Below the pieces are notes generated by a model, which was not told the origin of the DNA, did not search any database, and saw only the letters and a list, made by a program, of their open reading frames with translations. A DNA stretch of 64,000 bases from a virus. The stretch lies in the IMG/VR virus record IMGVR_UViG_3300045988_144755, one strand, 5' to 3'. Within the stretch, counting starts at the first letter, position 1; the number at the start of each line of letters is the position of its first letter. A program made the translations under genes and the position numbers. This document shows, one piece after another, positions 1 to 64,000 of the stretch.

Positions 1-169
1 ATTTTCGGGCCAAAAATTGTGATCCGCCGAAAAACACGGCCCTAGGGTTTTTAAATCCTATAGGGCTTTTATTTTCGCGGATCGCAAAAAAAAAGCTGAA
101 ATGTTCAGGACTAAGTAAAGAAAATAAATAATAAATAATTTTTATATAAGTTATTTATTTTTATTTTCT

Positions 170-310
170 TTTCTTACTATGTGCGGGTAGTGCGGGCGAG
201 GCAAAACCACTGTTGCAAGAAATTTGAGACACACATGATCACTCTGATCAGGGTAGTACGGCAAAACTTTTCCCACATAAAATAGTGCGGGCATTACGGG
301 CGCTTACCAT
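170..310. repeat. AT-rich left-end region with ~3 spaced copies of a GTAGTRCGGGC-like motif
   Basis: Motif copies seen directly (gtagtgcgggc, gtagtacggc, tagtgcgggc) in an ~35% GC non-coding stretch. Confidence 0.3.
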
Positions 311-692
311 GTAGTAAGTGTAAAGTGTACTGAGTTGTATAACTGCTTACAGTGACGTATTTATATGAGTTCATACAACCGTTTCTGTTAAACGTGTAAT
401 CCGCTAACAGTTCCAAGTAAGGATTGAGCTTAAAATTTCTAGTGTATAACAAGCTGTTCTAGCCTAAAGAGTATATAGTGACAGTTCATACTGTACTACT
501 TACACATTTAAAATGAGGGGTGTATGTGTCAAATGCACAAGTCGAGGGCATTTTTTCGAGCCGATAGAAAAATCACTGACGTATATGTGTAATGTGTTAC
601 ACTTTCGAGATTATGTCAGTGTCAACCTATGTTGTTCTTATGGAGAAAAGTCGGTATTCTTCCCATCGTGTACACCTTACGGGCACGGCAAA

Positions 693-745
693 AAAGAAAA
701 ATAAAGTAGCACGCACGGCGAGGCGCGTGCTACTTTTCTTGTGTC
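693..745 (+). terminator. Possible rho-independent terminator hairpin
   Basis: Stem gtagcacgc / gcgtgctac with a 9-nt loop, followed by ttttctt. Confidence 0.35.
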
Positions 746-962
746 ACTACAACACCATAACAGCAGACGTTCGAGCGCAACCGATGCGGAACCTAAATCC
801 AATAAAGTCTTCTGTTGCGCAGTAATACCGTAACATACCTATCATGACGGATAATGTCACATACTTCCCGGCGAACGTCATACAGGGTAATGCCTGTACG
901 ACATTGCCTTTCCCATTAAGAAACTCAATCGTCATTGTATATCTCTCTCCTTGTATTTATTA

Positions 963-1003
963 TCCGTTGCCGATTAGATTCTAAGCGGGAGTAGCGCACT
1001 AGG
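963..1003. repeat. Left copy of a ~40-bp imperfect inverted repeat flanking the 1009–1662 gene
   Basis: ccgttgccgattagattctaag is the reverse complement of the perfect 22-bp core at 1696–1718; the match extends with 1 mismatch and 1 indel. Confidence 0.6.
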
Positions 1004-1008
1004 TTTTT

Positions 1009-1662
1009 TTACTGGGCGTTGTTCAGGATGTTTTCAAGCGTGTTGATGCAGGTTCTAATCTTGGCAAGGTCAGCACTCGACCAGTCAGCTTCATGCTTGC
1101 GGTAGAACTTGATCACATTGTGCAGACGGTCGAGCCCTACGCTGTTCGCCGTTGGGCGTCGTTCGAGGGTTAGGGCTGTATATGTCTGATGCTGAAAAGT
1201 CTTGACAAACCGGGACTTGGCAGCGCGCCAGATGTTCTTGTCGATGCGGTTCATGACAAAGGCATTATCCTTTGCTATATACCGTACAGCGGTTACAGCT
1301 TCCCGGTCGTCCGGGGGATACAGCTTGCCCGTGATGCTATCTCGAATGTATCCGCCAGCCATGATCCGAATCGCTTGTAAAGCCTGACGCCATTCGTGGG
1401 ATTGCGGATCACATATCTTAGCAAGCCGTGTCAAGCGCGTGCAATCCTTGTCTGTGAAAACCTGATGCAGTCCAGCCTTGATCAGTATGTCGAAAACCTT
1501 TGTCACACTTGAACGCAAGAGCGGCAGAGATTGACAAAGACTATCGAACTGCTGGTTGTCAAGGTGAGCTGGATCATAAGACGCATAAGCAGATTCCGGA
1601 TCAACTTGAGCGGCGCGGGTGCGGATAGGAGCAATGGCGGGGAGGTTAGCAATGGCTTGCAT
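1009..1662 (-). CDS. Hypothetical protein (217 aa), inverted-repeat-flanked, lower-GC possible moron/regulator
   Basis: ORF 1009..1689; likely start at internal Met (MQAIANL) preceded by AAGGAGA. GC ~52% versus ~60% elsewhere. No family recognised. Confidence 0.55.
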   Translation of the reverse strand: MQAIANLPAIAPIRTRAAQVDPESAYASYDPAHLDNQQFDSLCQSLPLLRSSVTKVFDILIKAGLHQVFTDKDCTRLTRLAKICDPQSHEWRQALQAIRIMAGGYIRDSITGKLYPPDDREAVTAVRYIAKDNAFVMNRIDKNIWRAAKSRFVKTFQHQTYTALTLERRPTANSVGLDRLHNVIKFYRKHEADWSSADLAKIRTCINTLENILNNAQ

Positions 1663-1680
1663 GGTAGTTCTCCTTTTCAT

Positions 1681-1722
1681 TAGGCGCACTACTCCTGCTT
1701 AGAATCTAATCGGCAACGGCTA
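1681..1722. repeat. Right copy of the inverted repeat flanking the 1009–1662 gene
   Basis: gcgcactactcctgcttagaatctaatcggcaacgg matches the reverse complement of 963–1003; an extra 8-bp hairpin (cggcaacg / cgttgccg) follows. Confidence 0.6.
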
Positions 1723-1841
1723 TCTATCTAAGATCGTTGCCGTTCTCGCTTTTCTCTATGTATCCGCAAGCGCCTTTGCTATCATAAGTGACAAGCAAAA
1801 GTGCTGCGCTTGCTTGCCTGCTATGCAGGCCGGAATTGTCA

Positions 1842-2167
1842 AAGAGCCAAGACCCGCGCGCGTGAGGCGCAGCCCCCGGAACCGGGGGAGTTCCCCCGTT
1901 TCGTTAAGTACAAGATAGCGAACGCAACGGGAATTGTCAATGGGAATCACAACTTTTTTAAAACTTTTTTCTTGAGTAAAAAGGTATCGCATGTATATAA
2001 GGTAGTGCCCCGGTCGCCAGTCAGTGCCAGTCAGTTACAGATAGTGACATCTATATACTGCCAGTTACAGTTGGTGACACATACTCACAGTTGAGGGCAG
2101 TTGATAGCAGCTAGTGATAGTCAATGACTGGTAGGGGCAGCTAGTGATAGTCAATGACTGGTAGGGA
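1842..2167. repeat. Non-coding repeat cluster: GGAATTGTCAA ×2, ccagtcagt/cagttacag repeats, and a 31-bp direct repeat ×2
   Basis: gcagctagtgatagtcaatgactggtaggg appears in exact tandem (2106–2136, 2137–2167), each with the internal palindrome agtca-a-tgact. GGAATTGTCAA at ~1842 and ~1930. Confidence 0.5.
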
Positions 2168-2422
2168 TAGGGGGCACGGCCCGCGGCGGGGGCGGGGCCT
2201 TTGGACGTGGACGGGAGAGCCCCACCAAGAAGACTATATAATATATTGATGCACGCGGGCTCCACGGGCTTTGCCCCCGAAGAGGGCCTCGTGGGTTCTA
2301 CCTTACATTGGCACACTTCTTGCGAAAATCCCCCCGCATATCCACCCCCCCAATGGACAGCCCCACCCCCTCTTTCCCCGCAACCCGACCGCAAAAAATT
2401 TTCTGGAAAATTTCCACAGCCC

Positions 2423-2456
2423 TTGACATATGCGAAACAAATCTATAAATACATAT
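2423..2456 (+). promoter_or_regulatory. Sigma70-like promoter candidate for the rightward early operon
   Basis: TTGACA, 15-nt spacer, TATAAAT, upstream of the first + strand gene. Confidence 0.4.
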
Positions 2457-2556
2457 TTATTATTAAACCTGATGAACGTCTTGCCCTTGCCGCCCGCCGC
2501 CATGCGCGGGTATAGCCTTTGTGGGAAGACATAACCTTCAACCAGTTGGAGGAGGC

Positions 2557-2772
2557 ATGGGAACCTCATCGCTCATAGTAGGCGCAGCGGGCCTCATCCT
2601 CATCGCAATCCTTGTCTTGGTGGTTGCCGATGCGGTGTTGTCGAAGCGTGCCGATGGTGCGGACGCATCCGTCACGGCCCCTGAGCTTGCCGGGCCGTCC
2701 GTCCATCCCGCCCGGCCCGTGAAGCCCGTGAAGCCGATGTGCTCCATGCGTCCCGAAGACTGGATGTATTAG
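2557..2772 (+). CDS. Small membrane protein (71 aa)
   Basis: GGAGGAGG RBS before ATG; hydrophobic helix SSLIVGAAGLILIAILVLVV. Confidence 0.5.
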   Translation: MGTSSLIVGAAGLILIAILVLVVADAVLSKRADGADASVTAPELAGPSVHPARPVKPVKPMCSMRPEDWMY

Positions 2773-2783
2773 GGGGAGATGGT

Positions 2784-3065
2784 ATGCTGCGTGCCCGTAT
2801 GGATGTGGAGAGGATAGCGAAGCTGGTGGAGGCTCAGGGCGGGTTCCGTACCTTTGCCGATGAGATGCCGAAAGACGGCGATTCCATTTCGGTTGTGGTT
2901 AATGTCCCGCGGTTCCTTAGCAGTTCTGCTGGCAGTAGCCGGGTTATTACCGTCATAGGCCAGTTCTTCGTACAGAATGCCGATATGATGGTGGTTGTCA
3001 CAGGCTATGGCCTTGGTGTGCAGGTTTTCCCGCAGGATTATTGGACGTACGCAGTGGGGGGGTGA
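2784..3065 (+). CDS. Hypothetical early protein (93 aa)
   Basis: GGGGGAG RBS before ATG; in-frame part of ORF 2739..3065. Confidence 0.5.
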   Translation: MLRARMDVERIAKLVEAQGGFRTFADEMPKDGDSISVVVNVPRFLSSSAGSSRVITVIGQFFVQNADMMVVVTGYGLGVQVFPQDYWTYAVGG

Positions 3066-3213
3066 TGCAGATGCAGAGTGAAGATGGTGCAGGCCAGTGC
3101 AGCAGGGGGTTCGATTATTTGATGGATCAGGGCTGCGCTGGCTTCGCCCGCCAGTGGGTGCCGGGGCGCGACGGAGATACGCGCTTGTATCAACTGAAAC
3201 CCCCGTCCAGTTG
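3064..3213 (+). CDS. Small hypothetical protein (49 aa)
   Basis: ATG overlaps the upstream stop (TGATG). Not in the ORF track because it is <60 aa. Translated by hand. Confidence 0.25.
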
Positions 3214-3251
3214 ATGCAGAGCCCGTAGCGTCAACCGGGGTTGACTGGAGG

Positions 3252-3587
3252 TTGATCAAGTTGCTGACGGATAAGGAACGAGAGTGGCTCACGGTGCGGA
3301 AGAAGGCTTGCGCCCGGTGCAGTGTGCCGGGCAAGTGCAGTCAGGATCAGCGTAATCATTGCTACGCAGTGGGCTACCCTCTGTGGGGCAGCACGGTGGT
3401 TACGTTTGAAGCCTTCCGGGATGCCGCCGAATTTGAGGCCCGCGTCTCCCGGCGGCTGGCGGTTATGCTGTATATGTTTCAGGGACTTACGGCCCTCAAG
3501 ATGCCGCCTCCAACGCCTGACTGGTTCTTGAAGCAGGCAAGGCTTGCTGAGGAGGCGGCTATGGAAAGGGAGGTATGTGATGCCTGA
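3252..3587 (+). CDS. Hypothetical early protein (111 aa), TTG start
   Basis: GGAGG RBS immediately upstream; Cys-rich N-terminus. Confidence 0.45.
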   Translation: MIKLLTDKEREWLTVRKKACARCSVPGKCSQDQRNHCYAVGYPLWGSTVVTFEAFRDAAEFEARVSRRLAVMLYMFQGLTALKMPPPTPDWFLKQARLAEEAAMEREVCDA

Positions 3588-3852
3588 TGCGTTGGATTTT
3601 CTGTTTGGGTTCTTGTCTGGTGTGGTTATGACGGTGGGGCTGTCCCTTTTGGTACCGTACAGGCACTTCAGGGATCGCCGCAAGTTGGAGGAGGAAAACA
3701 GGCGGGAGCTGATCGGTCTGAAGGACTCCCTGCGGGAAGGGGTCTATGCGTGCAGCGACCACATGCGCAACCTCCAGCGTGTTGCCGAGAGGGTGGAGTC
3801 CTACGCAAGAAAGCTGGATATGGAAATGAAAAAGGAGAAGTACAAGTGCTGA
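3580..3852 (+). CDS. Small membrane/coiled-coil protein (90 aa)
   Basis: GGGAGG RBS before internal Met (MPDALDF); TM helix then charged coiled-coil tail. Confidence 0.5.
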   Translation: MPDALDFLFGFLSGVVMTVGLSLLVPYRHFRDRRKLEEENRRELIGLKDSLREGVYACSDHMRNLQRVAERVESYARKLDMEMKKEKYKC

Positions 3853-4313
3853 AGGACTACAATTGCCTTCGCGGGCAGCCGCAGAATTATACGGCTGCCG
3901 AGTTCGATGTGTTCAAGAACGAGTGCGCCATCTGGATCAAACTCATGCAGCTTGGCGGGGAATGGGAGTTCTTCTGCGAGCCCGTATCCAATGCGGACAT
4001 GCGCGCCGAGACCTACGTCAATGATTCGGCCCGGCTGGTCAAGTTCCAGATGAACATGCACACGCATGACAATTTCAACTGGGATTACAAGGATTTGCAG
4101 AAGACTGCGTTCCATGAGGTGTGCGAGGTGCTGCTGTATGATCTGGAGCGGGTTGCCGCTATGGAGGACATCACGGCAGAACAGAAGGAAGCTATGCTGA
4201 TCCGGGAGCGGCACAAGGTCATCCACCATTTGGAGAAGTTGTTCTATCTGATGGATGAGACTGACACCATCGACAGTATGCGCAAAAATATCATCACACC
4301 GACAGAAGTGTAA
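3846..4313 (+). CDS. Hypothetical early protein (155 aa, GTG start)
   Basis: AAGGAG 8 nt before GTG; overlaps the upstream stop; in-frame with ORF 3750..4313. Confidence 0.45.
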   Translation: MLKDYNCLRGQPQNYTAAEFDVFKNECAIWIKLMQLGGEWEFFCEPVSNADMRAETYVNDSARLVKFQMNMHTHDNFNWDYKDLQKTAFHEVCEVLLYDLERVAAMEDITAEQKEAMLIRERHKVIHHLEKLFYLMDETDTIDSMRKNIITPTEV

Positions 4314-4445
4314 ACGGAACGGGCCGGAACTGGCGAAGGTTCCGGCCCTAGGAGGAGAGATGTGTGAAGTAAAGATGATGGGAAAAGAAGGTACGAAACT
4401 TAGATAAGGCGGGCGGCATGGATTGTCAAGCCCGCATGGGAGGAT

Positions 4446-4925
4446 ATGCAGATGCCGAAAGTGTTTCGCGTGTTTGCCGCATTGATGCTCGCCGCGTTCC
4501 TTTGCGTTCCGAACGCGGGCTGCACCAAGGACGAAGTGGCGCTCAACGCCTACAAGACGCTGGAGACGAGTGCCGAGACGTACAAGGCCGTCATGAACGC
4601 GGCGCAGGATTTGCACCGCATGGGGAAAATGACGGATGAGCAGTGGAATCAGGTCAAGGATTACGCGGTCGTCTACTTCGATTCGTACCAGACGGCGGTC
4701 GCCGCGCTGGTCAAATACGTTGAGGTCACGCAGGGGGTGAAGTCCCCCGGTGCCGAGGACGGGGAATCCAAGCCCTCTGCCGCCGAACAGGAGCAGAAAC
4801 TTGGCGACATGCTGTCGGGCTGCACCACGACGCTGAACGATCTGCTGGTCAAGGTGCAGGAACAGGATGTCGATGTCGCCAAGGCCAAGAGGGACTACGC
4901 GGAGGAATACGAAAATGCCTATTAA
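4446..4925 (+). CDS. Putative lipoprotein (159 aa)
   Basis: Signal peptide plus lipobox (LCVPNAGC) seen in translation; GGGAGG RBS. Confidence 0.6.
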   Translation: MQMPKVFRVFAALMLAAFLCVPNAGCTKDEVALNAYKTLETSAETYKAVMNAAQDLHRMGKMTDEQWNQVKDYAVVYFDSYQTAVAALVKYVEVTQGVKSPGAEDGESKPSAAEQEQKLGDMLSGCTTTLNDLLVKVQEQDVDVAKAKRDYAEEYENAY

Positions 4926-5091
4926 TGCCGTGTCTGTTGCCGTCATTATGGAAGTCATCGGGCTCATCGTCAAACATGGCGTGCCCGCTGTGAAGGCCAT
5001 GATTGAAACGTGGGAGAAGGATGAGATTACCCTTGAGGATGTCAAGGCCCTCGCCCACAAGATTGACCACCCGGATACCTACGATGTTTGA
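4915..5091 (+). CDS. Small hypothetical protein (58 aa)
   Basis: Internal Met of ORF 4867..5091 overlapping the upstream stop, suggesting translational coupling. Confidence 0.4.
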   Translation: MPINAVSVAVIMEVIGLIVKHGVPAVKAMIETWEKDEITLEDVKALAHKIDHPDTYDV

Positions 5092-5332
5092 TGATCCCGG
5101 CCCGAAGGGGGAACGCGACCCCGACTGGAAGCCGCCGAAGACAGGCTGGTCTAGGTGGGAGCAGTTGACCGAGTGGGATGTGTATGTGGAGACGGCAAAA
5201 AAGTTCTCCGAGATGATGGGCAGGGAGGTCAGCACTGAGGAAGCGAAGGCGCTCTGCAAAGAGTACGACCGGATATGGAATAAAATGGTGTACGACTTTA
5301 CCCATATTGACAAACCTTGGGGCATACAGTAG
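5084..5332 (+). CDS. Small hypothetical protein (82 aa)
   Basis: Internal Met (MFDDPG) of ORF 5003..5332; ATG overlaps the upstream stop. Confidence 0.45.
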   Translation: MFDDPGPKGERDPDWKPPKTGWSRWEQLTEWDVYVETAKKFSEMMGREVSTEEAKALCKEYDRIWNKMVYDFTHIDKPWGIQ

Positions 5333-5438
5333 CGTCTGGTTGTCTCAGTTGTTCTTCAGCATCAATGATTGACGGGAGCGTACAGGGTTTTCGGGAAGCC
5401 CTGTGTGCTCCCGTCTTTCTTTTTTCCAAGGAGCGGTT

Positions 5439-6032
5439 ATGTCTGAATATACTCGCGAACGTATCGAAGCGGTCATGCGGGCCAAGGGGTACGCCTTCTT
5501 TACCGAGGGCGACTACAACCTGAACCTTCTTGCCGTCCGCTCCGGGCGGGAGGCGACCAACCTGTTTGACGATACGTTCCTTGCCGTCTTCAAGGTGGAC
5601 GGCGCATGGGAAACCCGTGAGTATGTCTGCACGACCGACCCCGGAACCTACTGGCTGCGGAACGGGCTTGAGAAAGGCACGGCGGTGCTCGCCCCCGGAC
5701 AGTACCGTGGGGCGTTCGCCCTTGGAAAGCACAAGGGCGAGTACGAGGCGTTGGTGCAGGCGGCCCCGGTGACGGTCTACCGCGACGGGAACAAGGACGA
5801 TGCGCTGGATTATGTGGCTCCCGAAACGGGGATGTTCGGCATCAATATACATCGGGCCAACCGGAACGGGGTATCCTTCTACGTGGACAAGTGGTCTGCG
5901 GGCTGCGTGGTCATTGCGGGCGCGGATGCGTTCGACGACCTGATGGGGCTGGTGCATAAGTCCTTGGCGATGGGCGTCTATGGGATGCGGTTTACGTTTA
6001 CGCTTTTTGAAAAGCGGGACTTCAAAATATGA
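5439..6032 (+). CDS. Putative cell-wall enzyme with L,D-transpeptidase (YkuD)-like His...Cys signature; candidate endolysin
   Basis: AAGGAG RBS. Motif NIHRANRNG...SAGCVVI...AFDDLMGLV resembles the YkuD catalytic HG(T)..(S/T)HGC(I)R(M) block. Lies immediately upstream of a holin-like gene. Confidence 0.5.
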   Translation: MSEYTRERIEAVMRAKGYAFFTEGDYNLNLLAVRSGREATNLFDDTFLAVFKVDGAWETREYVCTTDPGTYWLRNGLEKGTAVLAPGQYRGAFALGKHKGEYEALVQAAPVTVYRDGNKDDALDYVAPETGMFGINIHRANRNGVSFYVDKWSAGCVVIAGADAFDDLMGLVHKSLAMGVYGMRFTFTLFEKRDFKI

Positions 6033-6622
6033 GCGGTGCGTCTTCGGCTACGGGTGCGTTCATTGAGCTCCGGGTCTGGGTTACGCATTATGTAGAGCAG
6101 CTTATGACCGGAGCCAGCATCAAGGTTTTTTTCGCGTCTGTGCTTACGTTCTTTACGAACGTGCTCTATGGCGACAAGGTGGTGTTCATGATCTACCTTG
6201 CGTTCGCCCTGCTTGATCTCGTGCTCGGCGTTACGAAAGCCATCGTGTACGACAGCTTCAACCCCAAGTACCTGTTGTACTGGGTAAAGAAGTTGGGGAC
6301 GCATATGCTGCTCATCCTCCTGTTGGGGCTCTTGTGCAATGCGTTCTTCCACACGTCCGGGATAACGGTTTCGTTTGTGAACTGGATGCTGTTCATTTGC
6401 TCCACTACCGAGCTTGCGAGCATCATCTGGAATCTGAAGTCGCTTGGGATGCCCGTGCCGCCTGTTGTGGATGTGTTTCTCAAGGCGCTGCGCAAGCGTG
6501 CGTCTTCTCATATCGCGCAGTGTTTTGGGGATGATGAGATGCGGCAGGAAATCGAAAAGGCATTGCAGCAGTACAAGTCGTGCGACGACTGCTCAGGATG
6601 CGGAAGGCATCCGCATGAATGA
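6029..6622 (+). CDS. Holin-like membrane protein (Phage_holin_4_1 / phi-LC3-like signature)
   Basis: Multiple TM helices. LDLVLGVTKAIVYDSFNPKYLLYWVKKLG resembles the DxxTGxxKA...KK core of that holin family. Start overlaps the upstream stop (ATGA). Confidence 0.5.
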   Translation: MSGASSATGAFIELRVWVTHYVEQLMTGASIKVFFASVLTFFTNVLYGDKVVFMIYLAFALLDLVLGVTKAIVYDSFNPKYLLYWVKKLGTHMLLILLLGLLCNAFFHTSGITVSFVNWMLFICSTTELASIIWNLKSLGMPVPPVVDVFLKALRKRASSHIAQCFGDDEMRQEIEKALQQYKSCDDCSGCGRHPHE

Positions 6623-6699
6623 TTGTAATCCTTGAACGATTTTGCTACCGTTGAATTGGCTGAGTTTTCTAGTAGGAACGCATGTAGGAGTTTTTCATC

Positions 6700-7899
6700 A
6701 TGGGTAAGTTTCCAGTCACATACGATGAAAAGCTGAAGCAGCATCGGTTGATGGTCGATGGCGAGTTGCTTGTGCCCGGCGTTGTCCCCGTGGATACGAC
6801 GCAGGGCAAGGGGCCGAACCATCTTCAGGTTGATGCCGATGCTGGCTTGGCTGTCCGGTCTGAGACGTTCGTCTCGACCGATGACGGCAACCAGCTTGAA
6901 GTCGGGCAGGATGGCAAGCTCTTCGTTCGGGAAGTGTCCCCCGATTCGTTGCTGTCTCAGGACAAGAGCAACCAGCTCTCCGTTACGGACGGCATCTATT
7001 ACAACGTGGGCGACCATCTGAGCGAGGACGAAAACAACCTTCTGGTTGCGCGGGACGGCAAGCTCTTCGTCGGCAAGGTGTCCGCCGTCTCTGACGATGA
7101 GGGCAACATCTTGCAGCAGGGCACCGACTCCGGCGCGTTGCTGAAGATGGACAGCCTTGTCTCGCTCGACCTTGGGAACCGGATCGTCCTCGGTTCGGAC
7201 AACAAGCTGTCCGCGCCCGTGCAGCTTTCCAAGGAAGAAGGCAACTTCCTTCGTCTCGGCAACGACCAGATGCTGTACATCAACGGCGCTGACATCGTTT
7301 CCAACGAAGCCAAGAACATGCTGGAAGTGTCTTCCAGAGACGGCAAGCTCTTCGTAAGCCGCGACAATCTGGTTCCCCCGCCCATCGTGGCGGAAGACGA
7401 AGGGAACATTATCGTCGCGGGCGGCGACGGCGGTGCCCTTCTGAAGATGGCGATGCTCGTTTCCCACGAGGAAGAGAACTATCTCATCATTTCGGAAGAG
7501 GACAACCGACTTGTCGTGCGCAGCCCGTTGTCCATGCAGGAGGGGAACTATCTCCGGCATGGCGAGGACGGCGGCATCTTTGCTGACGGCAACGATTTGT
7601 TGTCCAATGAATCCGATAACATCCTTGGCATCTCGAAGGTCGATGGCAAGATTTATCTGAGCCACGAAGACTATGTGACCACGGTGTCCAAGGAAAACGG
7701 CAATGTCCTTCGCCCCGGTGCGGATGGCGGTGCCCTGCTTCTCATTGAAGACCTCATCTCCAAGGACGCCCAGAACAGCATCGTTGAAGGCAGCGACAAG
7801 CTCTTGTATGTCCGGGCCGTGTCCAAGGATAAGGGCAATGCAGTCACCCCCGGTTCCGATTTCGGGAGCTTCTTCCCGGCTGATTTCGGAACCATGTAA
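6700..7899 (+). CDS. Tail fibre protein with phage-fibre repeats (399 aa)
   Basis: ≥8 copies of an SxD/E+xNxLxxGxDG(K/G)L(F/Y)V-type motif, like PF03406 phage tail fibre repeats; AGGAG RBS. Confidence 0.7.
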   Translation: MGKFPVTYDEKLKQHRLMVDGELLVPGVVPVDTTQGKGPNHLQVDADAGLAVRSETFVSTDDGNQLEVGQDGKLFVREVSPDSLLSQDKSNQLSVTDGIYYNVGDHLSEDENNLLVARDGKLFVGKVSAVSDDEGNILQQGTDSGALLKMDSLVSLDLGNRIVLGSDNKLSAPVQLSKEEGNFLRLGNDQMLYINGADIVSNEAKNMLEVSSRDGKLFVSRDNLVPPPIVAEDEGNIIVAGGDGGALLKMAMLVSHEEENYLIISEEDNRLVVRSPLSMQEGNYLRHGEDGGIFADGNDLLSNESDNILGISKVDGKIYLSHEDYVTTVSKENGNVLRPGADGGALLLIEDLISKDAQNSIVEGSDKLLYVRAVSKDKGNAVTPGSDFGSFFPADFGTM

Positions 7900-7926
7900 C
7901 CAAAATAAATCACAGGAGTATTTATC

Positions 7927-9270
7927 ATGGCTCGTAAAACGCCGCAGGCCATTCAGCAGTACCGTGGTACCACCGAACAGCACGCCACCTACACTGGCCC
8001 CATTGGTGAACTCACCGTCGATACCGACAAGAAGGTTGTCGTTGTTCAGGATGGCACTACCGCTGGCGGTATCCCGATGGCCCGCGAAGACCGCAAGGTT
8101 GCTGGCGATGCGTACATCAAGGTGAACAACGCTGCCGAGGGCACCCTTGCTGCCGACCTGACCCTTACCGTGGATATGACGCAGGTCGCCGCTGACCTCG
8201 TTTCCACCGATGAAAACAACGGCCTGTCCGTAGGCACCGACAACAAGCTGTTCGCCAAGGCTCCTGATGCCGATCTCATCCTTCGCCCCAACGACAAAAT
8301 CCTCCATGACGTGGACGGCAAGGTTGCCGCTGACATCTCCGTCAGCTACGACCAGCCCTCTGGCGTTCTGAACATCATCGGTCATGACGGTTCCACCGTT
8401 GTCGCTACCGCCACTATCCCCTCCAGTACGTCCGCCCTGAAGGGCGTCGAGCTCGTGGAAGGCAAGCCTTCCGCTGACGGCGAGGAAGTCGAAGGCGACT
8501 ACCATGTGAGCCTGCGCGTGGCTTATAAGCAGGGTGGTGCCCAGAAGTATTCCGATGCCGCTGGCGTGACCTTCACCGCCACCAAGGGCACCGAGAGCGC
8601 GGGCGTCGCCATGCCTGAGTTCACCGTGCCTGAAGACGCTACGGATCAGAAGTACGAAGCCGTGTTCATGGGTCAGGAAGCGGAACAGGCCGTGGCTGCC
8701 ACTGCCGCCTTCGCGTTCACCGATGGCTCCACCATGCGCCTTGCGGAAGGTATGCTGTACTTCACCCCGCAGATCGGCATCGAAGCTGGCACCTACCTGC
8801 ACTTCATCTTCGTGCTGTCTGACGGCACCCTCGCCGACCTGTACATTGACGTTACCGACCTCGTGGACGTGTACACCGCCGGACAGGGCATCTCCATTTC
8901 CGGCAAGGTGATCTCCGTCAAGCTCGGCGCTGATGGCGGCGTGAAGTTCGACGAATCCGGCAACATCGTGGTGGACTTCACCAAGATTGTTTCCACCGAT
9001 GAAGACAATGCGCTGAAGGAAGGCGCTGACGGCAAGCTCTCTGTGACGGTCGTGTCCGCTGATGAAGGGAACCTCATCAAGACGGGCTCGGACAAGGGCG
9101 CTCTGCTGACCAAGGACGACATCACCGACGCGGTGGAAGAAATCGTGTCCGGTGTCGTCACCGCCGGAACCATGTGCTCCGAGCTTCGTGCCGAAACCGC
9201 TGACAACCAGATTGTCTGCAATGCTGGCAAGATGTACGTCACTTCCGATTACGGCACGATGGGCGAGTAA
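7927..9270 (+). CDS. Tail fibre protein (447 aa) with conserved N-terminal virion-anchor motif
   Basis: N-terminus QQYRGTTEQHATYTGPIGELTVDTDKKVVVVQDGTTAGG is the tail-fibre/HylP-type N-terminal motif; also PF03406-like repeats; AGGAG RBS. Confidence 0.75.
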   Translation: MARKTPQAIQQYRGTTEQHATYTGPIGELTVDTDKKVVVVQDGTTAGGIPMAREDRKVAGDAYIKVNNAAEGTLAADLTLTVDMTQVAADLVSTDENNGLSVGTDNKLFAKAPDADLILRPNDKILHDVDGKVAADISVSYDQPSGVLNIIGHDGSTVVATATIPSSTSALKGVELVEGKPSADGEEVEGDYHVSLRVAYKQGGAQKYSDAAGVTFTATKGTESAGVAMPEFTVPEDATDQKYEAVFMGQEAEQAVAATAAFAFTDGSTMRLAEGMLYFTPQIGIEAGTYLHFIFVLSDGTLADLYIDVTDLVDVYTAGQGISISGKVISVKLGADGGVKFDESGNIVVDFTKIVSTDEDNALKEGADGKLSVTVVSADEGNLIKTGSDKGALLTKDDITDAVEEIVSGVVTAGTMCSELRAETADNQIVCNAGKMYVTSDYGTMGE

Positions 9271-9311
9271 TATCGCAATCTTATAACCCTTTAAAATAGG
9301 GGGATAATATT

Positions 9312-10166
9312 ATGGCTATGGATGGCCTGACTCCTGTGGTTGACATTGGTGGTAATGGCAATGGCGGTTGGGGTGATTGGGGCGGTGCCCTGATCGGCGG
9401 AGCTATTGGTGGTGCCGTTGGTTCCGCATGGGGCGACCGTCGCGGGAACAACTGCTGCAATAACGGCGGCGGTTGCTGCAACAATGGCGGGAATACCGCT
9501 GCCTTTGGTGAGACGTTCATCATGGACAGCCTGAGCGGTGCCCGGAGCGACATCAACTCCATCGGGCGTGACAACCTGATGCAGACCGCGGGCGTCCAGA
9601 ATGCACTGTGTCAGGGCTTCGGTGGCGTCAACGCCACTGTGGAACGTACCGCCCTTGGGCAGCAGATTACCTCGGCGCAGGGATTCAGCGGGCTCAACAC
9701 TGCGATTCTCACCAGTTCCATGCAGGGCCAGCTCGCCGCCAAGGACGCGCAGCTTTCTGCTCTTGCCGCTACCAATGCGGCTGAGATGCAGGGCCTGCGC
9801 AATACTTTCGAGCTGAAGTCCAGCATCGACAATTGCTGCTGCACCACGCAGCGTTCCATCGACAATCAGGGTTGCCAGACTCGTGAAACCATCCTTGCCG
9901 AAGGGTGCGCCACCCGTGGCGCTATCCATCAGGAAGGGGAAGCTACCCGCGCTCTGATTGCCCAGATTGACCGCGAACGCCTGCTGCGTGAAATGAACGC
10001 CAAGGATGCGGAAATCGCGTCCCTCAAGGCGCAGAACTTCAACACTGCGCTGGCGAACAACAACGCGGCCCAGACTCGTGCGGACATGCAGTCCATGTTG
10101 AACACCATCTTGAACCACATGACCTACAAGACTTCTACCACCTCTGGTGGCGGAACCACTGCCTGA
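9312..10166 (+). CDS. Gly/Cys-rich hypothetical protein with coiled coil (284 aa)
   Basis: RBS AGGGGGA. Peptide NNCCNNGGGCCNNGGN, then Gln/Ala-rich coiled-coil segment and a second Cys cluster (NCCCTTQ...GCQTRE...GCATRG). Confidence 0.5.
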   Translation: MAMDGLTPVVDIGGNGNGGWGDWGGALIGGAIGGAVGSAWGDRRGNNCCNNGGGCCNNGGNTAAFGETFIMDSLSGARSDINSIGRDNLMQTAGVQNALCQGFGGVNATVERTALGQQITSAQGFSGLNTAILTSSMQGQLAAKDAQLSALAATNAAEMQGLRNTFELKSSIDNCCCTTQRSIDNQGCQTRETILAEGCATRGAIHQEGEATRALIAQIDRERLLREMNAKDAEIASLKAQNFNTALANNNAAQTRADMQSMLNTILNHMTYKTSTTSGGGTTA

Positions 10167-10237
10167 GTCTCCCGGCGGTAGTATGACAAAGCCCCTCTGG
10201 GTCACACCAGAGGGGCGACAATGTAAGGAGAGTCATT

Positions 10238-10933
10238 ATGGCTGGTTTGAGATTCTTTTTGGGCGGCAAGCCATCTGGCGGCGAGATGGAGAACAGGCAG
10301 CACGACCGTTGGTCTGAGCCGAGGAATCATTATGACGATGGTCGGGATATGCGACAGCATTATGGGCGGCCTTCTTCTCCGATGGAGAACCGCTTCGATC
10401 AACCGGATTATCGGCCCATGCGTGGGTTGTATAATCTTGAGCCGCAGCGTTCTGATCAGCCGGAACCCCACATGCGCGGGCTGTATAATTACAAGCATCC
10501 TGATGGGATGAACCATTACGACCCGCAGCGGCATGGCGGCGCACAGGGCAATTTTGTCCCGCTTCCCGAAGATGATGTGCGGTTCCATGAGGAATGGAAC
10601 AACGAAGGCGGCAACCGTATCGGGTATATCTCCGATGTGCGGAACCACGATGGCAGCCATTCCGATGGGGGCCATTTTGAGCGGGGCGTTGCTTCTGTGA
10701 TGGAGTCGCTTCCTGCGGTGGGCGGCTACGCCAAGATTGTTGAGTCCGTACTGAAAGTTCTCCAGAATCCCCCGGCGACGTGGGCGGCGTACTTGAAAAA
10801 TAAGGACTATGCTGGTATCGCAAAGATGGAAGCGAAAGAGCTTATGTCTGCGATTGAGAAGCATAAAGCCCCCGCTGACATTCATAAGGAGATTACCCAT
10901 ACCATTGCGGCGTTAATGCGCATGGGCATGTAA
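10238..10933 (+). CDS. His/Asp/Arg-rich hypothetical protein with internal MRGLYN repeat (231 aa)
   Basis: Strong AAGGAGAG RBS. Two copies of PMRGLYNLEPQR / HMRGLYNYKHPD; low complexity. Confidence 0.5.
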   Translation: MAGLRFFLGGKPSGGEMENRQHDRWSEPRNHYDDGRDMRQHYGRPSSPMENRFDQPDYRPMRGLYNLEPQRSDQPEPHMRGLYNYKHPDGMNHYDPQRHGGAQGNFVPLPEDDVRFHEEWNNEGGNRIGYISDVRNHDGSHSDGGHFERGVASVMESLPAVGGYAKIVESVLKVLQNPPATWAAYLKNKDYAGIAKMEAKELMSAIEKHKAPADIHKEITHTIAALMRMGM

Positions 10934-10954
10934 GGAACTTGCAAAGGAGCGAAC

Positions 10955-11515
10955 ATGGCGGCAGGCACTTCAATTTTTCTCCCGGTCATGGAATACAATG
11001 GGGATACTTGGCATCTCCAGTATGACCCTGAAAATCCGATGTCGGTACGTCCCGACTTGGTTGGCGGCAAAATCACCAATATGTCGTGTGCCCCGGTGAA
11101 GCTGCCCCGTCAGCATCCTGATAAGCAGTTCTATATGGTGGTCGTCAGCATCCTGATGCCCGCCAGCATGGAGCCTTCTGGACGGGCTATCCCTGAAAAG
11201 CGTCTGCTCGGTTTCCGGGTGTATGACTATCTTCCGGCAAATCCGTCCACCCTTGACGCTTTGAACCTCAATGAGATGGTTTTCTATATTGCAGAACCCC
11301 GCCCCGGCAGTGACGCGCAGACGCTTCTGGAAACAGTCCTTGGGCTTAAGGTGCAGGAACAGCCTGCGGCTGAAGCGGTGAATACGGACTGGACAAAGAT
11401 GCTCATGCAGCAGGATGCCCCGGAGCCGCAGCCGGAACCAGTGGCCCCGCAGCAGCGTGCCTATACTGCGCCTCAGCAACATACCATGCAGTTGTCTGAC
11501 GGAACGGTGAGGTAA
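10955..11515 (+). CDS. Hypothetical protein (186 aa)
   Basis: AAGGAG RBS; sits between fibre genes. Confidence 0.5.
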   Translation: MAAGTSIFLPVMEYNGDTWHLQYDPENPMSVRPDLVGGKITNMSCAPVKLPRQHPDKQFYMVVVSILMPASMEPSGRAIPEKRLLGFRVYDYLPANPSTLDALNLNEMVFYIAEPRPGSDAQTLLETVLGLKVQEQPAAEAVNTDWTKMLMQQDAPEPQPEPVAPQQRAYTAPQQHTMQLSDGTVR

Positions 11516-11520
11516 ACCTT

Positions 11521-11778
11521 ATGTCGCATGATCCTATTTATGATAAGGTACTTGAGCGCGTTGTTACCAATGCGGAACATCTGATTTCCGTTCATGACAA
11601 TGCGCAAGGGCTGCTGAATGTGGCGATGCGTGGGGCTATGCCGTGGGCTACCCCTTTGGTTATGAAGGGTGTTCTGCCTTCTGTGGATAAGTTGGAAGTG
11701 CTGTGTACACAGCTTCTGGCGATTGTTATGAGAAGTGACCCTTCGGTTATGCAGGCCGAGGAAAAGAATACTAAGTAG
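11521..11778 (+). CDS. Hypothetical protein (85 aa)
   Basis: GAGGT RBS; plausible coding composition. Confidence 0.45.
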   Translation: MSHDPIYDKVLERVVTNAEHLISVHDNAQGLLNVAMRGAMPWATPLVMKGVLPSVDKLEVLCTQLLAIVMRSDPSVMQAEEKNTK

Positions 11779-11787
11779 GGGGAATTT

Positions 11788-12777
11788 ATGCCTCGCAAAA
11801 TTCCTAAGCCAGTACAGCAGTTTCGCGGGACGACTGCGCAGCACGCTACCTATACTGGCCCAGAGGGTGAAATCACCGTTGATACCACAAAGCACACGGC
11901 AGTTGTGCATGATGGGCAGACGGCTGGCGGCTTCCCTTTGATGCGGGAGCATGACATTGTCGATGATGTGCAGATTACGGCATCTGTCGGCACTGCTGAG
12001 GCTATTTGGAATGTGTCTGTCGCTGTCGCTGATGGTGACGGTAGTTGGACTGCTCCTTTGGCCTTGAGCATCCAAGGCAAAGTTAATACGCCCATTGCAA
12101 GGGTCGTGAACGCGCAGCCCGGTGCTGACCATCTTGGAGGCGTGCGGGTTGTCTACAAGGGGGAAACGCAGCAGGCACAGACTGGTTTCTCTCAGACTGG
12201 CGGGACGGCAAATTTCTCGTTCACTGACGGGACTACTTGTGCGGTGGTTGCTGCGGCTGAATCTGATGGGAAACAGGCTATCACGTTTACGTTCACGTTT
12301 GCCGCTACTGCCAGTGGGCCGTTCCTGTGTGTTTCTGGCGTGCGCAAGAATGTGGCCTATGAAGTTGCCGATCCGCTCCTGTCTCAAGACCCGATGAACG
12401 CCCTTACCGCTGGCACTGACGGTAAGATTATGCTCGACGGTTCTGGTCTGGACAAGAGCTATCTTCCGCTGTATTTTCCCTTTGAAAGTGATGAAATAGT
12501 GCCGGAAATCCATACGTTCTTCCCTGACCATTGCAGGGTCATTCTGGTGGATGGCCTTCAGTCTGATGGAACGAGCGTGGATGCTCTGGGCATCACGGTT
12601 CAGCTCGATGGGGACAGTGAGGGCACCTCGGCTGTGACGCTCAAGAATGGGCAGATTGACAGCGATGGCGCTTTTGCGGGAAAGGCTGTAGTCATTCGGT
12701 GTTCTGGGCGTACTACGGAGACGTGGGTTTCTGCGTTGCTTCGTCTGACCCCCACAATGCTGGCGTCCGATTTATAG
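11788..12777 (+). CDS. Second tail fibre paralog (329 aa) sharing the N-terminal anchor with 7927–9270
   Basis: N-terminus PVQQFRGTTAQHATYTGPEGEITVDTTKHTAVVHDGQTAGG is ~65% nt-identical to the start of 7927..9270; the C-terminus is unrelated. Confidence 0.7.
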   Translation: MPRKIPKPVQQFRGTTAQHATYTGPEGEITVDTTKHTAVVHDGQTAGGFPLMREHDIVDDVQITASVGTAEAIWNVSVAVADGDGSWTAPLALSIQGKVNTPIARVVNAQPGADHLGGVRVVYKGETQQAQTGFSQTGGTANFSFTDGTTCAVVAAAESDGKQAITFTFTFAATASGPFLCVSGVRKNVAYEVADPLLSQDPMNALTAGTDGKIMLDGSGLDKSYLPLYFPFESDEIVPEIHTFFPDHCRVILVDGLQSDGTSVDALGITVQLDGDSEGTSAVTLKNGQIDSDGAFAGKAVVIRCSGRTTETWVSALLRLTPTMLASDL

Positions 12778-12859
12778 CATTCACGCACGATAAGTTTGTA
12801 AGTTCCCGATTTTTTTACCCAGAAAAGTCGGGAACTTTTTATTTATATTTGGAGGGTTT

Positions 12860-14443
12860 ATGGACAGTTTGCTTTGTGGTTATCTGCGGTTTGGTAAGCC
12901 TTTGGAAAAGCAAAGTTTGCTTTTTGTAGTAGATACTGAAGCTACTACATCAGGAGGAGTACAAACGGCAAACCCAGTTCATGCTTTTCCTAGGCTATCT
13001 AGCGGTAATTTATCTACCGCTACTTTAACTATAGATTGGGGTGATGGTACTTCGACAACTATTCCAAAGAATACACCATACGATAATAATTACTTTACTG
13101 ATTATTCCACGCATACATATGAAGCTCCCGGAAAATATATTGTAACTGTAGAGGCGTATGATTTTTCTTCTTGTTCCTTTGGCGTAAATTCTAATACGTC
13201 TGCCGCATTTTCAAAATTAAAACTGTGGCGGGATACAGTAATTAGCATAGGCCCAGAAGATGCAGAAGAATATTCTTTGCCTTGTATGAAGAGCGATTTT
13301 TCATATGCTTTTGCTAGTTGTATGAAATTGACCAAAGTACCATTCGGATTATTTAAGAATAATCCGATGATTACTGATTTTTATAGTGTATTTTATTTTT
13401 GTACAGCATTAACTGAAATTCCAGAAGATTTATTCGCGTATACTGATAAAGTTACTAATTTATCTTTTGCTTTTTGTAATTGTATAAAATTGACAGGGCC
13501 TATCCCGGAAGGGTTGTTCGCTAATAATCCCGCTGTAACGTCATTTGACAATATATTCCAGCAATGTACAGAGTTAACAGGGCCTATCCCGGAAGGGTTG
13601 TTCGCTAATAATCCTGCTGTAACGTCATTTGACAATATATTCCAGCAATGCACAAAGCTATCAGGGTCTATCCCGGAAGGGTTGTTCGCTAATAATCCTG
13701 CTGTAACGTCATTTAACTACACATTCTACGAGTGTTTAGGATTAACTGGTACTATTCCTGAAGGGCTGTTCGCTAGTAACCCTGATGTAACGTCATTTGA
13801 TAATACATTTGTGCGCTGCGCAGGGTTGTCAGGGTCTATTCCTGAAGGGCTGTTCGCCAATAATCTTGCTGTAACGTCATTTGATAGTACATTCATGCAA
13901 TGTGCAGGGTTAACAGGGTCTATCCCAGAAAATTTGTTCGCCAATAACACTGCTGTGACTTCATTTGATTCTGTATTTTATGCTTGCTACTCGTTAGCAG
14001 GAGATATTCCTGAGAATTTATTTATTCATAATAATGAAGTAACTTCATTTGCTGGTGCATTTTTTGCTTGTAGAGAATTAACAGGGGCTATTCCTAGCGG
14101 TTTATTCTCTAGCAAGACTAAACTAACTTCTGTTGAACGTGTGTTTGAAGGATGCACAGGATTAACGGGGGCTATTCCTGAAGAACTTTTTGCTAGTAGT
14201 CCTTTAATCACTTCATTCAGTTATGTGTTTTCTGAATGTACAGGGTTAACGGCGGTACCTAAAGCACTTTTTGAAGAAAATATAAATGCTGTAACTTTTA
14301 TTGAGACATTTTATGGTTGTTCTGGTATAACAAGTGAAGTTCCTGAGCTGTGGATTTCACACCCGGATGCGACAGGCACATACTGCTATTTGCGCTGCAC
14401 CAATGCCGCCAACTACGCTGATATTCCCGCTGATTGGAGATAA
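12860..14443 (+). CDS. PKD-domain + BspA-type leucine-rich-repeat protein (527 aa), low-GC
   Basis: PKD signature IDWGDGTST...HTYEAPGKYIVTV. ~13 tandem 23-aa repeats (LTGxIPEGLFANNPAVTSFDNxFxxC), BspA/TpLRR-like. GC ~38% in a 60% GC genome. GGAGGG RBS. Confidence 0.75.
   Translation: MDSLLCGYLRFGKPLEKQSLLFVVDTEATTSGGVQTANPVHAFPRLSSGNLSTATLTIDWGDGTSTTIPKNTPYDNNYFTDYSTHTYEAPGKYIVTVEAYDFSSCSFGVNSNTSAAFSKLKLWRDTVISIGPEDAEEYSLPCMKSDFSYAFASCMKLTKVPFGLFKNNPMITDFYSVFYFCTALTEIPEDLFAYTDKVTNLSFAFCNCIKLTGPIPEGLFANNPAVTSFDNIFQQCTELTGPIPEGLFANNPAVTSFDNIFQQCTKLSGSIPEGLFANNPAVTSFNYTFYECLGLTGTIPEGLFASNPDVTSFDNTFVRCAGLSGSIPEGLFANNLAVTSFDSTFMQCAGLTGSIPENLFANNTAVTSFDSVFYACYSLAGDIPENLFIHNNEVTSFAGAFFACRELTGAIPSGLFSSKTKLTSVERVFEGCTGLTGAIPEELFASSPLITSFSYVFSECTGLTAVPKALFEENINAVTFIETFYGCSGITSEVPELWISHPDATGTYCYLRCTNAANYADIPADWR
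13494..13700 (+). repeat. Three near-identical 69-bp tandem repeats inside the LRR gene
   Basis: gggcctatcccggaagggttgttcgctaataatcc.gctgtaacgtcatttgacaatatattccagcaatg repeated ×3 at ~97% identity; flanked by more diverged copies. Confidence 0.8.
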
Positions 14444-14472
14444 GGTATACCCATAACCAAGGAGCGATTGCT

Positions 14473-14643
14473 ATGGATTCATCCCCGATTGAGCCCCCTG
14501 TTCAGTGCCAGCCTGTAGTTGTTCAGTGTACGTGCTGCCAGTCGGTGCGGCAGAATGAAGAGCTTGACCCAATCGGGGGTGTTTTCCTTGTTCTGTTTAT
14601 AGTGTTTGCCGCTTCTCTGGGCGTATGGTTACATAGGAGTTGA
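14473..14643 (+). CDS. Small Cys-rich membrane protein (56 aa)
   Basis: AAGGAG RBS before internal Met of ORF 14434..14643; C-terminal TM helix. Confidence 0.35.
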   Translation: MDSSPIEPPVQCQPVVVQCTCCQSVRQNEELDPIGGVFLVLFIVFAASLGVWLHRS

Positions 14644-14656
14644 GGCTGCGAAATAA

Positions 14657-14697
14657 AAGCTCCCTACCCGATGAAGGTAGGGAGCTTTTTTACGGGC
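14657..14697 (+). terminator. Rho-independent terminator ending the rightward fibre/LRR operon
   Basis: gctccctacc-cgatgaa-ggtagggagc followed by tttttt. The ORF-track start 14671 sits in the loop, so it is not a real start. Confidence 0.7.
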
Positions 14698-14712
14698 CTC
14701 GCCTTTTTCATA

Positions 14713-14761
14713 GGCGGCACCTCCACGGTATCGTTCAGTGTGAGTGCCTCGACATATGCGC
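14713..14761. repeat. Left 49-bp inverted repeat (putative inversion crossover site) at the start of the promoterless fibre cassette
   Basis: ggcggcacctccacggtatcgttcagtgtgagtgcctcgacatatgcgc. Its reverse complement matches 16079–16127 with 1 mismatch. Encodes the shared peptide GGTSTVSFSVSASTYAL. Confidence 0.8.
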
Positions 14762-15228
14762 TCACGTTAACATCCCCGACCAATGTAAAGACTAGGGTTC
14801 CTGAGCCTGTTACTTTTAATGTAACAAAAAATAATAAACCTTATACTGGCCCGGTGCAGCTTACTTCTAATATCTCACAAGTACCTGCACAAACTATTAA
14901 TGCACAAAATGGTGTTGGGTCTACGACTATTACTTTTACAGTACATGGAGATTATATTATTTATTTGTCTGTTGGCGATTTGACTACACAATATAATTAT
15001 TCGACTACAGCTTTAACTTACGAATATGTTAATCTTGGTGACGATATAACTGGATGGACTTGCCCGCCATCTGCTCCTTTGTATCTTTATTGGCATGGCG
15101 TGCGTGTTTACCAAGCTAATGGCCCGGATACTACATCAACACGTATTCAAGCAAGTAATGGTAAAGTATATTACAAAGGAGTACACCAATCAATGTATAG
15201 TTACTCTATTGCAGAATATGACCATTAA
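14762..15228 (+). other. Promoterless, start-less alternative C-terminal cassette for the Ig-like adhesin, inverted relative to the gene it would fuse to
   Basis: Frame is open from the inverted repeat. Encodes an Ig-like segment (TFNVTKNNKPYTGPVQ...TITFTV) plus a distinct ~90-aa C-terminal domain. Begins directly after a terminator, so it is silent in this orientation. GC ~38%. Confidence 0.55.
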
Positions 15229-15511
15229 TGGCGCGTCCACCACGATTGCAGGGGAGGCGAAGCCCGGCCCAACCTATCTGTATGATAATGAGCATGTTTG
15301 GACTGTTTCCAGAACTAACCTTCCCGGAGGGATGGAGTTCAATTCGGTCTTTTGTATTTGGGGTGGTCAGTCTATTGCAAATACTATGGACTTGGATGCT
15401 ACTTCGGTGGTTGGTTCTGATGGATATACATACCTTCGCGGGGAATATCAGGAACAAGAAGTGAGTGGGTCTACCACAAACAGCCATTACTCCATAGCCA
15501 GACAAGAATAA
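15218..15511 (+). CDS. Cassette-internal small ORF (97 aa), homologous to the extreme C-terminus of the 15552–18956 protein
   Basis: MTINGASTTIAGEAKPGPTYLYDN...YTYLRGE...HYSIARQE versus ASTTIAGEAKPEPVYKYDD...HTYLRGE...KYAIARQV; ATG overlaps the upstream TAA. Confidence 0.45.
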   Translation: MTINGASTTIAGEAKPGPTYLYDNEHVWTVSRTNLPGGMEFNSVFCIWGGQSIANTMDLDATSVVGSDGYTYLRGEYQEQEVSGSTTNSHYSIARQE

Positions 15512-15518
15512 AACAGTT

Positions 15519-15545
15519 CCGCCCGCTACATTTAGTAGCGGGCGG
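15519..15545. terminator. Hairpin between convergent cassette and adhesin gene (possible bidirectional terminator)
   Basis: ccgcccgctac-attt-agtagcgggcgg; modest T-runs on both sides. Confidence 0.4.
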
Positions 15546-15551
15546 ATTCAT

Positions 15552-18500
15552 TTATACCTGCCGTGCTATGGCATATTTATGTGTTCTTGTGTACGACTGG
15601 TCATTCGTTTCTTTCAGTTCTCCACGAAGATATGTATGACCATCAATACCCTCGGTAGGAGTATCAGTATCTCCCCGACCGCCATTATAAGCGACCATCT
15701 GTCCTTCATAGAACAATATGACAAAAGATTCCCCTATACTACCGTCAGGAGACCAAGTACTCTGCCATGTCCAACTATTGCCATCATCATACTTGTACAC
15801 AGGTTCGGGCTTTGCCTCCCCTGCAATCGTGGTGGACGCGCCATTGCCAGAAGCATCAGTAAAGGACACGGTATACGAACCTCCATTCGCATTGGTGCTG
15901 GTTAAAGTTTCAGTGAATTGCCCTGCCGAATTGGTGGCCTTCGCCCCGGTGGTGCCGCCAGAAAGACCGCCAAAGCTCGTTACGCTAACCCCGCTGGTGA
16001 TGGGGTTGCCGTTGCGTTTGCAAGTGAAGGTGACGGCTGTAGCGGTATTGTACGCCAGCGTGTTCGGGCTTGCCGAAAGCGCATATGTCGAGGCGCTCAC
16101 ACTGAACGATACCGTGGAGGTGCCGCCGCCAAACGAGAGAGTCACGGTTTTGCTGCCTATGGACGTTGCCGTCAGGGAGACGGTGAACTTGCCACCGGAT
16201 GCTGTTGCCGAGGCAGGGCCAGAAAGCCCGGAGCTGTACGACAGACTGACGGAGCCAGCGTAGTTGGCGTTGTTCTTCTTGACCGTGAAGGTGACGGAGT
16301 CGGGGTCGTTGGTGTAGAGCTGAGAGATGTTTGCCGAAGCAGCGTAAGTAGCGGCTGCCACCGTAAATGTTGCCGTTGCTGACCCACCGCCGAACGAGAC
16401 GGTGACGGTTTTATTGCCCGTGGTGGTAGCGGTCAGCTTGTTCGTGCATTTGCCGTCAGTGGCAGTTGCCGAGGTGCTGCCGGAAAGCCCAGAGGGAAGC
16501 GAGAAGGTAACGGCACCATCATAAGCGACGTTGTTCCGCTTCACGGTGAACGTCACATTGGAAGCCAAATCTTCCGTCAGGGCTGTGGGCGAAGCCGATA
16601 CTGTGTATGTAGCTGCCGATACGGTGAAGGCAATGGCGTCTGAGCCACCGCCGTAGGTCAGAGTGATATTGCCTGCTGTAGTTCCGCTTGCTGCCACTGA
16701 GATGGTAAACTGACCAGAAGCGTTTGCCGTGGCAGATGCCGGGCCACTGAGGTTTCCGCTGTATTTGATGGTGACAGCCCCGGCATAAACTGCGTCGTTC
16801 TTCTTCACAGTGAAGGTGACGGACTTGCTGTTGTAGGCTTGGACGCTGGTGCTGTTGGCAGAGGCCGTGTAGGTGGCTGCCGAGATGGTCATGGTATCGG
16901 ACGCATTCCCGCCGCCGAAGGTAGCTTTGATGGTACCCGTTCCGGTGGCGTCTGCGGATACGTTGATGGTGAACTGACCAGAGGCGTTCGCTGTGGCGGA
17001 TGCCGGGCCAGAAAGCCCACCGCTGTACGTCAGCGTCACAGCGCCAGCGTAGGCCGCATTGTTCCGCTTCACGGTGCCAGTGATGGACTTTGTTTCATCA
17101 ACCCGGATGGTGGTAGGACTGACGACGAAGGAGTAGGTGGACGCTGTGACGGATACGGCGTCAGTCGCTGACCCACCACCAAAGGTAAACGTCAGGGTCT
17201 TGTTCCCGGCTGTGGTGGCGGTAGCCGTGAGTTTTACCACACCATCGGTTGCCGTAGCGGATGTGGTGCCGGAAATGCCCGTGGGATACTTCACGGTGAC
17301 GGCACCGGAATAGTTCTTGCCATTGCGTTTCACGGTAGCGGTGATGGTGCCGGAGACGTTGGTCTTGAGCGCAGCCGAGGTGATTTCAGCGGCATAGGTC
17401 GCAGCCTGAGTATCCACCGTGTAGGAGGCGCTTCCGCCGCCGAAGGTGGCTTTCACGGTGCCGTCTGCGGTTCCGGTTGAGGTCAACGTGATGCTGAACT
17501 GCCCAGAGGCATTGGAGGTAGCCTTTGTAGGCGTACCAGTGATGCCGCCAGAGTAGGCCAGCGTAACGGCCCCGGCATATGCCTTGCCGTTGCGGGTAAC
17601 AGTGATGGTGTAGTCAGCTTCCTCGTAGGCGGTGATAGTCTTGCTGCTGGCGTTGATGGCATACGTGGCGGCAGCAACGGTGATGTCCGCCGTATCCGTC
17701 CAGTCATCAACCTTGACCGTCAGCGTTTCCGTTCCGGTATCCTCATAGGTCGCCTTGTACGTGTACTTGCCTGCGGAGAATGTGACCGAGGTGCCGTTGA
17801 TGGTGCCCTTTCCGGCGTATGCCTTGCCGTTCCGGGTAACGGTCACAACGGTGGAACCCGCCTCATACTGCGTAAATTCATCGTTGGAGATTGCCAGCGT
17901 GTAGGTAGCGGCGGTTACGGTCGCGGACAGTTTCACGCTGCCGCCACCATAGGTTGCGGTGATTGTCCCGCTGCCCACGGTATTGCCTGTGATGGTGAAC
18001 GTCCCGGTGCCGGAAGAGTTGGTGGTGACTTTCGTATCACCGGATACGCCGCCGGAGTAGGCCAGCGTGATGGCACCAGCATAGGCTTTTCCGTTCCGTT
18101 TTGCGGTGATTGTGACTTCTGCGTCTTCAAACCGCTGAACAGTTTTAGGCGTGATGCTTGCCGTATAGGTGGCTTCAGTGACTGTGACGGATACAGCATC
18201 ACTGACAGTTCCGCCCCCGAAGGTGGCGCTGATGGTAGACGCGCCTGCGGTAGCGCCTGTGACGGTGATGGACACGAGGCCGGACGCATTCGAGGTTGTG
18301 GATTTTGTGCTGCTGGTAATGTTGCTGTTATGCGCGAGGGTGACGGCTCCCTGATACGGTTTTCCGTTTCGCTTGACCGTGAAGCTGACGGCCTCAGATT
18401 CGTATTCCTGCACCGTGTAGTCTTCAGCTTCAACGCTGTAGGTTGCCGCAGCTACAGTGACGGACAGCGTGATGGTTTGCCCATCAATGACCAACTTCAG

Positions 18501-18956
18501 GGATTGCTTCCCGGAAGTATTGTACGTTGTCGTATAGGTGGCCTTGCCGTTAGTGAAGGTAATGGCCTTGCCAGCAAGGGTAGCGGCACCGGAGTAGGCT
18601 ACGCCATTCCGTTTCGCAGTAATCGTAAGGGTGCCCTGTTCGTACTGCGTGAACGACCCGGACGAAGTTGCCGTGTATGTCGTTTGTGCGACGGGGTAGG
18701 TTTGATCCAGAACGGTGGTACCATTTACTTTTACAACGAGGGGATAATCTCCGGGAGCATCATGGGGGCCGAGGGTGACGTTTGCTACCCCGTTGGAGTT
18801 CAGAGTGTATTCCACCCCATTAACGCTGATTTTTTTTCCGGGAATGAGAAGGTCATTATCATAGAGGGTGATGGCGCTTGTGACCGTATCGCCAGTATAC
18901 TCTGGAAGCCCATCTACACTGGCGATGTAGAGATGGTCTGTGTAGTACCCGTACAT
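15552..18956 (-). CDS. Large Ig-like repeat adhesin / tail fibre (1134 aa)
   Basis: ~12 tandem ~90-aa bacterial-Ig-like repeats (TFTVKRNGKAYAGAVTLAYSGG...SATFGGG). On the opposite strand to the surrounding structural genes. C-terminal ~175 aa lie inside the IR-bounded segment. Confidence 0.8.
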   Translation of the reverse strand: MYGYYTDHLYIASVDGLPEYTGDTVTSAITLYDNDLLIPGKKISVNGVEYTLNSNGVANVTLGPHDAPGDYPLVVKVNGTTVLDQTYPVAQTTYTATSSGSFTQYEQGTLTITAKRNGVAYSGAATLAGKAITFTNGKATYTTTYNTSGKQSLKLVIDGQTITLSVTVAAATYSVEAEDYTVQEYESEAVSFTVKRNGKPYQGAVTLAHNSNITSSTKSTTSNASGLVSITVTGATAGASTISATFGGGTVSDAVSVTVTEATYTASITPKTVQRFEDAEVTITAKRNGKAYAGAITLAYSGGVSGDTKVTTNSSGTGTFTITGNTVGSGTITATYGGGSVKLSATVTAATYTLAISNDEFTQYEAGSTVVTVTRNGKAYAGKGTINGTSVTFSAGKYTYKATYEDTGTETLTVKVDDWTDTADITVAAATYAINASSKTITAYEEADYTITVTRNGKAYAGAVTLAYSGGITGTPTKATSNASGQFSITLTSTGTADGTVKATFGGGSASYTVDTQAATYAAEITSAALKTNVSGTITATVKRNGKNYSGAVTVKYPTGISGTTSATATDGVVKLTATATTAGNKTLTFTFGGGSATDAVSVTASTYSFVVSPTTIRVDETKSITGTVKRNNAAYAGAVTLTYSGGLSGPASATANASGQFTINVSADATGTGTIKATFGGGNASDTMTISAATYTASANSTSVQAYNSKSVTFTVKKNDAVYAGAVTIKYSGNLSGPASATANASGQFTISVAASGTTAGNITLTYGGGSDAIAFTVSAATYTVSASPTALTEDLASNVTFTVKRNNVAYDGAVTFSLPSGLSGSTSATATDGKCTNKLTATTTGNKTVTVSFGGGSATATFTVAAATYAASANISQLYTNDPDSVTFTVKKNNANYAGSVSLSYSSGLSGPASATASGGKFTVSLTATSIGSKTVTLSFGGGTSTVSFSVSASTYALSASPNTLAYNTATAVTFTCKRNGNPITSGVSVTSFGGLSGGTTGAKATNSAGQFTETLTSTNANGGSYTVSFTDASGNGASTTIAGEAKPEPVYKYDDGNSWTWQSTWSPDGSIGESFVILFYEGQMVAYNGGRGDTDTPTEGIDGHTYLRGELKETNDQSYTRTHKYAIARQV
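16079..16127. repeat. Right 49-bp inverted repeat inside the adhesin gene (constant/variable junction)
   Basis: gcgcatatgtcgaggcgctcacactgaacgataccgtggaggtgccgcc; inverted copy of 14713–14761. Confidence 0.8.
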
Positions 18957-19082
18957 AAACTCTCCTGAATTGTTAATGATTAAATACAGTTACTGTTAAG
19001 TATAAGGGAAATTTGCGAAGATGTAAATGTTGCGGTATGGAAGTAATTGCTTGCGGGTACAGAACTTTTCATCGGAGCGATA

Positions 19083-19545
19083 TATGAGCGTTATTCTTTC
19101 CCAAACCCGGTGGCCTTCCTTGGCGCTCGATTTGGCGATCATGACGGTGCCGGGTTCCCCATTGACGGAACTGAACACCATCTATGAAACGTATTCGTTG
19201 ACTCAGAATGAGCTGCGGGAAATTTTGAACAACCCCTATTTCCAGCAGTTGTTCAATGACGCGTTGGAGCAGGTGAAGGCACAGGGCAACAAGGCGGGCG
19301 CGGCCTATCGTGCAATGACGCTTTCTCAGGCTTTATCGGAGAAGCTGTTCCGGGATGCGAACGGCAACAGGATGGAGCCGAAGGACATGATCAAATTTTA
19401 CGAGTTGTTGCTGAAGTCTGCGGGGTTGCTGGACAACAAGGACACGCAGGTCAACACGCAGGTCAATGTCGGCGTCGCGCTGCCGTTGCCGACAGGGTTG
19501 AACAACCCCAAGCTCAAGCATGTGCAGGCTATAGGAACCAAATAA
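19083..19545 (+). CDS. Putative terminase small subunit (154 aa)
   Basis: Immediately upstream of the terminase large subunit; size and position typical. Start chosen at internal Met with GGAGCG RBS. No motif proof. Confidence 0.4.
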
Positions 19546-19557
19546 AGGAGCGGGCAT

Positions 19558-21063
19558 ATGGCTTTCAGATATGATATGTCCCCTACTGGCAAGGCGTTCC
19601 ATGAGTGCGACAAATACGTAAAGATGCTCTGCGGGCCTTACGGGTCTGGGAAGTCCTGCTGTTGCGCTATTGACGTGCTGTCGTATGCCTGCGCTCAGGC
19701 GGTGGCCCCGGACGGGTATCGGTATGTCCGCGTCGGTGTCGTGCGTTCCACGTATCCTGAGCTTTTCTCCACGACGCGGAAATCCTTGCTTGAGGTTTTG
19801 CCGGAATCGTGCGGGACGATTACGACAGGCACATCCGGGACGCAGGGGCTGTACATAATCCCGCTGGTGGACGGGACGAAAGTCCACCTTGAAATTGATT
19901 TGGTTGCCGCTGCCAGTGTCGATGACGAATGGCGCTTGCGTTCAAGGAACTGGACGTTCGCATGGATGAACGAAGCCAACGGCTGTATCGAAGAAGTGTT
20001 CATGATGATCACGCAGCGTATCGGGCGCTACCCTTCCGATGATTTGGGAGGTGTGTCGTGGGGCGGGGTCATTATGGATTTCAACCAGCCCGCGCCGGGG
20101 ACGTGGGTGGACAACTTTATGCGGAACCCGCAGCCAAACTGGGCAGTGTTCCGCCAGCCGCCAGCCGCGTTCAAGCATGAAGATGAGCATGGGAACATTA
20201 CGTATACCGTCAATCCCAATGCGGAGAATTTGCGGAACCTAGGGGCAAAGGAAGAAGGCGACCCGGAAGATTTTCCTGCCGAGGAGCGGGGCAAGCGGTA
20301 CTACAGGAACCAGATCGACGCCCTCATCAAACAGGGGCGGTATGATGTCGTCGATAACCAATACTGCATGTTGGATGTCCCCGTGGTTGACGGGAAGCCA
20401 GTCTATCCGGGGTTCAGCAAGCGGAAGCATGTGGCCCCGCAAGTCCTTGAGCCCCTCATGTTCCATGATATTATCATCGGCATGGATCAATCCGGCATCC
20501 ATCCGGCAGCGGTTATCCTGCAAAACCAATACGGAAAGTGGTGTGTCCTCGACGAACTCTACGCCAATAACGAGGGCTTTGAGAATTTCCTCTATGGTAT
20601 GCTGGTTCCCCGGTTGCGGGAGAGGTATTCGACGAATCCGATAGTTGCCGCGATTGACCCTAGCAACCAGCGGGATTCGTGGACGGCGACGACGCCGAAG
20701 GAACGTCTTGCCGAGGCGGGCATTGCGGCTGTGACCGAATTGACCAACAGCCCCAAAATCCGTATCCAGATGGTAGAGCACATGCTCAACTTGGATACTG
20801 GCGGTTTGCTGGTAAGCCCGAACTGTGAGCTGCTGGTCAACGGGTTTGTCCATGAATATCGGTATCGCAGGCTTCGGGGTGGGGGTTCCATCGGTGCGGC
20901 CTATACGCCACAACCGGAGAAGAACGACGCAAGCCATGTTCATGATGCGTTGCAGTATGCGGCGCTGCTCATCTACAGGGATGCGACGAAGGATGACCCG
21001 GCAGCGGAAGCCCTTGCAAAGAAACTTTCGGATAAACGGCGCGTACTGCGGAAGGTCGTATAA
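19558..21063 (+). CDS. terL: Terminase large subunit (501 aa)
   Basis: Walker A CGPYGSGKS near the N-terminus; acidic nuclease-type C-terminal half; AAAGGAG RBS; followed by the portal gene. Confidence 0.8.
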   Translation: MAFRYDMSPTGKAFHECDKYVKMLCGPYGSGKSCCCAIDVLSYACAQAVAPDGYRYVRVGVVRSTYPELFSTTRKSLLEVLPESCGTITTGTSGTQGLYIIPLVDGTKVHLEIDLVAAASVDDEWRLRSRNWTFAWMNEANGCIEEVFMMITQRIGRYPSDDLGGVSWGGVIMDFNQPAPGTWVDNFMRNPQPNWAVFRQPPAAFKHEDEHGNITYTVNPNAENLRNLGAKEEGDPEDFPAEERGKRYYRNQIDALIKQGRYDVVDNQYCMLDVPVVDGKPVYPGFSKRKHVAPQVLEPLMFHDIIIGMDQSGIHPAAVILQNQYGKWCVLDELYANNEGFENFLYGMLVPRLRERYSTNPIVAAIDPSNQRDSWTATTPKERLAEAGIAAVTELTNSPKIRIQMVEHMLNLDTGGLLVSPNCELLVNGFVHEYRYRRLRGGGSIGAAYTPQPEKNDASHVHDALQYAALLIYRDATKDDPAAEALAKKLSDKRRVLRKVV

Positions 21064-23078
21064 TGGCTGAAGAAGCTACTGATTCCACTCGCATCAACTG
21101 GTTGCGGGAGATTGAGGACATCCCGAAGAATGCCGTTGACCCTCTGGCTGATGAAGTCATGCGGCGGTTCAATGGTGCCGTGGGGTGGCAGTCAACCGAA
21201 CGGGTGAACGGCAAGAGCCTGCGGCAAGTCCTCCAGAATTGTTGGGAACAGCAGAACGGTGTGCTGAACTGCGCCGATGCACAGGCGGCGGAAGCTCTCG
21301 GTGTCGATGTCGTTATCAACATGACCGCGTTGAAGACGGACACGGCGAACGCATTCCTTGCCGAGTCTTTGACTGCGGGCGATGCCAGCCTTCCTTGGAC
21401 TATCATGCCGACGCCCCGCCCGGACATTTCCCCTGTGGCGAAAGAAGCGGTGTTGCAGGAAGTGAAGCGCCAGCTCTTTTCTCAGGGTGGGTACCAAGAC
21501 AGCATGGCGTTGGTTTCCCATATCCAGCAGGCAAAGCAGTTGATGCGCCGCAGGGAAGAAGAGAAGGCAGCCAAGGCCGCGGATGAAATGATGCTGCTCA
21601 TTGAAGACCAATGTGCCGAGGGCGGCTTCTCACGGGCGCTGACGGACTTTCTGCAATACTTCCCGGTCTATCCTTTTGCCGTTTTCGCCGGGCCTTACAT
21701 CACGAGGGCCACCAAGCTGACGTGGGGCAAGAACCGTCCCCGGCTGAACACTGAGGTTTTCCCCGTGTTCCGGGCAATCAGCCCCTTTGACTTCTGCTAT
21801 TCGCCGGATTCCCCCGACACGCAGCGGGGGACGTGCGTGTTTACCCGGACGCTCTGGACGCGGAAGCAGCTTCTGGATGCAGCGAAGATGAAGTCGTACC
21901 TGCAATCCAATGTGCTTGACGTTCTTGAGAATGCCGATGTCAATCCTGATTTCAACCTGAACTGGCTCAGTCGGGAGCCGGATTCGTATCGGCGCAGCCT
22001 GTCTCTGTGGTCGTCCAATGTTGCCCCCATTGAAGTCCTGACGCACTATGGCGTGATGTCGGGACGGGAGCTCAGGTCGTATGGGTTCCATAATCTGGAA
22101 GACACTGAGTTCTACAACTGCGAGATTGCGATGGCGGGCTACCGGGTGATTCAGGTGAAGGTCGTCAGCGACCCCCGGATGCAGACGCGGCCCATCTACA
22201 CGGCGAGCTTCTACCGCACGGGCGGCGACCGCATTGCGGGCGACGGCATTGCGCAACGCATCCGGGACATTGAGCGGGCCTATCATTCCTGCCTGCGCTA
22301 CCTGATGCGGAACGCGGCGAATGCGTCTGCGCCCTTGTGCGAGGTTGACTACCGCCGGATGATTGCGCACATGAGCGATGAGGACTTGGGCCATGTCGTT
22401 CCGGGCCTGATGTACATGGTGGATTCCGATGCGAGCAACAGCGGGAGCGCCGCTATGCGGTTCTTCAACATCCCCTCCAATATCCCGGCCTACGCGCAGT
22501 TGATGGAAATGTTCATGCAGCTTGGCGACCGGGTGACGAACATCCCGGCAGCCCTGCACGGGGAAGCCGTGGGCAGCGGTGCCATGCGGACGTTCCGGGG
22601 CATGTCCATGTTGCAGGGGAATGCGACGAAGGCCCTCCATGCGGCGGTGACGAACATTGCCAACGGCGTGTTCATCCCGCTTGGGGAAGCATTGTTCAAC
22701 ACGAACATGCTGTACTCGAACAACATGGACATCAAGGGCGATGCGCAGATCATCACCAAGGGCGCTGAGGGCTTGCTCCAGAAGGAAATGCAGAAGCAGT
22801 CCGCAATGGAGATATTGCAGGTTGTCGGTTCTGTCGGCGCGCAGTTGGGGCAGATGGTGAACATTGCCCCTGTCGTGTCGTGGAGCATCAAGCGGCTGGT
22901 GAGCGCAATGGGCGTGCCGGATGATGTCATTGCCCAGATGGAACAGCCGATGATGCCGCCGGGCATGTTGCCGCAGGGCGGTGCCCCGGTGTCTGGAGAC
23001 AATCCGAATCCCAATCCGGCACCGCCGTCACCTACGGGCGCTGGTGTTGTTGCCGATGTTTCGGGGGGAGAAGCATGA
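21063..23078 (+). CDS. Putative portal protein (671 aa)
   Basis: Large protein directly after the terminase large subunit, sharing ATG with its stop; size and gene order typical of podovirus portals. Confidence 0.6.
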   Translation: MAEEATDSTRINWLREIEDIPKNAVDPLADEVMRRFNGAVGWQSTERVNGKSLRQVLQNCWEQQNGVLNCADAQAAEALGVDVVINMTALKTDTANAFLAESLTAGDASLPWTIMPTPRPDISPVAKEAVLQEVKRQLFSQGGYQDSMALVSHIQQAKQLMRRREEEKAAKAADEMMLLIEDQCAEGGFSRALTDFLQYFPVYPFAVFAGPYITRATKLTWGKNRPRLNTEVFPVFRAISPFDFCYSPDSPDTQRGTCVFTRTLWTRKQLLDAAKMKSYLQSNVLDVLENADVNPDFNLNWLSREPDSYRRSLSLWSSNVAPIEVLTHYGVMSGRELRSYGFHNLEDTEFYNCEIAMAGYRVIQVKVVSDPRMQTRPIYTASFYRTGGDRIAGDGIAQRIRDIERAYHSCLRYLMRNAANASAPLCEVDYRRMIAHMSDEDLGHVVPGLMYMVDSDASNSGSAAMRFFNIPSNIPAYAQLMEMFMQLGDRVTNIPAALHGEAVGSGAMRTFRGMSMLQGNATKALHAAVTNIANGVFIPLGEALFNTNMLYSNNMDIKGDAQIITKGAEGLLQKEMQKQSAMEILQVVGSVGAQLGQMVNIAPVVSWSIKRLVSAMGVPDDVIAQMEQPMMPPGMLPQGGAPVSGDNPNPNPAPPSPTGAGVVADVSGGEA

Positions 23079-23323
23079 TAGAGCATGGCCCGAAGGCCGG
23101 GAGCAAATGGTTCAAGTTTGCGGCATGGTTTGTGGATAACCTCAATTTTTGTGAGGGGTTCTACTACGGGACGGATATTCCCAAACCTGAGAATAAGTTG
23201 TACAACTGGTTCTACACTTACTGGTTGTGGCCTTGGAAACAAAATGACTGCATCTGCTGCAATACGGTACGCGGGCTGATGTATGGGGCGGTCATTGGAT
23301 TCATTCTTGGGAGGTTTTTATGA
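23075..23323 (+). CDS. Small Trp/Cys-rich membrane protein (82 aa)
   Basis: GGGGGAG RBS; C-terminal TM helix; overlapping start and stop. Confidence 0.45.
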   Translation: MIEHGPKAGSKWFKFAAWFVDNLNFCEGFYYGTDIPKPENKLYNWFYTYWLWPWKQNDCICCNTVRGLMYGAVIGFILGRFL

Positions 23324-23772
23324 GTTTGTATCCCCTTTGGAAGAACACCAATAAGACGGAGTTCTCCAGTGTTTTCAGCGTCCCGCCCGGTCAGGTCTGC
23401 GTGCTTTTCGCCTCTGGGTTGCAGAAGTACAAGTACCGGGTAGATGCTTCCGAGGTGCAGGTGCCGCAGGTTTTCTGCGTGCGCCGACTGCTGCACAATT
23501 TCACATTCCCAGTGGATAAGGCAAACTTGCCCTGTGGTTGGATTTTTGATACCGAAAAATCAGGCGCTGATGAAATCATTGATGAAGTCGTCAGGTCTTG
23601 CTCTGACCCGTGGCAGTTGTCGATGTGCAGCAACCTCCGGGTTATTGGTGTCCCCGGTACATACCGTTTGGAACTCAATGACACTACGGCTATTGGTAAG
23701 GCGCAAGTCTTTGCCGAACTGTACAATGCAAAGACTTTCCCGATGCAGGTCAAAGACCTATTCTTTCTGTAG
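23320..23772 (+). CDS. Hypothetical head-module protein (150 aa)
   Basis: GGGAGG RBS; overlaps the upstream stop. Confidence 0.5.
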   Translation: MSLYPLWKNTNKTEFSSVFSVPPGQVCVLFASGLQKYKYRVDASEVQVPQVFCVRRLLHNFTFPVDKANLPCGWIFDTEKSGADEIIDEVVRSCSDPWQLSMCSNLRVIGVPGTYRLELNDTTAIGKAQVFAELYNAKTFPMQVKDLFFL

Positions 23773-23783
23773 GGAGATGAATT

Positions 23784-24170
23784 ATGTCGCAAGGTTGCGG
23801 AAGCATTGATTACCTGAACGGCGGCACCATGACTGGTGTGTCAATCCTGAACTCTCAGGTTACGAACACTACCATTTCATCGAGCACCCTTGACAGCAGC
23901 ACGATCTCGAACCTGACTGCCCTTGACGAAAAGTCTGCACAGGTTGTTGCTGATGCCATTGCCGCACTTCCGGCGGATAAACTGCAAGCCCTCGTCAATG
24001 CGCTGCTGGCTGCATTGACCCCCAAGGCGGCACCCACTCCGGCGCTCTCTGAAGAATCCGATGCGATTCCCACCGACATTATCGGAGCGCGGTCGTCCGT
24101 ACTTGGCGACCCCGATACGTGGCTTGCCCTTGGCGAATACGTGGTGCCCATGTACTCGCCGGATAAATAG
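23784..24170 (+). CDS. Hypothetical protein (128 aa)
   Basis: GGGAGA RBS; Ser/Thr-rich N-terminus. Confidence 0.5.
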   Translation: MSQGCGSIDYLNGGTMTGVSILNSQVTNTTISSSTLDSSTISNLTALDEKSAQVVADAIAALPADKLQALVNALLAALTPKAAPTPALSEESDAIPTDIIGARSSVLGDPDTWLALGEYVVPMYSPDK

Positions 24171-24178
24171 GAGGGACT

Positions 24179-24427
24179 ATGAGCAAGAAAGTTGCAGTTG
24201 CAGTGGTTACGGGTGTCGACAGCACCTTTGATGCCGCTGTGGAAAAAGCGCAAAACCCTGCCATGACGACCGCGGATAATCCTCTTGTCGCTAACTATCA
24301 GTACATGAAGAACGAAGCCGTTGTGGAGCGGAATATGGAACGCCTGCGCACCGACGCGCGTATGCGTTTTTGTGGGCCGCATAGTGAAATCTATCGCGGC
24401 ATCATGGACAATCGTTTTGGAGGTTGA
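24179..24427 (+). CDS. Hypothetical protein (82 aa)
   Basis: AGGAGG RBS. Confidence 0.45.
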   Translation: MSKKVAVAVVTGVDSTFDAAVEKAQNPAMTTADNPLVANYQYMKNEAVVERNMERLRTDARMRFCGPHSEIYRGIMDNRFGG

Positions 24428-24429
24428 TC

Positions 24430-24600
24430 ATGGGTTGCCCTCGTTGTGGTTCCAGTCGTCCGTCCCGTCCGTCGAATCCCCCGTCCTCTCAGCAGCGCCC
24501 CGGCACTGCCCCGAACAGGCCGAATGTAATCAGTCCTACCAACAGCGCACGGGACGCTATCTCCGGGCTGCGGTATGTACCTGCGTCGTCCGGGAAGTAA
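24430..24600 (+). CDS. Small zinc-ribbon-like protein (56 aa)
   Basis: GGAGG RBS; N-terminus MGCPRCGSS; hand-translated, not in the ORF track. Confidence 0.3.
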   Translation: MGCPRCGSSRPSRPSNPPSSQQRPGTAPNRPNVISPTNSARDAISGLRYVPASSGK

Positions 24601-24829
24601 GCAGGAATTGTCCGGGCTGTACAAGGCCCTTGCTTCCAACGACGCCATCTACATGCAGTTGATCAACGCATGGAAGGACAAGTTCGTTGAGGAGCATGAG
24701 CAGTGTGTGGCCCTTGCGGTCGCGGCATTATCCAATGAGAGCTTGAAAAGTCAGGCGCTTATTGCCAAAGGCAAGTGCGACATGCTTAAGGAACTCATTG
24801 AATTTGCCGAACAGTTCACCAATAAATAG
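24575..24829 (+). CDS. Hypothetical protein (≤84 aa; start uncertain)
   Basis: ORF-track ORF; overlaps the previous small ORF by 26 nt, so the true start may be internal. Confidence 0.35.
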   Translation: MYLRRPGSKQELSGLYKALASNDAIYMQLINAWKDKFVEEHEQCVALAVAALSNESLKSQALIAKGKCDMLKELIEFAEQFTNK

Positions 24830-24840
24830 GAGCGAAAACT

Positions 24841-25911
24841 ATGTCTCAGGCAATGCCCGGCGGCACCGAACAGCCGCAGATTTCCAAAGCGTTTATGCGG
24901 GCTCCGTCCAATCCGTATTCTCGTATCGTCAACGAGAAGTTGCAGGCGATGAATAACCAAACGGCTACCCCGCCTGCGGCTCCGGTAACGCCTGCCCCTG
25001 CGCCGACCCCGGCTCCGGCGGCTACCCCGCCCGTGGCTCCGGTAACGCCTGCCCCTGCGCCGACCCCGGCCCCCAACCCGGCTCCAGCGGCTACCCCGCC
25101 TGTGCCCCCGGTGACGCCTGCCCCTGCGCCGACCCCGGCACCTGCCCCACAGCAGCAGACGTATGACCCTGCAATGGTTCACCAGCTCATGATGGAGCGG
25201 CAGCAGCTTTTGCAGGAGCGTGAGGAACTCGCACGTCAGGCTCAGGAACGCAACGACTTGGCTGCGGCTCTTGCGCAGGAACGTGAGGAACTGAGCAAGT
25301 ACCGTCAGCAGCAGCAGTTGCAGAACGCATTGCCGAAAGACGTTTTCGATTCTCTGGAATCCATCGACCCGGATGAAGCCAAGCGCATCACTGAAGCCGT
25401 GTTGCAGGCCACGCAGCAGATTGTCGCCCCTGTCCAGCAGGCGGTGTCACAGCAGGAACAGCGGGCCAATGAGGTGCTCTTGCAGGCGCGTCAGGACGCG
25501 GCGCGGGCGCGGGTGGAGCGGCAAAATGCCGAGATCATGCGGGTTCATCCCGATTTCTTTACCATCCTTAATTCGCCGCAGTATGCCGAGTTCATGTCTC
25601 AGCGGGACGGCCTGTCCTCCAAGACGCTCGATCAGCGTGCGGCTGAAGAATATACTATGGGGAACACGGCGTATGTCATTGACTTGCTGAACAAGTTCAA
25701 GGGCGCGAACGCGACTCCCCCCGTTTCCGAAACTGCCTATACTGTACCCCCTATCCAAGCGGCGGGCAGCAACGCAGTAGCGGCACCCTCGGCTGAGGAA
25801 CCCAACTATTCGTTGCGTGACCTCAATAACCTTTACCAGACGCGGCGCATAGGCCACGAGCAATACCTTGAAATGCTCAAACGGCTGCGGGCCGCGCCCA
25901 CCTCGAACTAG
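24841..25911 (+). CDS. Putative scaffolding protein (356 aa)
   Basis: Lies between portal and capsid genes. Pro/Ala/Thr-rich tandem repeats followed by a long Glu/Gln/Arg coiled coil. AGGAGCG RBS. Confidence 0.5.
   Translation: MSQAMPGGTEQPQISKAFMRAPSNPYSRIVNEKLQAMNNQTATPPAAPVTPAPAPTPAPAATPPVAPVTPAPAPTPAPNPAPAATPPVPPVTPAPAPTPAPAPQQQTYDPAMVHQLMMERQQLLQEREELARQAQERNDLAAALAQEREELSKYRQQQQLQNALPKDVFDSLESIDPDEAKRITEAVLQATQQIVAPVQQAVSQQEQRANEVLLQARQDAARARVERQNAEIMRVHPDFFTILNSPQYAEFMSQRDGLSSKTLDQRAAEEYTMGNTAYVIDLLNKFKGANATPPVSETAYTVPPIQAAGSNAVAAPSAEEPNYSLRDLNNLYQTRRIGHEQYLEMLKRLRAAPTSN
24964..25140 (+). repeat. ~60-bp tandem repeat ×3 within the scaffold-like gene (encodes PAPAPTPAPAATPPVAPVT)
   Basis: Seen directly at nucleotide and peptide level. 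Confidence 0.6.
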
Positions 25912-25921
25912 GAGTTGACCT

Positions 25922-26872
25922 ATGCTTCTGCAAAGTGCAAGCGGTTATCCGGGGATTGAAGCGTCGCCATTGGCGCGGATTGGGTACAGCGATGTCATTC
26001 TTTCCCGCGTCTATGAAGACGACTGGCTCCCCCGCGTTACGGCTTCGGAACTGCTGGAGCCTGTGACGCAGTGCAATCAGGTGATCCAGATCATGCGTGC
26101 CCCTGAAGTCGGCCCGCTGCGTTCGTACCAGAAGAACCAGCAGCTTGTGCCGAACACCGTGGGTACGGATGCCCGGTGCCTCACCATCTGCAACGCGGGC
26201 TATCAGGACGTGAAATTCGACCTGACGGACATTAAGCAGGCGTGTGAAAACTGGGGGCCTTTTGAAGAAAAGATGCTCGAAAGCCTGTACCAGTCCTACG
26301 TGGATTCTCAGCGCCGCTTCGTCCTTGGGCGCATGATGGCGCAGGTTTCCCCGCTGACCTCCCTTGGTGCCGCAGGCCGCCAGCATGACGTTGACCTTGG
26401 CTACCCCGGTTCCCCCCTGCACGTCACGCCGCAGAATCTTCCCGTGGTTCTCGCCAAACTCCAGCGCGTGCTGATCGAACAGAAGCGTTGGCGCGACGGC
26501 GAGATGTTCATCATTGTGCCGCCCATCCTTCGTACCTACCTTGCCATGTCGAACTATGCGAACTCCCTGTGGAGCTGCAAGTGCGGCGGCATCGTCAGCG
26601 GCATGTGGGATCATGAGCTGTTCGGCTTCACGCCCATCGAGTCCATCCATGTTCCGGTGCGCCGTGACGAATCCGGTTCGCTGTCGTTCTACATCATCGC
26701 CGGGCACAAGGAAGCGACGGCCTATGCCTCGAACATCATCGAGTCCCGTCTCATCACCAACGACCCGGATTACTTCGGCGTCCGTTACCAGTACCTTGTG
26801 GCTTGGGGTGCGGAAGTTATCTACCCTGACGCTCTGGCGATGGGTTACTGGACTTTTGACCCCATTAACTAA
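25922..26872 (+). CDS. Putative major capsid protein (316 aa)
   Basis: Position immediately after the scaffold-like gene; size typical of T7-type major capsid proteins; AGGAG RBS. No motif proof. Confidence 0.55.
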   Translation: MLLQSASGYPGIEASPLARIGYSDVILSRVYEDDWLPRVTASELLEPVTQCNQVIQIMRAPEVGPLRSYQKNQQLVPNTVGTDARCLTICNAGYQDVKFDLTDIKQACENWGPFEEKMLESLYQSYVDSQRRFVLGRMMAQVSPLTSLGAAGRQHDVDLGYPGSPLHVTPQNLPVVLAKLQRVLIEQKRWRDGEMFIIVPPILRTYLAMSNYANSLWSCKCGGIVSGMWDHELFGFTPIESIHVPVRRDESGSLSFYIIAGHKEATAYASNIIESRLITNDPDYFGVRYQYLVAWGAEVIYPDALAMGYWTFDPIN

Positions 26873-26885
26873 GGAGACTTGAGCA

Positions 26886-27623
26886 ATGGCAAACGTCAAC
26901 CTGTTCCGGGGCGGCACCCCGGATTACAAAGGCTGGATGTGTGAAGGGCAGTCGGCTGAATACCAGCCCCCGTTCGATGCTCCCCATGTCCCGTATACGC
27001 CCCCGTTCGACAGCCATGCCGATGGTGCCTATGGGCAGGGGTATCTGAACCTGCAATTCCCTCTGGTTCCGAATCTGAACGACACCTACGGGCACCGCTG
27101 GATGCAGAACTTGCTCAAGGGCGTGAAGAATGTGAACGACATCATCTTCACGAACTGGGTTCCCACCCGCGCCTATGTCGAATCCCTATACGTGGAAGTC
27201 ACCCACACCGACGCCATCCTTGACGGCGTATACGTCACCCCCGTGGCGTACCGGGTGGATTGGGATTTCACTACGGAAGAATATCTGTACAAGGAAATCA
27301 CCGCGTTCACCGATGAGCTGACCGCTGCGGGCATGACGCAGTTGCCCCTCGGCACCCCGCAGGACGGCGACCGTCGCTACCTTATGGCGCGCCTGTCCAC
27401 TGACGGCAGCAAGCTGCCCTGCACCTTCGGGCACAACATCGTGAAGCGGGACAAGAACGGCAAGCCCACTGATGGGTATGACGAATACTTCGGCACGGTG
27501 CTGCTCGGCCTTCAGGTTGTGCAGGGCGATGCGGAAAAGATCGCCAGCATCTGGAAGTCCAACATTGCCGTGTGGATGTCTGCCAAGCTCATGGCCTTTG
27601 AAGGTGCCACGCAGATCGGGTAA
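26886..27623 (+). CDS. Virion-module hypothetical protein (245 aa)
   Basis: AAGGAGA RBS; follows the capsid gene. Confidence 0.5.
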   Translation: MANVNLFRGGTPDYKGWMCEGQSAEYQPPFDAPHVPYTPPFDSHADGAYGQGYLNLQFPLVPNLNDTYGHRWMQNLLKGVKNVNDIIFTNWVPTRAYVESLYVEVTHTDAILDGVYVTPVAYRVDWDFTTEEYLYKEITAFTDELTAAGMTQLPLGTPQDGDRRYLMARLSTDGSKLPCTFGHNIVKRDKNGKPTDGYDEYFGTVLLGLQVVQGDAEKIASIWKSNIAVWMSAKLMAFEGATQIG

Positions 27624-27644
27624 AAACCCAAAGGAAGGTTTCCT

Positions 27645-27836
27645 ATGGCAAACGTAGCGAACACCAAGCACACTGGCCCGGCGTCCAAGGACGCCATCTC
27701 CGGCGGCAAGAAGTTCCCCAACAGCGGGACGGCCCCCCGCGGCAAGGGCACGCCGATGGACAACACGTCCAGCGACGCGCAGCGCCGCATCATGTCGATG
27801 CGGATTCAGCCCGGTGGCCTGACTTCCACGAAGTAA
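27645..27836 (+). CDS. Small basic protein (63 aa)
   Basis: AAGGAAGG RBS. Confidence 0.4.
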   Translation: MANVANTKHTGPASKDAISGGKKFPNSGTAPRGKGTPMDNTSSDAQRRIMSMRIQPGGLTSTK

Positions 27837-27860
27837 CCTACAACTTTGGAGCGATGCGAT

Positions 27861-28361
27861 ATGTCACAGGTAGTCCCTCAGCCGCTTGAACGGAGTACCC
27901 CGGACAAGGTGTTTGATTTACCCAACGACGATGCCCGGATAGCGTACCTCAAATTCCTTGGCGCGAAGAATGTCGATCCCCCCTTGCCGCATTCCACACA
28001 CTTGCGGAACAAGGTCAACGGGCGCATTCTGCCTTGGGATGAAATGTTGGCGGAACAGCGCGACATTATGGAATGTTGCGATGTTTATGGAAATACAGAC
28101 CCTGCTGTCTGGGGGCCGCAAGTCATTGATGCTGCGGGCGTAGATACCGATGAAAAACGCATCGCTCTTGCCAAGGCGCAGGAGGTTCTTTTGAGCCAGA
28201 GCGCCGGGCTTACGGAAACGCATCGGCTGGAGGACGCTCCGAGGAGCCTGTCCCCTCAGCCGATGGCGCTTCCCAATGATGCCGTCCCCTATGACGACAT
28301 TGAATCCCTTATTGACCACGGTGCGGTGAAGAACCTGATAGCGATGCTGGAGGACAAATGA
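27861..28361 (+). CDS. Hypothetical protein (166 aa)
   Basis: Internal Met with GGAGCG RBS. Confidence 0.5.
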   Translation: MSQVVPQPLERSTPDKVFDLPNDDARIAYLKFLGAKNVDPPLPHSTHLRNKVNGRILPWDEMLAEQRDIMECCDVYGNTDPAVWGPQVIDAAGVDTDEKRIALAKAQEVLLSQSAGLTETHRLEDAPRSLSPQPMALPNDAVPYDDIESLIDHGAVKNLIAMLEDK

Positions 28362-29047
28362 TCGCTTCGTCGGTTATCGCTGAAGTTTCCCATGACCTCA
28401 ACGACCAAGTGCCGGGGTACGAATACACCCGTTGGAGCGTGGAGCAATTGCACTCCTACCTTCGGGAAGCCCTTGTCGCTGTAAGCCACCAGTTCCAGAA
28501 GGAATTTGTGGGCATGGTCATTGTGGAACTGGAACCCGGCGGTGACTGGCAGAAAGCCTGCGATTGTTCCAGCATCGTGCGGATTGTCGGCGAGTCCACG
28601 AAGTCCGGCAAACTGCGTCGGTACCTTCGGAAGATTGCCGATGTGGAAGCCGACCTCTGGACGGGGGACATCTCGCACTGTCCCGCACGGGGGAAGGACT
28701 ACGCCATTGATGGGTATTCCATCAGCGTCGTGGACGACAGCCTGTTCCGGGTCTATCCCCCGGTGCCGCCGAACGTGACCAAGTATGTCCTTGTCGAATG
28801 CTTCAAGGAGCCTGACGGGTACAGCTTGGATACGGACGTACCGGAGAAGCTGGTGGCGATGGTGAAGCAATGGATGCTGTACCGTGCGCTGTCGGTGGAT
28901 TCGGAAAACAACCCGACGATTACGGAGCTGGCAAACACGCACCAGAAGACGTACTTCAATTTGATGAAGGCGCTTCTGGAAGCAGAAGAACGTGAGAAGA
29001 TGCTCTATGATGATTTACGAGCCGTTCAAAAAAGTGCCGATAAGTGA
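28358..29047 (+). CDS. Hypothetical virion-module protein (229 aa)
   Basis: ATGA overlap with the upstream gene. Confidence 0.5.
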   Translation: MIASSVIAEVSHDLNDQVPGYEYTRWSVEQLHSYLREALVAVSHQFQKEFVGMVIVELEPGGDWQKACDCSSIVRIVGESTKSGKLRRYLRKIADVEADLWTGDISHCPARGKDYAIDGYSISVVDDSLFRVYPPVPPNVTKYVLVECFKEPDGYSLDTDVPEKLVAMVKQWMLYRALSVDSENNPTITELANTHQKTYFNLMKALLEAEEREKMLYDDLRAVQKSADK

Positions 29048-29657
29048 GTTCCATGAGGAGCTCAAATTTGAGTTTCCCAATCTCGCGCCCACGATGTTCG
29101 ATTACTATCTGGTGCGCGCCGCCATCCAGATGGCGAAGACGGGGAACCTTATCCGGCGCAGGGCCACGCTCAATGCGGAGCACTGCGTTACGCGGTACAA
29201 GCTGGAAGCGTTGGACGACATGGACATCTGCGGCATCCTGAGCATCATGAGCAAGCCTTCATGCAGCGGGTGCGGCCCGCTTGAAGTGAAGCGGGCGTTC
29301 ACGGCTCCGAAGGACTACGAGTGCGTCACGAGGGAGATTGCATGGTACGATGATCAGGAAGGCGTCCTCCATGTGCATCCCAAGTACACGCGCAACAGGT
29401 ACTTCATCACCATGTCGGTAGCTCCCCGCCCCGGCGCGTGCGAGCTGCCGGAAGCGTACAAGACGCAGTTTCTCCCCACCCTGCTGATGGGGGCCAAAGG
29501 GCTCATCATGCTCATCCCCAACAGGCCGTGGTCGAATGTGCGGATGGGGCAAGGTTATTACAATGAGTTCCTCAAACTCATTCGCGACGACGCCATTGAA
29601 GTCGCTACACACAAAATGCGCGGGGCTATCAGGATGAACTTCGGCCCCGCCGTCTAG
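29007..29657 (+). CDS. Hypothetical virion-module protein (~216 aa; start 28992–29010 uncertain)
   Basis: ORF 28992..29657; overlaps the upstream gene end. Confidence 0.5.
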   Translation: MMIYEPFKKVPISEFHEELKFEFPNLAPTMFDYYLVRAAIQMAKTGNLIRRRATLNAEHCVTRYKLEALDDMDICGILSIMSKPSCSGCGPLEVKRAFTAPKDYECVTREIAWYDDQEGVLHVHPKYTRNRYFITMSVAPRPGACELPEAYKTQFLPTLLMGAKGLIMLIPNRPWSNVRMGQGYYNEFLKLIRDDAIEVATHKMRGAIRMNFGPAV

Positions 29658-29665
29658 GAGCAGTT

Positions 29666-29782
29666 ATGCCGCGCACCGCGAAAAAGCCCGATGACAAGAA
29701 GAAGCCCGCCGCTGGCGGCAAGAAGCCCTTGCCGTTTGAAAAAAAGTCTGACAAGAAATCAGGCAGCGGGAAAAAGAAATAA
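29666..29782 (+). CDS. Lysine-rich 38-aa protein (MPRTAKKPDDKKKPAAGGKKPLPFEKKSDKKSGSGKKK)
   Basis: TAGGAG RBS 6 nt upstream; followed directly by a strong terminator; hand-translated. Confidence 0.4.
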   Translation: MPRTAKKPDDKKKPAAGGKKPLPFEKKSDKKSGSGKKK

Positions 29783-29792
29783 AGCCTGTAAG

Positions 29793-29826
29793 CGCCCCGG
29801 TTCCCGAATAGGGCCGGGGCGTTTTT
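29793..29826 (+). terminator. Rho-independent terminator
   Basis: cgccccgg...ccggggcg stem followed by ttttt. Confidence 0.7.
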
Positions 29827-29843
29827 GATAGGAGAAGAACACG

Positions 29844-31253
29844 ATGGCGAAGAAAGTTTGTGACCCACGCATGACTGCAACCTGTGAGGAGAAGGTTCTC
29901 AAGACTCCGATGGAGACAGGGCAATGCCCGTCATGGGAACTTTGCTTGCCATTCGCTGGTAAACTCATCTCCAAGGGCGGCTGCATTGAACTGTTGCCCG
30001 GCACCCCGCCGCCTGATGGCGTCTACGGCAAGGTTGTTGTGGCGAACGGCTGCATCGTCGGGCTGGAGAAAGCCGACATTCCCATCTACAGTGCGCCGCC
30101 CTGTGCCCCTGTGCCGTGTGATTGTGGAAGCGGTGGCGGTGGGGGGGACATCTGCAACGCCTCCACTGAAGCGGGCAATCTGTTTTCTTGCGACGCTTCC
30201 GGGCGGCCTCTGGTCAAGCTCTGGATTAAGGGTGGGGATTCCATCAACGTCACCGGGAACGGTACGGCAAACAACCCGTACATCATTGACTTCACGGGCT
30301 CCACGGGCACGGGGGGCGTCTACATCCGGTCGGGCAACAATGCCATCACCGTTTCCGGCAGCGGCTCCACCGATAACCCCTATGAGGTCACGCACAAGAA
30401 GGGGTTGGAAGGCAAGTACGGCACGCTGTCCTTTGACGAATTTGGGCACCTCATTGAGTACACCCCCACTGCACAGCAGGACGGCATCATGGGGTTGAAG
30501 GAAGGCCGCGGCATCTGCATTGATACTGACGTGGCTACGGGCATCGCCACGATTGGGTTGTGCGACCAGCGGTTCGACGCATACACGGGCACCGTTCAGC
30601 TTGGCGGGTTCAATGTCGAGATCAAGAATGGGGAAGTTGTTGATGTAACGCGGGTAATCAATCTCCCCGCAGGGACATACACGTTCGGCAAGTACGATGT
30701 AACTATCAATGAATACGGGTCTATTACGAATATAGTTGAACGGACAGCCACGACTGGCGATGACTATATGGGTTGCGAATATGTGGGCATATGGAATCAG
30801 CTTATCAGCAATGACCCGGCCCTCGAAAATATGAACAACTATGTTCGTGATTTCATATTGGAATTTGATGCTCCGAAAGATTCTCAGTGGGTATTTACCA
30901 TAGACTACAAAGGTGCTTTTCTCATTGATGGTGTGCTTGTGAATGGAACCAATGTTCTGGTTCCTGCTAGTGGAAACTCTTCAGGTGCATTACCATTCCT
31001 GAAACTTACGGACGCATTCAATTTTACTCCCAGTGTTTCCGCAGATGCTGGCATAAGCGTATCCGTATCTGCATATTCCAGATACGTGTTCAGGCCAAAC
31101 ATGACGTTTGCCGCTGGACATTACGAAGTCCGGTTCCGGGTAAACACTGATGAATACGTGACCAATTGGGTTCGCTTGCCGCAATTCGTGGCGTCGATCA
31201 AACTTGTCGGGAACGCGGCCCACTCCTTAGCTTGGGTTAACTCACGGGACTAG
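29844..31253 (+). CDS. Virion structural protein, possibly tail tube/adaptor (469 aa)
   Basis: TAGGAGAAG RBS; Gly/Thr-rich beta-type composition; position after the head genes. Confidence 0.5.
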   Translation: MAKKVCDPRMTATCEEKVLKTPMETGQCPSWELCLPFAGKLISKGGCIELLPGTPPPDGVYGKVVVANGCIVGLEKADIPIYSAPPCAPVPCDCGSGGGGGDICNASTEAGNLFSCDASGRPLVKLWIKGGDSINVTGNGTANNPYIIDFTGSTGTGGVYIRSGNNAITVSGSGSTDNPYEVTHKKGLEGKYGTLSFDEFGHLIEYTPTAQQDGIMGLKEGRGICIDTDVATGIATIGLCDQRFDAYTGTVQLGGFNVEIKNGEVVDVTRVINLPAGTYTFGKYDVTINEYGSITNIVERTATTGDDYMGCEYVGIWNQLISNDPALENMNNYVRDFILEFDAPKDSQWVFTIDYKGAFLIDGVLVNGTNVLVPASGNSSGALPFLKLTDAFNFTPSVSADAGISVSVSAYSRYVFRPNMTFAAGHYEVRFRVNTDEYVTNWVRLPQFVASIKLVGNAAHSLAWVNSRD

Positions 31254-31257
31254 TCCT

Positions 31258-32925
31258 ATGCAGGTGACAATCAGCAACTTCGGCGGCATCGTTCCAAGGT
31301 ACTCTGACCACAATCTGAACAACATTGCCGCAACGATAGCCCATGACGTGAAGCTGCGGAATGGGCGTCTGGAGGCGTGGCGGGAACTGTGTGATTATGC
31401 CGATGTTGCCGAATCGAACCTGTCGTTCCACCTGCACGGGTGCTGCACGACTGCATGGGATAGGGTCGTGCAGGCGGCGGAAGTGGCCCCCGATTGGGGA
31501 CGGTTCTATATCACCGGGCGCATCAATGCGCTGGAGTCCGTTGTCCTCGACTGCAACTGCAACCCAAGCTATTTCCTTGTCGGGGTGCCGACGCCCTTGA
31601 CGCCCCCGGTCGCCACAGCAACGGAAGAGTGTGACCGGGCGGCGGACGCCCGCGCCTATGTCTATACCTACATCAACCAGTGGTATGAAGAATCCGCCCC
31701 GTCCCCGGCGAGCAACATTGTGCAGGTCAAGGACGGAACGACCGTCACTGTGTCGGGCATCGCCTTCCCGCCCGATGGATACGGCATCATCGGCGCGAAC
31801 ATCTACCGGGCGGCAACGGGGTTCCGACAGGCGGACGGCAAAGTCCAGAAGCCTTTGACGGACTACCTCTATGTGGGAACCGTAGAGTTTCCGAGTACCA
31901 CCTTTACCGATGATGTGAAGGGTATCTACCTAGGACAGCCGCTGGAGACGGGCAAGGTACGGATGCCCCCGGACGGGCTCCGCAATGTGTGCAGCATTGA
32001 CGGGGTTGTCCGGCTGGCGGGCACCACGGTCAACCAAGTCCACCTGACGGAGAATTTCCAACTGCACAACTGGCCCGTCAAATACGACCTGACACTGGAC
32101 AGCGGCATTGTCCACATGGGGAGCCTTGACCAAAAGCTCTATGTCACTACGGATACCATCCCATACATCATCGACGTATCCAGTTGTGAAGACATGAAGT
32201 GTACGCCCGTGCTGGACATCGACACGTCCCTGCCGGATATAAGCTGCGGGCATTCCAGCTCCGCAATCATGACGCCGCACGGGTACATTTACAGTTCCCC
32301 CTACGGGGCGACGCTCATCGACCCGTCCGGGAAGTGGCACATCCTCACGTCCCGCTGGTTGAGCGAGGATGATTGGGCACTGGTGCAACCGAATACGGCC
32401 CGCTTTGCCTATTGGGAGGGGTTCCTTTTCATCGTGACGGATGCCGTTACGTTCCTGCTGGACATCAACGGCGACCCGTATGGCGACATGAACCAAGCCG
32501 AGCTGTCCACCTTATCGGATTCCCCTGTTGACCTGAAGGTATCCAACACCGGGAAGCTGTTCATGTTGCAGAACGGCAAGGTGCGGATGTGGAATGGTGC
32601 CGATACGTTCCGGGAATTTACGTGGGTAAGCCGGGAACTGACGGGCGGGACGGTCAATCATGGCGGGCGCATCCCGTCAGACGACCCGGCGCTTGGCGTC
32701 ATGTGGTCGCCCGTGTCCGGGAAGATACGCACCAAGGGGACGGAGTTCACGCTCATATCCCCAATCCAGCCGGAAGCGTACAAGCGCACCGTCATGGACG
32801 AACGACCGTTCCGGCTGCCCCGCGTGGGGCGGCATATGTGGTACAAGGTGCGGCTCCGGGGAACGGCACCTGTGGAATTTGTTGACCTTGGCACCGCGCA
32901 TTTCACGGTGAACAAGGGGCAGTGA
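31258..32925 (+). CDS. Virion structural protein, possibly tail (555 aa)
   Basis: Large ORF co-directional with the structural module. Confidence 0.5.
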   Translation: MQVTISNFGGIVPRYSDHNLNNIAATIAHDVKLRNGRLEAWRELCDYADVAESNLSFHLHGCCTTAWDRVVQAAEVAPDWGRFYITGRINALESVVLDCNCNPSYFLVGVPTPLTPPVATATEECDRAADARAYVYTYINQWYEESAPSPASNIVQVKDGTTVTVSGIAFPPDGYGIIGANIYRAATGFRQADGKVQKPLTDYLYVGTVEFPSTTFTDDVKGIYLGQPLETGKVRMPPDGLRNVCSIDGVVRLAGTTVNQVHLTENFQLHNWPVKYDLTLDSGIVHMGSLDQKLYVTTDTIPYIIDVSSCEDMKCTPVLDIDTSLPDISCGHSSSAIMTPHGYIYSSPYGATLIDPSGKWHILTSRWLSEDDWALVQPNTARFAYWEGFLFIVTDAVTFLLDINGDPYGDMNQAELSTLSDSPVDLKVSNTGKLFMLQNGKVRMWNGADTFREFTWVSRELTGGTVNHGGRIPSDDPALGVMWSPVSGKIRTKGTEFTLISPIQPEAYKRTVMDERPFRLPRVGRHMWYKVRLRGTAPVEFVDLGTAHFTVNKGQ

Positions 32926-32973
32926 CGAACCCGGACTTATTTTGTATGGTCTGGGAAACAAAGGAGCGAACCA

Positions 32974-33447
32974 ATGCCGACCTACCATTACGACATTCTG
33001 GAACCGGACAGCGACCTCACCATAGCCGTGGACAACCTTCAGCACGAATTGGGCGCGCTGTACAAGGAATCATGGGATACGGATAAACGTGCCGCCTACG
33101 GCGACAAGCCGTTTGCCCTGAACATTGAAGCGTTCGCCCGCATGTGGTTCACGAAGTCGCTGAAGATTTTCATGGCCTATGATGAAAGGAACGACCCCAT
33201 TGGGTTTCTTGTCGGCATTGTTTTCCGCCCGCTCCCCTATGAGGCGACCGTCTTTCAGGTGGAAGACTGGTTCACCCGTGGGAACAAGGAAGTGGAGCGC
33301 GGGCTTTTCCAGCACGTCACCAATGCCATTCGCTATATTGGGTGCGATGAAATCTGGGCGAGCGACAAGGCCAACCGTGATGCCGATTTCGGCACTAACT
33401 GGAAGAAGGCCAACTCCTTTACTCTGAATCGTTATATAAGGGCTTAG
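32974..33447 (+). CDS. Hypothetical protein (157 aa)
   Basis: AAAGGAG RBS. Confidence 0.5.
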   Translation: MPTYHYDILEPDSDLTIAVDNLQHELGALYKESWDTDKRAAYGDKPFALNIEAFARMWFTKSLKIFMAYDERNDPIGFLVGIVFRPLPYEATVFQVEDWFTRGNKEVERGLFQHVTNAIRYIGCDEIWASDKANRDADFGTNWKKANSFTLNRYIRA

Positions 33448-33448
33448 T

Positions 33449-34261
33449 ATGGTCTACGCCGATGATATTGGCTGTAATAAGAACCACGGCGTAAATGACG
33501 AAGGGCGATCCTTTTTCGGGGATTTGCTCTCTCTTGCTGCCATTGCCGCTGCTGCCTACAACTCCGTCAAGGCTGTCCAGATCGCTGAAGACGAATGGGA
33601 GATGGCGAAGAAGTATTGGCAGATTTCAAAGAACTGGCTGGACTATTACAAGGACAACTACGCCCCGGTTGAAGATCAGGAACTGGAAGAGGCGATGAAT
33701 ATCCCGGTGGAGGAACCGGATTATGAAGTTGCCCGTGGGCGCGCCCGCGTCTCCGCATGGTTGGAGTTCCGGGGCATCACAGACAAGGCTATCCGCTGCA
33801 CGTCCCGTTACTGCACCGGGCTTCGTGCGGATATTCTGACCGACCTCTCCATTGCGCAGGCCGCAGCGGTGGCAATGGCGGACGGCCTCGGCTACCGCAA
33901 CGAGCGCGCCTATATCGAATCCCGCAATGAGGTGCGGTTCGAGAAGATGATGAACACAGCGAAGCGGGGCCGGGACATGCTTGCCGACAACGTGTCGCTG
34001 GCAAAATCTGCCGCAGGCATTTACGGTGATTTGTGGAATCAGGCGTGGTCAGGCATTCAGGGGGCGGGCTCTTACTTGGGTTACTACTTCAACCGGAATG
34101 ATACGCAGTACCCCACGACTTACACGGCAGACCGCGCCACAATGCACACGCAGGCGACTGGCGGCTTGGAACCCATCCAAGGATATGCGGCACGGCGTCG
34201 GGCTCAGGTAGAGCAGGCGGGGACGCAGCTCATGAAGGAAAACTCTTTTGCTTTTGGGTAA
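33449..34261 (+). CDS. Hypothetical virion protein (270 aa), paralog of 34265–35152
   Basis: Shares the block YYFNRNDTQYPTTY with the next gene's YYGARNDTFYPTTY. Confidence 0.5.
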   Translation: MVYADDIGCNKNHGVNDEGRSFFGDLLSLAAIAAAAYNSVKAVQIAEDEWEMAKKYWQISKNWLDYYKDNYAPVEDQELEEAMNIPVEEPDYEVARGRARVSAWLEFRGITDKAIRCTSRYCTGLRADILTDLSIAQAAAVAMADGLGYRNERAYIESRNEVRFEKMMNTAKRGRDMLADNVSLAKSAAGIYGDLWNQAWSGIQGAGSYLGYYFNRNDTQYPTTYTADRATMHTQATGGLEPIQGYAARRRAQVEQAGTQLMKENSFAFG

Positions 34262-34264
34262 CAT

Positions 34265-35152
34265 ATGGCAGATTGTACTTGTGCAAACCCGCAGGCGGTA
34301 GCCTCTGCCATAGACGGGACTACCAGCAAGGTTGACGATGTAAGCTATACCCTGCATGGCGGCGCGCATGGCGGGCCGCTTGGCGCTATTGATGCGCTTC
34401 GGTTCTGCCATTGGGCCGCACCCGAATACGGAAACATTGGCGAGAACAATTGGAACGTCGCCTTTAAAGCCGCGGCCTTGGCAATCGCTCTGGCAAATTC
34501 CATTGCTCAGGGTGAGATTGCCGAAAAGCAACAGGACTTGGCGGATCGCTATTACCAGATGGCGAAGTACAAGTGGGAGCGATTCAAGGACAAGTACATG
34601 CCCTTGGAAAAGAAGCTCCTGCTGGAAGTATCAACAGTGCCTGTCCGGGAGCTGAACTGCATCGACGACCGTGACCGTGCGGAACAGTCGGTGAATCCGG
34701 CGTTCTCCACAATGTCTGACTACCTGTCCCGTAATGCAAAAAAGCTCCGCCTGTGCATTGACCCTGCGATTATCAGCGCGATAGAATTGCGCCGGGTTCA
34801 GACGTTGGTGGATACCGAGAACTACAACTTGCAGGACGACCAGTTCTTCACCGACTTCAAGAACGACCAGCGTTGGAACCGCCGCAGTACCGTGCTGAAC
34901 TTGGGGCGCAACCTGAGTTCCCAAGCCTTGAAGTACGGAGATGTCGCCCGCTCCTTGTATTCACAGGTCGGCGCACAAATTGACCAAGCCGCTGGCAGCC
35001 TCATGTCGGCATTGGGATATTACGGGGCAAGGAACGACACGTTCTACCCCACTACATATCTGGGTTCCAACGGAGCGGGTTCTTCTTCTTCTTTGATTGG
35101 TATCCATGCTTTCGGGGGCAATAACCCCACAGGTTTGAATCCAACAGGTTAA
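34265..35152 (+). CDS. Hypothetical virion protein (295 aa), paralog of 33449–34261
   Basis: See above. Confidence 0.5.
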   Translation: MADCTCANPQAVASAIDGTTSKVDDVSYTLHGGAHGGPLGAIDALRFCHWAAPEYGNIGENNWNVAFKAAALAIALANSIAQGEIAEKQQDLADRYYQMAKYKWERFKDKYMPLEKKLLLEVSTVPVRELNCIDDRDRAEQSVNPAFSTMSDYLSRNAKKLRLCIDPAIISAIELRRVQTLVDTENYNLQDDQFFTDFKNDQRWNRRSTVLNLGRNLSSQALKYGDVARSLYSQVGAQIDQAAGSLMSALGYYGARNDTFYPTTYLGSNGAGSSSSLIGIHAFGGNNPTGLNPTG

Positions 35153-35161
35153 GGTGCTGAT

Positions 35162-35611
35162 ATGCTAGATTTCTTTGGAGCCATAGGCCGCATGTTGCCG
35201 GGGTATGTGCAGGGTGAGCGGCAAGCCATTGCCGATAACTGGAACGACCTTGAGAAGTATAACAAGGTGCAGGCCGGGCAACTTGAGAATGCCTTTACTG
35301 AGGACACGTACAACCCCCGGTTCAACATCATGCTCCACAACACGGCCCGTTCCCAGATGGGGATGGAACAGGACTTGATGAACCTGAACCTGAACTACGC
35401 AAGGTATCCGGGGCTGATGGACGTGGCGCTGGTAAACAGCGAATCGGCTGGCCCGCTTGCCGCACAACAGGCCGCCATGCAGATGGCGCAATTCGCCGCA
35501 TTGCAGAATATGTACAACAGCCCGCTGTGGCAACAGGCAACGATGGGCGGCACCATCTTCAACCCGTACACGGGTGCTGCCATGAGCCAGCCTAGCATTT
35601 TGGGGAGGTAG
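35162..35611 (+). CDS. Hypothetical protein (149 aa)
   Basis: RBS-like AAGGTG. Confidence 0.5.
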   Translation: MLDFFGAIGRMLPGYVQGERQAIADNWNDLEKYNKVQAGQLENAFTEDTYNPRFNIMLHNTARSQMGMEQDLMNLNLNYARYPGLMDVALVNSESAGPLAAQQAAMQMAQFAALQNMYNSPLWQQATMGGTIFNPYTGAAMSQPSILGR

Positions 35612-35616
35612 CGGAT

Positions 35617-36648
35617 ATGCCGATGATGCGAGCAGCCCATATGGTTATGCCGGGCACCGAGAACACGGCACAGGTTTTTCCCGGAACGGCACCCGTCCTC
35701 ATGCAGCGGTCGCCCTACGCGACGCTGGCCTATGAGGTTACGCCCTACGGTGCGTCGGCGTTGACGGGGTATCCTTCCGCATATCCCCATGTGATCCGTA
35801 GAGGGCCTACCGATTTCATAGCCATGTTCGCCCCGCGTGGCGCGGCTATGGGCTATGCCGCGGCTCCGGCCCGTGACCCTCAGTGGGCGCGGGAACTGTT
35901 GAATGCGGCTGTAGGACGGCGGGGGGCGGCACCGCAACGGACGGCTCCGGTGGCGCGTGGGGCCTCCACGACGCCCCCTGCCACCACCAAACCAGCGGCG
36001 ACCCAACAGGCGAACAATGCCACGGCATCGGCACGTAAGCAGCCGCAGGTGCAGGAGCCCCCGAAGGTAGGGCCTACCCCGCCGAACCCCCCGGCAACAG
36101 GGAGCGGTGCGGCACCCGCTGTGGCTCCCGCTGCGCAGCCCGCAGCCATTATGTTGCCGCGGCTTGCCGGGGATATGACCCCGTTGCCCGGTGCGGTTCC
36201 CGTCCCGGACTTGGCAAACCCCGGCATGGGTGCGGCCCCCACGGGCGCGGCCCAACCTGTCATTGCGCCTGTAGGCGAGGGCGGCATGGTGCCGACAGCG
36301 CCGACTGAGGAGCCGGGTTTCTGGAGCAGCTTCGTCAACGGAATGAAGGACTTCGCCTCGGATATGACGCCCCCGCCCGCCGAGCTTGCCGAGCTTTCTC
36401 AGCAGGCTGCGGAGAGCATGGCGGCGCAGGATAATGCGGTCGATCAGAGTGGCCTCTCTCTTGCCGATGTCACCAATGCCGCGTTCCTGTCCGCCCTGAA
36501 CCCTGAGTTGTTGAACCTGTTCTACAACTTCGGACGCGATTTCACTACGGCTTTCCCCCGTGCAGTACAGGCGACAATGGGGGGGGATCCGCTGCAAGTT
36601 CCTCCAGTCTTGCCGGGGCCGGGTGGCATCCCGGTGCTGGTGCCGTAG
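35617..36648 (+). CDS. Pro/Ala-rich virion protein (343 aa); possible internal/ejection protein
   Basis: GGGGAGG RBS; low-complexity P/A/G-rich middle. Confidence 0.5.
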   Translation: MPMMRAAHMVMPGTENTAQVFPGTAPVLMQRSPYATLAYEVTPYGASALTGYPSAYPHVIRRGPTDFIAMFAPRGAAMGYAAAPARDPQWARELLNAAVGRRGAAPQRTAPVARGASTTPPATTKPAATQQANNATASARKQPQVQEPPKVGPTPPNPPATGSGAAPAVAPAAQPAAIMLPRLAGDMTPLPGAVPVPDLANPGMGAAPTGAAQPVIAPVGEGGMVPTAPTEEPGFWSSFVNGMKDFASDMTPPPAELAELSQQAAESMAAQDNAVDQSGLSLADVTNAAFLSALNPELLNLFYNFGRDFTTAFPRAVQATMGGDPLQVPPVLPGPGGIPVLVP

Positions 36649-36660
36649 GAGGTGCGCACT

Positions 36661-36849
36661 ATGTCGCAATCCCATGAAGAAGAACAGGCAATACTGTCTC
36701 AGATTTACGACCCGCGGTACCAGCAGACCATGTTCCTTATCGAGCAGGCGATGCGGGACGTATCGGCATTGCCCGATGTGCCCGCGTCGTATCCGAACAC
36801 ATACGATACTGACCTTCTGAGACTGATTGATTCCGTACCCTTGGAGTAA
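36661..36849 (+). CDS. Small acidic protein (62 aa)
   Basis: AGGAGG RBS. Confidence 0.4.
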   Translation: MSQSHEEEQAILSQIYDPRYQQTMFLIEQAMRDVSALPDVPASYPNTYDTDLLRLIDSVPLE

Positions 36850-36851
36850 TT

Positions 36852-39782
36852 ATGGCATCGTCTACATCCAACGTCACTCCCATAAGCTCTCAGGTTAAGC
36901 CCTTTGAGATGCCGGATTACAACTCTGCCCTCAAGCAAGCCATGTCCACGGCGAACATGATGGCGCTGATGTACCGGAGAATGTACGGCGGCGGGGGGCG
37001 TGGGAAAGGCGCATGGCATTATGAGATTGACCCTACGGCACCGAATGGGTTCCGCAGGGTCTGGGTCGAGGGTGGCACTGATAAGGAACGGAAGGCGTAC
37101 CTTGAAGCGATGCGCCGTGGTGCCGCAGTCAAGGCCCTGCAAGACCCGGAAGTTGCCAAGCTGCGGGCGGGCATGGAGAATATGTCCGTCCACAAACAGA
37201 AGCAGATTCTGGACGACATCCGGCGCAACCATGTCGAGCGGTTGTCAAAGCAGTACCAAGTCCCTGCCAACGACATCCTGCAAGAACTCGGCACAGCGGA
37301 CGCCCAACTCGATAGCCAGCTTAAAAAAATCAATGCTGACTCCGGGTTCTGGAATACGTTGTGGGATGCCGCTTCGCGGGAATCAACGAAAATAGCCGAT
37401 GCTATTACTGGCGTGGGCGAGGATGCCCGTGCCGAATTTGAGCGCGGCAAGCTGCGCTTGGAGAAATACCAGCAGGCTACGGAAGAGAACGCCTACCTGC
37501 GGGAACAGCAGCTTCGTGAACAGGAGGGGGAAGGATTCCTCTCCCGCCAGACCGGGCCGGGCAGCAGCTTCCTCGGCATGATGGGCAGCTTAATCGGCGA
37601 GCAGGCTGCGGACACGGGCGCACCGCTTGCCGGGATGGGAGCTGGTGCCGCCGCTGGTACAGCTACCGCAGGGCCTGTCGGGGCTGCCGTAGGCGGCCTC
37701 ATTGGTGCGGGCGCAGCGGGCTCACAGATTGAGAAGATCAACTTCATCGACCGTGTGGTTGCCGACCCCAACCTGACGGACGAACAGAAGATTGCCGCTA
37801 TTGAAGCGGGCTCAGGTTCCGCGCAGCTTATGGGCGGCGCACTGAATGCCCTCCCACTGAACCTCGCCCGCGTAGCGGCACCCGTGCGCAATGCTGTAGC
37901 CCGTGCGGGCATCGGCAGATTGGGGCGTGAATTTACTGAGGTAGGCGGCGGTGCCCTCGGTGAGCAAGTCTTGCGGAATGCCGCCGCCCGCCGTGCAGAG
38001 AACATTGCCAACGAGAGCTGGCTCCGTACCTACGCCACCCGCGCCGTTCCGCAGGCGGCAGTGGAGACGGGGCTTGCGAATGTTGGTACGGTGGTTGGAC
38101 AGAATGCGATCTTCAACGAGGCTACCGGACAGGACACCCCGTTGTCTGAAGGCGTCGGGGAATCTGTCGTCGCCTCGGTTCTGGGCGCTCCTTTCTTTGG
38201 GGCGTTCAATGTCCGCAGCTATCCACGCCGTAACAATTCCGGCAACACCACGGGGACGCGGCAGACGGGGACTGATGCCAGTGCTGCCGGAACCGCTGCG
38301 CCGAACCCCGGCTCTGTACCTCCGGGAGACGGGGGCGCAGCGTCAGCGGTATTTAACCAGAGCACGTATGACCGCTCGTTCCGTTCCGGGTTGAAGGAGT
38401 ATTTCCGCAAGAACCGTAACTTCAATCCCGATGATGTGCAGAAAGCCTACACCGCCAACGGCATGTCCGTTGACCAGTACAGGGCGTTCGTGGATACGCT
38501 GGAAGCCGAGGGCTTCAGCAAGAAGGTTGTCGACCGCCTGCGGGAATCGTTTGTCGAATCTCCGATTACGAACAGGGAACGTGCCCTCTACGACTTCACG
38601 TCAAAGATCACGGCGGAGACGACCCCTGCTGAAGTGGATGCCGCATTGCAGGCATACTTCCAAGCGGGCGGCACCCCTGAGATGGTGGAGCGGTTCCTGA
38701 AGGACGGCAGCCTTACGCCCAAGCGCCGGGACAAGAACACGTCTCTGGTGGATGTCAATGCGAAACGCTTGAAGAATTTCCAGCGTGCCCACATAAACGA
38801 AGGGTTACTCCGCAACAAGGAAAATGGAGCGACAGTCAATGGCGAAGCAAGCGGAAACGCAGGAAGCGGCGCGGAGCAGGCGGCTTCCTTCATGGGAAGC
38901 GATGGACAGGCAAGAACGGGAAGCCCTGATGCAGCAAATACTGCAAGCAATAGCAGAGTGGCGACCGATACCGGAACGCCTGATGCAGCCCCTGCCGACA
39001 GCCTTGCTCAAGAAGCTGCTCGACGCGGTGAACCAGTTGAAGGCGGAAGGACTGGCGGGGCCGCACAACCGGGCGAACGACAGAATCAAACGGCTGAAGT
39101 CCTTGTTGAACCAGCGGGGACTGGGCGGGGAACGGGAGCCGACAGCGGACGAAGTGGTGAACCAGCAGCCGCCGGAAGTGCGCAACCAGATACTGGCGCA
39201 GGAATCCGCACTGGTGAAGGAATCGGAAGTGCGGGCGTTGCAGGAAATGCAGAAGGCGCTGGCGCGCAGCAACAACCCGCTGGTCGGCGTATAGACCTGC
39301 CTGATGGCGCGACTACGGATGTGCGGCCCGCTGAGGTTCGCCCGTCCAGCAGCAACACGCCCATCGACATGACGAACGCCACGTTCGACGTGGTGCCGAA
39401 GGAAGTCCGGGAGCGTGCGAATGTAGCGCCCGTCACGACCAGCAGCAAGATTGACGCGCTTCCCGATGAGTTCTGGAAGAAGAACTACAATGCCAGAATC
39501 AAACCGGAGAATGCGCGGAACAAGGCGTGGGAGCTGCTTATCAGCGACCGCCTGAACCAGTTGATGCCGGATGCCGCGAAGAAATTCAGCAAGGCTGAAA
39601 CGAAGCTGCTGAACGCACTCCATGATTCGGGCATCGCCACGCCGGAACTCCCGGATTCCATCTGGGATACCATCTATGAAGCGCAGTCCATGACGCCGGA
39701 TGTGTCGCCCATTGATATTGTTAAGGCCGAACTGAACTCCTATGAGTCCGGTTACAAGGTAGCCGAGAACCCTGCCTGCTGA
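36852..39782 (+). CDS. Large internal virion/ejection-type protein (976 aa)
   Basis: Gly/Ala-rich central region; size and position analogous to T7 gp15-type internal proteins. Inference only. Confidence 0.55.
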   Translation: MASSTSNVTPISSQVKPFEMPDYNSALKQAMSTANMMALMYRRMYGGGGRGKGAWHYEIDPTAPNGFRRVWVEGGTDKERKAYLEAMRRGAAVKALQDPEVAKLRAGMENMSVHKQKQILDDIRRNHVERLSKQYQVPANDILQELGTADAQLDSQLKKINADSGFWNTLWDAASRESTKIADAITGVGEDARAEFERGKLRLEKYQQATEENAYLREQQLREQEGEGFLSRQTGPGSSFLGMMGSLIGEQAADTGAPLAGMGAGAAAGTATAGPVGAAVGGLIGAGAAGSQIEKINFIDRVVADPNLTDEQKIAAIEAGSGSAQLMGGALNALPLNLARVAAPVRNAVARAGIGRLGREFTEVGGGALGEQVLRNAAARRAENIANESWLRTYATRAVPQAAVETGLANVGTVVGQNAIFNEATGQDTPLSEGVGESVVASVLGAPFFGAFNVRSYPRRNNSGNTTGTRQTGTDASAAGTAAPNPGSVPPGDGGAASAVFNQSTYDRSFRSGLKEYFRKNRNFNPDDVQKAYTANGMSVDQYRAFVDTLEAEGFSKKVVDRLRESFVESPITNRERALYDFTSKITAETTPAEVDAALQAYFQAGGTPEMVERFLKDGSLTPKRRDKNTSLVDVNAKRLKNFQRAHINEGLLRNKENGATVNGEASGNAGSGAEQAASFMGSDGQARTGSPDAANTASNSRVATDTGTPDAAPADSLAQEAARRGEPVEGGRTGGAAQPGERQNQTAEVLVEPAGTGRGTGADSGRSGEPAAAGSAQPDTGAGIRTGEGIGSAGVAGNAEGAGAQQQPAGRRIDLPDGATTDVRPAEVRPSSSNTPIDMTNATFDVVPKEVRERANVAPVTTSSKIDALPDEFWKKNYNARIKPENARNKAWELLISDRLNQLMPDAAKKFSKAETKLLNALHDSGIATPELPDSIWDTIYEAQSMTPDVSPIDIVKAELNSYESGYKVAENPAC

Positions 39783-39789
39783 GGAAGTT

Positions 39790-42700
39790 ATGTTTTGTCC
39801 TGATGATGCAGAAATCTTCGCGTCCACCAGACGCCCGCATGGAAACGGTGGGGCCTTTGGCACCATGCGGCACACCGTTGACCCTGCACAGACACGCGCT
39901 CTGACGTTGGAACAGATTGCTAGAGATGCCTATGAGCACGCCACCTACATGAGCGACCTTGGCGGAAGCATCAGCAGTTCCTACACGACGACGATAAGCC
40001 CCACGACTGCACGCGACCGCAGGGAAGTGCGCGGGCTGGCCCGTGATGTCGTCAAACTCATGGACACGGCGCGGGATGCGCAGGCTGAACGGATGCAGAA
40101 GTGGCAGGAGAACCTTCGTGCCGTCAGTCAGACATCCGTCAACGAGGTAAGCAAGTGGGCGAACTTCGTAACGGCAACAACCCGCAAGCTGGTCAACGCC
40201 CGCGCCGACATCAACCTGTGGGCGCAGGCGTACCTTGGCGAGAACGACAGGGCGAACGTGAACAACAGCACCCGCATGGCCTTTGAGCTCATGGAACCGA
40301 AGATTCAGGGGACGCTGCAAAAGTTCACCAAGGCAATTGAGGAAGTCAACGAACAGCTCAAGCCCATTGCGCAACGCACCGGGTACACTGTCGATGAGGT
40401 CGCCACCATCTTCGGAGACTACGCCAACTGCCAGATGATGCCGGAAATCAACCAGCTCCTTCTGGATCGCTGGCAGGGAGAGATTGCGGCGGAACGGCTG
40501 CGGAACAGGGGGGACGAATCCAAAGTCCGTATTGCACAATTGCAACACAAGATCGAGAACCTCTCCGCCAACCTGAACAACCCCAACCCGAAACGGGATT
40601 TGATCTCCGGCGGGTATACCAATGCCGAAGCGCAGCAGTTGCAGCAGCGCATTCTGGACATGGGGTTCACGAAGGAAGAGATTGAAGCATGGACTGCGGA
40701 CTTTCGGGAGCACGGGTATCGCGGGATTCTTGAGGCGCGTGTGCAGGCCGGGCTGGTATCGCCCGAAGTCCTGCGGTCGTTCCCGGACTTCCAGTACCAC
40801 CTCCCGGTCAAAACCAAGTTCGACAACATCACGGGTGCCGTCAACGACGCGGCGCTGTACAGCCCCGGAACCTACGGTGAAATCAAAGGGCGCATCAACA
40901 AACCCGACAGTGCTTACTTCACTGTGCTGAACTACGCCCGCCGTGCAGCCAACGAGATCGGGATGCAGGACTTCACCCTGCGCATGGCAGCCGCAGCAAA
41001 GGATGCGGAAGTATCCGGGAAGAACAACGGGCTGTTGATGTTCAACGTGGCTCAGTTGAAGCAGTGGAAGATGAATGGGGAACCGCAAATCCGCCGATGG
41101 GCGGAGAACTTGGAAGAACGCGGGTGCCTCATTGCCGACATCCCTAGCCAGTTCGACCCACAGACCGGGGAACCCATCAGCTCCACCAAGATGCTGATTA
41201 CGTTCGACCCGAACTGGAAAGACCCCAAGACGGGCCTTACGGGTATGCAGTTGAACGACGCCCTTGTTGCGGCACCAAAGCACGCCACCTCGTTCGGCAA
41301 AGGCGTCGCCCGCTGGACAAGCCGCACCGGGCAGTTGTTCACCCGGTTCCGTCCTACCTTTGCTTTCATCAACTGCGGGCGCGACCTCATGATGCGGTCA
41401 ACGGGGATGCTGGCCCGTGACTACTACCGCCCTGACGGAACAATGATTGCCGGGTCGTCACTCGTATCGAACTATCTCACGAACACGCCCCGCGCCGCCC
41501 GTATGCTTATGGATACGCTGGTGCGGGATACTGCCGCACCGGACTCCGATGCCCGGCGGCTGTGGAATGAATACGTGAGCGCGGGGTTGCACCAGCAGTA
41601 CACCCGTGGGCAGAATGAAATCCGGCGCACTCTTGCGGATGTCATTGAGGCACGGGACAATCCCACGGGGTTTGTTCGTAAGTACCTGACAAATCCGAAA
41701 GACCCCAAGGGGAAGAAGTTTGCCGAGATGCTGAACGGGCTCGGCAACCGCAAAGATCAAGCCCTTGCCGTACTGGATGGCTGGAACGATTACTTCAACA
41801 ATATCGCCAGCTTCAACCAGTTCGCCACCCTGCGCGACGCCGGGTTGAGCGTAGACAGCGCGGCGCACGCTACGCTTGAGATGATGAACCTCTACCAGCG
41901 CGGGACGGCAACGCCCGCTCTGCAATGCCTCTACCCGTTCATCATCCCGACAATGCAGGGTGCCGCAAACATCATGCGGACGATGGGCTTTGTGCCGGAT
42001 CAGCGCGGCGTGTACCGCGCCACCCGCAAGGGGATGCTCACTGTGGCTGGCCTTGCCGGGGCCTACTCCATGTTGCTCCCCATCATGAAGGATTCGATGG
42101 GCACTGATGAGAACGGCAACAGCTACTTCGACGCAATGAGTTTGTCAGAGCTTCAGCGCGGCATTCCCATTGGCCTTGGCGACGGGGACTACATCAAACT
42201 GCCGCTCGACTACGGCATCCCCCAAATTGTCGCCACGATGATGGTTGGTGCCGACAGGGTGGAGCGCGGGCTGATGGCTCCTGCCGACTACGGGTTCGAG
42301 ATGGTCTACACCCTTGTCAAGAATATGTCGCCCGGCAACTGGCCTGAGTTCTCCATGACCGAGAATCCGATGGCTTTCTTCACGCAGGCGTTCATGCCGC
42401 AGTTGTTGAGCCCCTTTGCCGAATCCGTCACCAACACGGGTTGGGCGGGGCAGAAGCTGACGTGGGCGGAACGTGGCGGCACCAAGGCGATGGCAGACCA
42501 AGGCTCTTCGTCTACGCCCAAGTTCTACCATGATGCGGCAAAGTACCTGTACCGCAACATGCACGGGCCAGACCTTGCCCCCGAACAGATTCAGTCCATC
42601 ATCGAGGGCTTCGCCACGGGGCCATTCCGGTTCATCAAAGGCTGGCTGGAGGGCGACACCCCGCGCAAGCATGGAGCACAGCCGCCCGCATCCGAGCGGA

Positions 42701-43119
42701 TGGGCGAGTTCCTCTCCACCCTTGGCGGGACAATGCTGTTCGGCACCGTCAACAACGCAAGCCAGCGGCTGTTCTACCGTGCCCTTGACGCATACCAAGC
42801 GGAGCTGCGCCGGGCCGGGGTGAAAATGACGGACACCAGCTACAAGAACGACCCGGACAAACGGATGGATTACCAGCGGGCGCAGCTTGAATCCATCGGA
42901 TGGGATGAGGACAAGATTCAGGACTGGTTCGTTCTCGATGCGGCACTGCGCGCCAGAAAGCGTGCGGACTCCGAGATGGGCAAGAGGACGAAAGCCATCT
43001 GGCTGAACTCCGATGATTCGGAAGAACTGCGTTCTGCATTCGATGAGCTTGCAAATCAAACGAGTTCCATTTACGATGAAGCCGTTGCGAATCTTAACTT
43101 CTACGCGGGTGCAAGATGA
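39790..43119 (+). CDS. Large internal virion/ejection-type protein (1109 aa)
   Basis: Second consecutive very large structural-module ORF (T7 gp16-like position); GAGGAAG RBS. Confidence 0.55.
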   Translation: MFCPDDAEIFASTRRPHGNGGAFGTMRHTVDPAQTRALTLEQIARDAYEHATYMSDLGGSISSSYTTTISPTTARDRREVRGLARDVVKLMDTARDAQAERMQKWQENLRAVSQTSVNEVSKWANFVTATTRKLVNARADINLWAQAYLGENDRANVNNSTRMAFELMEPKIQGTLQKFTKAIEEVNEQLKPIAQRTGYTVDEVATIFGDYANCQMMPEINQLLLDRWQGEIAAERLRNRGDESKVRIAQLQHKIENLSANLNNPNPKRDLISGGYTNAEAQQLQQRILDMGFTKEEIEAWTADFREHGYRGILEARVQAGLVSPEVLRSFPDFQYHLPVKTKFDNITGAVNDAALYSPGTYGEIKGRINKPDSAYFTVLNYARRAANEIGMQDFTLRMAAAAKDAEVSGKNNGLLMFNVAQLKQWKMNGEPQIRRWAENLEERGCLIADIPSQFDPQTGEPISSTKMLITFDPNWKDPKTGLTGMQLNDALVAAPKHATSFGKGVARWTSRTGQLFTRFRPTFAFINCGRDLMMRSTGMLARDYYRPDGTMIAGSSLVSNYLTNTPRAARMLMDTLVRDTAAPDSDARRLWNEYVSAGLHQQYTRGQNEIRRTLADVIEARDNPTGFVRKYLTNPKDPKGKKFAEMLNGLGNRKDQALAVLDGWNDYFNNIASFNQFATLRDAGLSVDSAAHATLEMMNLYQRGTATPALQCLYPFIIPTMQGAANIMRTMGFVPDQRGVYRATRKGMLTVAGLAGAYSMLLPIMKDSMGTDENGNSYFDAMSLSELQRGIPIGLGDGDYIKLPLDYGIPQIVATMMVGADRVERGLMAPADYGFEMVYTLVKNMSPGNWPEFSMTENPMAFFTQAFMPQLLSPFAESVTNTGWAGQKLTWAERGGTKAMADQGSSSTPKFYHDAAKYLYRNMHGPDLAPEQIQSIIEGFATGPFRFIKGWLEGDTPRKHGAQPPASERMGEFLSTLGGTMLFGTVNNASQRLFYRALDAYQAELRRAGVKMTDTSYKNDPDKRMDYQRAQLESIGWDEDKIQDWFVLDAALRARKRADSEMGKRTKAIWLNSDDSEELRSAFDELANQTSSIYDEAVANLNFYAGAR

Positions 43120-43757
43120 TCCTTCGGCTTACCCAAGACATGACCCGTCTGGCCCTTCGGATAAGGGACTCGTGGGAGGGGCGGCAGCTTACGGACTGGC
43201 AGCGTCTGCAACTGCTCATCCTCCCCGGACAGCGGGACATGATGGATCAATGCGGGCCTAACGGGTCTCCTTGGATTCTTACCGGGTGCTGGCCCGGCAA
43301 GCGTACTAACGTGGATGTCGCCAACTGGAGGCCGGATTTCCCGGCCCTCATCTGCCCCGCCTTCACGCTGGACGCTGACGGTGCGGTTGTCTTCCGCATA
43401 GACGATAGGATTCACAGCTTACCGCCCGGTCGATACACGGGAGTCATTCGTGTAACGCCTAGGCAGGTGCCTCCTTACGACCCGCACGATTTGTGCGGGT
43501 CATCCTGCAAACCCTTGCCGCCCGGCCCGGTGCTCAAGCCATTCCCCATCAAGCCGGATGGGAAAGTTATCCCCCCCGAATATCTTGTCGGGGCGCAGGA
43601 CTGCAACGTAGACTTCTCCACACCGCCACCGCCGCCCGCGCCGCCGCCATACTGCATACTGGCAGAGTTTGACATTGACCTTGGGCCAATGTGCGTTGAC
43701 CATTTTATTGATCAGGCTTCGGTAGATTTCTCACTGGCTTCATGCGGAGATGAATGA
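43116..43757 (+). CDS. Hypothetical tail-associated protein (213 aa)
   Basis: ATGA overlap with the upstream gene; Pro-rich. Confidence 0.5.
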
Positions 43758-44536
43758 TGGCAAAACATTTCGATTGTAGAACCCCCGGTGCCGTGCCGCC
43801 GGAAGGCGTGATGTATATCCCCGTCCCGGTCGATGCCGTGGACGGGCAGTTGCTTATCTATGACAGCTCATCCCCCTGCCTTGTGCGGTGGGGTTGCGTC
43901 GCCAAGGGCGAGAAGGGCGACACTGGCCCGATGGGGCCGCAAGGCCCACAGGGTAAGCAGGGCTTGCAGGGCAAGCAGGGGAACCAAGGCGTGCCCGGCC
44001 CGGCGGGGCCGCAAGGCCCGCAGGGTAAACAGGGTGAGCAGGGTGTGCCCGGTGCGCAAGGGCCTCGTGGCAACACTGGTGCCCGCGGCGAGAAGGGCGA
44101 CAAGGGGGACAAAGGTGACACTGGCCCGCAAGGTATTCGCGGTTTACAGGGCATCCGAGGCGAGAAGGGGGATCAGGGAGAGAAGGGCGAGACGGGCGCG
44201 ACTGGCCCGATGGGGCCTCGTGGCGAGCGTGGGTTTAAGGGAGAGACGGGCGAGCGCGGCCCGAAAGGTGAGAAGGGAGACAAGGGAGATCGCGGCGAGC
44301 CGGGGCCTGAAGGCCCGATGGGGCCGCGTGGAAGGGATGGAGCTCCCGGATTGCAAGGCCCGCAAGGGCCTGTAGGCCCGGCGGGGCCGTCCGTCCACAG
44401 CAAGTTGAGCAACCTCGACTATGAATCCAGCGGGCATACCGGGTTCGCCTCGGCACAGATGGTCGATGAACTCTGGAACTACATCACCCTGCTGGAGAAC
44501 CGCATCAATGATCTGGAACGGCGGCTGGCAGTATGA
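43754..44536 (+). CDS. Collagen-like repeat tail fibre protein (260 aa)
   Basis: ~50 consecutive G-X-Y triplets ([19 protein letters not shown]...). Confidence 0.7.
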
Positions 44537-45141
44537 TGCAGATTGAATACTTCGCCACCTATCTGACCGACAGGCTTGAGCCTGAAGGTACGGACTTGCC
44601 GATCTGCAACTCAGCGGTTGCCGATCTGCTGGCACTTATGCCGGATGAGGACGACTATATTTACCTTGCGCTCAAGGGGGATTCGCACTATGAAGTTGTG
44701 CGGGCGTACAACGCTGGCGGTACTATCCTCATTGAGCGGGCACAGGAAGGGACGACTGCCGTACTGCATCACTACGGCACATGCGTTTCCGCAATCTCTC
44801 CTCTGGTTGCGGCTGTAGTGAAAGACTTGATCTGCAACTATACCTGCTGTGAGGAAGAGTGCCCGTGCGACCCCGTCGCATTCGGCGGCGCATCGTTGCC
44901 CGACTTGCAGGAGGGTGTCGCATGGGAAGGTGCCGTGGTATTCTCCGGCGACCTGCCCATGACCATCGGCATCAGCAATGCGCCCGGCTGGATGGAGGCC
45001 ACGACCTCGAACAACATCATCAAGCTGTCCGGTACGCCGACATCCAGTGAGGACGTACACTTCAGCGTAGCGGCAACCAACTGCAACGGAACGCACATCG
45101 TTACGGAATCGCTTACCATCAATGCCAAGCAACTCCCTTAG
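44533..45141 (+). CDS. Fibre C-terminal / assembly-type protein (202 aa)
   Basis: Overlapping start; last gene of the rightward arm. Confidence 0.5.
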
Positions 45142-45192
45142 CATTGTGTAACATATTCTTATCATGCAGGGCCAAACCCTCATGACAAGAAA

Positions 45193-45235
45193 ACCCCCGT
45201 GTAGACTTCGCTCCAGCTACACGGGGGTCTTTTTG
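45193..45235 (+). terminator. Rho-independent terminator ending the rightward arm
   Basis: acccccgtgtag...ctacacgggggt followed by ctttttg. Confidence 0.65.
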
Positions 45236-45289
45236 CCCGCATGGGTGAATCACCAACTTGGGTGATTTAATTAAGTTTTTTAAATTTGC

Positions 45290-45470
45290 GGTAAATTACC
45301 GTAGCTGATTTTATTGACAATTTTTAAACCCGGCGTTTCACCGGGTTTAAATAATCTTGCAGGGTTACACTATAAACACACCCCGTTTACTTCAATCAGG
45401 TTATCGGGTGATTTTATTGATAATTTAACTGAGCGCAAAATTGCGCTCAGTTAAATTACTTCGACACCAA
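45290..45470. promoter_or_regulatory. Convergent inter-arm region with two perfect palindromic hairpins and repeated GATTTTATTGA(C/T)AATTT motifs
   Basis: aaacccggcgtttcaccgggttt and ttaactgagcgcaaaattgcgctcagttaa hairpins; motif ×2 containing TTGACA/TTGATA; also gggtgatttaatt / gggtgattttatt. Confidence 0.4.
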
Positions 45471-45598
45471 TTAGTTTTACACCTGATCCGTATACTGTAC
45501 GGGGTAGGTTAAAAGTTCATCTTCATCCAGCATTAGCTCTGACCCTTGGATTACCGTCAAGATTGCTGAGGATAATCTTTTCGTCTTCGCCTAGTACC

Positions 45599-45940
45599 CT
45601 ATCTCCACACCAGCTCAGGCCCTGCATCCGATGCTTTCTGCCCATGCAGTTTGCACCTCAGCTCTTCCACTTCCTGCTGGCACTTGTACTGGCTCGCCCG
45701 AAGGGTCATGTTCTCCGTAGACAGGAACGATATGCGGTCATTCAATACCCGTATCCGTTCGTCACGCTCCTCAAGCTCGCCACTGAGTTTGGCCCGCAGA
45801 GCTTCACACTCCTCCCGTGCCGCTATCAGACGCTGTTGCAGGACTACTGCGGTGTGCTTGTAATCCGATAAGTCTTTCTGCAAACGCATGACATAGCCAG
45901 CCAAGTCATATGTGTCGTCACTCGTCTTCTTCTGCATCAT
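45599..45940 (-). CDS. Coiled-coil hypothetical protein (113 aa)
   Basis: Last gene of the leftward arm; heptad-like charged repeats. Confidence 0.45.
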   Translation of the reverse strand: MMQKKTSDDTYDLAGYVMRLQKDLSDYKHTAVVLQQRLIAAREECEALRAKLSGELEERDERIRVLNDRISFLSTENMTLRASQYKCQQEVEELRCKLHGQKASDAGPELVWR

Positions 45941-46238
45941 CTGCTCTCAGGATGTAGATGTGGTTGAAGCCGAATATCTTCAGCGAAAAGGCAAGGCCCT
46001 TGTTGCCCTCTTCATCAATAGCCGCATGTATTACCGACAACGTGATGCGCGACAGGGCGAAGAATACGCCCGCGACAAACACAGCCATGACGATAAAGAC
46101 AATGGTCATGGCGCAGTACACGTTAAAAAGCGTCAGGTTTTCCGGCGCTACAACGGTAAGGAGATTAAACAACAGCATGAGGCTCCCCATGAGGAGCAGA
46201 AAGAAACTGATGGTGTGCATTGTCTTACTGTTCATCTT
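45918..46238 (-). CDS. Small 2-TM membrane protein (107 aa)
   Basis: Internal Met (MNSKTMHTISFFLLL) of ORF 45918..46370 preceded by GGAGGG; upstream part of that ORF is out-of-frame overlap with the next gene. Confidence 0.45.
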   Translation of the reverse strand, partial: KMNSKTMHTISFFLLLMGSLMLLFNLLTVVAPENLTLFNVYCAMTIVFIVMAVFVAGVFFALSRITLSVIHAAIDEEGNKGLAFSLKIFGFNHIYILRADDAEEDE

Positions 46239-46572
46239 TTTCCCTCCGTACAAACTGGATGGGGAAGTTCGCCGGGATGTACCGGAACACCTTGGAGCGT
46301 TCCCCCTGCTGGTTGTAGGGGCAGACCTTGAGGGCATAGTGCGGCTCATCCTCATCAAAGAGCACGTCAATCACCACGGCTTCCTTTTTCGGGGTCGAAT
46401 GATTCCAGCCAACTATCACATCGCCTTCCTCATAGGGCGACGACCAATGCGCGATGTCCTTCTGGATGGTGCTGATCTGCTGCGCCAATCCCACATACTG
46501 TTCCGTCAGTTCCCGCAGTTCGGTAAGAAGGAAATTCGCACGGGCGTTGTCGAATACTGACCTTTCTCTCAT
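46225..46572 (-). CDS. Hypothetical protein (115 aa)
   Basis: Plausible composition; directly downstream of the primase-helicase. Confidence 0.5.
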   Translation of the reverse strand: MRERSVFDNARANFLLTELRELTEQYVGLAQQISTIQKDIAHWSSPYEEGDVIVGWNHSTPKKEAVVIDVLFDEDEPHYALKVCPYNQQGERSKVFRYIPANFPIQFVRREKDEQ

Positions 46573-46576
46573 AGCT

Positions 46577-49500
46577 TTACTCCACCTTCTCTATTGGTTG
46601 TTCCTGTGTTGTGGCGAATGAATAGCCTAGTGCCGCCACCGTATTTGCTTCCAGCATGTAGCATCTCACCCTCGGCATTGAGAGGTAGGACAAGCCCCTG
46701 CCCAAGTTGCGGACTACCTCCTTAACTCCCAACCCGGAAGCCTGTAGCTTGCTGATAATAACCGAGGGGGACATATGCCGTAACCGACACCATGCCGTGA
46801 AGTCTGACTTGGATATGAACACGACGCCCTCATCCTGTATGGCCCGCACATAGATTTCCTTGGGCGGCAGGTTGATGACGTACTTGTCCCCTACCCCCTT
46901 GAAGTGCGGGTCTGCCATATGCGGCGGGCGATCCTCGGCAACGACCGTCAGCGTGTGGAGCTGGCGATCAGCCAAGTAGTCCCGGATGCTCCCTTCAAAG
47001 TCGGGGGCGTGTTGCTTCGTGCGCTTGCGGTTGTGCGGCACAAAGACTTCCAGAACCCACCGTTCCAGTGCGTCTATGTCGTAGTCGAGGAGGCCGAACT
47101 CCACAGCCCACCGAGCAACCTTCAGCGCAATAGCCAAGGGATACCCCATGAAGCGTTCGGCGTTCTCGAACCCATGCGCGGAGCACCAGTGCTCCACCTG
47201 CTTCGTCAGGGTCGCCAGACGTTCCGGGCGTTGCAGAACCTGATACATGAACTCAGGCCCGGCTACCCCGTAGTTGTTCTTGCATTCGTCAATGCAGGCG
47301 TTGATGTAAGCCTGCACTTTCGGCATGTGCGCATACGAGGGGAAGTCGCATTCGTATTCCATCACACGCTGGAGCGAGGCATCAGAATCCCCGGCGTGCA
47401 GGGCGATGGCTTCCTTGAAGGAGCGGTTCGATGTGGCGAATGACACCGTTGTCCATGACCCGGTATCGACAAACTCCTGACCGGAAGACTTTAGCTTTTC
47501 CTTTTCCTTGCAGGCCACCAGCGTGTAAGCCAGCGAGTACATATCTTCCGGCTTCATGTCGGTGAGTTCGTCAAAGAATACGGGCAGGTTGTTGAGGATG
47601 GTCATGCGCCGGGTGCGGGCCACGGTTGACGTATCGCGGGCGACGAACTGTTCCATCGGGTCGCCCCACACGCTTGCGGCGGCACGCAGGACTTGCGACT
47701 TGCCGAGCCCCGGTTCGCTTGACCAGAGGGAATAGATGGCGCTCCGGGCCTCGCCCGATCCATACTTCATGAAGGGGGCCGCCAGCGAGAAACACATGGC
47801 GAGCTGGCCCGCAGGCTGGCGCAAGATGCGGTACATTTGCGGAACCCGCTTCCAGTTCTCAAGGTTCCCCTTCACCTTCAGTTCGTTGTCGGCAATCTTC
47901 TGGGCACCCTTTGCATGGTTCACGGCATGGAGCCCGGACGCCGTGACGACGCCCTTGCCCACGACGAACCCTGTCGTTTCCTGCCGGGTGCTCTGGTCAA
48001 TGCACTTGTTCCATCCGAACTTCTGGAACGTATAGAGTTCTTCTACGTCAAAGACTACCTGTTGCAGATAAGCATTGATGAAAGACATAAAGAGCTTCCC
48101 CGTATACCCCGTATGCACGGGGAACATGCGGGCGTTGAACATCCACTTCATGATGTTCTGTTCCCCATGATCCACATCGGGGCAGAACTTTACGATCTCT
48201 ATCTGCCCATTGGGGTGGACAAGCTCGAACATGAAGTTCCGCTTGGGCTTGTCGTCCACCCGCTCATAGACGGAATAGAGATAGTACAGTTGCGTCTTGC
48301 AAATGACGTGTTCCTTGTAGACGTATGCCCCTGTCGTCTCATCCTTCTCGGCAACAACATGGATCATCCCCCGCGTATCCACCTTGAAGTTCGGGTGGTT
48401 GAGCGTCAGGCGGGGATGCTCCCACGTTTCCGGGAAACGCAAATGCGTGCCGTGCCCGGCAACCGCATCCACCATCGTCGCGACTTGCGCGGCGGTCATG
48501 AACTGCGGTGCGGACACGGCTTCCACATTGGCTTGCGGCGCGGGCATCGGCAGGACTGTGGGTTCCTTCGTCGCCTGCGGTGGTACAGGTACAGCCGTTG
48601 CTTGCGGTGAAGCTACGGGCGCTGAGGCGGCATTGACCGCCAGCCTGTGCAACTGCACGGGAGACTTGACCTGCCCTCTGTACTTGCACGATTGGCACAG
48701 CTCAGGGTTCATTCTTTCAAATGTGCTACAGAGGGCCGGGGCATCTTGTGCCGCCGCATAGAACTTGCGTTCCGTATCTTCAGGGGTATACCGCGCAGCA
48801 TCGAAAGCGGACAACTTGTGAGCCCACTCCAAGCCGTCAACGCAACGCCGCAATACGGACATGCCCGCGAACCAGTGAGGGTAGGACGCGAGCCCCATCA
48901 CCCGGACGGCGGGGCAGCCTTGGATGATGGGCAACGCCTTTGCCGAAGGCGGTTGCGGCCCCATCCCAAGAGCCACGGCGAGCGGGTCTGCCGCCTTGGT
49001 CTGAGGGGTATGGGTAGGGGCAATCGGTGCGGCTACGGCATCTTCCTTTAAGGAAGCGCCGATGAGCCGCAGAAATTCCTTGGGGTCATAATCGAACGGT
49101 TCTTCCCGCAGGACAACGACAGGGTTGCCGCTGGACGTGTGCCGGGAACCGGGGATGCGGAGCACGCTGGCGGGGTCTTCCGCACGCGCAGGGTCTACGT
49201 CGAGCCCGTATTGCCCGCAGAGCTTATGGAAGAGACGGGCGATAGGACGCCACAGTTCAGGCGTCAGCGCCTTCGTCAACGTCCAGTAAACGTGAAGCCC
49301 CCGGCCGGAGAAGACAATGAATGTAGCCTTGAGGCCCGTTGCGATCTGAAAGTCCCGCACGGCGGCAAGGGCTTCCTTCCAGTCACGGTACTTGCTGTTG
49401 GGCTTGCCCGCATCAATGTCCGCCCAGAAGGATTTGATCTCGTGGACATTGGCTTGCTTGCGCCCGGCAAGGACATCCTTGAAGGAAGCCAGAGCGAAGT

Positions 49501-49690
49501 AGCTGTCGTATCCCGCAGCAACGGCAGAGGCACAATGCTGCATGATAGAGAACAACGAGCTGCACGCTTTCTGATCTGGATACTGGCCCTTGTTCTTGCT
49601 CAGGCCAAGAGAGAAATAAACGGGAGCAGTCCCGAAAAGATCGGGAGCGGGTAACGAAGGGAGAACTCTCGAAAGGAAATGTTCTTGCAT
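46577..49690 (-). CDS. Primase-polymerase (PrimPol) + P-loop helicase fusion (1037 aa)
   Basis: N-terminus with ADIDAG...GLHVYW PrimPol-type motifs. C-terminal Walker A (SSEPGLGKSQ) and Walker B (VFFDELTD) of a D5/P4-type NTPase. Confidence 0.8.
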   Translation of the reverse strand: MQEHFLSRVLPSLPAPDLFGTAPVYFSLGLSKNKGQYPDQKACSSLFSIMQHCASAVAAGYDSYFALASFKDVLAGRKQANVHEIKSFWADIDAGKPNSKYRDWKEALAAVRDFQIATGLKATFIVFSGRGLHVYWTLTKALTPELWRPIARLFHKLCGQYGLDVDPARAEDPASVLRIPGSRHTSSGNPVVVLREEPFDYDPKEFLRLIGASLKEDAVAAPIAPTHTPQTKAADPLAVALGMGPQPPSAKALPIIQGCPAVRVMGLASYPHWFAGMSVLRRCVDGLEWAHKLSAFDAARYTPEDTERKFYAAAQDAPALCSTFERMNPELCQSCKYRGQVKSPVQLHRLAVNAASAPVASPQATAVPVPPQATKEPTVLPMPAPQANVEAVSAPQFMTAAQVATMVDAVAGHGTHLRFPETWEHPRLTLNHPNFKVDTRGMIHVVAEKDETTGAYVYKEHVICKTQLYYLYSVYERVDDKPKRNFMFELVHPNGQIEIVKFCPDVDHGEQNIMKWMFNARMFPVHTGYTGKLFMSFINAYLQQVVFDVEELYTFQKFGWNKCIDQSTRQETTGFVVGKGVVTASGLHAVNHAKGAQKIADNELKVKGNLENWKRVPQMYRILRQPAGQLAMCFSLAAPFMKYGSGEARSAIYSLWSSEPGLGKSQVLRAAASVWGDPMEQFVARDTSTVARTRRMTILNNLPVFFDELTDMKPEDMYSLAYTLVACKEKEKLKSSGQEFVDTGSWTTVSFATSNRSFKEAIALHAGDSDASLQRVMEYECDFPSYAHMPKVQAYINACIDECKNNYGVAGPEFMYQVLQRPERLATLTKQVEHWCSAHGFENAERFMGYPLAIALKVARWAVEFGLLDYDIDALERWVLEVFVPHNRKRTKQHAPDFEGSIRDYLADRQLHTLTVVAEDRPPHMADPHFKGVGDKYVINLPPKEIYVRAIQDEGVVFISKSDFTAWCRLRHMSPSVIISKLQASGLGVKEVVRNLGRGLSYLSMPRVRCYMLEANTVAALGYSFATTQEQPIEKVE

Positions 49691-49722
49691 AGAAGTTCCT
49701 CGGCTGTGTGGTGCAGCCTGTT

Positions 49723-49835
49723 AAAAAACCTTCTTGTTCAGTGCTGTTGCGAAAGGCACCACAGTTGAACTCCGGGCGGAACTACACCCGGCAACTCCCC
49801 TCGCAACAGCCTGAGCAAGAAGGTTTTCTCAGTGA
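49723..49835. repeat. Long imperfect inverted repeat (~33-bp arms, ~55-nt spacer) upstream of the primase-helicase gene
   Basis: aaaaaccttcttgttcagtgctgttgcgaaagg pairs with cctcgcaacagcctgagcaagaaggttttctc (few mismatches). Confidence 0.45.
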
Positions 49836-49881
49836 GGTGAGAAGAACCATACGCTTCTCACCTCACCTTGTCAACTAAAAA

Positions 49882-51171
49882 CTACCCCAACTGCGACATA
49901 AGGTTTGCAATAGTGGACTGCGTGGTAGAACTTACCATGCCAGCCACGGGCTGTCCAGCGGGTGCTGCGGTCTGCACGGGCTCAGGCTGTTCGGGAGCCG
50001 CGGCAGTAACAGGCGCTTCCATCGCTTCCGGCATGGCGGACGGGGTATCCAACGCGCCGCCCACAGAGCCCAAGATGGAGTCTGCCGCATCCAGCAAGTT
50101 CCCGAAAGCCTCAGCGGAAATCGTGGGCTGCTGCGCCGGGGCGGGCGCGGACGGTGCAACGGGCGGCACGGTCTGGATTTCCTGCATCAGTCCCGACAGG
50201 AGCGGGGCGGCCTGTTCCACAGTCTGCACCGGAGCCTGCACCGGAGCCTGCACCGGAGCCTGCACCGGAGTCTGCACCGGAGACTGAGCCGGGGTCACAG
50301 ACACCGTGGGCTGAACGGGGGTCTGTACCTGATGAACCGTTGCCGCGGGTGTCGTCGTCACCGTGGGCTGTGCCTGCACCGGGGCATCACCATAGGTCAG
50401 CTTTTCCCGGACAACCGCCAAGTCCTGTGTGGACTGCCGCATGGCACATTCCTGAACCTGATACAGATTCGATTCGTCAAGGAACAGCATGTTGCCGTTG
50501 TTGTCCCGCATGGGCTTGAACATGACCACGCCCTGCACGGGGGAGTTCACGTCAAGGACAATCTGGGTCAGGAACATGGACGGCGTGCAAGTGAACGTAG
50601 CCGTGGAATACTGGCGGCACACATCCCGGAGCCCGCCCCACTTGTACATATTCTGTTCCGGGATGGACTTCCCGAACAGGGAGCTGGAGGTGAGGTCAAA
50701 GATGTAGGGCTTCTCCGTATCGAGGAAGAGCTGTCCGTTGACGATGCGGGCCACGCACCAGACGGTACGGCGGCAAATCTGGAAGGCCCAACGCTCCTGA
50801 CCATTAACGTTCTGCTTCCGCCTGAACTCAACGGGAAGCGCATCGGGGAACGTATCGGGAGTATGCTGAATCCACGTCAGGTCAGGCGCTTCGGGTTCCT
50901 GTCCGGGGGCGTACACACGGGAGTACCACACGCAATGGTTGACGGGGGCCGCGCCCACGAGGACGGCATACAAGCCATTGGCAGGCACAACTTCCTGCGC
51001 TCCGTTCTCGCACAGGGCGAAGTCCAGCTTGCGCACCTTGATGCGCCGGAAGTTGGCACCGCCGAACCCATTGAACGCATCGTCGAACACATTCGTAAAC
51101 GTCTGCAACACATCGCTGTTAAGGATGGGAAGCTGAGACACGGGCTGAACTACGGGGAACTGAGACATCAC
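49882..51171 (-). CDS. Hypothetical replication-module protein (429 aa) with a Pro/Val/Gln-rich repetitive C-terminal half
   Basis: Structured N-terminal ~250 aa, then low-complexity TPVQAPVQAPVQ tail. Function unknown (single-strand DNA-binding protein is only a guess). Confidence 0.5.
   Translation of the reverse strand: MMSQFPVVQPVSQLPILNSDVLQTFTNVFDDAFNGFGGANFRRIKVRKLDFALCENGAQEVVPANGLYAVLVGAAPVNHCVWYSRVYAPGQEPEAPDLTWIQHTPDTFPDALPVEFRRKQNVNGQERWAFQICRRTVWCVARIVNGQLFLDTEKPYIFDLTSSSLFGKSIPEQNMYKWGGLRDVCRQYSTATFTCTPSMFLTQIVLDVNSPVQGVVMFKPMRDNNGNMLFLDESNLYQVQECAMRQSTQDLAVVREKLTYGDAPVQAQPTVTTTPAATVHQVQTPVQPTVSVTPAQSPVQTPVQAPVQAPVQAPVQTVEQAAPLLSGLMQEIQTVPPVAPSAPAPAQQPTISAEAFGNLLDAADSILGSVGGALDTPSAMPEAMEAPVTAAAPEQPEPVQTAAPAGQPVAGMVSSTTQSTIANLMSQLG
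50222..50292. repeat. 12-nt tandem repeat (gcaccggagcct-like ×5) encoding VQAP repeats
   Basis: Seen directly. Confidence 0.6.
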
Positions 51172-51179
51172 ATTCTCTC

Positions 51180-51638
51180 CTAATTCTTGGTTAAAGATAC
51201 AACCTTTTCCGTAACCTTGCGGACACCGAACTGCTTGTACAAATCTTCATCCGTCAGTCCGGGCGAGGCCGCCTTCATGTCCGCAATATAATCGTCGAGG
51301 TTCCCGGCATGGACACGCTGCTGCAACAGCAACCCGTCCGCCCACGGGCGGTTGTTCTGCACCGCCTCGCCAATGGTTTGAACCATCTTCTTGATAAGAA
51401 CCTCGATGTCTGCAATTTCATAATGGCTCCGGTTCGTTATCGACAAACGCCCGATGCCTTCATACCTGCTGGTCGTCAATCCTTCCGCCGACATCTCCAG
51501 CAGAATCCTTTTCTGAAGTTGCATTTCTGCATCCTTCAGTTCCTTCACCTTGTTCTCCAACTGCTGCCGGATGTTCTTCGTCTCCGCATACATCCGAGCC
51601 AGCGCCCCAAGGGTCGGCGCGGTACTTTGTGGCGGCAT
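51180..51638 (-). CDS. Hypothetical protein (152 aa)
   Basis: ORF-track ORF; overlaps the next ORF by 179 nt in another frame, so one of the two starts or frames is uncertain. Confidence 0.4.
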   Translation of the reverse strand: MPPQSTAPTLGALARMYAETKNIRQQLENKVKELKDAEMQLQKRILLEMSAEGLTTSRYEGIGRLSITNRSHYEIADIEVLIKKMVQTIGEAVQNNRPWADGLLLQQRVHAGNLDDYIADMKAASPGLTDEDLYKQFGVRKVTEKVVSLTKN

Positions 51639-51843
51639 AGTAACTCCTTACCCATTCCATAAATTCTTCCTTGAGGTACACCACCTTCTGCCCGAAGTAG
51701 TGAACCTTCGGCCCTTGCCTGCGGTGCGCAAGTTGCCGCAGCGACTGCACACTTACCAAACCGTTGGTATACTTTTCAGCCTGTGCCCGGTCAAAGAACT
51801 CAGGCAACTGCTTCTCGATTCGATCAAAAACCGCGTCGCTCAT
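51460..51843 (-). CDS. Small putative DNA-binding protein (HTH-like N-terminal ~75 aa; 127 aa as called)
   Basis: N-terminal segment looks HTH/excisionase-like (YTNGLVSVQSLRQLAHRRQGPKVHYFGQKVVYLKEEFMEWV); C-terminal 50 aa looks like read-through. Confidence 0.4.
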   Translation of the reverse strand: MSDAVFDRIEKQLPEFFDRAQAEKYTNGLVSVQSLRQLAHRRQGPKVHYFGQKVVYLKEEFMEWVRSYYAATKYRADPWGAGSDVCGDEEHPAAVGEQGEGTEGCRNATSEKDSAGDVGGRIDDQQV

Positions 51844-53468
51844 GCTAACCCCCTGCGAAAGTCTTCAAACAGTGTTGATATAAAGCTACCCATATCCCGG
51901 CCCATGTCAAGACTTTTGAAGAACTTTTTTTCTTCGGGCGATGCGACGATGCGGATAATGCTAATCTTGTCAGCAGTTTGTTTTGCAGAACTCAACCGCT
52001 CCAGAGCCTGCGCATAGATGAACCCGCCAAGCGGAGGCGGCCCGTTGAAGATGAGCGTATCGGCGGCGGACAGCTCAACCCCGTATGCCGTGGTCGTCGG
52101 GTGGCAGATGAGGACATGCGGGTCTTTCTCGTACTGGAAAGAGTGCAGTACCTTTGCCCGGCGCTCCCCGGTGATGCTCCCGTCCACGACACCCACCGTA
52201 TACCCTGCATTGGCAATGTCCGATGCCAGCTTTGCAATGACGCCCTTGTAACAGCAGAAGACAACCACCTTGCGGTACGTCTCCCCTATTGCTTCAAGGA
52301 TGGTGTTCGTCCTGTCCTTGCTGTCAATCTGGTGGACGGTGCCGTCCTCTCCAATGGCGATGCCCTGCGACACCTGCATCAACTTCTGGTACAGCACCCC
52401 GCCGTTGGCGGCAGTGATAACCTCACCGGAATCCAGCAGGGCTATAGCCTGTTGCCGCAGTGAAAGCCTCAGCTTCATCTGCTCGGAACTCAATGAGCAC
52501 GACCGGGTTTGGGTAACGACTGGCGGCAAGTCTATGATGTCCTTCTTGTTGAAGCGCACCGCTGGTTGCATGGCCTCGTGGATAATCTTCGGGGCCGCGC
52601 TTGAGATTTGCCGCATGAAAGATTCCGTCCCGTAGGCATAGGTCGTCATTCCAATCCATGCCTTCTGGGTAGTGCAGGGCAACCTCGTGGCGTTGATCAT
52701 CTTGCACATGCCGAACACAGTCTTCACGTTGTTCTCGGCGGGCGAACCCGTTATGCCGATAACATGCTTCACGTTCAACCGATTCACTATTGCATTAATG
52801 GCCTGATACCGCTGGCTGGAAACATTCCCGACATGGGTCAGCTCATCAATGACAACCCCGGCAATCCGCCCGTCCCGCACCGCCTTGGCGAAGGCACCCT
52901 GAGACAGCCGGATGGAATCGTAGTTGGTGACGTAGTAATCCGCCGGGTTCTCCAGTTGCTTCTCTCTCCCCTTGCCGTTCACCAACTGAACCCGAACCCC
53001 CGGCAGGGTGGAAGTTATGCCATTCTCCCACACGTTCCGCATGGTCGTCACCGTGGTGATGATGAGGAACGCGCCGGGCACGATGCCGTATCTCTGCATA
53101 TAATCCATTGCTATGAGAAGGCACCCCGTCTTCCCCGTGCGGGGGTCAGACAGGACATAGCACCGCGGGTTCAGCGTGATGAATGCCGCCGTGAAAAGCT
53201 GGTGCCACATCGGTTTATACATCCCCTCCACCAAGAGCTGGCTCTTGTGGAATACCGGGGCCGCGTCGACCGTGGCAATGCCCACGTTCTGCAACAAGCG
53301 GCAGGCATCTTCACACCACGGCAACTGAACCAATGTCTGGCCCTCGCCTTCCTTGACCACGGCATACGGCAAGTTCACCACAGCCCGGCGTTGCGCGGGG
53401 TCAGTGACCTTCACCACCATTTGCCCGTGGTCTTCAAAGACGACGATGTTATTCCCAACAACAAACAT
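51840..53468 (-). CDS. SF2 (DExH-box) helicase (542 aa)
   Basis: Walker A DPRTGKTG, motif II VIDELTHVGN, later helicase C-terminal-domain-like motifs. Confidence 0.75.
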   Translation of the reverse strand: MFVVGNNIVVFEDHGQMVVKVTDPAQRRAVVNLPYAVVKEGEGQTLVQLPWCEDACRLLQNVGIATVDAAPVFHKSQLLVEGMYKPMWHQLFTAAFITLNPRCYVLSDPRTGKTGCLLIAMDYMQRYGIVPGAFLIITTVTTMRNVWENGITSTLPGVRVQLVNGKGREKQLENPADYYVTNYDSIRLSQGAFAKAVRDGRIAGVVIDELTHVGNVSSQRYQAINAIVNRLNVKHVIGITGSPAENNVKTVFGMCKMINATRLPCTTQKAWIGMTTYAYGTESFMRQISSAAPKIIHEAMQPAVRFNKKDIIDLPPVVTQTRSCSLSSEQMKLRLSLRQQAIALLDSGEVITAANGGVLYQKLMQVSQGIAIGEDGTVHQIDSKDRTNTILEAIGETYRKVVVFCCYKGVIAKLASDIANAGYTVGVVDGSITGERRAKVLHSFQYEKDPHVLICHPTTTAYGVELSAADTLIFNGPPPLGGFIYAQALERLSSAKQTADKISIIRIVASPEEKKFFKSLDMGRDMGSFISTLFEDFRRGLA

Positions 53469-53471
53469 GAC

Positions 53472-53768
53472 TTACAATCTCATCCCCTGAATGATCAACC
53501 GGAGTTGATCAAGGTTGCTTTCGTTGATCACAAGGGCGATGCCACCCGCTTTCGTAACGGCATCCTTCTCCAGCATCTGGGTGGGCGAGAGCTTGTTCGC
53601 TCCGGCCTTGGCTTCAATGGCGAGGAACTTGCCGTTCACACAGCAGATGAAATCGGATACCCCGCGGCGGCCCAACAGCGTGCCCCTCGGCATGAAATAG
53701 TAAACGCCTTCATCCTTGAGCACAGACTTGATGGCAGTCTTAACCTTGCCTTCCGGCGTCGTCGCCAT
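53472..53768 (-). CDS. VRR-NUC-type PD-(D/E)xK nuclease (~99 aa)
   Basis: GVSDFICCVNGKFLAIEAK fits the D...(E/I)EAK VRR-NUC core; start taken at internal Met (MATTPEG). Confidence 0.55.
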   Translation of the reverse strand: MATTPEGKVKTAIKSVLKDEGVYYFMPRGTLLGRRGVSDFICCVNGKFLAIEAKAGANKLSPTQMLEKDAVTKAGGIALVINESNLDQLRLIIQGMRL

Positions 53769-53778
53769 AGCGATACCC

Positions 53779-54477
53779 TCACAGCCCGCACAACGGCGTG
53801 TTGTAGAAGTCGCAATACTTGCAGAACCTGTTCTTCCTGCTAGGGAAATCCTTATTGGCAATAGCCTTGTCCATCTCAGACATCAGCTCCACGACATCCT
53901 GCACAAGCTGGATGCCATTGCGGAAATCAATGGTCATGTCCACCGTCTCGCCCGCATCCACATACCAGTAGGCATAGGAAACAACCGGGCGGTCGAAAAG
54001 GATATGGCACAGCAGAGCTTCCACTCTAAGCTGGAAGTCGTCCGTATCCCACTTCTTGCCCGTCTTGAAGTCCACCACATGCACGGGCATGTCAGGGTAC
54101 TTCAGCGGGGGGACAAGGATCATATCGGCCTTGGCCCGCAGGTAGGCATCATCATCCCACCATCCAGTCTTCGCCCACTGCCGGGATACCGTGAGTTCCT
54201 TTTCGATATAGAGCCTGTGCTCCATAGTCTCCACAAGCTCACGGCCCCAAAGGATTTGTTCCTGCACATACCCTTGGCACAGATCATCAGGCCACTTCGT
54301 TACCGAATCGTAACCATCAGACATGGCTTCTTCCAGAGCCTTATGGACAAGGCTCCCCCGGCTCTTCGCCACTGAAGCCTTCCACTTAATCTCCTTCGTG
54401 ATGGACTGCCCCTCGAACCGACGCGGGCACAGCCTGTAGTTCATCATGTTGGATGGAGAGAATACAAACATCATCAA
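53779..54477 (-). CDS. Cas4/RecB-like PD-(D/E)xK exonuclease with C-terminal Cys cluster (232 aa)
   Basis: N-terminal CPRRF, core VVDFKTGK, C-terminal CKYCDF...PLC (Fe-S-type cysteines). Confidence 0.65.
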   Translation of the reverse strand: MMMFVFSPSNMMNYRLCPRRFEGQSITKEIKWKASVAKSRGSLVHKALEEAMSDGYDSVTKWPDDLCQGYVQEQILWGRELVETMEHRLYIEKELTVSRQWAKTGWWDDDAYLRAKADMILVPPLKYPDMPVHVVDFKTGKKWDTDDFQLRVEALLCHILFDRPVVSYAYWYVDAGETVDMTIDFRNGIQLVQDVVELMSEMDKAIANKDFPSRKNRFCKYCDFYNTPLCGL

Positions 54478-54481
54478 CCCT

Positions 54482-55459
54482 CTACGCTATGGTGTAATCG
54501 TCACCGACTTTGGAATCACAGGCCACGGGGAAACCGGGGAGCCAATCGGGAACGCTCGACATATCCGCTTCCATGAGCGACTGCACCCGCTCGGCATCGG
54601 CTTCCGGCACCACGGTAATCCATGCGTCATGCACATTGGCCTTGAGCGGGATGCCATGCTCATACATCCGGCACGCCTGCCACATCAGCAACTGGAAAGC
54701 CAAGCCTTGGATCAGGTTCTCACACAGCAGGCCGCCGTAGATTTTGGTGTCCACCATGTTCTTCCCGAACGGGCGCTTGTAGAAGAACTCCTCCCGCCGC
54801 CCATCCGTCTGCACATGCAGGCCGGGATACCGAAGGATATACCCTGACGGCATCTTGACGCTAGGAGCCATGTTCTCCGCCCCATCGTACAGGTTGCCCT
54901 TAATGAAGGGCATGGCCTTGAACTGGAAGTAATCGTCGTTTGGCCCGCCAAATGTCCCTTCGGAACCTAGGTACAGCGCCCGGATAACTTCAAGGCAACG
55001 GCCCCAGAACTGGACGATGTTGCCATGCGTCAGACGGTAGACACTGTGGGCGTGCTTCGCCATCTGGTGGTGCTGTTCCAAATCAGCATGGAGCTTCACG
55101 CCGTCGCCCAAGAGGGAGTTGCTGAACTTCCTCCAGCCTACCTGATAGCCAGCGGACAAGATGGCTTTCTTACCAACATTCCGGTACATGGTCATACGGG
55201 GGTCGCCCGCCTTGTTCCCGGCTTTGATTTCCTTCCACGGCACGTTGAAGATATTCTCGGCAAGTTGGGAATACGGGTCTTCCCCGGTGCGGAACTTATC
55301 CAAGAGGTCGTCCTGCCGGGCAATGTATGCCAACAGGCGCGCTTCAATCTGACTTGAGTCAGCGGCTACGACCTTATACCCCTTCGGGGCGACGATGGCC
55401 CGGCGAAGCGTAAGCATCTTCGGGTTGCGTTTACTAAGATTCTGCATTGTGTTCAGCAT
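54482..55459 (-). CDS. Family-A DNA polymerase, C-terminal fragment (motifs A, B, C) (325 aa)
   Basis: AADSSQIEARLLA (motif A), RNVGKKAILSAGYQVG (motif B-like), NVHDAWI (motif C). Begins MLNTMQNLSKRN, inside the conserved PNLQNIP block. Confidence 0.8.
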   Translation of the reverse strand: MLNTMQNLSKRNPKMLTLRRAIVAPKGYKVVAADSSQIEARLLAYIARQDDLLDKFRTGEDPYSQLAENIFNVPWKEIKAGNKAGDPRMTMYRNVGKKAILSAGYQVGWRKFSNSLLGDGVKLHADLEQHHQMAKHAHSVYRLTHGNIVQFWGRCLEVIRALYLGSEGTFGGPNDDYFQFKAMPFIKGNLYDGAENMAPSVKMPSGYILRYPGLHVQTDGRREEFFYKRPFGKNMVDTKIYGGLLCENLIQGLAFQLLMWQACRMYEHGIPLKANVHDAWITVVPEADAERVQSLMEADMSSVPDWLPGFPVACDSKVGDDYTIA

Positions 55460-55521
55460 AGGTCGTTACTCTATACCCGTTCTTGCGAACTGCTGTACGT
55501 CACCGTACAGATCAGACTATA

Positions 55522-56103
55522 TCATGAGCGGTGCCATATACCGCCCCCGTGCGCTTCCACCCACTTGAGTGTACTCTCTTTCGAGATAGTCGTTGCACCT
55601 TCTATACCACGCCGCAATGCGGCATGTAGTCGTGTATGTGCGGCATTTGAAATAAGCACCAAATTAGAGAAATCATTATTCAGTTTATCCATATCACAAT
55701 GATGTACTGAATATCCATCTGGTATAGCAGACAATCCCAAATGCTCACACACTACAACATGATGTTCATAGATATGCCGCTGAGATTCTTTGCTCGTATA
55801 CCATGCTGGTTTTAAGACTAGCTTATACCCATACTTAGTAATACACCCACCTTTATAATTGTGGTGTGTATCGCCAGTCTTGCCAGTCATTGGGCTGTTA
55901 TCCCCTAGCTTGGACTGATGGTACCGCTTCCGCTTCAGACTGTGTATTTCATCTGCGCTCATATGATTATGAATGATCTGATGCACACAGAAATAGCTTC
56001 TACCTATATGCTCTGCAATTTCTTCCACGGTCAGATTAGTATAACGATACCTAAACAATACTTCGTTTATTTCAGCCTGTGTTACACGATTCCAAACTGG
56101 CAT
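55522..56103 (-). CDS. Free-standing HNH homing endonuclease (193 aa) inserted within the split DNA polymerase gene
   Basis: HHCDMDKLNNDFSNLVLISNAAHTRLH HNH motif; lies between the two polymerase fragments. Confidence 0.8.
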   Translation of the reverse strand: MPVWNRVTQAEINEVLFRYRYTNLTVEEIAEHIGRSYFCVHQIIHNHMSADEIHSLKRKRYHQSKLGDNSPMTGKTGDTHHNYKGGCITKYGYKLVLKPAWYTSKESQRHIYEHHVVVCEHLGLSAIPDGYSVHHCDMDKLNNDFSNLVLISNAAHTRLHAALRRGIEGATTISKESTLKWVEAHGGGIWHRS

Positions 56104-56213
56104 TATATACCTCTCTTCAACGGTAGATAAGCAGTTGTGGTATAGCTTGGCTCAGGATTGTCTTACATAGTAAGATGTTCCCTGAGTTCACACGGTTTTA
56201 CAACCTCCAAAAA

Positions 56214-57404
56214 TTAAAGGTTGGTTGCATCACTTGCACCCTCAGAGTTCCCCGCCGTCAGTCGGCTCGTGTGAGCCTTGAAGCAGTTCAGCATCACGGG
56301 CAGAGCCTTGCCCGACTTGGCGAGGGTGACGAACCGAAGCGCCCGGCTCATCTGGATGGAGCTGTTGTTCTCCAGCCGGGACTGCACCAGCAGGGCAATG
56401 CGGTCGTCCTCATGGTTCTGCAAGTTCACGAACTCGTAGTCGTTCTTCGACAGGGCGGGGGCCAGCACTTCATAGGATGCCGGATCCGCCAGCATCCCGA
56501 CGACCTCGTTGATGCGCTTCTGTTTCGCATCGTCGCCAGCGTATCCATTGACGACAGCATAACCTGCACCGGAGAGCGAAACATACTCTGCCTCCAGCTT
56601 CGCCCGTGCCGTCTTTGTCCTCGCCGCGCTCACCTTCATGGGCGGCTCCATGCCGAGCGTCCGCATCATGGAGCAGAACTTGTCCGCACTGCGGATGTTC
56701 TGGAGGAACTCTTCCTTCGTGTGGAAATGGAAGATGCGGGACAGGTCAAACCGCGCCCGTTCAGCCCGTTCCTCCAGCTCCTTAACGTAGGTATCGAGCA
56801 GGCTCGGCACCAACCGGAAGATGGGTTGCGTCCCCATCCGGCAGATGATGTTGGAAAACAGGATGGCATCCTTCGTAACCAGCCCTGACTCCAGCATGGT
56901 GTGCATGTTCTCGGAGCACTGCGTCACATCGTCGGCGCAGTATTGCTTGAAGAACTTCCGTTCTTCGGACGTGAAGTCATGGGGCCAATGCTTTCCGTCA
57001 CTGACCACAGTGCCCGCCTTCTTCTCCCCGGTGCCGAGCAACTTCGTCAACCGGGCGTGGCTCTCGTTCCCCAATCGGGACAGGCCAATCCATCGGGAGA
57101 TGGTCATTGTGTCGAGGCACAGGTACGGCACAATCCCGTAATGCTCGGAGAGGATGAGCGCGTCGAACCCGTTGAGGTTGTGCCCCACAACGATGCAGTC
57201 CTTGCGGTTCGCAAGGTCGAGGGCTTGGAGCACGGCGGGTATCTCATGCGTCTCGAACACCTCAGTCTTGCCCCGGTCAATGCGGATGCCCATGAGCTGG
57301 ACTTCAAACCGGGGGTCGCGAATGTATTCAATCGGCCCCATCTTGCTCAGGGTATAATCCTGATGCCGCCAGTAGGATTCATAGTCGATTGTGATTATAT
57401 GCAC
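56214..57404 (-). CDS. Family-A DNA polymerase, N-terminal fragment (3'-5' exonuclease + start of pol domain) (396 aa)
   Basis: Exo I DYESYW, Exo II HNLNGFD, Exo III YCADDV; ends ...HTSRLTAGNSEGASDATNL within the TGR-type motif that normally precedes motif A. Confidence 0.8.
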   Translation of the reverse strand: MHIITIDYESYWRHQDYTLSKMGPIEYIRDPRFEVQLMGIRIDRGKTEVFETHEIPAVLQALDLANRKDCIVVGHNLNGFDALILSEHYGIVPYLCLDTMTISRWIGLSRLGNESHARLTKLLGTGEKKAGTVVSDGKHWPHDFTSEERKFFKQYCADDVTQCSENMHTMLESGLVTKDAILFSNIICRMGTQPIFRLVPSLLDTYVKELEERAERARFDLSRIFHFHTKEEFLQNIRSADKFCSMMRTLGMEPPMKVSAARTKTARAKLEAEYVSLSGAGYAVVNGYAGDDAKQKRINEVVGMLADPASYEVLAPALSKNDYEFVNLQNHEDDRIALLVQSRLENNSSIQMSRALRFVTLAKSGKALPVMLNCFKAHTSRLTAGNSEGASDATNL

Positions 57405-57447
57405 AATGTCGCTCCAGTTTATGGCCCCCCGAAGGGGGCCGCTCTGC

Positions 57448-58020
57448 TCAATGGAACACTGCCATGATCTGTGCCTGTTCCTGCGGGGTCAGGGACAGGA
57501 CATCGACCAGCACTTCCTGCGGGAGCTCGCTCTTCGCCACGAGGTCTTCAATAGTGTTGACGCCAGCCTGAACGAAGGACAATACATAGCGAAGCAGGTC
57601 GCCCGTCATGACGACATCATGCTTTACGATGACGGACGCACGGTCAACGCCGATGTCGTCCACCGAGAACAGGCTCGGCTTCACGGGCGCACCCTGCGCA
57701 GCGGGCGCGGGGGCAGGCTCGGCAACTTCAGGCATGGATTCCGCCGCCTTCTTCTTGGAGGCCCGCTTCTTGGGGGCGGGGCGTTCCGCCGCTTCCAATG
57801 CGGCGAGGCGGTCGAGGATGTTCTCAAGCGTGGCCTTGTCGGTGCCGCCGCCCTGCTGGAGAACCATCTGTTCCAGTGCCGTACAACGGCGCTCAAGCCT
57901 GTCCACATCGCCGCCCATCTGATGGAGCGTGGCTTCTGCATCCTTCAGCCGCTTGATGATGGTGGGCAGAAGCTGGTTCAACAACACGTCCAACGGATTG
58001 CTCTGTACTTCGTCGCTCAT
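57448..58020 (-). CDS. Hypothetical protein (190 aa)
   Basis: Lys/Ala/Pro-rich linker between two structured halves. Confidence 0.5.
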   Translation of the reverse strand: MSDEVQSNPLDVLLNQLLPTIIKRLKDAEATLHQMGGDVDRLERRCTALEQMVLQQGGGTDKATLENILDRLAALEAAERPAPKKRASKKKAAESMPEVAEPAPAPAAQGAPVKPSLFSVDDIGVDRASVIVKHDVVMTGDLLRYVLSFVQAGVNTIEDLVAKSELPQEVLVDVLSLTPQEQAQIMAVFH

Positions 58021-58082
58021 ATAAACCTCCGTAATTAGACATTAGCTTGCTTATAGCATTTATCCTAAGTGTTGTAAAGCTA

Positions 58083-58232
58083 TCACTTAGAAAGTAAATG
58101 TTCCAAAGCGTCCACCCTATGTTCCATGTTCATCCTCCACTGATGGTGCTCGTAGCTCTCGCACGAGTTGACCAGAAGGATCATGACCATCACAAGGAAC
58201 CATAGGAAGTACGCAATCTTAGTACCCATCAT
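58083..58232 (-). CDS. Small TM protein (~50 aa)
   Basis: Internal Met (MMGTKIAYFLWFLVMVMILLV) of ORF 58083..58304. Confidence 0.3.
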   Translation of the reverse strand: MMGTKIAYFLWFLVMVMILLVNSCESYEHHQWRMNMEHRVDALEHLLSK

Positions 58233-58587
58233 CGTTGTCCTCCCACAAGGTACCGTAGCGCCCGCTCCAGTAGGAACATACCGTATACCGGGCGGACTTA
58301 ACAAAGAATCTGAACTTGTCGCAAACGTAAACGTGCTTCCCCCTATTAGGGCTCACGTTCCGCAAGTACCTGCATGTCGAGCACCGCCCGTTATCCACAC
58401 GGCGGTACCCGATTTCGTCCCGGATGTTCGGGACATTGGGCAGTCCATCCGCCTTCTCGAAGAGCGAATGAACCGCAGCGGGGGGGGCGTCTGGGTTCAG
58501 CACGCACATGATGCACACGTTGTCCCCGCTGCGGTAGTGACTGCAATACTGGCACCTAGGTTCCGGCGTTTCCCTCCATCGCGACAT
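58219..58587 (-). CDS. Cys-rich (two C4-like clusters) small protein (~123 aa; start uncertain)
   Basis: CQYCSH...CIMC and CSTCRY...VCDKF clusters. Confidence 0.4.
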   Translation of the reverse strand: MSRWRETPEPRCQYCSHYRSGDNVCIMCVLNPDAPPAAVHSLFEKADGLPNVPNIRDEIGYRRVDNGRCSTCRYLRNVSPNRGKHVYVCDKFRFFVKSARYTVCSYWSGRYGTLWEDNDDGY

Positions 58588-58795
58588 CAGGCTTGCTCCT
58601 TTGCCACTGCCGCAGGATAGCCTGTGTATTTTTGATAGCCCTTTGATCACTGGTGCTTGTGCTCACCGTGATAATCTTCTCCCCATCCGGCGACAGCAGG
58701 CGCATATGTTTCTTCCTATACTGAAACGTCCAGCCGTCATTGACAAGCCCCACAATGAACTTGTCCATGTCCTTGTTGTTCACATACCGAGCCAT
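58556..58795 (-). CDS. HicA/YcfA-like small protein (79 aa)
   Basis: FIVGLVNDGWTFQYRKKHMRLLSPDGEKIITVSTSTSD...AILRQ follows the HicA pattern (DGW...H...P.G..(I/V)TV...(T/S)...IL(R/K)Q). Confidence 0.45.
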   Translation of the reverse strand: MARYVNNKDMDKFIVGLVNDGWTFQYRKKHMRLLSPDGEKIITVSTSTSDQRAIKNTQAILRQWQRSKPDVAMEGNAGT

Positions 58796-58798
58796 CGC

Positions 58799-60508
58799 CT
58801 ACCTCACCAACGCTTTCCTGAGCATGGCGAACATCGCCGCAGGAAGTTCCCTAATGTGCTTAATGACCTTGCAATCCTTAATCTGTTCGGACACTTCCTC
58901 TATTGCACCGCAGTCTATTCCGACGCCGAACACCTCCACGTTGTTCCGGGCCGCCACTTGCAACACGTACCGAAGGTACTCCATATCCTGCGCCTCGCCA
59001 TCGGTGACGAGCAGGATAATCTTTCGGGAATCATCCCAATAGTTGAAGAAGCTCAGGGCATTTTCGACCGCCGAACCCGTGGGCGTGCCGCCGCTCGCCT
59101 GCATCCTGCTGAACCGGGAGATGTGATCCGACTGAGACAGCGCCCGCTCAAACGTCACCGCACTGTAATAATAAACGTCCGTCCTGATGCCGGGGATTTT
59201 GCGCAGGCTTCGGGCCAGCGCGTAAGTAGAAATGCTCGCCATCATTTCCCGCTGCCCCTGCATGGAACCAGAGCAGTCGGCTAGGATGACAACCTGAGCG
59301 TTGAACTTCAGCCGTTCCTCCTTGCGGTAGAACACACGCGGATTGTTGACGTTCAGGCGGTAGACTTTCCGGGGGTCGAGCTTGCCACGGGAGGTATACC
59401 CGCCGCGGTTCAACACAATGGACTGCATCAACCCGGACAGTTGGGCATCCAGTTGCGCCGTGATGCTCATGGCCTTCGTAACAAAGCCGAAGGGCATTCG
59501 ATCACCCTTCGCAAAGAGGGACAGCGGCGGGACGGAACGCACTATGAATGCCCTGCGGCTCCTGTCCTCAAACATATTCATAAACTTGTTGTGCATTGCC
59601 TGCAATTCAGCGCCCGCACTCTTGCCGATGTCCGTAAAAGTTGCCTGTTTCCCCGCGTCAGCGTTCTCGCGAAAAGAAAACTCCGCTGCTTCCCGCAGCA
59701 TGTCCTTCATCTCTTCGGCAATTTTCTTTGGACTGTTGACGTAGTTCTTTACCTTGTCCTGTAGACTCTTCTTGAACGAGTGCGAATCGGCAGGGTCATG
59801 CCCGGCATACGGGCGTTGAATGTACTGCTTGATGGCTTCGTACATTTCCTTACTGAACTGGCAACTAGCATACGTTGAAGTAAGTATGGGGAACCACTTC
59901 TCCATAATCGGCACAAGGTTCTTGGTCAGGCCGGGAGCCAAGCACTCCACGGCCTTCTGTTCGGACGGAACGAATGGAAACAAATCAGCGACCAGCTTCG
60001 CCCGCAGATAATACAGGGTGTAGTTCATGACGTGCCTGACGAACATCTGGAAATGCAGCTCCAGATTGTTCTGTATCTTTCTCAGGAGGGCAATGCTAGG
60101 CTTGTCGTAGTTCTCCGTAAATAGATGCTTGGACAACCAACGCAAGTTCTTCTCGCATCCAACGTACCGCTTCCCCATCTCACGCTCAACGTAAATATCC
60201 TCAGCTATGTTTATGAACGACATCACATACTCAGGGTCGTCACGCAACGATTCCAAAAGGGTAAAGTCAGTGAACCGGACATGGCCCGCTTCGTGGTCGA
60301 GGTATCCCCGCACCATCCGCATATGCTGTTTGTCCAGCACATCCACGGTCGGGATGCTGATGCTGTAGGATGTCTTCCCCGTATACGGGTCTTGCTTTTG
60401 GTATGTCATTGCATTGCTGCCGCTGATGTCCACATCAACATTGTAGTTCAGGGACACAGCCTTGGCGACCATCGCCAAGGTTGCGCATTCCAGATTGCCG
60501 CACCTCAT
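58799..60508 (-). CDS. vWA-domain protein, CobT-like (569 aa)
   Basis: MIDAS motif VVILADCSGSMQGQ, later T/D residues; large alpha-helical N-terminal region. Confidence 0.75.
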   Translation of the reverse strand: MRCGNLECATLAMVAKAVSLNYNVDVDISGSNAMTYQKQDPYTGKTSYSISIPTVDVLDKQHMRMVRGYLDHEAGHVRFTDFTLLESLRDDPEYVMSFINIAEDIYVEREMGKRYVGCEKNLRWLSKHLFTENYDKPSIALLRKIQNNLELHFQMFVRHVMNYTLYYLRAKLVADLFPFVPSEQKAVECLAPGLTKNLVPIMEKWFPILTSTYASCQFSKEMYEAIKQYIQRPYAGHDPADSHSFKKSLQDKVKNYVNSPKKIAEEMKDMLREAAEFSFRENADAGKQATFTDIGKSAGAELQAMHNKFMNMFEDRSRRAFIVRSVPPLSLFAKGDRMPFGFVTKAMSITAQLDAQLSGLMQSIVLNRGGYTSRGKLDPRKVYRLNVNNPRVFYRKEERLKFNAQVVILADCSGSMQGQREMMASISTYALARSLRKIPGIRTDVYYYSAVTFERALSQSDHISRFSRMQASGGTPTGSAVENALSFFNYWDDSRKIILLVTDGEAQDMEYLRYVLQVAARNNVEVFGVGIDCGAIEEVSEQIKDCKVIKHIRELPAAMFAMLRKALVR

Positions 60509-60522
60509 CTCTCCTCCTTTTC

Positions 60523-61500
60523 CTAGAACAATCCACGGGCGTTGATGATGCCAGCCGTAGCCTTGAACTTCTCAAGCAAGTCGTTCATCTCATCGGGCTC
60601 AACGGGCACAGCGGGTTCCTCCCTGCGCCCCGTTGCGGCATCGAACATGCTGAGAACGTCCGTCTTCTGTTCCGTCTGGCGGCGGGCACACAGGGCCTTG
60701 ATCGCCTCGGCACTCGACATGGCGGACAGGAGCCCGGAGAACATGCGCACGATGTCCGGGTTCTTCAGCTTCTCCGTATCATCCACAGACATGAAGGCAT
60801 CCCGCAGAAAGGCATGGGCTGCGCCGACATCAGGATGCAGGTAGGACAACCCGTCCAGCTTTTGCAGGACGGTGCGCACCGGGCGCAGGGACTTGCGGGT
60901 GACGGTGGCCTTGCCCTTGAAGACTTCCTCGTAGATGTCCCGAATCATGCCCGCCACTTCTTCAAGCGCCGTGTCTCCCAAGCAACCGATGGTTGCGCCA
61001 AGGTTGTTCCCGTTGCTGGTCGTCGCCACGGCAATGGGCTCGACCTTGAACAGTTGCCAGTGGAACTTGAACTTGCCACGCAGGGCATCCTTGGATGGCA
61101 GAGCATTGCGCAGGATGCCCGCCCATTGCGGGAACGCCTTGAGCCACTCCTCGGTTTCGGCATCGTAGCTTGCAAGGAAGTCCTGCACGGCGGCATTGAA
61201 CTCGGATGCAACGCCCTCCAGCATCTGGTTGGCTTCGTCCATCTTGTCCTCGTGCATGAGCCAGCCGCCGAGGAACCGGACGCCCATCTTGTCGAGGCCA
61301 CACAGGGCGCGGGCCTTCAACGTGTTGAAGATGCGCATCTTGGCGGGGTCAAAGAGGCGCTTCGATCCCATTGTCGCAAGGTCTTCGGGCGGGAGCTTGT
61401 CGGCATCGGGGATGTCCTCCCTGCGGAGCCTAGCGCGTGCCGACCAGATGCTTACGTCAAGGTGTACGCAACCGGAGTTGTTAACGACTGTCGTGTTCAT
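60523..61500 (-). CDS. Hypothetical protein encoded between the AAA and vWA genes (325 aa)
   Basis: Tightly packed (15–16 nt gaps) in the CobS-like / ? / CobT-like triad. Confidence 0.55.
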   Translation of the reverse strand: MNTTVVNNSGCVHLDVSIWSARARLRREDIPDADKLPPEDLATMGSKRLFDPAKMRIFNTLKARALCGLDKMGVRFLGGWLMHEDKMDEANQMLEGVASEFNAAVQDFLASYDAETEEWLKAFPQWAGILRNALPSKDALRGKFKFHWQLFKVEPIAVATTSNGNNLGATIGCLGDTALEEVAGMIRDIYEEVFKGKATVTRKSLRPVRTVLQKLDGLSYLHPDVGAAHAFLRDAFMSVDDTEKLKNPDIVRMFSGLLSAMSSAEAIKALCARRQTEQKTDVLSMFDAATGRREEPAVPVEPDEMNDLLEKFKATAGIINARGLF

Positions 61501-61515
61501 GATGTACCTCCATTG

Positions 61516-62460
61516 TTAACCGAAGATTCTCTGGCGCAGTTCCGCCAGAACGATACTGCCCGCCGTGCTCGCCCGGAATCCGAGTGCCCGGTCAAAGGCG
61601 TACTCCACAAGATCAATCCCATTAGCACTGATAGGCTTGTACATGACGATGAACTGAGCCCACCGGATAAGGGCGCGGGTCGAAAGGGTGATGTCGAGCG
61701 GTTCATCCATGCCGTTCGTTTCCTTCCCGACGAACAGGTTCCGCACTGCCCCGGCATACTCCACCATCTTGCCGACCAGTTCCTTGGGCAGTTGCGGCAC
61801 GGCATATTGGAGAAGGGACTCTTCAATATCCGGCGAGAGGTAGTCCGCCCTGACCGCCATCATGCGGTCGAGCAGGGCCATATTCTGGCGCAGGACGCCC
61901 TGATACATGCCCGTCTCGTCGCCGTTGCCGTTCGAGTTCGCAGTGCAGGCAAACCGGAACATGGGGCTTGGCTTGATGATCTCGCCCCCGTTCTCCGGGA
62001 TGACAAGCGGACTTCCGTCAAGGATGGAGTTCAAGCCTGCGGCTGTGGACGGGTCGAGCAAGTCAATCTCGTTGAGGAGGAAGAGCCCGCCATCCCGCAT
62101 GGCCTTAGCCAACGGGCCGTACTCGTAGGACATATCCCCATCAATCACGACATGATGCCCCACGAGATCGGGGAACTCCAACCTGCTGTGCCCGGTGATT
62201 TCATAGACGGGGTAGTTGAGCTTCGCCACCACCTGCTTGATGCAGGTCGTCTTGCCGCACCCGGTCGGGCCGAAGAGGAACAGGGGTTCCCGCACATGGA
62301 TGATCCACATGACGACATCCACAGACCATGCGGGGAAGTGGTAGTAGGGATTGACCGCCGGGGTGAAGGCGCTCGGCTCAGACCAGCCGGGGAGCTTCAC
62401 GCCCGAAGGGTTCTTCGTAAACAATTCGCCAGCATCAAACATCACAATCTCGCTGCTCAT
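61516..62460 (-). CDS. AAA+ ATPase, CobS/MoxR-like (314 aa)
   Basis: Walker A LFLFGPTGCGKTT, Walker B GLFLLNEIDL, sensor/arginine-finger-type residues downstream. Confidence 0.75.
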   Translation of the reverse strand: MSSEIVMFDAGELFTKNPSGVKLPGWSEPSAFTPAVNPYYHFPAWSVDVVMWIIHVREPLFLFGPTGCGKTTCIKQVVAKLNYPVYEITGHSRLEFPDLVGHHVVIDGDMSYEYGPLAKAMRDGGLFLLNEIDLLDPSTAAGLNSILDGSPLVIPENGGEIIKPSPMFRFACTANSNGNGDETGMYQGVLRQNMALLDRMMAVRADYLSPDIEESLLQYAVPQLPKELVGKMVEYAGAVRNLFVGKETNGMDEPLDITLSTRALIRWAQFIVMYKPISANGIDLVEYAFDRALGFRASTAGSIVLAELRQRIFG

Positions 62461-62471
62461 CTCACTATCTC

Positions 62472-62864
62472 CTAGTAGATTCGTACCTTGCCATCGTTCA
62501 TGTAGGGGAAGACTGCGGGGAAGAGGAAGGAAATGTTCTCAAGCGCACGGGCCTCGCTGTCTGTGAAGTACGCCGGGTACCCTGAGAACGAGGTGCCGTA
62601 CCCGTTGCGCACGCACCAGAAGGAGAGGCCCGCAAGCATCAGGGTTTGGGGGCTCCAGCTATCCATGTCGAGCCCGCATTGCTGCATGTGGTGAGCGAAC
62701 TCCCTCGCTTCTTCAAGGGCAATCTCCATATCCCTTGGGTCTATGTAGTCTCTGGATTCCGAGGGGGCATAGCCGTACTCCCTCGGCAATTCATCATGGG
62801 CAATGGACATAGCCATGTTCAGCATGTGCGTTGCGAACAGCTTCACCTTTGCTTCATCTGCCAT
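62472..62864 (-). CDS. Hypothetical protein (130 aa)
   Basis: ORF-track ORF, co-directional, short intergenic gap. Confidence 0.5.
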   Translation of the reverse strand: MADEAKVKLFATHMLNMAMSIAHDELPREYGYAPSESRDYIDPRDMEIALEEAREFAHHMQQCGLDMDSWSPQTLMLAGLSFWCVRNGYGTSFSGYPAYFTDSEARALENISFLFPAVFPYMNDGKVRIY

Positions 62865-62905
62865 ACTGCACCTCCAACAAGGGGGGCTTGCGCCCCCCGT
62901 TCATG

Positions 62906-63418
62906 TTACTGCCAGACCTGATTTTCATCCGGTTCCGCGGTCTCGAACTCATCCCCATGCAGGACTTCCTTAATCCCCATCGCGATGGCATCTTCCTCCA
63001 CACCGAGTTCCCTCATCTTGTCAATGATTGTCTGCATAAGCACCATATAGAAACCAACCCTCAGAACCTCGTAGTCTTCGCCACTGTCCTGCGTCAGCGT
63101 AGCCATGCTCTTGGAGGCAGCCTCAAGGGAGGCCATCGTTGCGGAGAACAGGGCGTTGGGGTTCGCCTTGCCGATAACGGCGAACAGGCAATGCCCCGGA
63201 TTCTTCTCCTCGTTTTCCTTCTTGTCGAACCCGGCGTTCACGTTGAAGATAATGTGGCTCATGCCCCCAAGGTTATCCCGCAGGAACTGTTCCAGCTTGG
63301 GCCAGTCTTTGTTGAGAAAGTTGGTGAGGATAGCTTCAGTGGAATTGTTGCGTTCCTCTTCGGTAAGGTCACTGATGGCGGCATCGTTCACAAGGCGGCG
63401 TTCTTCAATGTTGTTCAT
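62906..63418 (-). CDS. Acidic hypothetical protein (170 aa)
   Basis: ORF-track ORF, co-directional. Confidence 0.5.
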   Translation of the reverse strand: MNNIEERRLVNDAAISDLTEEERNNSTEAILTNFLNKDWPKLEQFLRDNLGGMSHIIFNVNAGFDKKENEEKNPGHCLFAVIGKANPNALFSATMASLEAASKSMATLTQDSGEDYEVLRVGFYMVLMQTIIDKMRELGVEEDAIAMGIKEVLHGDEFETAEPDENQVWQ

Positions 63419-63492
63419 GGTTCCTCCTTTCAGGTTTATGACAAGGGCCGCGCCCTTTCAGCAGGCACGGCCCGGCATCGTGCTGATTGCTG

Positions 63493-63873
63493 TTAGTCCT
63501 TGGATTCCGCACTGTCCCTGATTGCCTCAGCGACATTGAGGATCATCTTGTACCCTTCCGGCTCAGTGACGAACGACTGCGGGATGTCCTCAGCCTTGGC
63601 GAAGAGGTGCTTCAGCAAGCTATGGCAAAGGTCGCGGGGAATCATCAGGGCATTCCCGGAGCACGCCTTGCCCTCATCGACACCCTCCATGATCAGGATG
63701 AGGTCACGCTCCTGCTGGAGCGCCGCGTGTTCCTCGCACAAAGCAATCCCGGTCATGGTGTGGCGGTCGAACCTGTTCTTCAACTGCCTGTCCATAAGAA
63801 TCTCGCCCGTCTCCCATTCCTCCCCGCACATGGGGCAATACTTCGTCGCCAAGGTAACGTAGCTCTTATCCAT
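63493..63873 (-). CDS. Zinc-ribbon hypothetical protein (126 aa)
   Basis: CPMCGEEW...C..H..C cluster; AAAGGAGAG RBS on the minus strand. Confidence 0.5.
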   Translation of the reverse strand: MDKSYVTLATKYCPMCGEEWETGEILMDRQLKNRFDRHTMTGIALCEEHAALQQERDLILIMEGVDEGKACSGNALMIPRDLCHSLLKHLFAKAEDIPQSFVTEPEGYKMILNVAEAIRDSAESKD

Positions 63874-63894
63874 AACATCTCTCCTTTACATACC

Positions 63895-64000
63895 TAAATA
63901 CTTTTCAAAGTTGGAGCCTTCACGCACGGCGCAAATGTCGTTCTCCCCTACCCAGAGGTTGAACCGCTTGCCGTCCACCTCGATGTATCCGTTATCCACA
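63895..64000 (-). CDS. 3' end of a further leftward gene (partial, runs off window)
   Basis: Open frame from window edge to TAG (complement) at 63895–63897. Confidence 0.3.

Follow-up and report, generated by a model that had tools for sequence, protein, structure and literature searches.

A candidate mosaic of host-recognition modules in a gut podophage: a free-standing PKD-like leucine-rich-repeat protein beside invertible tail-fibre cassettes

Invertible tail-fibre segments are known from phages Mu (G/Gin), P1 (C/Cin) and p15B (Min) and from a Bifidobacterium prophage (the Rin shufflon; PMC6109161). DUF285 or PARCEL repeats are described as variable-number elements that have spread horizontally and are tied to mobile DNA (PMC2996958), and a lactococcal DUF285 protein contributes to adhesion to mucin and plastic (PMC5071367). 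Two DUF285 proteins, AaV_052 and AaV_382, have been detected in purified particles of the giant virus AaV (PMC7507832). Leucine-rich-repeat (LRR) proteins of the DUF285 or "BspA family" kind are widespread in phage genomes, none with a demonstrated phage function, and in our literature searches no experimental study of a phage receptor-binding protein of LRR type came up. The window analysed here, a 64,000-nucleotide stretch of virus DNA (IMG/VR record IMGVR_UViG_3300045988_144755), carries a DUF285-type LRR gene next to an invertible fibre segment.

The genome belongs to an SU10-like podophage of ∼67.8 kb that is frequent in human gut metagenomes and virulent, as judged from the lack of an integrase match in the scanned ORFs of the window and in the Pfam annotation of the rest of the genome. 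It encodes an SU10 adaptor, and its TerL and portal genes adjoin the region with the LRR gene. Megablast of positions 9000–21000 against 50,697 phage records returned no cultured relative. Searches bearing on the host gave little: TerL had no prophage relative in 185,579 species genomes, the LRR protein had a single weak match in the genome scan (a Clostridia MAG), no endolysin was recognised, and the nearest portals, from marine and rhizobial podophages, are only 22–27% identical and therefore uninformative. A PADLOC search gave no matches, and a defence or anti-defence role is thus not supported.

Positions 12780–15551 form a low-GC island of 40.9% GC against 55.8% for the whole window and 56.5% and 55.3% for the flanks, which is 7–8 standard deviations under other 2772-bp windows (mean 0.568, sd 0.021, minimum 0.48). 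The first-pass annotation had put the contrast at ∼38% versus ∼60%, a figure that holds for the LRR ORF (38.6%) and not for the segment as a whole. Codon usage likewise bears out a foreign character, with third-position GC (GC3) of 28% in the LRR ORF and 23% in fibre cassette 1 against 64% in the fibre gene. The island is not uniform, however, its parts ranging from the LRR ORF through the orf56 region (50%), cassette 1 (37.1%) and cassette 2 (48.1%) to the expressed fibre tip (43.8%).

On its left the island is bordered by a tail protein gene of normal GC (11788–12777, + strand; 329 aa; 54.9% GC) with an Mtd_N head domain (Pfam, 40.6 bits) and a match to phrog_9648 "tail protein". A terminator-like hairpin with a 17-bp stem and T-run (12800–12837, + strand) stands between this gene and the LRR gene, which lies between the Mtd_N tail genes (products of 329 and 447 aa) and the fibre gene. 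Downstream is orf56 (14473–14643, + strand), called in most relatives and encoding a short protein that is rich in Cys and has a hydrophobic helix at its C-terminus. The LRR–orf56 unit ends at a hairpin with a perfect 14-bp stem and a trailing T-run (14655–14689, + strand), recognised by inverted-repeat search and from the sequence.

The LRR gene, confirmed as an ORF at 12860–14443 (+ strand) and preceded by a GGAGG ribosome-binding site, encodes a stand-alone protein of 527 aa. Its N-terminal domain (about residues 17–100; 12908–13159, + strand) contains the motif IDWGDGT...HTYEAPGKYIVTV, of the form WGDG...HTY...G.Y.V, and is modelled as a beta-sandwich at residues 18–100, with its strands at 18–99. 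The PKD-like motif noted in the first-pass annotation is present, with a Pfam PKD (PF00801) score of 21.6 bits that falls just short of the 23.5-bit cutoff and a PKD_4 (PF18911) score of 14.4 bits against a cutoff of 27; PKD and PKD_4 are matched by 13 and 12 of 45 homologues, respectively. Residues 174–292 match DUF285 (PF03382) at 32.6 bits (E = 7.2e-8), above the 25-bit cutoff; DUF285 is also matched by 22 of the 45 homologues. LRR_5 (PF13306) had no match in the protein at E <= 0.1 in the Pfam search and was matched by only four of the homologues, and TIGR02167 had none at E <= 0.01 in NCBIfam. The AlphaFold (AF2) model has a pLDDT of 90.8 (93–99 in the LRR part) and a pTM of 0.90, and a structure search with it returned 44 matches in the PDB at E <= 1e-3, exclusively to LRR proteins (probability up to 1.0), including receptor ectodomains, SHOC2 and FBXL2. 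Plant LRR receptor kinases were also matched in sequence by phmmer (E about 1e-8). The repeat region is thus confidently predicted to form an LRR solenoid, and the proposed PKD-like plus LRR architecture holds on both the fold matches and the plant ectodomain matches.

No export signal or anchor was found in the protein, whose N-terminus lacks hydrophobic character (hydropathy over 12 aa peaks at 0.89), and the lack of a signal peptide is common to the phage orthologue P0031 and its neighbour. The cellular homologues occur in chromosomal contexts and have lipobox-like or pilin-like N-termini.

Thirteen LRR units of 25–30 aa (modal 28 aa; consensus F..C..LTG.IPE.LF.NN..VTSF) and a conserved C-terminal cap occupy 13310–14440 (+ strand). 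The count agrees with the ∼13 repeats first proposed; the proposed unit length of 23 aa does not stand, given that TRF finds a period of 84 bp (28 aa), that self-identity of the array is 62% at a lag of 84 versus 29.5% at a lag of 69, and that copies cut in the 69-bp register are only 20–32% identical. With a period of 84 bp, the 207 bp at 13494–13700 represent about 2.5 copies rather than three ∼97% identical 69-bp copies as had been suggested. In the three youngest 84-bp units (13494–13745, + strand; TRF and unit alignment), the near-identity is real for units 1 and 2 (13494–13661), which agree at 94% of positions over the full 84 bp and at 98.6% over the first 69 bp, whereas unit 3 is 80–83% identical to them. 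The label "BspA-type" can be kept only in the NCBI naming sense. BspA/TpLRR proteins share the superfold with the phage protein, TpLRR (6mlx) being a Foldseek match at rank 49, but their period is about 23 aa and their family is LRR_5 rather than DUF285.

The likeness to PARCEL repeats comprises the DUF285 match, variable-number tandem amphipathic repeats built on a core of conserved Phe, Cys and Leu, indications of horizontal spread, ORFs running antisense to the array, and cellular relatives that are surface or secreted proteins. Of the features by which Roske et al. (2010) recognise these elements, the LRR protein has the variable-number DUF285/TIGR02167 repeats (as DUF285) and lacks dyad-symmetric repeat DNA: the reverse-complement self local score of the array is 17 versus 16.0 ± 2.6 for codon shuffles, a single unit has dyad symmetry no higher than its shuffles, and no inverted repeats of 14 nt or more lie inside the array. 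It differs further in its unit of 28 aa (25–26 aa in PARCEL repeats), in having no TIGR02167 match and in being phage-encoded without a membrane-targeting signal.

Similar proteins are more common in phages than the first-pass annotation implied, and its statement that they are unusual in virions was too strong. The 527-aa protein matches phrog_9915 (E = 6.6e-101), 61 of 50,697 phage records match it by tblastn, and 53 viral structures in BFVD match the model at E <= 1e-3, including a full-length structural twin in a gut Myoviridae contig (TM 0.69). Some of these relatives lie within annotated tail proteins. Klebsiella phage ST16-OXA48phi5.4 (P2-like) has a C-terminal LRR module in gp35 "tail protein I", encoded between baseplate and fibre genes, and Phapecoctavirus (tuntematon) has one in gp128 "tail protein", encoded next to a tail fibre gene; these labels are annotations, not experiments. 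The repeats are 34–36% identical over 70–80% of the query and the genes sit in comparable baseplate/tail-fibre clusters, but in gp35 and gp128 the LRR is the C-terminal part of an 890–1008-aa tail protein with its own N-terminal anchor, whereas here it is a free-standing protein of 527 aa. Because this type of LRR protein is known from other phages, we regard the locus as a well-documented example rather than a new kind of system.

Different LRR alleles occupy one slot in phages whose flanks are ∼98% identical. One related phage has a shorter allele (304 aa, 5 repeats) that is identical to the 527-aa allele through residue 169, which supports a change in repeat number. Another allele, of 348 aa and 45.7% GC, is 39% identical to the 527-aa protein although the sequence around it is 98% identical; the breaks fall at 12889 and close to 14394. 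Repeat numbers in the three alleles are thus 13, 5 and ∼7; a fourth, partial allele was also found. The ORF is intact in every allele. A search with the N-terminal domain for further phage orthologues, limited by its word filter, yielded just three near-self matches. Among the sequences examined, an apparent truncated allele (P0121, 222 aa) is not a pseudogene: it ends inside the repeats 25 bp from a contig end and reflects an assembly break. Another sequence, P0122, is a chimera.

The identical 527-aa protein recurs in many samples (54 blocks of the indexed collection contain it, and 22 contigs were read from these), and ERR688639 yields a contig identical to the window. Comparison of the window with the relative L011 gave 17 synonymous and 5 non-synonymous changes in the LRR ORF, and the gene thus appears to be under purifying selection. 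Nucleotide diversity is 0.005 in the LRR ORF versus 0.023 and 0.018 in the flanks, about 4-fold lower, although this comparison is biased by most loci having been retrieved through exact identity to the 527-aa protein. A paralogue in another phage has a GC3 of 69.5%, and the low GC is therefore not forced by the repeat. The GC3 of 28% and the reduced diversity fit a recent import of the window allele.

The LRR gene keeps a constant position immediately behind the genes for the Mtd_N-type tail proteins. We predict that homologous recombination refills this slot, using the stretches conserved at either end of the ORF (the first ∼30 nt and the last ∼50 nt), which would explain why ∼98%-identical phages differ in both the sequence and the repeat number of their alleles. 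The window allele would have come recently from a gene pool of lower GC.

Beyond the LRR–orf56 unit, the fibre gene (15552–18956, − strand) encodes a tail fibre of 1134 aa with Big_1 / Invasin_D3 Ig-like repeats (Pfam), whose currently expressed tip is encoded at 15552–15806 (− strand). Two silent cassettes face it on the opposite strand: cassette 1 (14763–15228, + strand), an Ig-like domain with a distinct tip ending ...SIAEYDH, and cassette 2 (15229–15511, + strand), an alternative tip ending ...SIARQE. A bidirectional terminator-like hairpin (15518–15546) separates the silent cassettes from the fibre gene. An inverted-repeat search found an outer pair of 50 nt with 1 mismatch, its left arm (14713–14762, + strand) being an in-frame copy of the fibre codons GGTSTVSFSVSASTYA and its right arm lying at 16078–16127 (− strand). 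The inner pair has a core of 37 nt with 1 mismatch, its left arm (15229–15265) at the start of cassette 2 and its right arm at 15807–15843 (− strand). The nested pairs allow three alternative fibre C-termini in the window.

The alternative, inverted fibre cassettes of the first-pass annotation are a real inversion switch, with both orientations present in nature. Segment 14713–16127 is inverted in four independent metagenome genomes (L005, L007/L009, L010 and L011), in which cassette 1 is expressed, and its orientation does not track how the flanks group in a SNP tree. L020 and L023 express a fourth tip, and a tip was found in the silent slot of L023. The 954-aa fibre of L002, which arises from a fold-back junction of the two repeat arms, was set aside as most likely an assembly artefact. 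We predict that the C-terminal tip of the Ig-repeat fibre is swapped via inversion at the two nested in-frame repeats. The arrangement resembles the Gin, Cin, Min and Rin systems in its opposite-strand alternative C-terminal cassettes and in-frame inverted repeats, but the repeats are 37–50-nt coding copies, the phage appears virulent, and an adjacent serine or tyrosine recombinase gene was not detected: neither the scanned ORFs of the window nor the precomputed Pfam annotation of the rest of the genome held a Resolvase or Phage_integrase match. A host invertase could carry out the inversion, as could general recombination between the 37–50-nt in-frame repeats.

Taken together, the low-GC stretch, which sits in the late region, is on balance best explained as a mosaic of separately exchangeable host-recognition modules, among them an LRR adhesin that would be expressed late and ride on the tail, its binding specificity residing in the variable face of the solenoid. 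The LRR protein itself is most likely an adhesin, or an accessory in receptor binding, that is associated with the virion and can be exchanged. We infer virion association and ligand binding, whereas composition, family, fold, allelic replacement, the difference in copy number and the natural inversions are shown by the data. Against a place in the virion count the absence of a recognisable tail-attachment domain, with only ∼17 residues before the PKD-like domain, the hairpin that parts the gene from the upstream tail gene, and the cultured-phage precedents, where the LRR forms part of a larger tail protein and is not free-standing. The gene is missing in the more distant relative L025 and is therefore not an essential structural part.

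These features would also suit a moron-like late accessory gene whose product, with orf56, would act in the infected cell as a protein-binding effector or be released at lysis as a soluble binder, an alternative that we consider possible though unlikely. LRRs are generic protein-binding scaffolds, and this protein has neither anchor domain nor signal peptide; its gene is dispensable in L025 and of foreign GC, in a unit bracketed by hairpins at 12800–12837 and 14655–14689. However, the 22 nt between the first hairpin and the LRR start codon contain no sigma-70-like promoter, and expression would therefore need read-through from the tail operon. The virulent character of the phage, the null PADLOC result and the location of the homologous modules of cultured phages inside tail proteins also speak against this alternative, as does the packaging of two DUF285 proteins in AaV particles (PMC7507832). 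AaV, like phages with Ig-like or PKD decoration domains on their particles, offers adhesin-type domains on virus particles, although it belongs to another virus realm and its proteins have another architecture.

The first-pass annotation further proposed a single transfer that brought in both the LRR gene and the silent fibre cassettes, with a phage or host of lower GC as the source. Gene and cassettes are adjacent, and the LRR ORF and cassette 1 are similarly low in GC and GC3, but the ORF and the cassettes are set apart by the 50% GC stretch with orf56, cassette 2 is itself at 48%, and the modules assort independently among close relatives: cassette 2 is missing in L006 and orf56 together with cassette 1 in L020, L001 retains an LRR allele with a different fibre module, and L020 and L023 have a different LRR allele. 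Moreover, no donor locus with both elements was found, and homology search with cassette 1 detected relatives within this phage group only. Joint acquisition is thus very unlikely. The initial observation as a whole is partly confirmed and its interpretation partly supported. That the LRR gene is a selfish or decaying PARCEL element without phage function, for which the mobility of such repeats (PMC2996958) could be cited, is highly improbable given the intact ORFs of all alleles, the 17:5 ratio of synonymous to non-synonymous changes, the identical protein in many samples and the array's lack of significant dyad symmetry.

Returning to the mosaic of host-recognition modules, we would more tentatively, and as a rather doubtful extension, consider the free-standing PKD–LRR protein a second receptor-binding protein, plugged into the tail by non-covalent docking, or a binder of gut or mucus ligands, which together with a fibre-tip shufflon lacking a phage recombinase would make a two-layer host-range locus. 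If this is true, one layer would change by allele replacement and repeat number, and DNA inversion would change the other. That a fibre switch which is evidently active has no adjoining invertase gene is noteworthy in its own right, and the free-standing LRR protein, with natural alleles of 5, ∼7 and 13 repeats in otherwise isogenic phages, would be a convenient test system for ligands. The locus provides a natural example of a very common uncultured gut phage varying its host-recognition apparatus on two time scales, through exchange of LRR cassettes or alleles and through reversible inversion of fibre tips.

The low-GC LRR/fibre feature is real and well resolved. As the first-pass annotation had proposed, the segment 12780-15551 is a compositional island, with a GC content of 40.9% against 55.8% for the entire window and 56.5% and 55.3% for its flanks, and the trough lies well beyond the local range since same-length windows elsewhere average 0.568 (sd 0.021, minimum 0.48). 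Its parts are heterogeneous and include an LRR ORF (38.6% GC, GC3 28%), the stretch of a 56-aa ORF, orf56 (50%), two silent fibre cassettes (cassette 1, 14763-15228, 37.1%, GC3 23%; cassette 2, 15229-15511, 48.1%) and the presently expressed fibre tip (43.8%). A second low-GC patch (1-1000, 39.7%) contains small ORFs only and adjoins a 226-aa ORF (1009-1689, minus strand) without a family match.

The window covers nearly all of the genome of a podophage that looks virulent, with genes for TerL, a portal, a major head protein, an internal virion protein, an SU10-type adaptor, DNA polymerase A, an SNF2 helicase, DUF927 and a CobS/CobT-like set; no integrase was found in the phage. A 260-aa collagen-like tail fibre protein with many PHROG tail-fibre matches (43754-44536) closes the main structural block, so that the phage encodes several different proteins of fibre type. 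In 54482-57404, a short ORF with a DNA_pol_A fragment (54482-55459), an HNH_3 endonuclease ORF (55522-56103) and a 396-aa ORF lacking Pfam matches follow one another, a possible case of a polymerase gene interrupted by a homing endonuclease.

Genes for a holin and two Mtd_N-headed tail proteins, the LRR gene and orf56 make up a rightward late block that ends in the island and converges on the leftward gene for an 1134-aa Ig-repeat fibre (15552-18956, minus strand), which abuts the packaging genes. The two tail proteins are paralogous (7927-9270 and 11788-12777); their Mtd_N head domain is known from the target of the Bordetella phage diversity-generating retroelement, and no reverse transcriptase occurs among the scanned ORFs. 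Hairpins at 12800-12837 and 14655-14689 bracket the LRR-orf56 unit, and expression of the LRR gene probably depends on read-through, because the start codon follows the first hairpin after only 22 nt, which contain no promoter-like site. The conserved orf56 (14473-14643) is Cys-rich at the N-terminus (CQPVVVQCTCCQ), carries a hydrophobic helix in its C-terminal part and accompanies the LRR gene in most relatives, being absent from contig L020.

The LRR ORF (12860-14443), preceded by a GGAGG ribosome-binding site, encodes 527 aa with 13 repeat units, in agreement with the first-pass count of about 13. The repeats had been read as 23 aa, or 69 bp, with three copies about 97% identical; the period is instead 84 bp or 28 aa (TRF period 84; array self-identity 62% at lag 84 vs 29.5% at lag 69), copies in the 69-bp register are only 20-32% identical, and units 1 and 2 share 94% identity across 84 bp, with unit 3 at 80-83% to both. 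The assignment to the BspA type holds only in the sense in which NCBI names the family: the protein matches Pfam DUF285 (32.6 bits, cutoff 25), and neither the BspA-type model LRR_5 nor the NCBIfam 26-residue-repeat model. Among 45 homologues, matches were to DUF285 (22/45), PKD (13/45), PKD_4 (12/45), LRR_8 (5/45) and LRR_5 (4/45). An AlphaFold2 model built from the alignment of these homologues is confident (pLDDT 90.8, pTM 0.90) and comprises an N-terminal beta-sandwich followed by a long solenoid (pLDDT 93-99); the sandwich is PKD-like, the Pfam PKD score (21.6) falling slightly below the cutoff of 23.5. Foldseek matches in the PDB are all LRR proteins (plant receptor kinases, Toll, SHOC2; TpLRR at rank 49), and phmmer also matched plant LRR ectodomains (E about 1e-8). 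DUF285/TIGR02167 repeats have been described as "PARCELs", variable-number and horizontally spread with DNA dyad symmetry (PMC2996958), whereas dyad symmetry in the present array is not significant. Cellular homologues (35-45% identical) are surface proteins of greater length that carry BACON or Mfa-like domains, and those examined have chromosomal contexts and lipoprotein-like or pilin-like N-termini; the phage protein, in contrast, lacks a hydrophobic N-terminus.

The fibre tip is a multi-cassette inversion switch used in nature, which upholds the earlier call of an alternative, inverted fibre cassette. Two nested inverted-repeat pairs occur in 14713-16127, an outer one (14713-14762/16078-16127; 50 nt, 1 mismatch) and an inner one (core 15229-15265/15807-15843; 37 nt, 1 mismatch), both being fibre codons copied in frame ahead of alternative C-termini that lie on the opposite strand and lack promoters. 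The whole of 14713-16127 is inverted in four independent metagenome genomes (L005, L007/L009, L010, L011), so that cassette 1 forms the end of an intact fibre of 1114 aa, and in contig L023 the tip expressed in the window sits in the silent slot while a third tip is expressed. Across the SNP tree of the flanks the two orientations are intermingled, so switching has occurred repeatedly. No serine or tyrosine recombinase families were found in any scanned ORF or in precomputed Pfam matches for the about 3.7 kb of the ~67.8-kb genome beyond the window.

Index entries for the identical 527-aa sequence occur in 54 blocks of the assembly collection, and the 22 contigs read with it are of human-gut type and 65-70 kb. 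Other alleles occupy the slot of the LRR gene in phages with flanks about 98% identical: one of 304 aa with 5 repeats (L001, 10001-10915), its first 169 aa being the window's; one of 348 aa (L020, 4555-5601; L023, 3840-4886), 39% identical and at 45.7% GC; and a partial fourth. The 348-aa allele diverges from 30 nt into the ORF to about 50 nt before the stop, placing recombination breakpoints inside the ORF ends. Low pi within the 527-aa allele (0.005 vs 0.023 for the adjacent tail gene and 0.018 for the fibre, a comparison biased by fetching most loci through exact protein identity), together with 17 synonymous and 5 non-synonymous changes in the least biased relative, fits a recent import spread by recombination and under purifying selection. 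An unrelated ~64-kb phage (L015, 10001-13128) has two tandem stand-alone PKD-LRR paralogues that share this signal-less type of N-terminus, one at 43.6% GC and the other at native GC (52%, GC3 69.5%), so low GC is not dictated by the repeat sequence. Contig L006 has an IS200/IS605-type pair (1-1382; Y1 transposase and OrfB/TnpB-like) inserted upstream of small early/late genes. A fold-back junction of the two repeat arms yielding a 954-aa fibre (L002, 11854-11933), a 104-aa chimera of LRR N-terminus and cassette-2 C-terminus (P0122) and contigs broken within the 84-bp array (P0121/L028) are likely artefacts of repeats or mixed orientations within samples.

Phage catalogues already include LRR proteins of the DUF285 or "BspA family" type, and the rarity first ascribed to them was overdone: the 527-aa protein matches phrog_9915 (E = 6.6e-101), tblastn found related repeats in 61/50,697 phage records, and 53 viral structures in BFVD match at E <= 1e-3, the best being a full-length 538-aa counterpart from a gut Myoviridae contig (TM 0.69). 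Some of the tblastn matches lie in annotated tail proteins, such as gp35 "tail protein I" of a P2-like Klebsiella phage (repeats in the C-terminal part; gene between baseplate and collar-fibre genes) and Phapecoctavirus gp128 "tail protein", the gene of which adjoins a tail fibre gene. The giant virus AaV packages two DUF285 proteins in its particles (PMC7507832); our literature search found no experimental test of a DUF285-type LRR protein in a phage.

Position, allelic pattern, tail-protein precedents and the missing export signal suggest that the LRR gene encodes an exchangeable, putatively virion-associated accessory protein for adhesion or receptor binding. The main competing explanation, a moron-like late protein acting off the particle, is favoured by the flanking hairpins, the lack of an anchor domain and the dispensability of the gene in L025. 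In this more distantly related contig (TerL 73% identical, 49.7% GC), an Mtd_N tail gene is followed almost directly by a small ORF before TerL (7700-10000), and the LRR gene, orf56 and long Ig fibre are all missing. Joint acquisition of the LRR gene and the fibre cassettes, neighbours in the trough, as first proposed, is not supported given their unequal GC, their independent assortment in relatives and the lack of detectable relatives of cassette 1 elsewhere.

The best-supported reading is a host-recognition region assembled from modules exchangeable independently of one another, in which the fibre tip changes by inversion and the LRR slot by allele swap. Fibre inversion switches are classical, and the novelty is modest: the free-standing architecture of the LRR protein, a natural series of alleles and repeat numbers on a near-isogenic backbone, and a fibre switch active without a recognisable invertase.

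Follow-up and report, generated by a model that had tools for sequence, protein, structure and literature searches.

Nested inversions exchange the distal end of an Ig-repeat adhesin in a common human-gut phage without a recognisable invertase

For temperate coliphages and plasmids, switching between alternative cassettes by DNA inversion is textbook material and, to our knowledge, always comes with a cognate invertase; the well-studied fibre and pilus cassette switches that we know of (Mu G, P1 C, p15B Min and the R64 shufflon) all use such enzymes. In Mu (G/Gin), P1/P7 (C/Cin), e14 (P/Pin) and p15B (Min), a constant 5' part is joined to oppositely oriented 3' cassettes, the silent cassettes have no expression signals of their own, and both orientations are present in populations. 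In the R64 shufflon (Rci, sfx, PilV tip adhesin), several segments invert independently and give isoforms with alternative C-terminal ends. Recombinase-independent flip-flop isomerisation is described for herpes simplex L/S, plastid genomes and a ~30-kb segment of the Anabaena cyanophages A-1(L), N-1 and Elbi (bioRxiv 10.64898/2026.02.14.705889). In bacteria, intragenic invertons recode genes, and nested inversions as well as prophage tail-fibre targets are known (Chanin et al., PMC10028968; Milman et al., PMC9881135). The catalogued invertons come from chromosomes and prophages of bacteria, and genes for recombinases are over-represented next to them (PMC10028968; PMC9881135).

Here, we describe an inversion locus in a very common human-gut phage that is uncultured, apparently virulent and podovirus-like. 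Its genome is ~67 kb, and the stretch of DNA that we analysed (the window) covers 64 kb of it. The phage has an SU10-type portal and adaptor; the top cultured relatives of the portal are from marine and rhizobial podophages with 22-27% identity, a megablast search with 14000-17000 against phages in GenBank and genomes of E. coli gave no DNA match, and approximately half of the phage proteins are ORFans, i.e. they have no recognisable family. A gene neighbouring the locus is indexed in 579 blocks of a public collection. For comparison, we used ~25 related public contigs that carry the locus with 97-100% identity. In the literature, we found no report on this phage, nor on a similar switch without a recombinase in a virulent phage of the gut.

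The locus forms the 3' end of a minus-strand gene that stands alone (15552-18956) and encodes an adhesin of 1134 aa in the window, with the ATG at 18956 and AGGAGAG ahead of the start (Table 1). Two inverted repeats, IRo and, nested within it, IRi, code for inter-domain linkers of this Ig-repeat protein. A repeat search gave 50 nt for the IRo arms, with 98% complementarity, 1315 nt between them and one mismatch only (T/C at position 33); the first-pass annotation, which was made from the letters of the window alone, had this repeat and its mismatch right and its length, 49 bp, slightly wrong. It also correctly had both copies encode the same peptide, and GGTSTVSFSVSASTYAL is in frame in each. 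The IRi arms are 40 nt long with one mismatch, and the similarity extends to 77 nt at 79%. Only four inverted repeats in the window reach 26 nt or more, and the top two are both at the adhesin locus; a chance origin is excluded. Elsewhere in the window, just one repeat approaches these in size (961-997/1686-1722; 37 nt, 92%); it is colinear, with no flip, in the four relatives examined and was therefore dropped as an uninformative test of general recombination.

IRo-L is GC-rich, as is the stalk, whereas the cassette that follows it is AT-rich. As first annotated, this plus-strand copy comes right after a terminator (hairpin and T-run), and the frame downstream, put at ~170 codons, is open for 171. 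The statement that it has no start codon has to be withdrawn since an in-frame ATG is present at 14671, which explains the 185-aa ORF in the output of gene callers; this ATG lies inside the terminator stem, no Shine-Dalgarno sequence was found upstream of it, and we judge it to be spurious. The ORF annotated as 97 aa is real and has 94 codons (15227 to the stop at 15509-15511); it starts with an IRi arm, which had not been recognised as a repeat. The silent cassettes have neither promoter nor ribosome-binding site, and each is an intact ORF across ~28 genomes. The pN/pS ratios of B, D+Cm and Cm are 0.26-0.6; for C2, the ratio is ~1.2 from 22 sites only, and the integrity of the C2 ORF alone is, therefore, not statistically meaningful. 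The hairpin between the two convergent cassettes is located 3' of whichever cassette is expressed. Some strains have other cassettes (C2b and an Ig-only cassette 3), and the population-wide pool comprises at least six.

Table 1. Features of the adhesin locus, in window coordinates
Feature	Position	Strand	Remark
Terminator hairpin, 14-bp stem then T-run	14655..14689	+	Ends upstream plus-strand operon
IRo-L, left arm of outer inverted repeat	14713..14762	.	Encodes GGTSTVSFSVSASTYAL on plus strand
Cassette 1 (B), Ig-like segment and distal domain	14763..15228	+	Silent in window; stop 15226-15228
IRi-L, left arm of inner inverted repeat	15227..15266	.	Encodes NGASTTIAGEAKP
Cassette 2 (C2), alternative distal domain (GPTYLYDNEHVW...IARQE, stop)	15267..15511	+	Silent in window
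Bidirectional terminator hairpin, 12-bp stem	15518..15546	.	Between the two convergent distal-domain cassettes
Cm, distal domain expressed in window (EPVYKYDD...IARQV)	15552..15805	-	Stop 15552-15554
IRi-R, right arm of inner inverted repeat	15806..15845	.	
D, last Ig-like domain expressed in window	15846..16077	-	Inside outer invertible segment
IRo-R, right arm of outer inverted repeat	16078..16127	.	
Adhesin constant part, N-terminal ~90 aa and stalk	16128..18956	-	Big_1/Invasin_D3-type Ig repeats
Promoter-like site, TTTACA, 17-nt spacer, TATACT	18999..19027	-	Lone minus-strand adhesin transcription unit

Three of the four possible isomers occur in nature. Among the ~25 contigs, the locus is arranged as in the window in 10 (state 0; window/L008, L021, L025, L031-L034, L038, L028 and L036), outer-flipped in 10 (L023, L024, L027, L030, L035, L040, L041, L043, L046 and L022) and inner-flipped in five (L029, L037, L019, L015 and L020). 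These calls are from assemblies with k above the repeat length (MEGAHIT k141, SPAdes and IMG/VR). In the outer-flipped contigs, 14713-16127 is reversed relative to both flanks and cassette 1 is in frame with the stalk as the expressed tip of an adhesin of 1114 aa; in the inner-flipped genomes, C2 is expressed and the adhesin has 1131 aa. The lengths predicted for both fusions equal those of the called genes, giving three in-frame C-termini on one constant stalk.

One of these flips is precise and recent. The isogenic MEGAHIT k141 pair L038 and L035 differs by one SNP over 10,171 bp and by a precise flip of 1415 bp, and once flipped the two copies of this segment have no differences. The segment allele of this pair is strain-specific: compared with the window, D is 95% and Cm is 96% identical. 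L040, too, is flipped, and its flank is that of L038. Moreover, no difference across 1346 bp of flank separates the inner-flipped L019, the outer-flipped L043 and L035, and L038 in state 0, and overall the orientation does not match the flank phylogeny, the states being interspersed among flank haplotypes. The isogenic pair together with this independence of phylogeny argues that the inversion is real and recurrent, and we regard a real, recurrently inverting switch as very probable; we are equally confident that the inversion alters the distal domain of the adhesin. Thus, the original proposal that inversion at IRo swaps the C-terminal tip is borne out by ten flipped contigs, one of them isogenic with an unflipped genome. 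The proposal of a single switch captured the outer flip and missed the second level, at which IRi independently swaps the ~85-aa distal domain (five contigs). L014, a SPAdes contig of 1412 nt, ends exactly at the two IRo arms, the graph break expected if its sample holds both orientations, as it possibly does.

The only contigs supporting the fourth isomer, with both flips, are from Logan (k=31), and at this k the sequences flanking a 40-50-nt repeat on either side cannot be connected. For this reason, we rejected P0004/L047 as proof of the double-flipped state, and the mosaic cassette of L048 calls for equal caution. Isoform counts by protein search (cassette 1, D+Cm and a distal-domain profile) were also rejected: the searches returned short "silent ORF" clusters only, and the full-length isoforms are concealed within one 90% protein cluster.

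The likeness to Mu G, P1 C and the shufflon that had been noted applies to the alternative inverted 3' cassettes and to the presence of both orientations; it does not extend to the invertase or the type of site. The locus shares with Mu, P1/P7, e14 and p15B the constant 5' part, the opposite cassettes and the silent cassettes lacking expression signals, and with p15B Min, which has many isomers, also the several crossover sites. Unlike in these systems, a serine invertase gene is present neither beside the segment nor elsewhere in the genome, both repeats are coding linkers that are rich in GC and lack gix/hix-like A/T-rich half-sites, and two unrelated repeat pairs take the place of one site type. 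Also, no U/U'-type tail-fibre assembly gene is co-inverted, the target is an invasin-like Ig-repeat adhesin, and the locus belongs to a gut phage that is podovirus-like and apparently virulent rather than to a temperate myovirus. As in the R64 shufflon, several segments invert independently to give alternative C-terminal ends; however, the segments are nested and not side by side, and an rci-like gene and a common 19-bp sfx-type repeat are lacking. With flip-flop isomerisation, the locus has in common co-existing isomers, an orientation independent of phylogeny and the lack of a dedicated recombinase. By contrast, flip-flop repeats measure 0.4-25 kb, and their flips change the order of genes but recode no protein, while the repeats here are 40-50 nt and intragenic, and each flip gives a different protein. 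In having inverted repeats inside a coding sequence that recode the gene, the locus is similar to the bacterial invertons.

The absence of a recombinase from the window that had been reported is upheld by Pfam scans of ~70 ORFs without a match, and the search then suggested for the rest of the genome found none in the ~3.9 kb absent from the window. Altogether, Pfam and PHROG scans of ~80 ORFs in the whole ~67-kb genome, together with precomputed Pfam matches of the same scope, gave no serine, tyrosine or DEDD recombinase, no Resolvase/recombinase match and no rci-like or Phage_integrase match. No strand-annealing or RecA-like protein was recognisable in the phage, three large ORFans had no match in the PDB by phmmer, and ORFans such as the 419-aa and 429-aa proteins had none in Pfam, PHROG or the PDB. 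The phage does encode a PD-(D/E)XK exonuclease and an endonuclease/Holliday-junction-resolvase-like protein. In L016, IRo is joined to a tyrosine integrase fragment that is 90% identical to a prophage integrase of a Subdoligranulum variabile MAG; because the junction has no homology and the integrase is truncated, we rejected this lead as most likely a chimera. The remark that the repeats are unlike gix/hix agrees with the absence of an AAACC/GGTTT-type half-site from both on inspection of the arms, which is a weak test.

Based on these data, we suggest that the 3' end of the adhesin gene functions as a two-level DNA-inversion switch, the protein keeping a constant N-terminus and Ig-repeat stalk. 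In this model, exchange at IRo would invert 14763-16077 so that cassette 1 replaces D+Cm, and exchange at IRi would invert 15267-15805 so that C2 replaces Cm, i.e. the ~85-aa distal domain only. Because both repeats encode inter-domain linker peptides, each isomer is an in-frame fusion, and the bidirectional terminator inside the inner segment would stop the transcript in every state. The outcome would be three alternative adhesin tips in one phage population, with selection (e.g. by varying host or mucosal ligands) setting the dominant orientation in each gut. Strand exchange would occur by homology-dependent general recombination on the 40-50-nt repeats without a dedicated invertase, using phage recombination-dependent replication functions (exonuclease, resolvase-like) and/or host RecA. 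We assign this combined reading, a two-level switch with homology-driven exchange, a probability of roughly 0.55.

The choice among a distal or host invertase, homologous recombination and a new mechanism that the first-pass annotation had offered leans to homologous recombination. We slightly favor homology-driven exchange over a dedicated invertase because no recombinase is recognisable, IRo and IRi have no motif in common (528 of 2000 shuffles align equally well) and the repeat arms co-vary between strains. Specifically, when a genome has a variant at IRo position 14, 33 or 46 or at IRi position 9, 18 or 21-22, its two arms nearly always carry it together. Such pairing amounts to concerted evolution and points to gene conversion between the arms; alternatively, selection for invertase function could maintain arm identity. 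Markers at the inner edges (IRi position 33; IRo positions 46 and 49) are mostly cassette-linked, yet mosaic combinations occur, suggesting from few events, for which point mutation is an alternative, that the exchange end-points are not fixed. The informative (T,C) mismatch of the IRo arms is absent from every flipped genome, and no IRo crossover was mappable. Against homology-driven exchange, 40-50 nt is short for RecA-type recombination, and the phage has no recognised RecA-like or strand-annealing protein.

The same switch could be operated in trans by a site-specific invertase, either a multi-site enzyme of the host (RecV/Mpi-like) or a phage ORFan, acting on defined cores in IRo and IRi. 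Such an enzyme would be in line with all the well-studied fibre and pilus switches, the precise and reciprocal flips and the GGCAC(N23)GTGCC dyad inside IRo; that all three states are common (~10:10:5) would fit a high switching rate, and with so many ORFans a novel recombinase is possible. Nor is the missing common motif, although it counts against an invertase, decisive, because some multi-site invertases, e.g. C. difficile RecV, use repeats with little mutual similarity. However, the ~67-kb genome has no serine, tyrosine or DEDD recombinase domain, L016 with its integrase fragment offers no candidate, and conservative site-specific exchange leaves the two-arm substitutions along the whole repeat unexplained. 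We also know of no precedent for a virulent-looking phage relying on a host invertase, and we consider this alternative possible but doubtful. More speculatively, and with lower expectation, a virulent phage may here have a programmed high-frequency multi-state adhesin switch without an invertase of a known family, in which the coding linkers are minimal substrates of its own replication/recombination machinery (enzyme-free phase variation) or an ORFan is a new invertase for two unrelated sites.

It is improbable that the flips are a by-product of DNA replication through RecA-independent template switching (fork reversal or strand misalignment). The locus does contain rearrangements of the microhomology type that end within or beside the repeats: a deletion through an 8-nt GCGGCACC repeat in L039, repeat arms fused into a palindrome in L042, a deletion in L020 that starts at IRo position 42 and stops just beyond the IRi end, and a 1311-nt stalk duplication at CGAC microhomology in L029. 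We dropped the last of these as evidence for homologous recombination because its junction has only 4-5 nt of microhomology. Template switching would also accord with the lack of a recognised recombinase or annealing protein. Its products are, however, usually non-reciprocal or imprecise, while the observed flips are precise and reciprocal; it accounts for the homogenised arms no better than ordinary recombination does and is inseparable from homology-driven exchange with the present data. Old fixed strain differences or misassembly at the repeats, without ongoing switching, are largely refuted and very improbable. The evidence base is consensus assemblies, and k=31 Logan contigs can mis-join across IRo and IRi; but the k-mers of MEGAHIT k141 and SPAdes are longer than the repeats, different assemblers and databases gave the same three in-frame arrangements, the isogenic pair shares a strain-specific allele that is identical once flipped, the states are scattered across flank haplotypes and the repeat arms evolve in concert.

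Thus, an outcome familiar from invertase systems is reached in a widespread uncultured gut phage with no recognisable invertase and with two independent nested flip points. If general recombination on 40-50-nt linkers is sufficient, phase-variable receptor-binding proteins could arise in any phage without the acquisition of an enzyme, and inverton searches anchored on recombinases would systematically miss such switches. Short-read assemblies break or collapse at the adhesin locus, and 90% protein clustering masks the isoforms; strain-level inference of host range or mucus adherence for this phage, therefore, needs orientation-aware analysis.

The earlier labels "tail fibre" and "host range" have to be qualified. 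The Pfam matches of the adhesin are of the Ig type only, its N-terminus has no homologue among GenBank phages, and its distal domain gave no significant fold match. In one natural genome, the gene is deleted, and in the sister species L054 (terminase 73% identical), the gene and the inverted repeat are absent at this position. A tail-fibre identity with a role in host range is, therefore, not established. The locus also differs from a diversity-generating retroelement of the Mtd type in that no scan detected a reverse transcriptase and in that its repeats, 98% identical, are in inverted orientation. Mtd_N is present in two neighbouring proteins, as an N-terminal domain only.

The 3' end of the adhesin gene is inverted in nature, and three of four isomers are seen. 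The locus contains two nested inverted repeats, an outer one (IRo, arms IRo-L and IRo-R) and an inner one (IRi), which rank first and second among the only four inverted repeats that reach 26 nt in the whole 64-kb window. The first-pass annotation had described an inverted repeat at the adhesin 3' end and a candidate invertible switch; the repeat search confirms the former, while the natural isomers turn the latter from a candidate into an observed inversion. The outer inversion thus stands, but the single-level scheme has to be amended by a nested second level, the inner flip, and by a pool of cassettes. IRo codes for GGTSTVSFSVSASTYAL and IRi for NGASTTIAGEAKP, and both peptides are linkers separating predicted beta-domains (AF2 models, mean pLDDT 87). 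A promoter-like site (TTTACA, 17-nt spacer, TATACT) and a ribosome-binding site (AGGAGAG) lie upstream of the adhesin ORF, and IRi-L overlaps the stop codon of cassette 1. The GC content is 38-47% in the cassettes and the adjoining LRR gene versus ~58% in the stalk, i.e. the constant Ig-repeat part of the adhesin, and the plus-strand repeat copies keep the GC content of the stalk.

Features of the invertible locus in window coordinates, and its natural arrangements. L-numbers are related public contigs or loci (L008, window equivalent); D, last Ig-like domain and Cm, distal domain of the window adhesin
Feature	Position	Strand	Remarks
IRo arms	14713-14762 / 16078-16127		50 nt, 98% complementary, 1315 nt apart; inverted-repeat search of 13000-18000
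IRi, extended	15227-15303 / 15769-15845		77 nt at 79%; inverted-repeat search of 13000-18000
IRi, core 40 nt	15227-15266 / 15806-15845		first 40 nt of the longer pair; 1 base different
Adhesin ORF	15552-18956	minus	1134 aa; Ig-like repeats Big_1, Invasin_D3, Big_3_5
Terminator of upstream operon	14655-14689	plus	followed by IRo-L
Cassette 1 frame		plus	171 codons, opened by IRo-L
Cassette 2 frame		plus	94 codons, opened by IRi-L; frame differs from cassette 1
Bidirectional terminator	15518-15546		12-bp stem; between cassette 2 and the convergent adhesin 3' end
State 0 (as in the window)			adhesin 1134 aa, D+Cm; window/L008, L021, L025, L031, L032, L033, L034, L038; variants L028, L036
Outer flip	14713-16127		flipped versus both flanks; adhesin 1114 aa, cassette 1; L023, L024, L027, L030, L035, L040, L041, L043, L046, L022
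Inner flip	15267-15805		only this part flipped; adhesin 1131 aa, cassette 2 or variant C2b; L029, L037, L019, L015, L020

Contigs were gathered by exact-match scans for the repeat in IMG/VR and metagenomes, by exact-protein look-ups of flanking genes and by a protein-anchored scan, and the arrangement of each was assigned by a segment-by-segment blast map; the number of contigs per arrangement has to be read with the proviso that the same sample may underlie some IMG/VR and ENA entries. The sequence data come from ERZ909700 (run ERR688639) for L008 and L026 and from ERZ27240224 for L043. The adhesin lengths in flipped contigs are exactly those predicted. In outer-flipped genomes, the silent ORF has 205 instead of 185 aa, and one of them, L022, has another silent cassette. 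The cleanest case of inversion is a pair of k141 contigs, L038 (ERZ27240225) and L035 (ERZ27240293), with 1 SNP over 10,171 bp and, after flipping, zero differences across the 1415-bp segment; a further flipped contig, L040 (ERZ27240155), has the same flank SNP as L038. Orientation is dispersed among flank haplotypes, and 1346 bp of the right flank are identical in four genomes representing three states. Moreover, a 1412-nt SPAdes contig (L014, ERZ1673697) starts precisely at the outer edge of one IRo arm and stops at that of the other, a break that is expected when one sample holds both flank contexts; this contig is consistent with, though no proof of, within-sample mixing of orientations. 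The double-flipped isomer was not counted because all contigs showing it are Logan assemblies with k=31, a k-mer too short to resolve IRo and IRi. The source assemblies (MEGAHIT k141, SPAdes and IMG/VR) were built with k-mers longer than the repeats, and it is highly improbable that the arrangements represent a static polymorphism or an artefact.

We suggest, with a probability of about 0.5-0.55, that the flips are driven by homology-dependent exchange, which would take place between the two arms of IRo and between those of IRi. We lean to this reading because IRo and IRi, which both invert, have no common motif, because the arms of each repeat evolve in concert, and because exchange end-points seem to vary. 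Regarding the arms, in two genomes (L031 and L036) both IRo arms carry C-to-T at position 14 as well as G-to-A at position 46; at IRo position 33, the two arms agree (T/T or C/C) in 25 of 27 genomes, and every IRi variant at positions 9, 18 and 21-22 is likewise shared by the two arms. Substitutions are copied from arm to arm by heteroduplex repair and not by conservative site-specific exchange. Regarding the end-points, IRi position 33 is G with the cassette 2 domain (C2) and A with Cm, whichever the orientation, thus placing the crossovers in L029 and L037 within positions 1-32; inner-edge markers mostly stay with their cassette yet occur in mosaic combinations (L023, L025 and L020; GCGCT, ACGCT or ACGAT in IRo), which argues for variable end-points. 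Homologous stretches of a few tens of bp suffice for efficient recombination in T7-like and lambda-like systems, and two phage genes code for a PD-(D/E)XK exonuclease (53779-54477) and an endonuclease/Holliday-junction-resolvase-like protein (53472-53861). By contrast, no strand-annealing or RecA-like protein was recognised in the phage, about half of its ORFs are ORFans, and multi-site invertases tolerant of dissimilar repeats exist, all of which count against homology-driven exchange. Flipping by a site-specific invertase acting in trans is a tentative second explanation. The first-pass annotation had recognised no serine or tyrosine recombinase in the 64-kb window, and the genome indeed lacks a gene of any known recombinase family in Pfam searches of ~70 window ORFs, in Pfam and PHROG searches of L010 over the gap region and among the precomputed Pfam assignments of four relatives; phmmer searches of three large ORFans against the PDB were negative. 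We consider template switching during replication unlikely.

A tyrosine integrase gene does adjoin the locus in one 1412-nt gut contig (L016, OLRH01028810.1; region 738-1412), in which Cm-IRi-D-IRo and 8 nt of stalk are joined to the 5' two-thirds of this gene. The gene shares 90% identity with the integrase of a Subdoligranulum prophage (L045, Subdoligranulum variabile MAG SFKI01000051.1), and it is cut short at a junction without homology. L016 probably represents a chimera, although it could point to the host clade; together with the GC content, it makes Oscillospiraceae such as Subdoligranulum, Gemmiger or Faecalibacterium candidate hosts.

Translation from every repeat copy in ~28 genomes gave intact ORFs in all cases. 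The distal domains are of five types (Cm, C2, C2b, the cassette 1 type and another in L017), whose alignment shows Y, W and G at invariant positions and a common tail, ...G.TY.RG...Y(S/A)IA...; an Ig-only cassette 3 is joined to IRo in L022 and L017. Cassette 1 (B), D+Cm and Cm have pN/pS values of 0.26-0.6, and C2, with few sites, has ~1.2. The distal domain is modelled as a five-strand antiparallel beta structure without a significant match in the PDB and BFVD; its best viral match, a Gp38-domain receptor-recognising protein (TM 0.58, E = 0.02), is not significant, and for the two-domain model there is a weak resemblance to Yersinia InvE and InvD. Mosaic distal domains with a C2 head and a Cm or C2b tail occur in two protein entries (P0008, P0009) and in L048 (4001-4294), the sole DNA evidence being a k=31 Logan contig. 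Head and tail meet at DG(H/Y)TYLRGE, a motif conserved in the two convergent cassettes, and this junction may be a third, low-homology exchange point.

The adhesin appears dispensable. In L039, a 3.9-kb deletion (14722-18582) joined via the 8-nt microhomology GCGGCACC (L039 position 5242) has removed most of the gene; in L042 (1241-1321), the whole invertible segment is gone and the two IRo arms are fused into a palindrome. In L020, on the same contig as L007, cassette 1 was lost by a deletion from IRo position 42 to just beyond IRi. IRo-L contains one end-point of each of these three independent deletions. The sister species L054 (IMGVR_UViG_3300045988_109512, 1-9500; terminase 73% identical) has neither a minus-strand adhesin gene nor any inverted repeat between the tail genes and TerS, and the unit of adhesin and switch thus resembles an accessory insertion. 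Thus, of the tail-fibre and host-range switch proposed in the first-pass annotation, the inversion holds, while "tail fibre" and "host range" are interpretation rather than fact because the adhesin appears dispensable. The stalk differs by whole Ig-repeat blocks in adhesins of 1546 (L027), 1568 (L029) and 1222 aa (L036); that of L029 has a 1311-nt tandem duplication, with IRo sequence fused to an upstream repeat at a CGAC microhomology.

Functionally, the switch resembles Mu G, P1 C, p15B Min and the R64 shufflon in that an invariant 5' part is combined with alternative inverted 3' cassettes. However, it departs from these systems in lacking an invertase gene and a common site of the gix/hix or sfx type, and its repeats are nested and unrelated to each other. 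There may be mechanistic kinship with the recombinase-independent inverted-repeat isomerisation of herpes simplex virus, plastids and Anabaena cyanophages, in the last of which a 30-kb segment is involved (bioRxiv 10.64898/2026.02.14.705889); the repeats here are, however, shorter by an order of magnitude, and the encoded protein changes with every flip. Programmed and intragenic inversions have been catalogued in bacterial chromosomes and prophages, at loci enriched for recombinase genes nearby (PMC10028968, PMC9881135). "Putative viral invertons" are described in a method paper of 2026, the present locus not among them, and we found no published description of the phage or locus in the literature.

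The window is phage DNA. It encodes a holin, a SU10-type portal and adaptor, two Mtd_N (major tropism determinant N-terminal) tail proteins (7927-9270 and 11788-12777), a SNF2 helicase, a DUF927 primase, the PD-(D/E)XK exonuclease, CobT/CobS-like proteins and a family-A DNA polymerase (54482-57404) split by an HNH endonuclease gene (55522-56103). There is no reverse transcriptase or DGR anywhere in the genome. A 67,855-bp ENA human-gut contig is 100% identical to the window over 23.4 kb, and only ~3.9 kb of the genome are therefore missing from the window. For genes beside the locus, the index of the public collection lists 400-579 blocks; the phage is thus very common. No close cultured relative was found. 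Among relatives, the polymerase is unsplit in L010 and L011, with 1087 aa, and has 716 aa in L012 and L013. Immediately upstream of the switch lies a second hypervariable surface-protein gene (12860-14443; GC 38%, 84-nt tandem repeats), for an LRR/DUF285 (BspA-like) protein with a PKD-like N-terminus that has 527, 471, 391 or 348 aa in relatives or is missing. A 356-aa structural-region protein (24841-25911; 314-360 aa in relatives) has short tandem repeats around 24962-25139, and a 260-aa protein (43754-44536) has collagen triple-helix repeats. The third-best inverted repeat of the 64 kb (961-997 / 1686-1722; 37 nt, 92%) lies in the low-GC stretch at the beginning of the window, on either side of a minus-strand ORFan of 226 aa (1009-1689); this region is colinear in four relatives.
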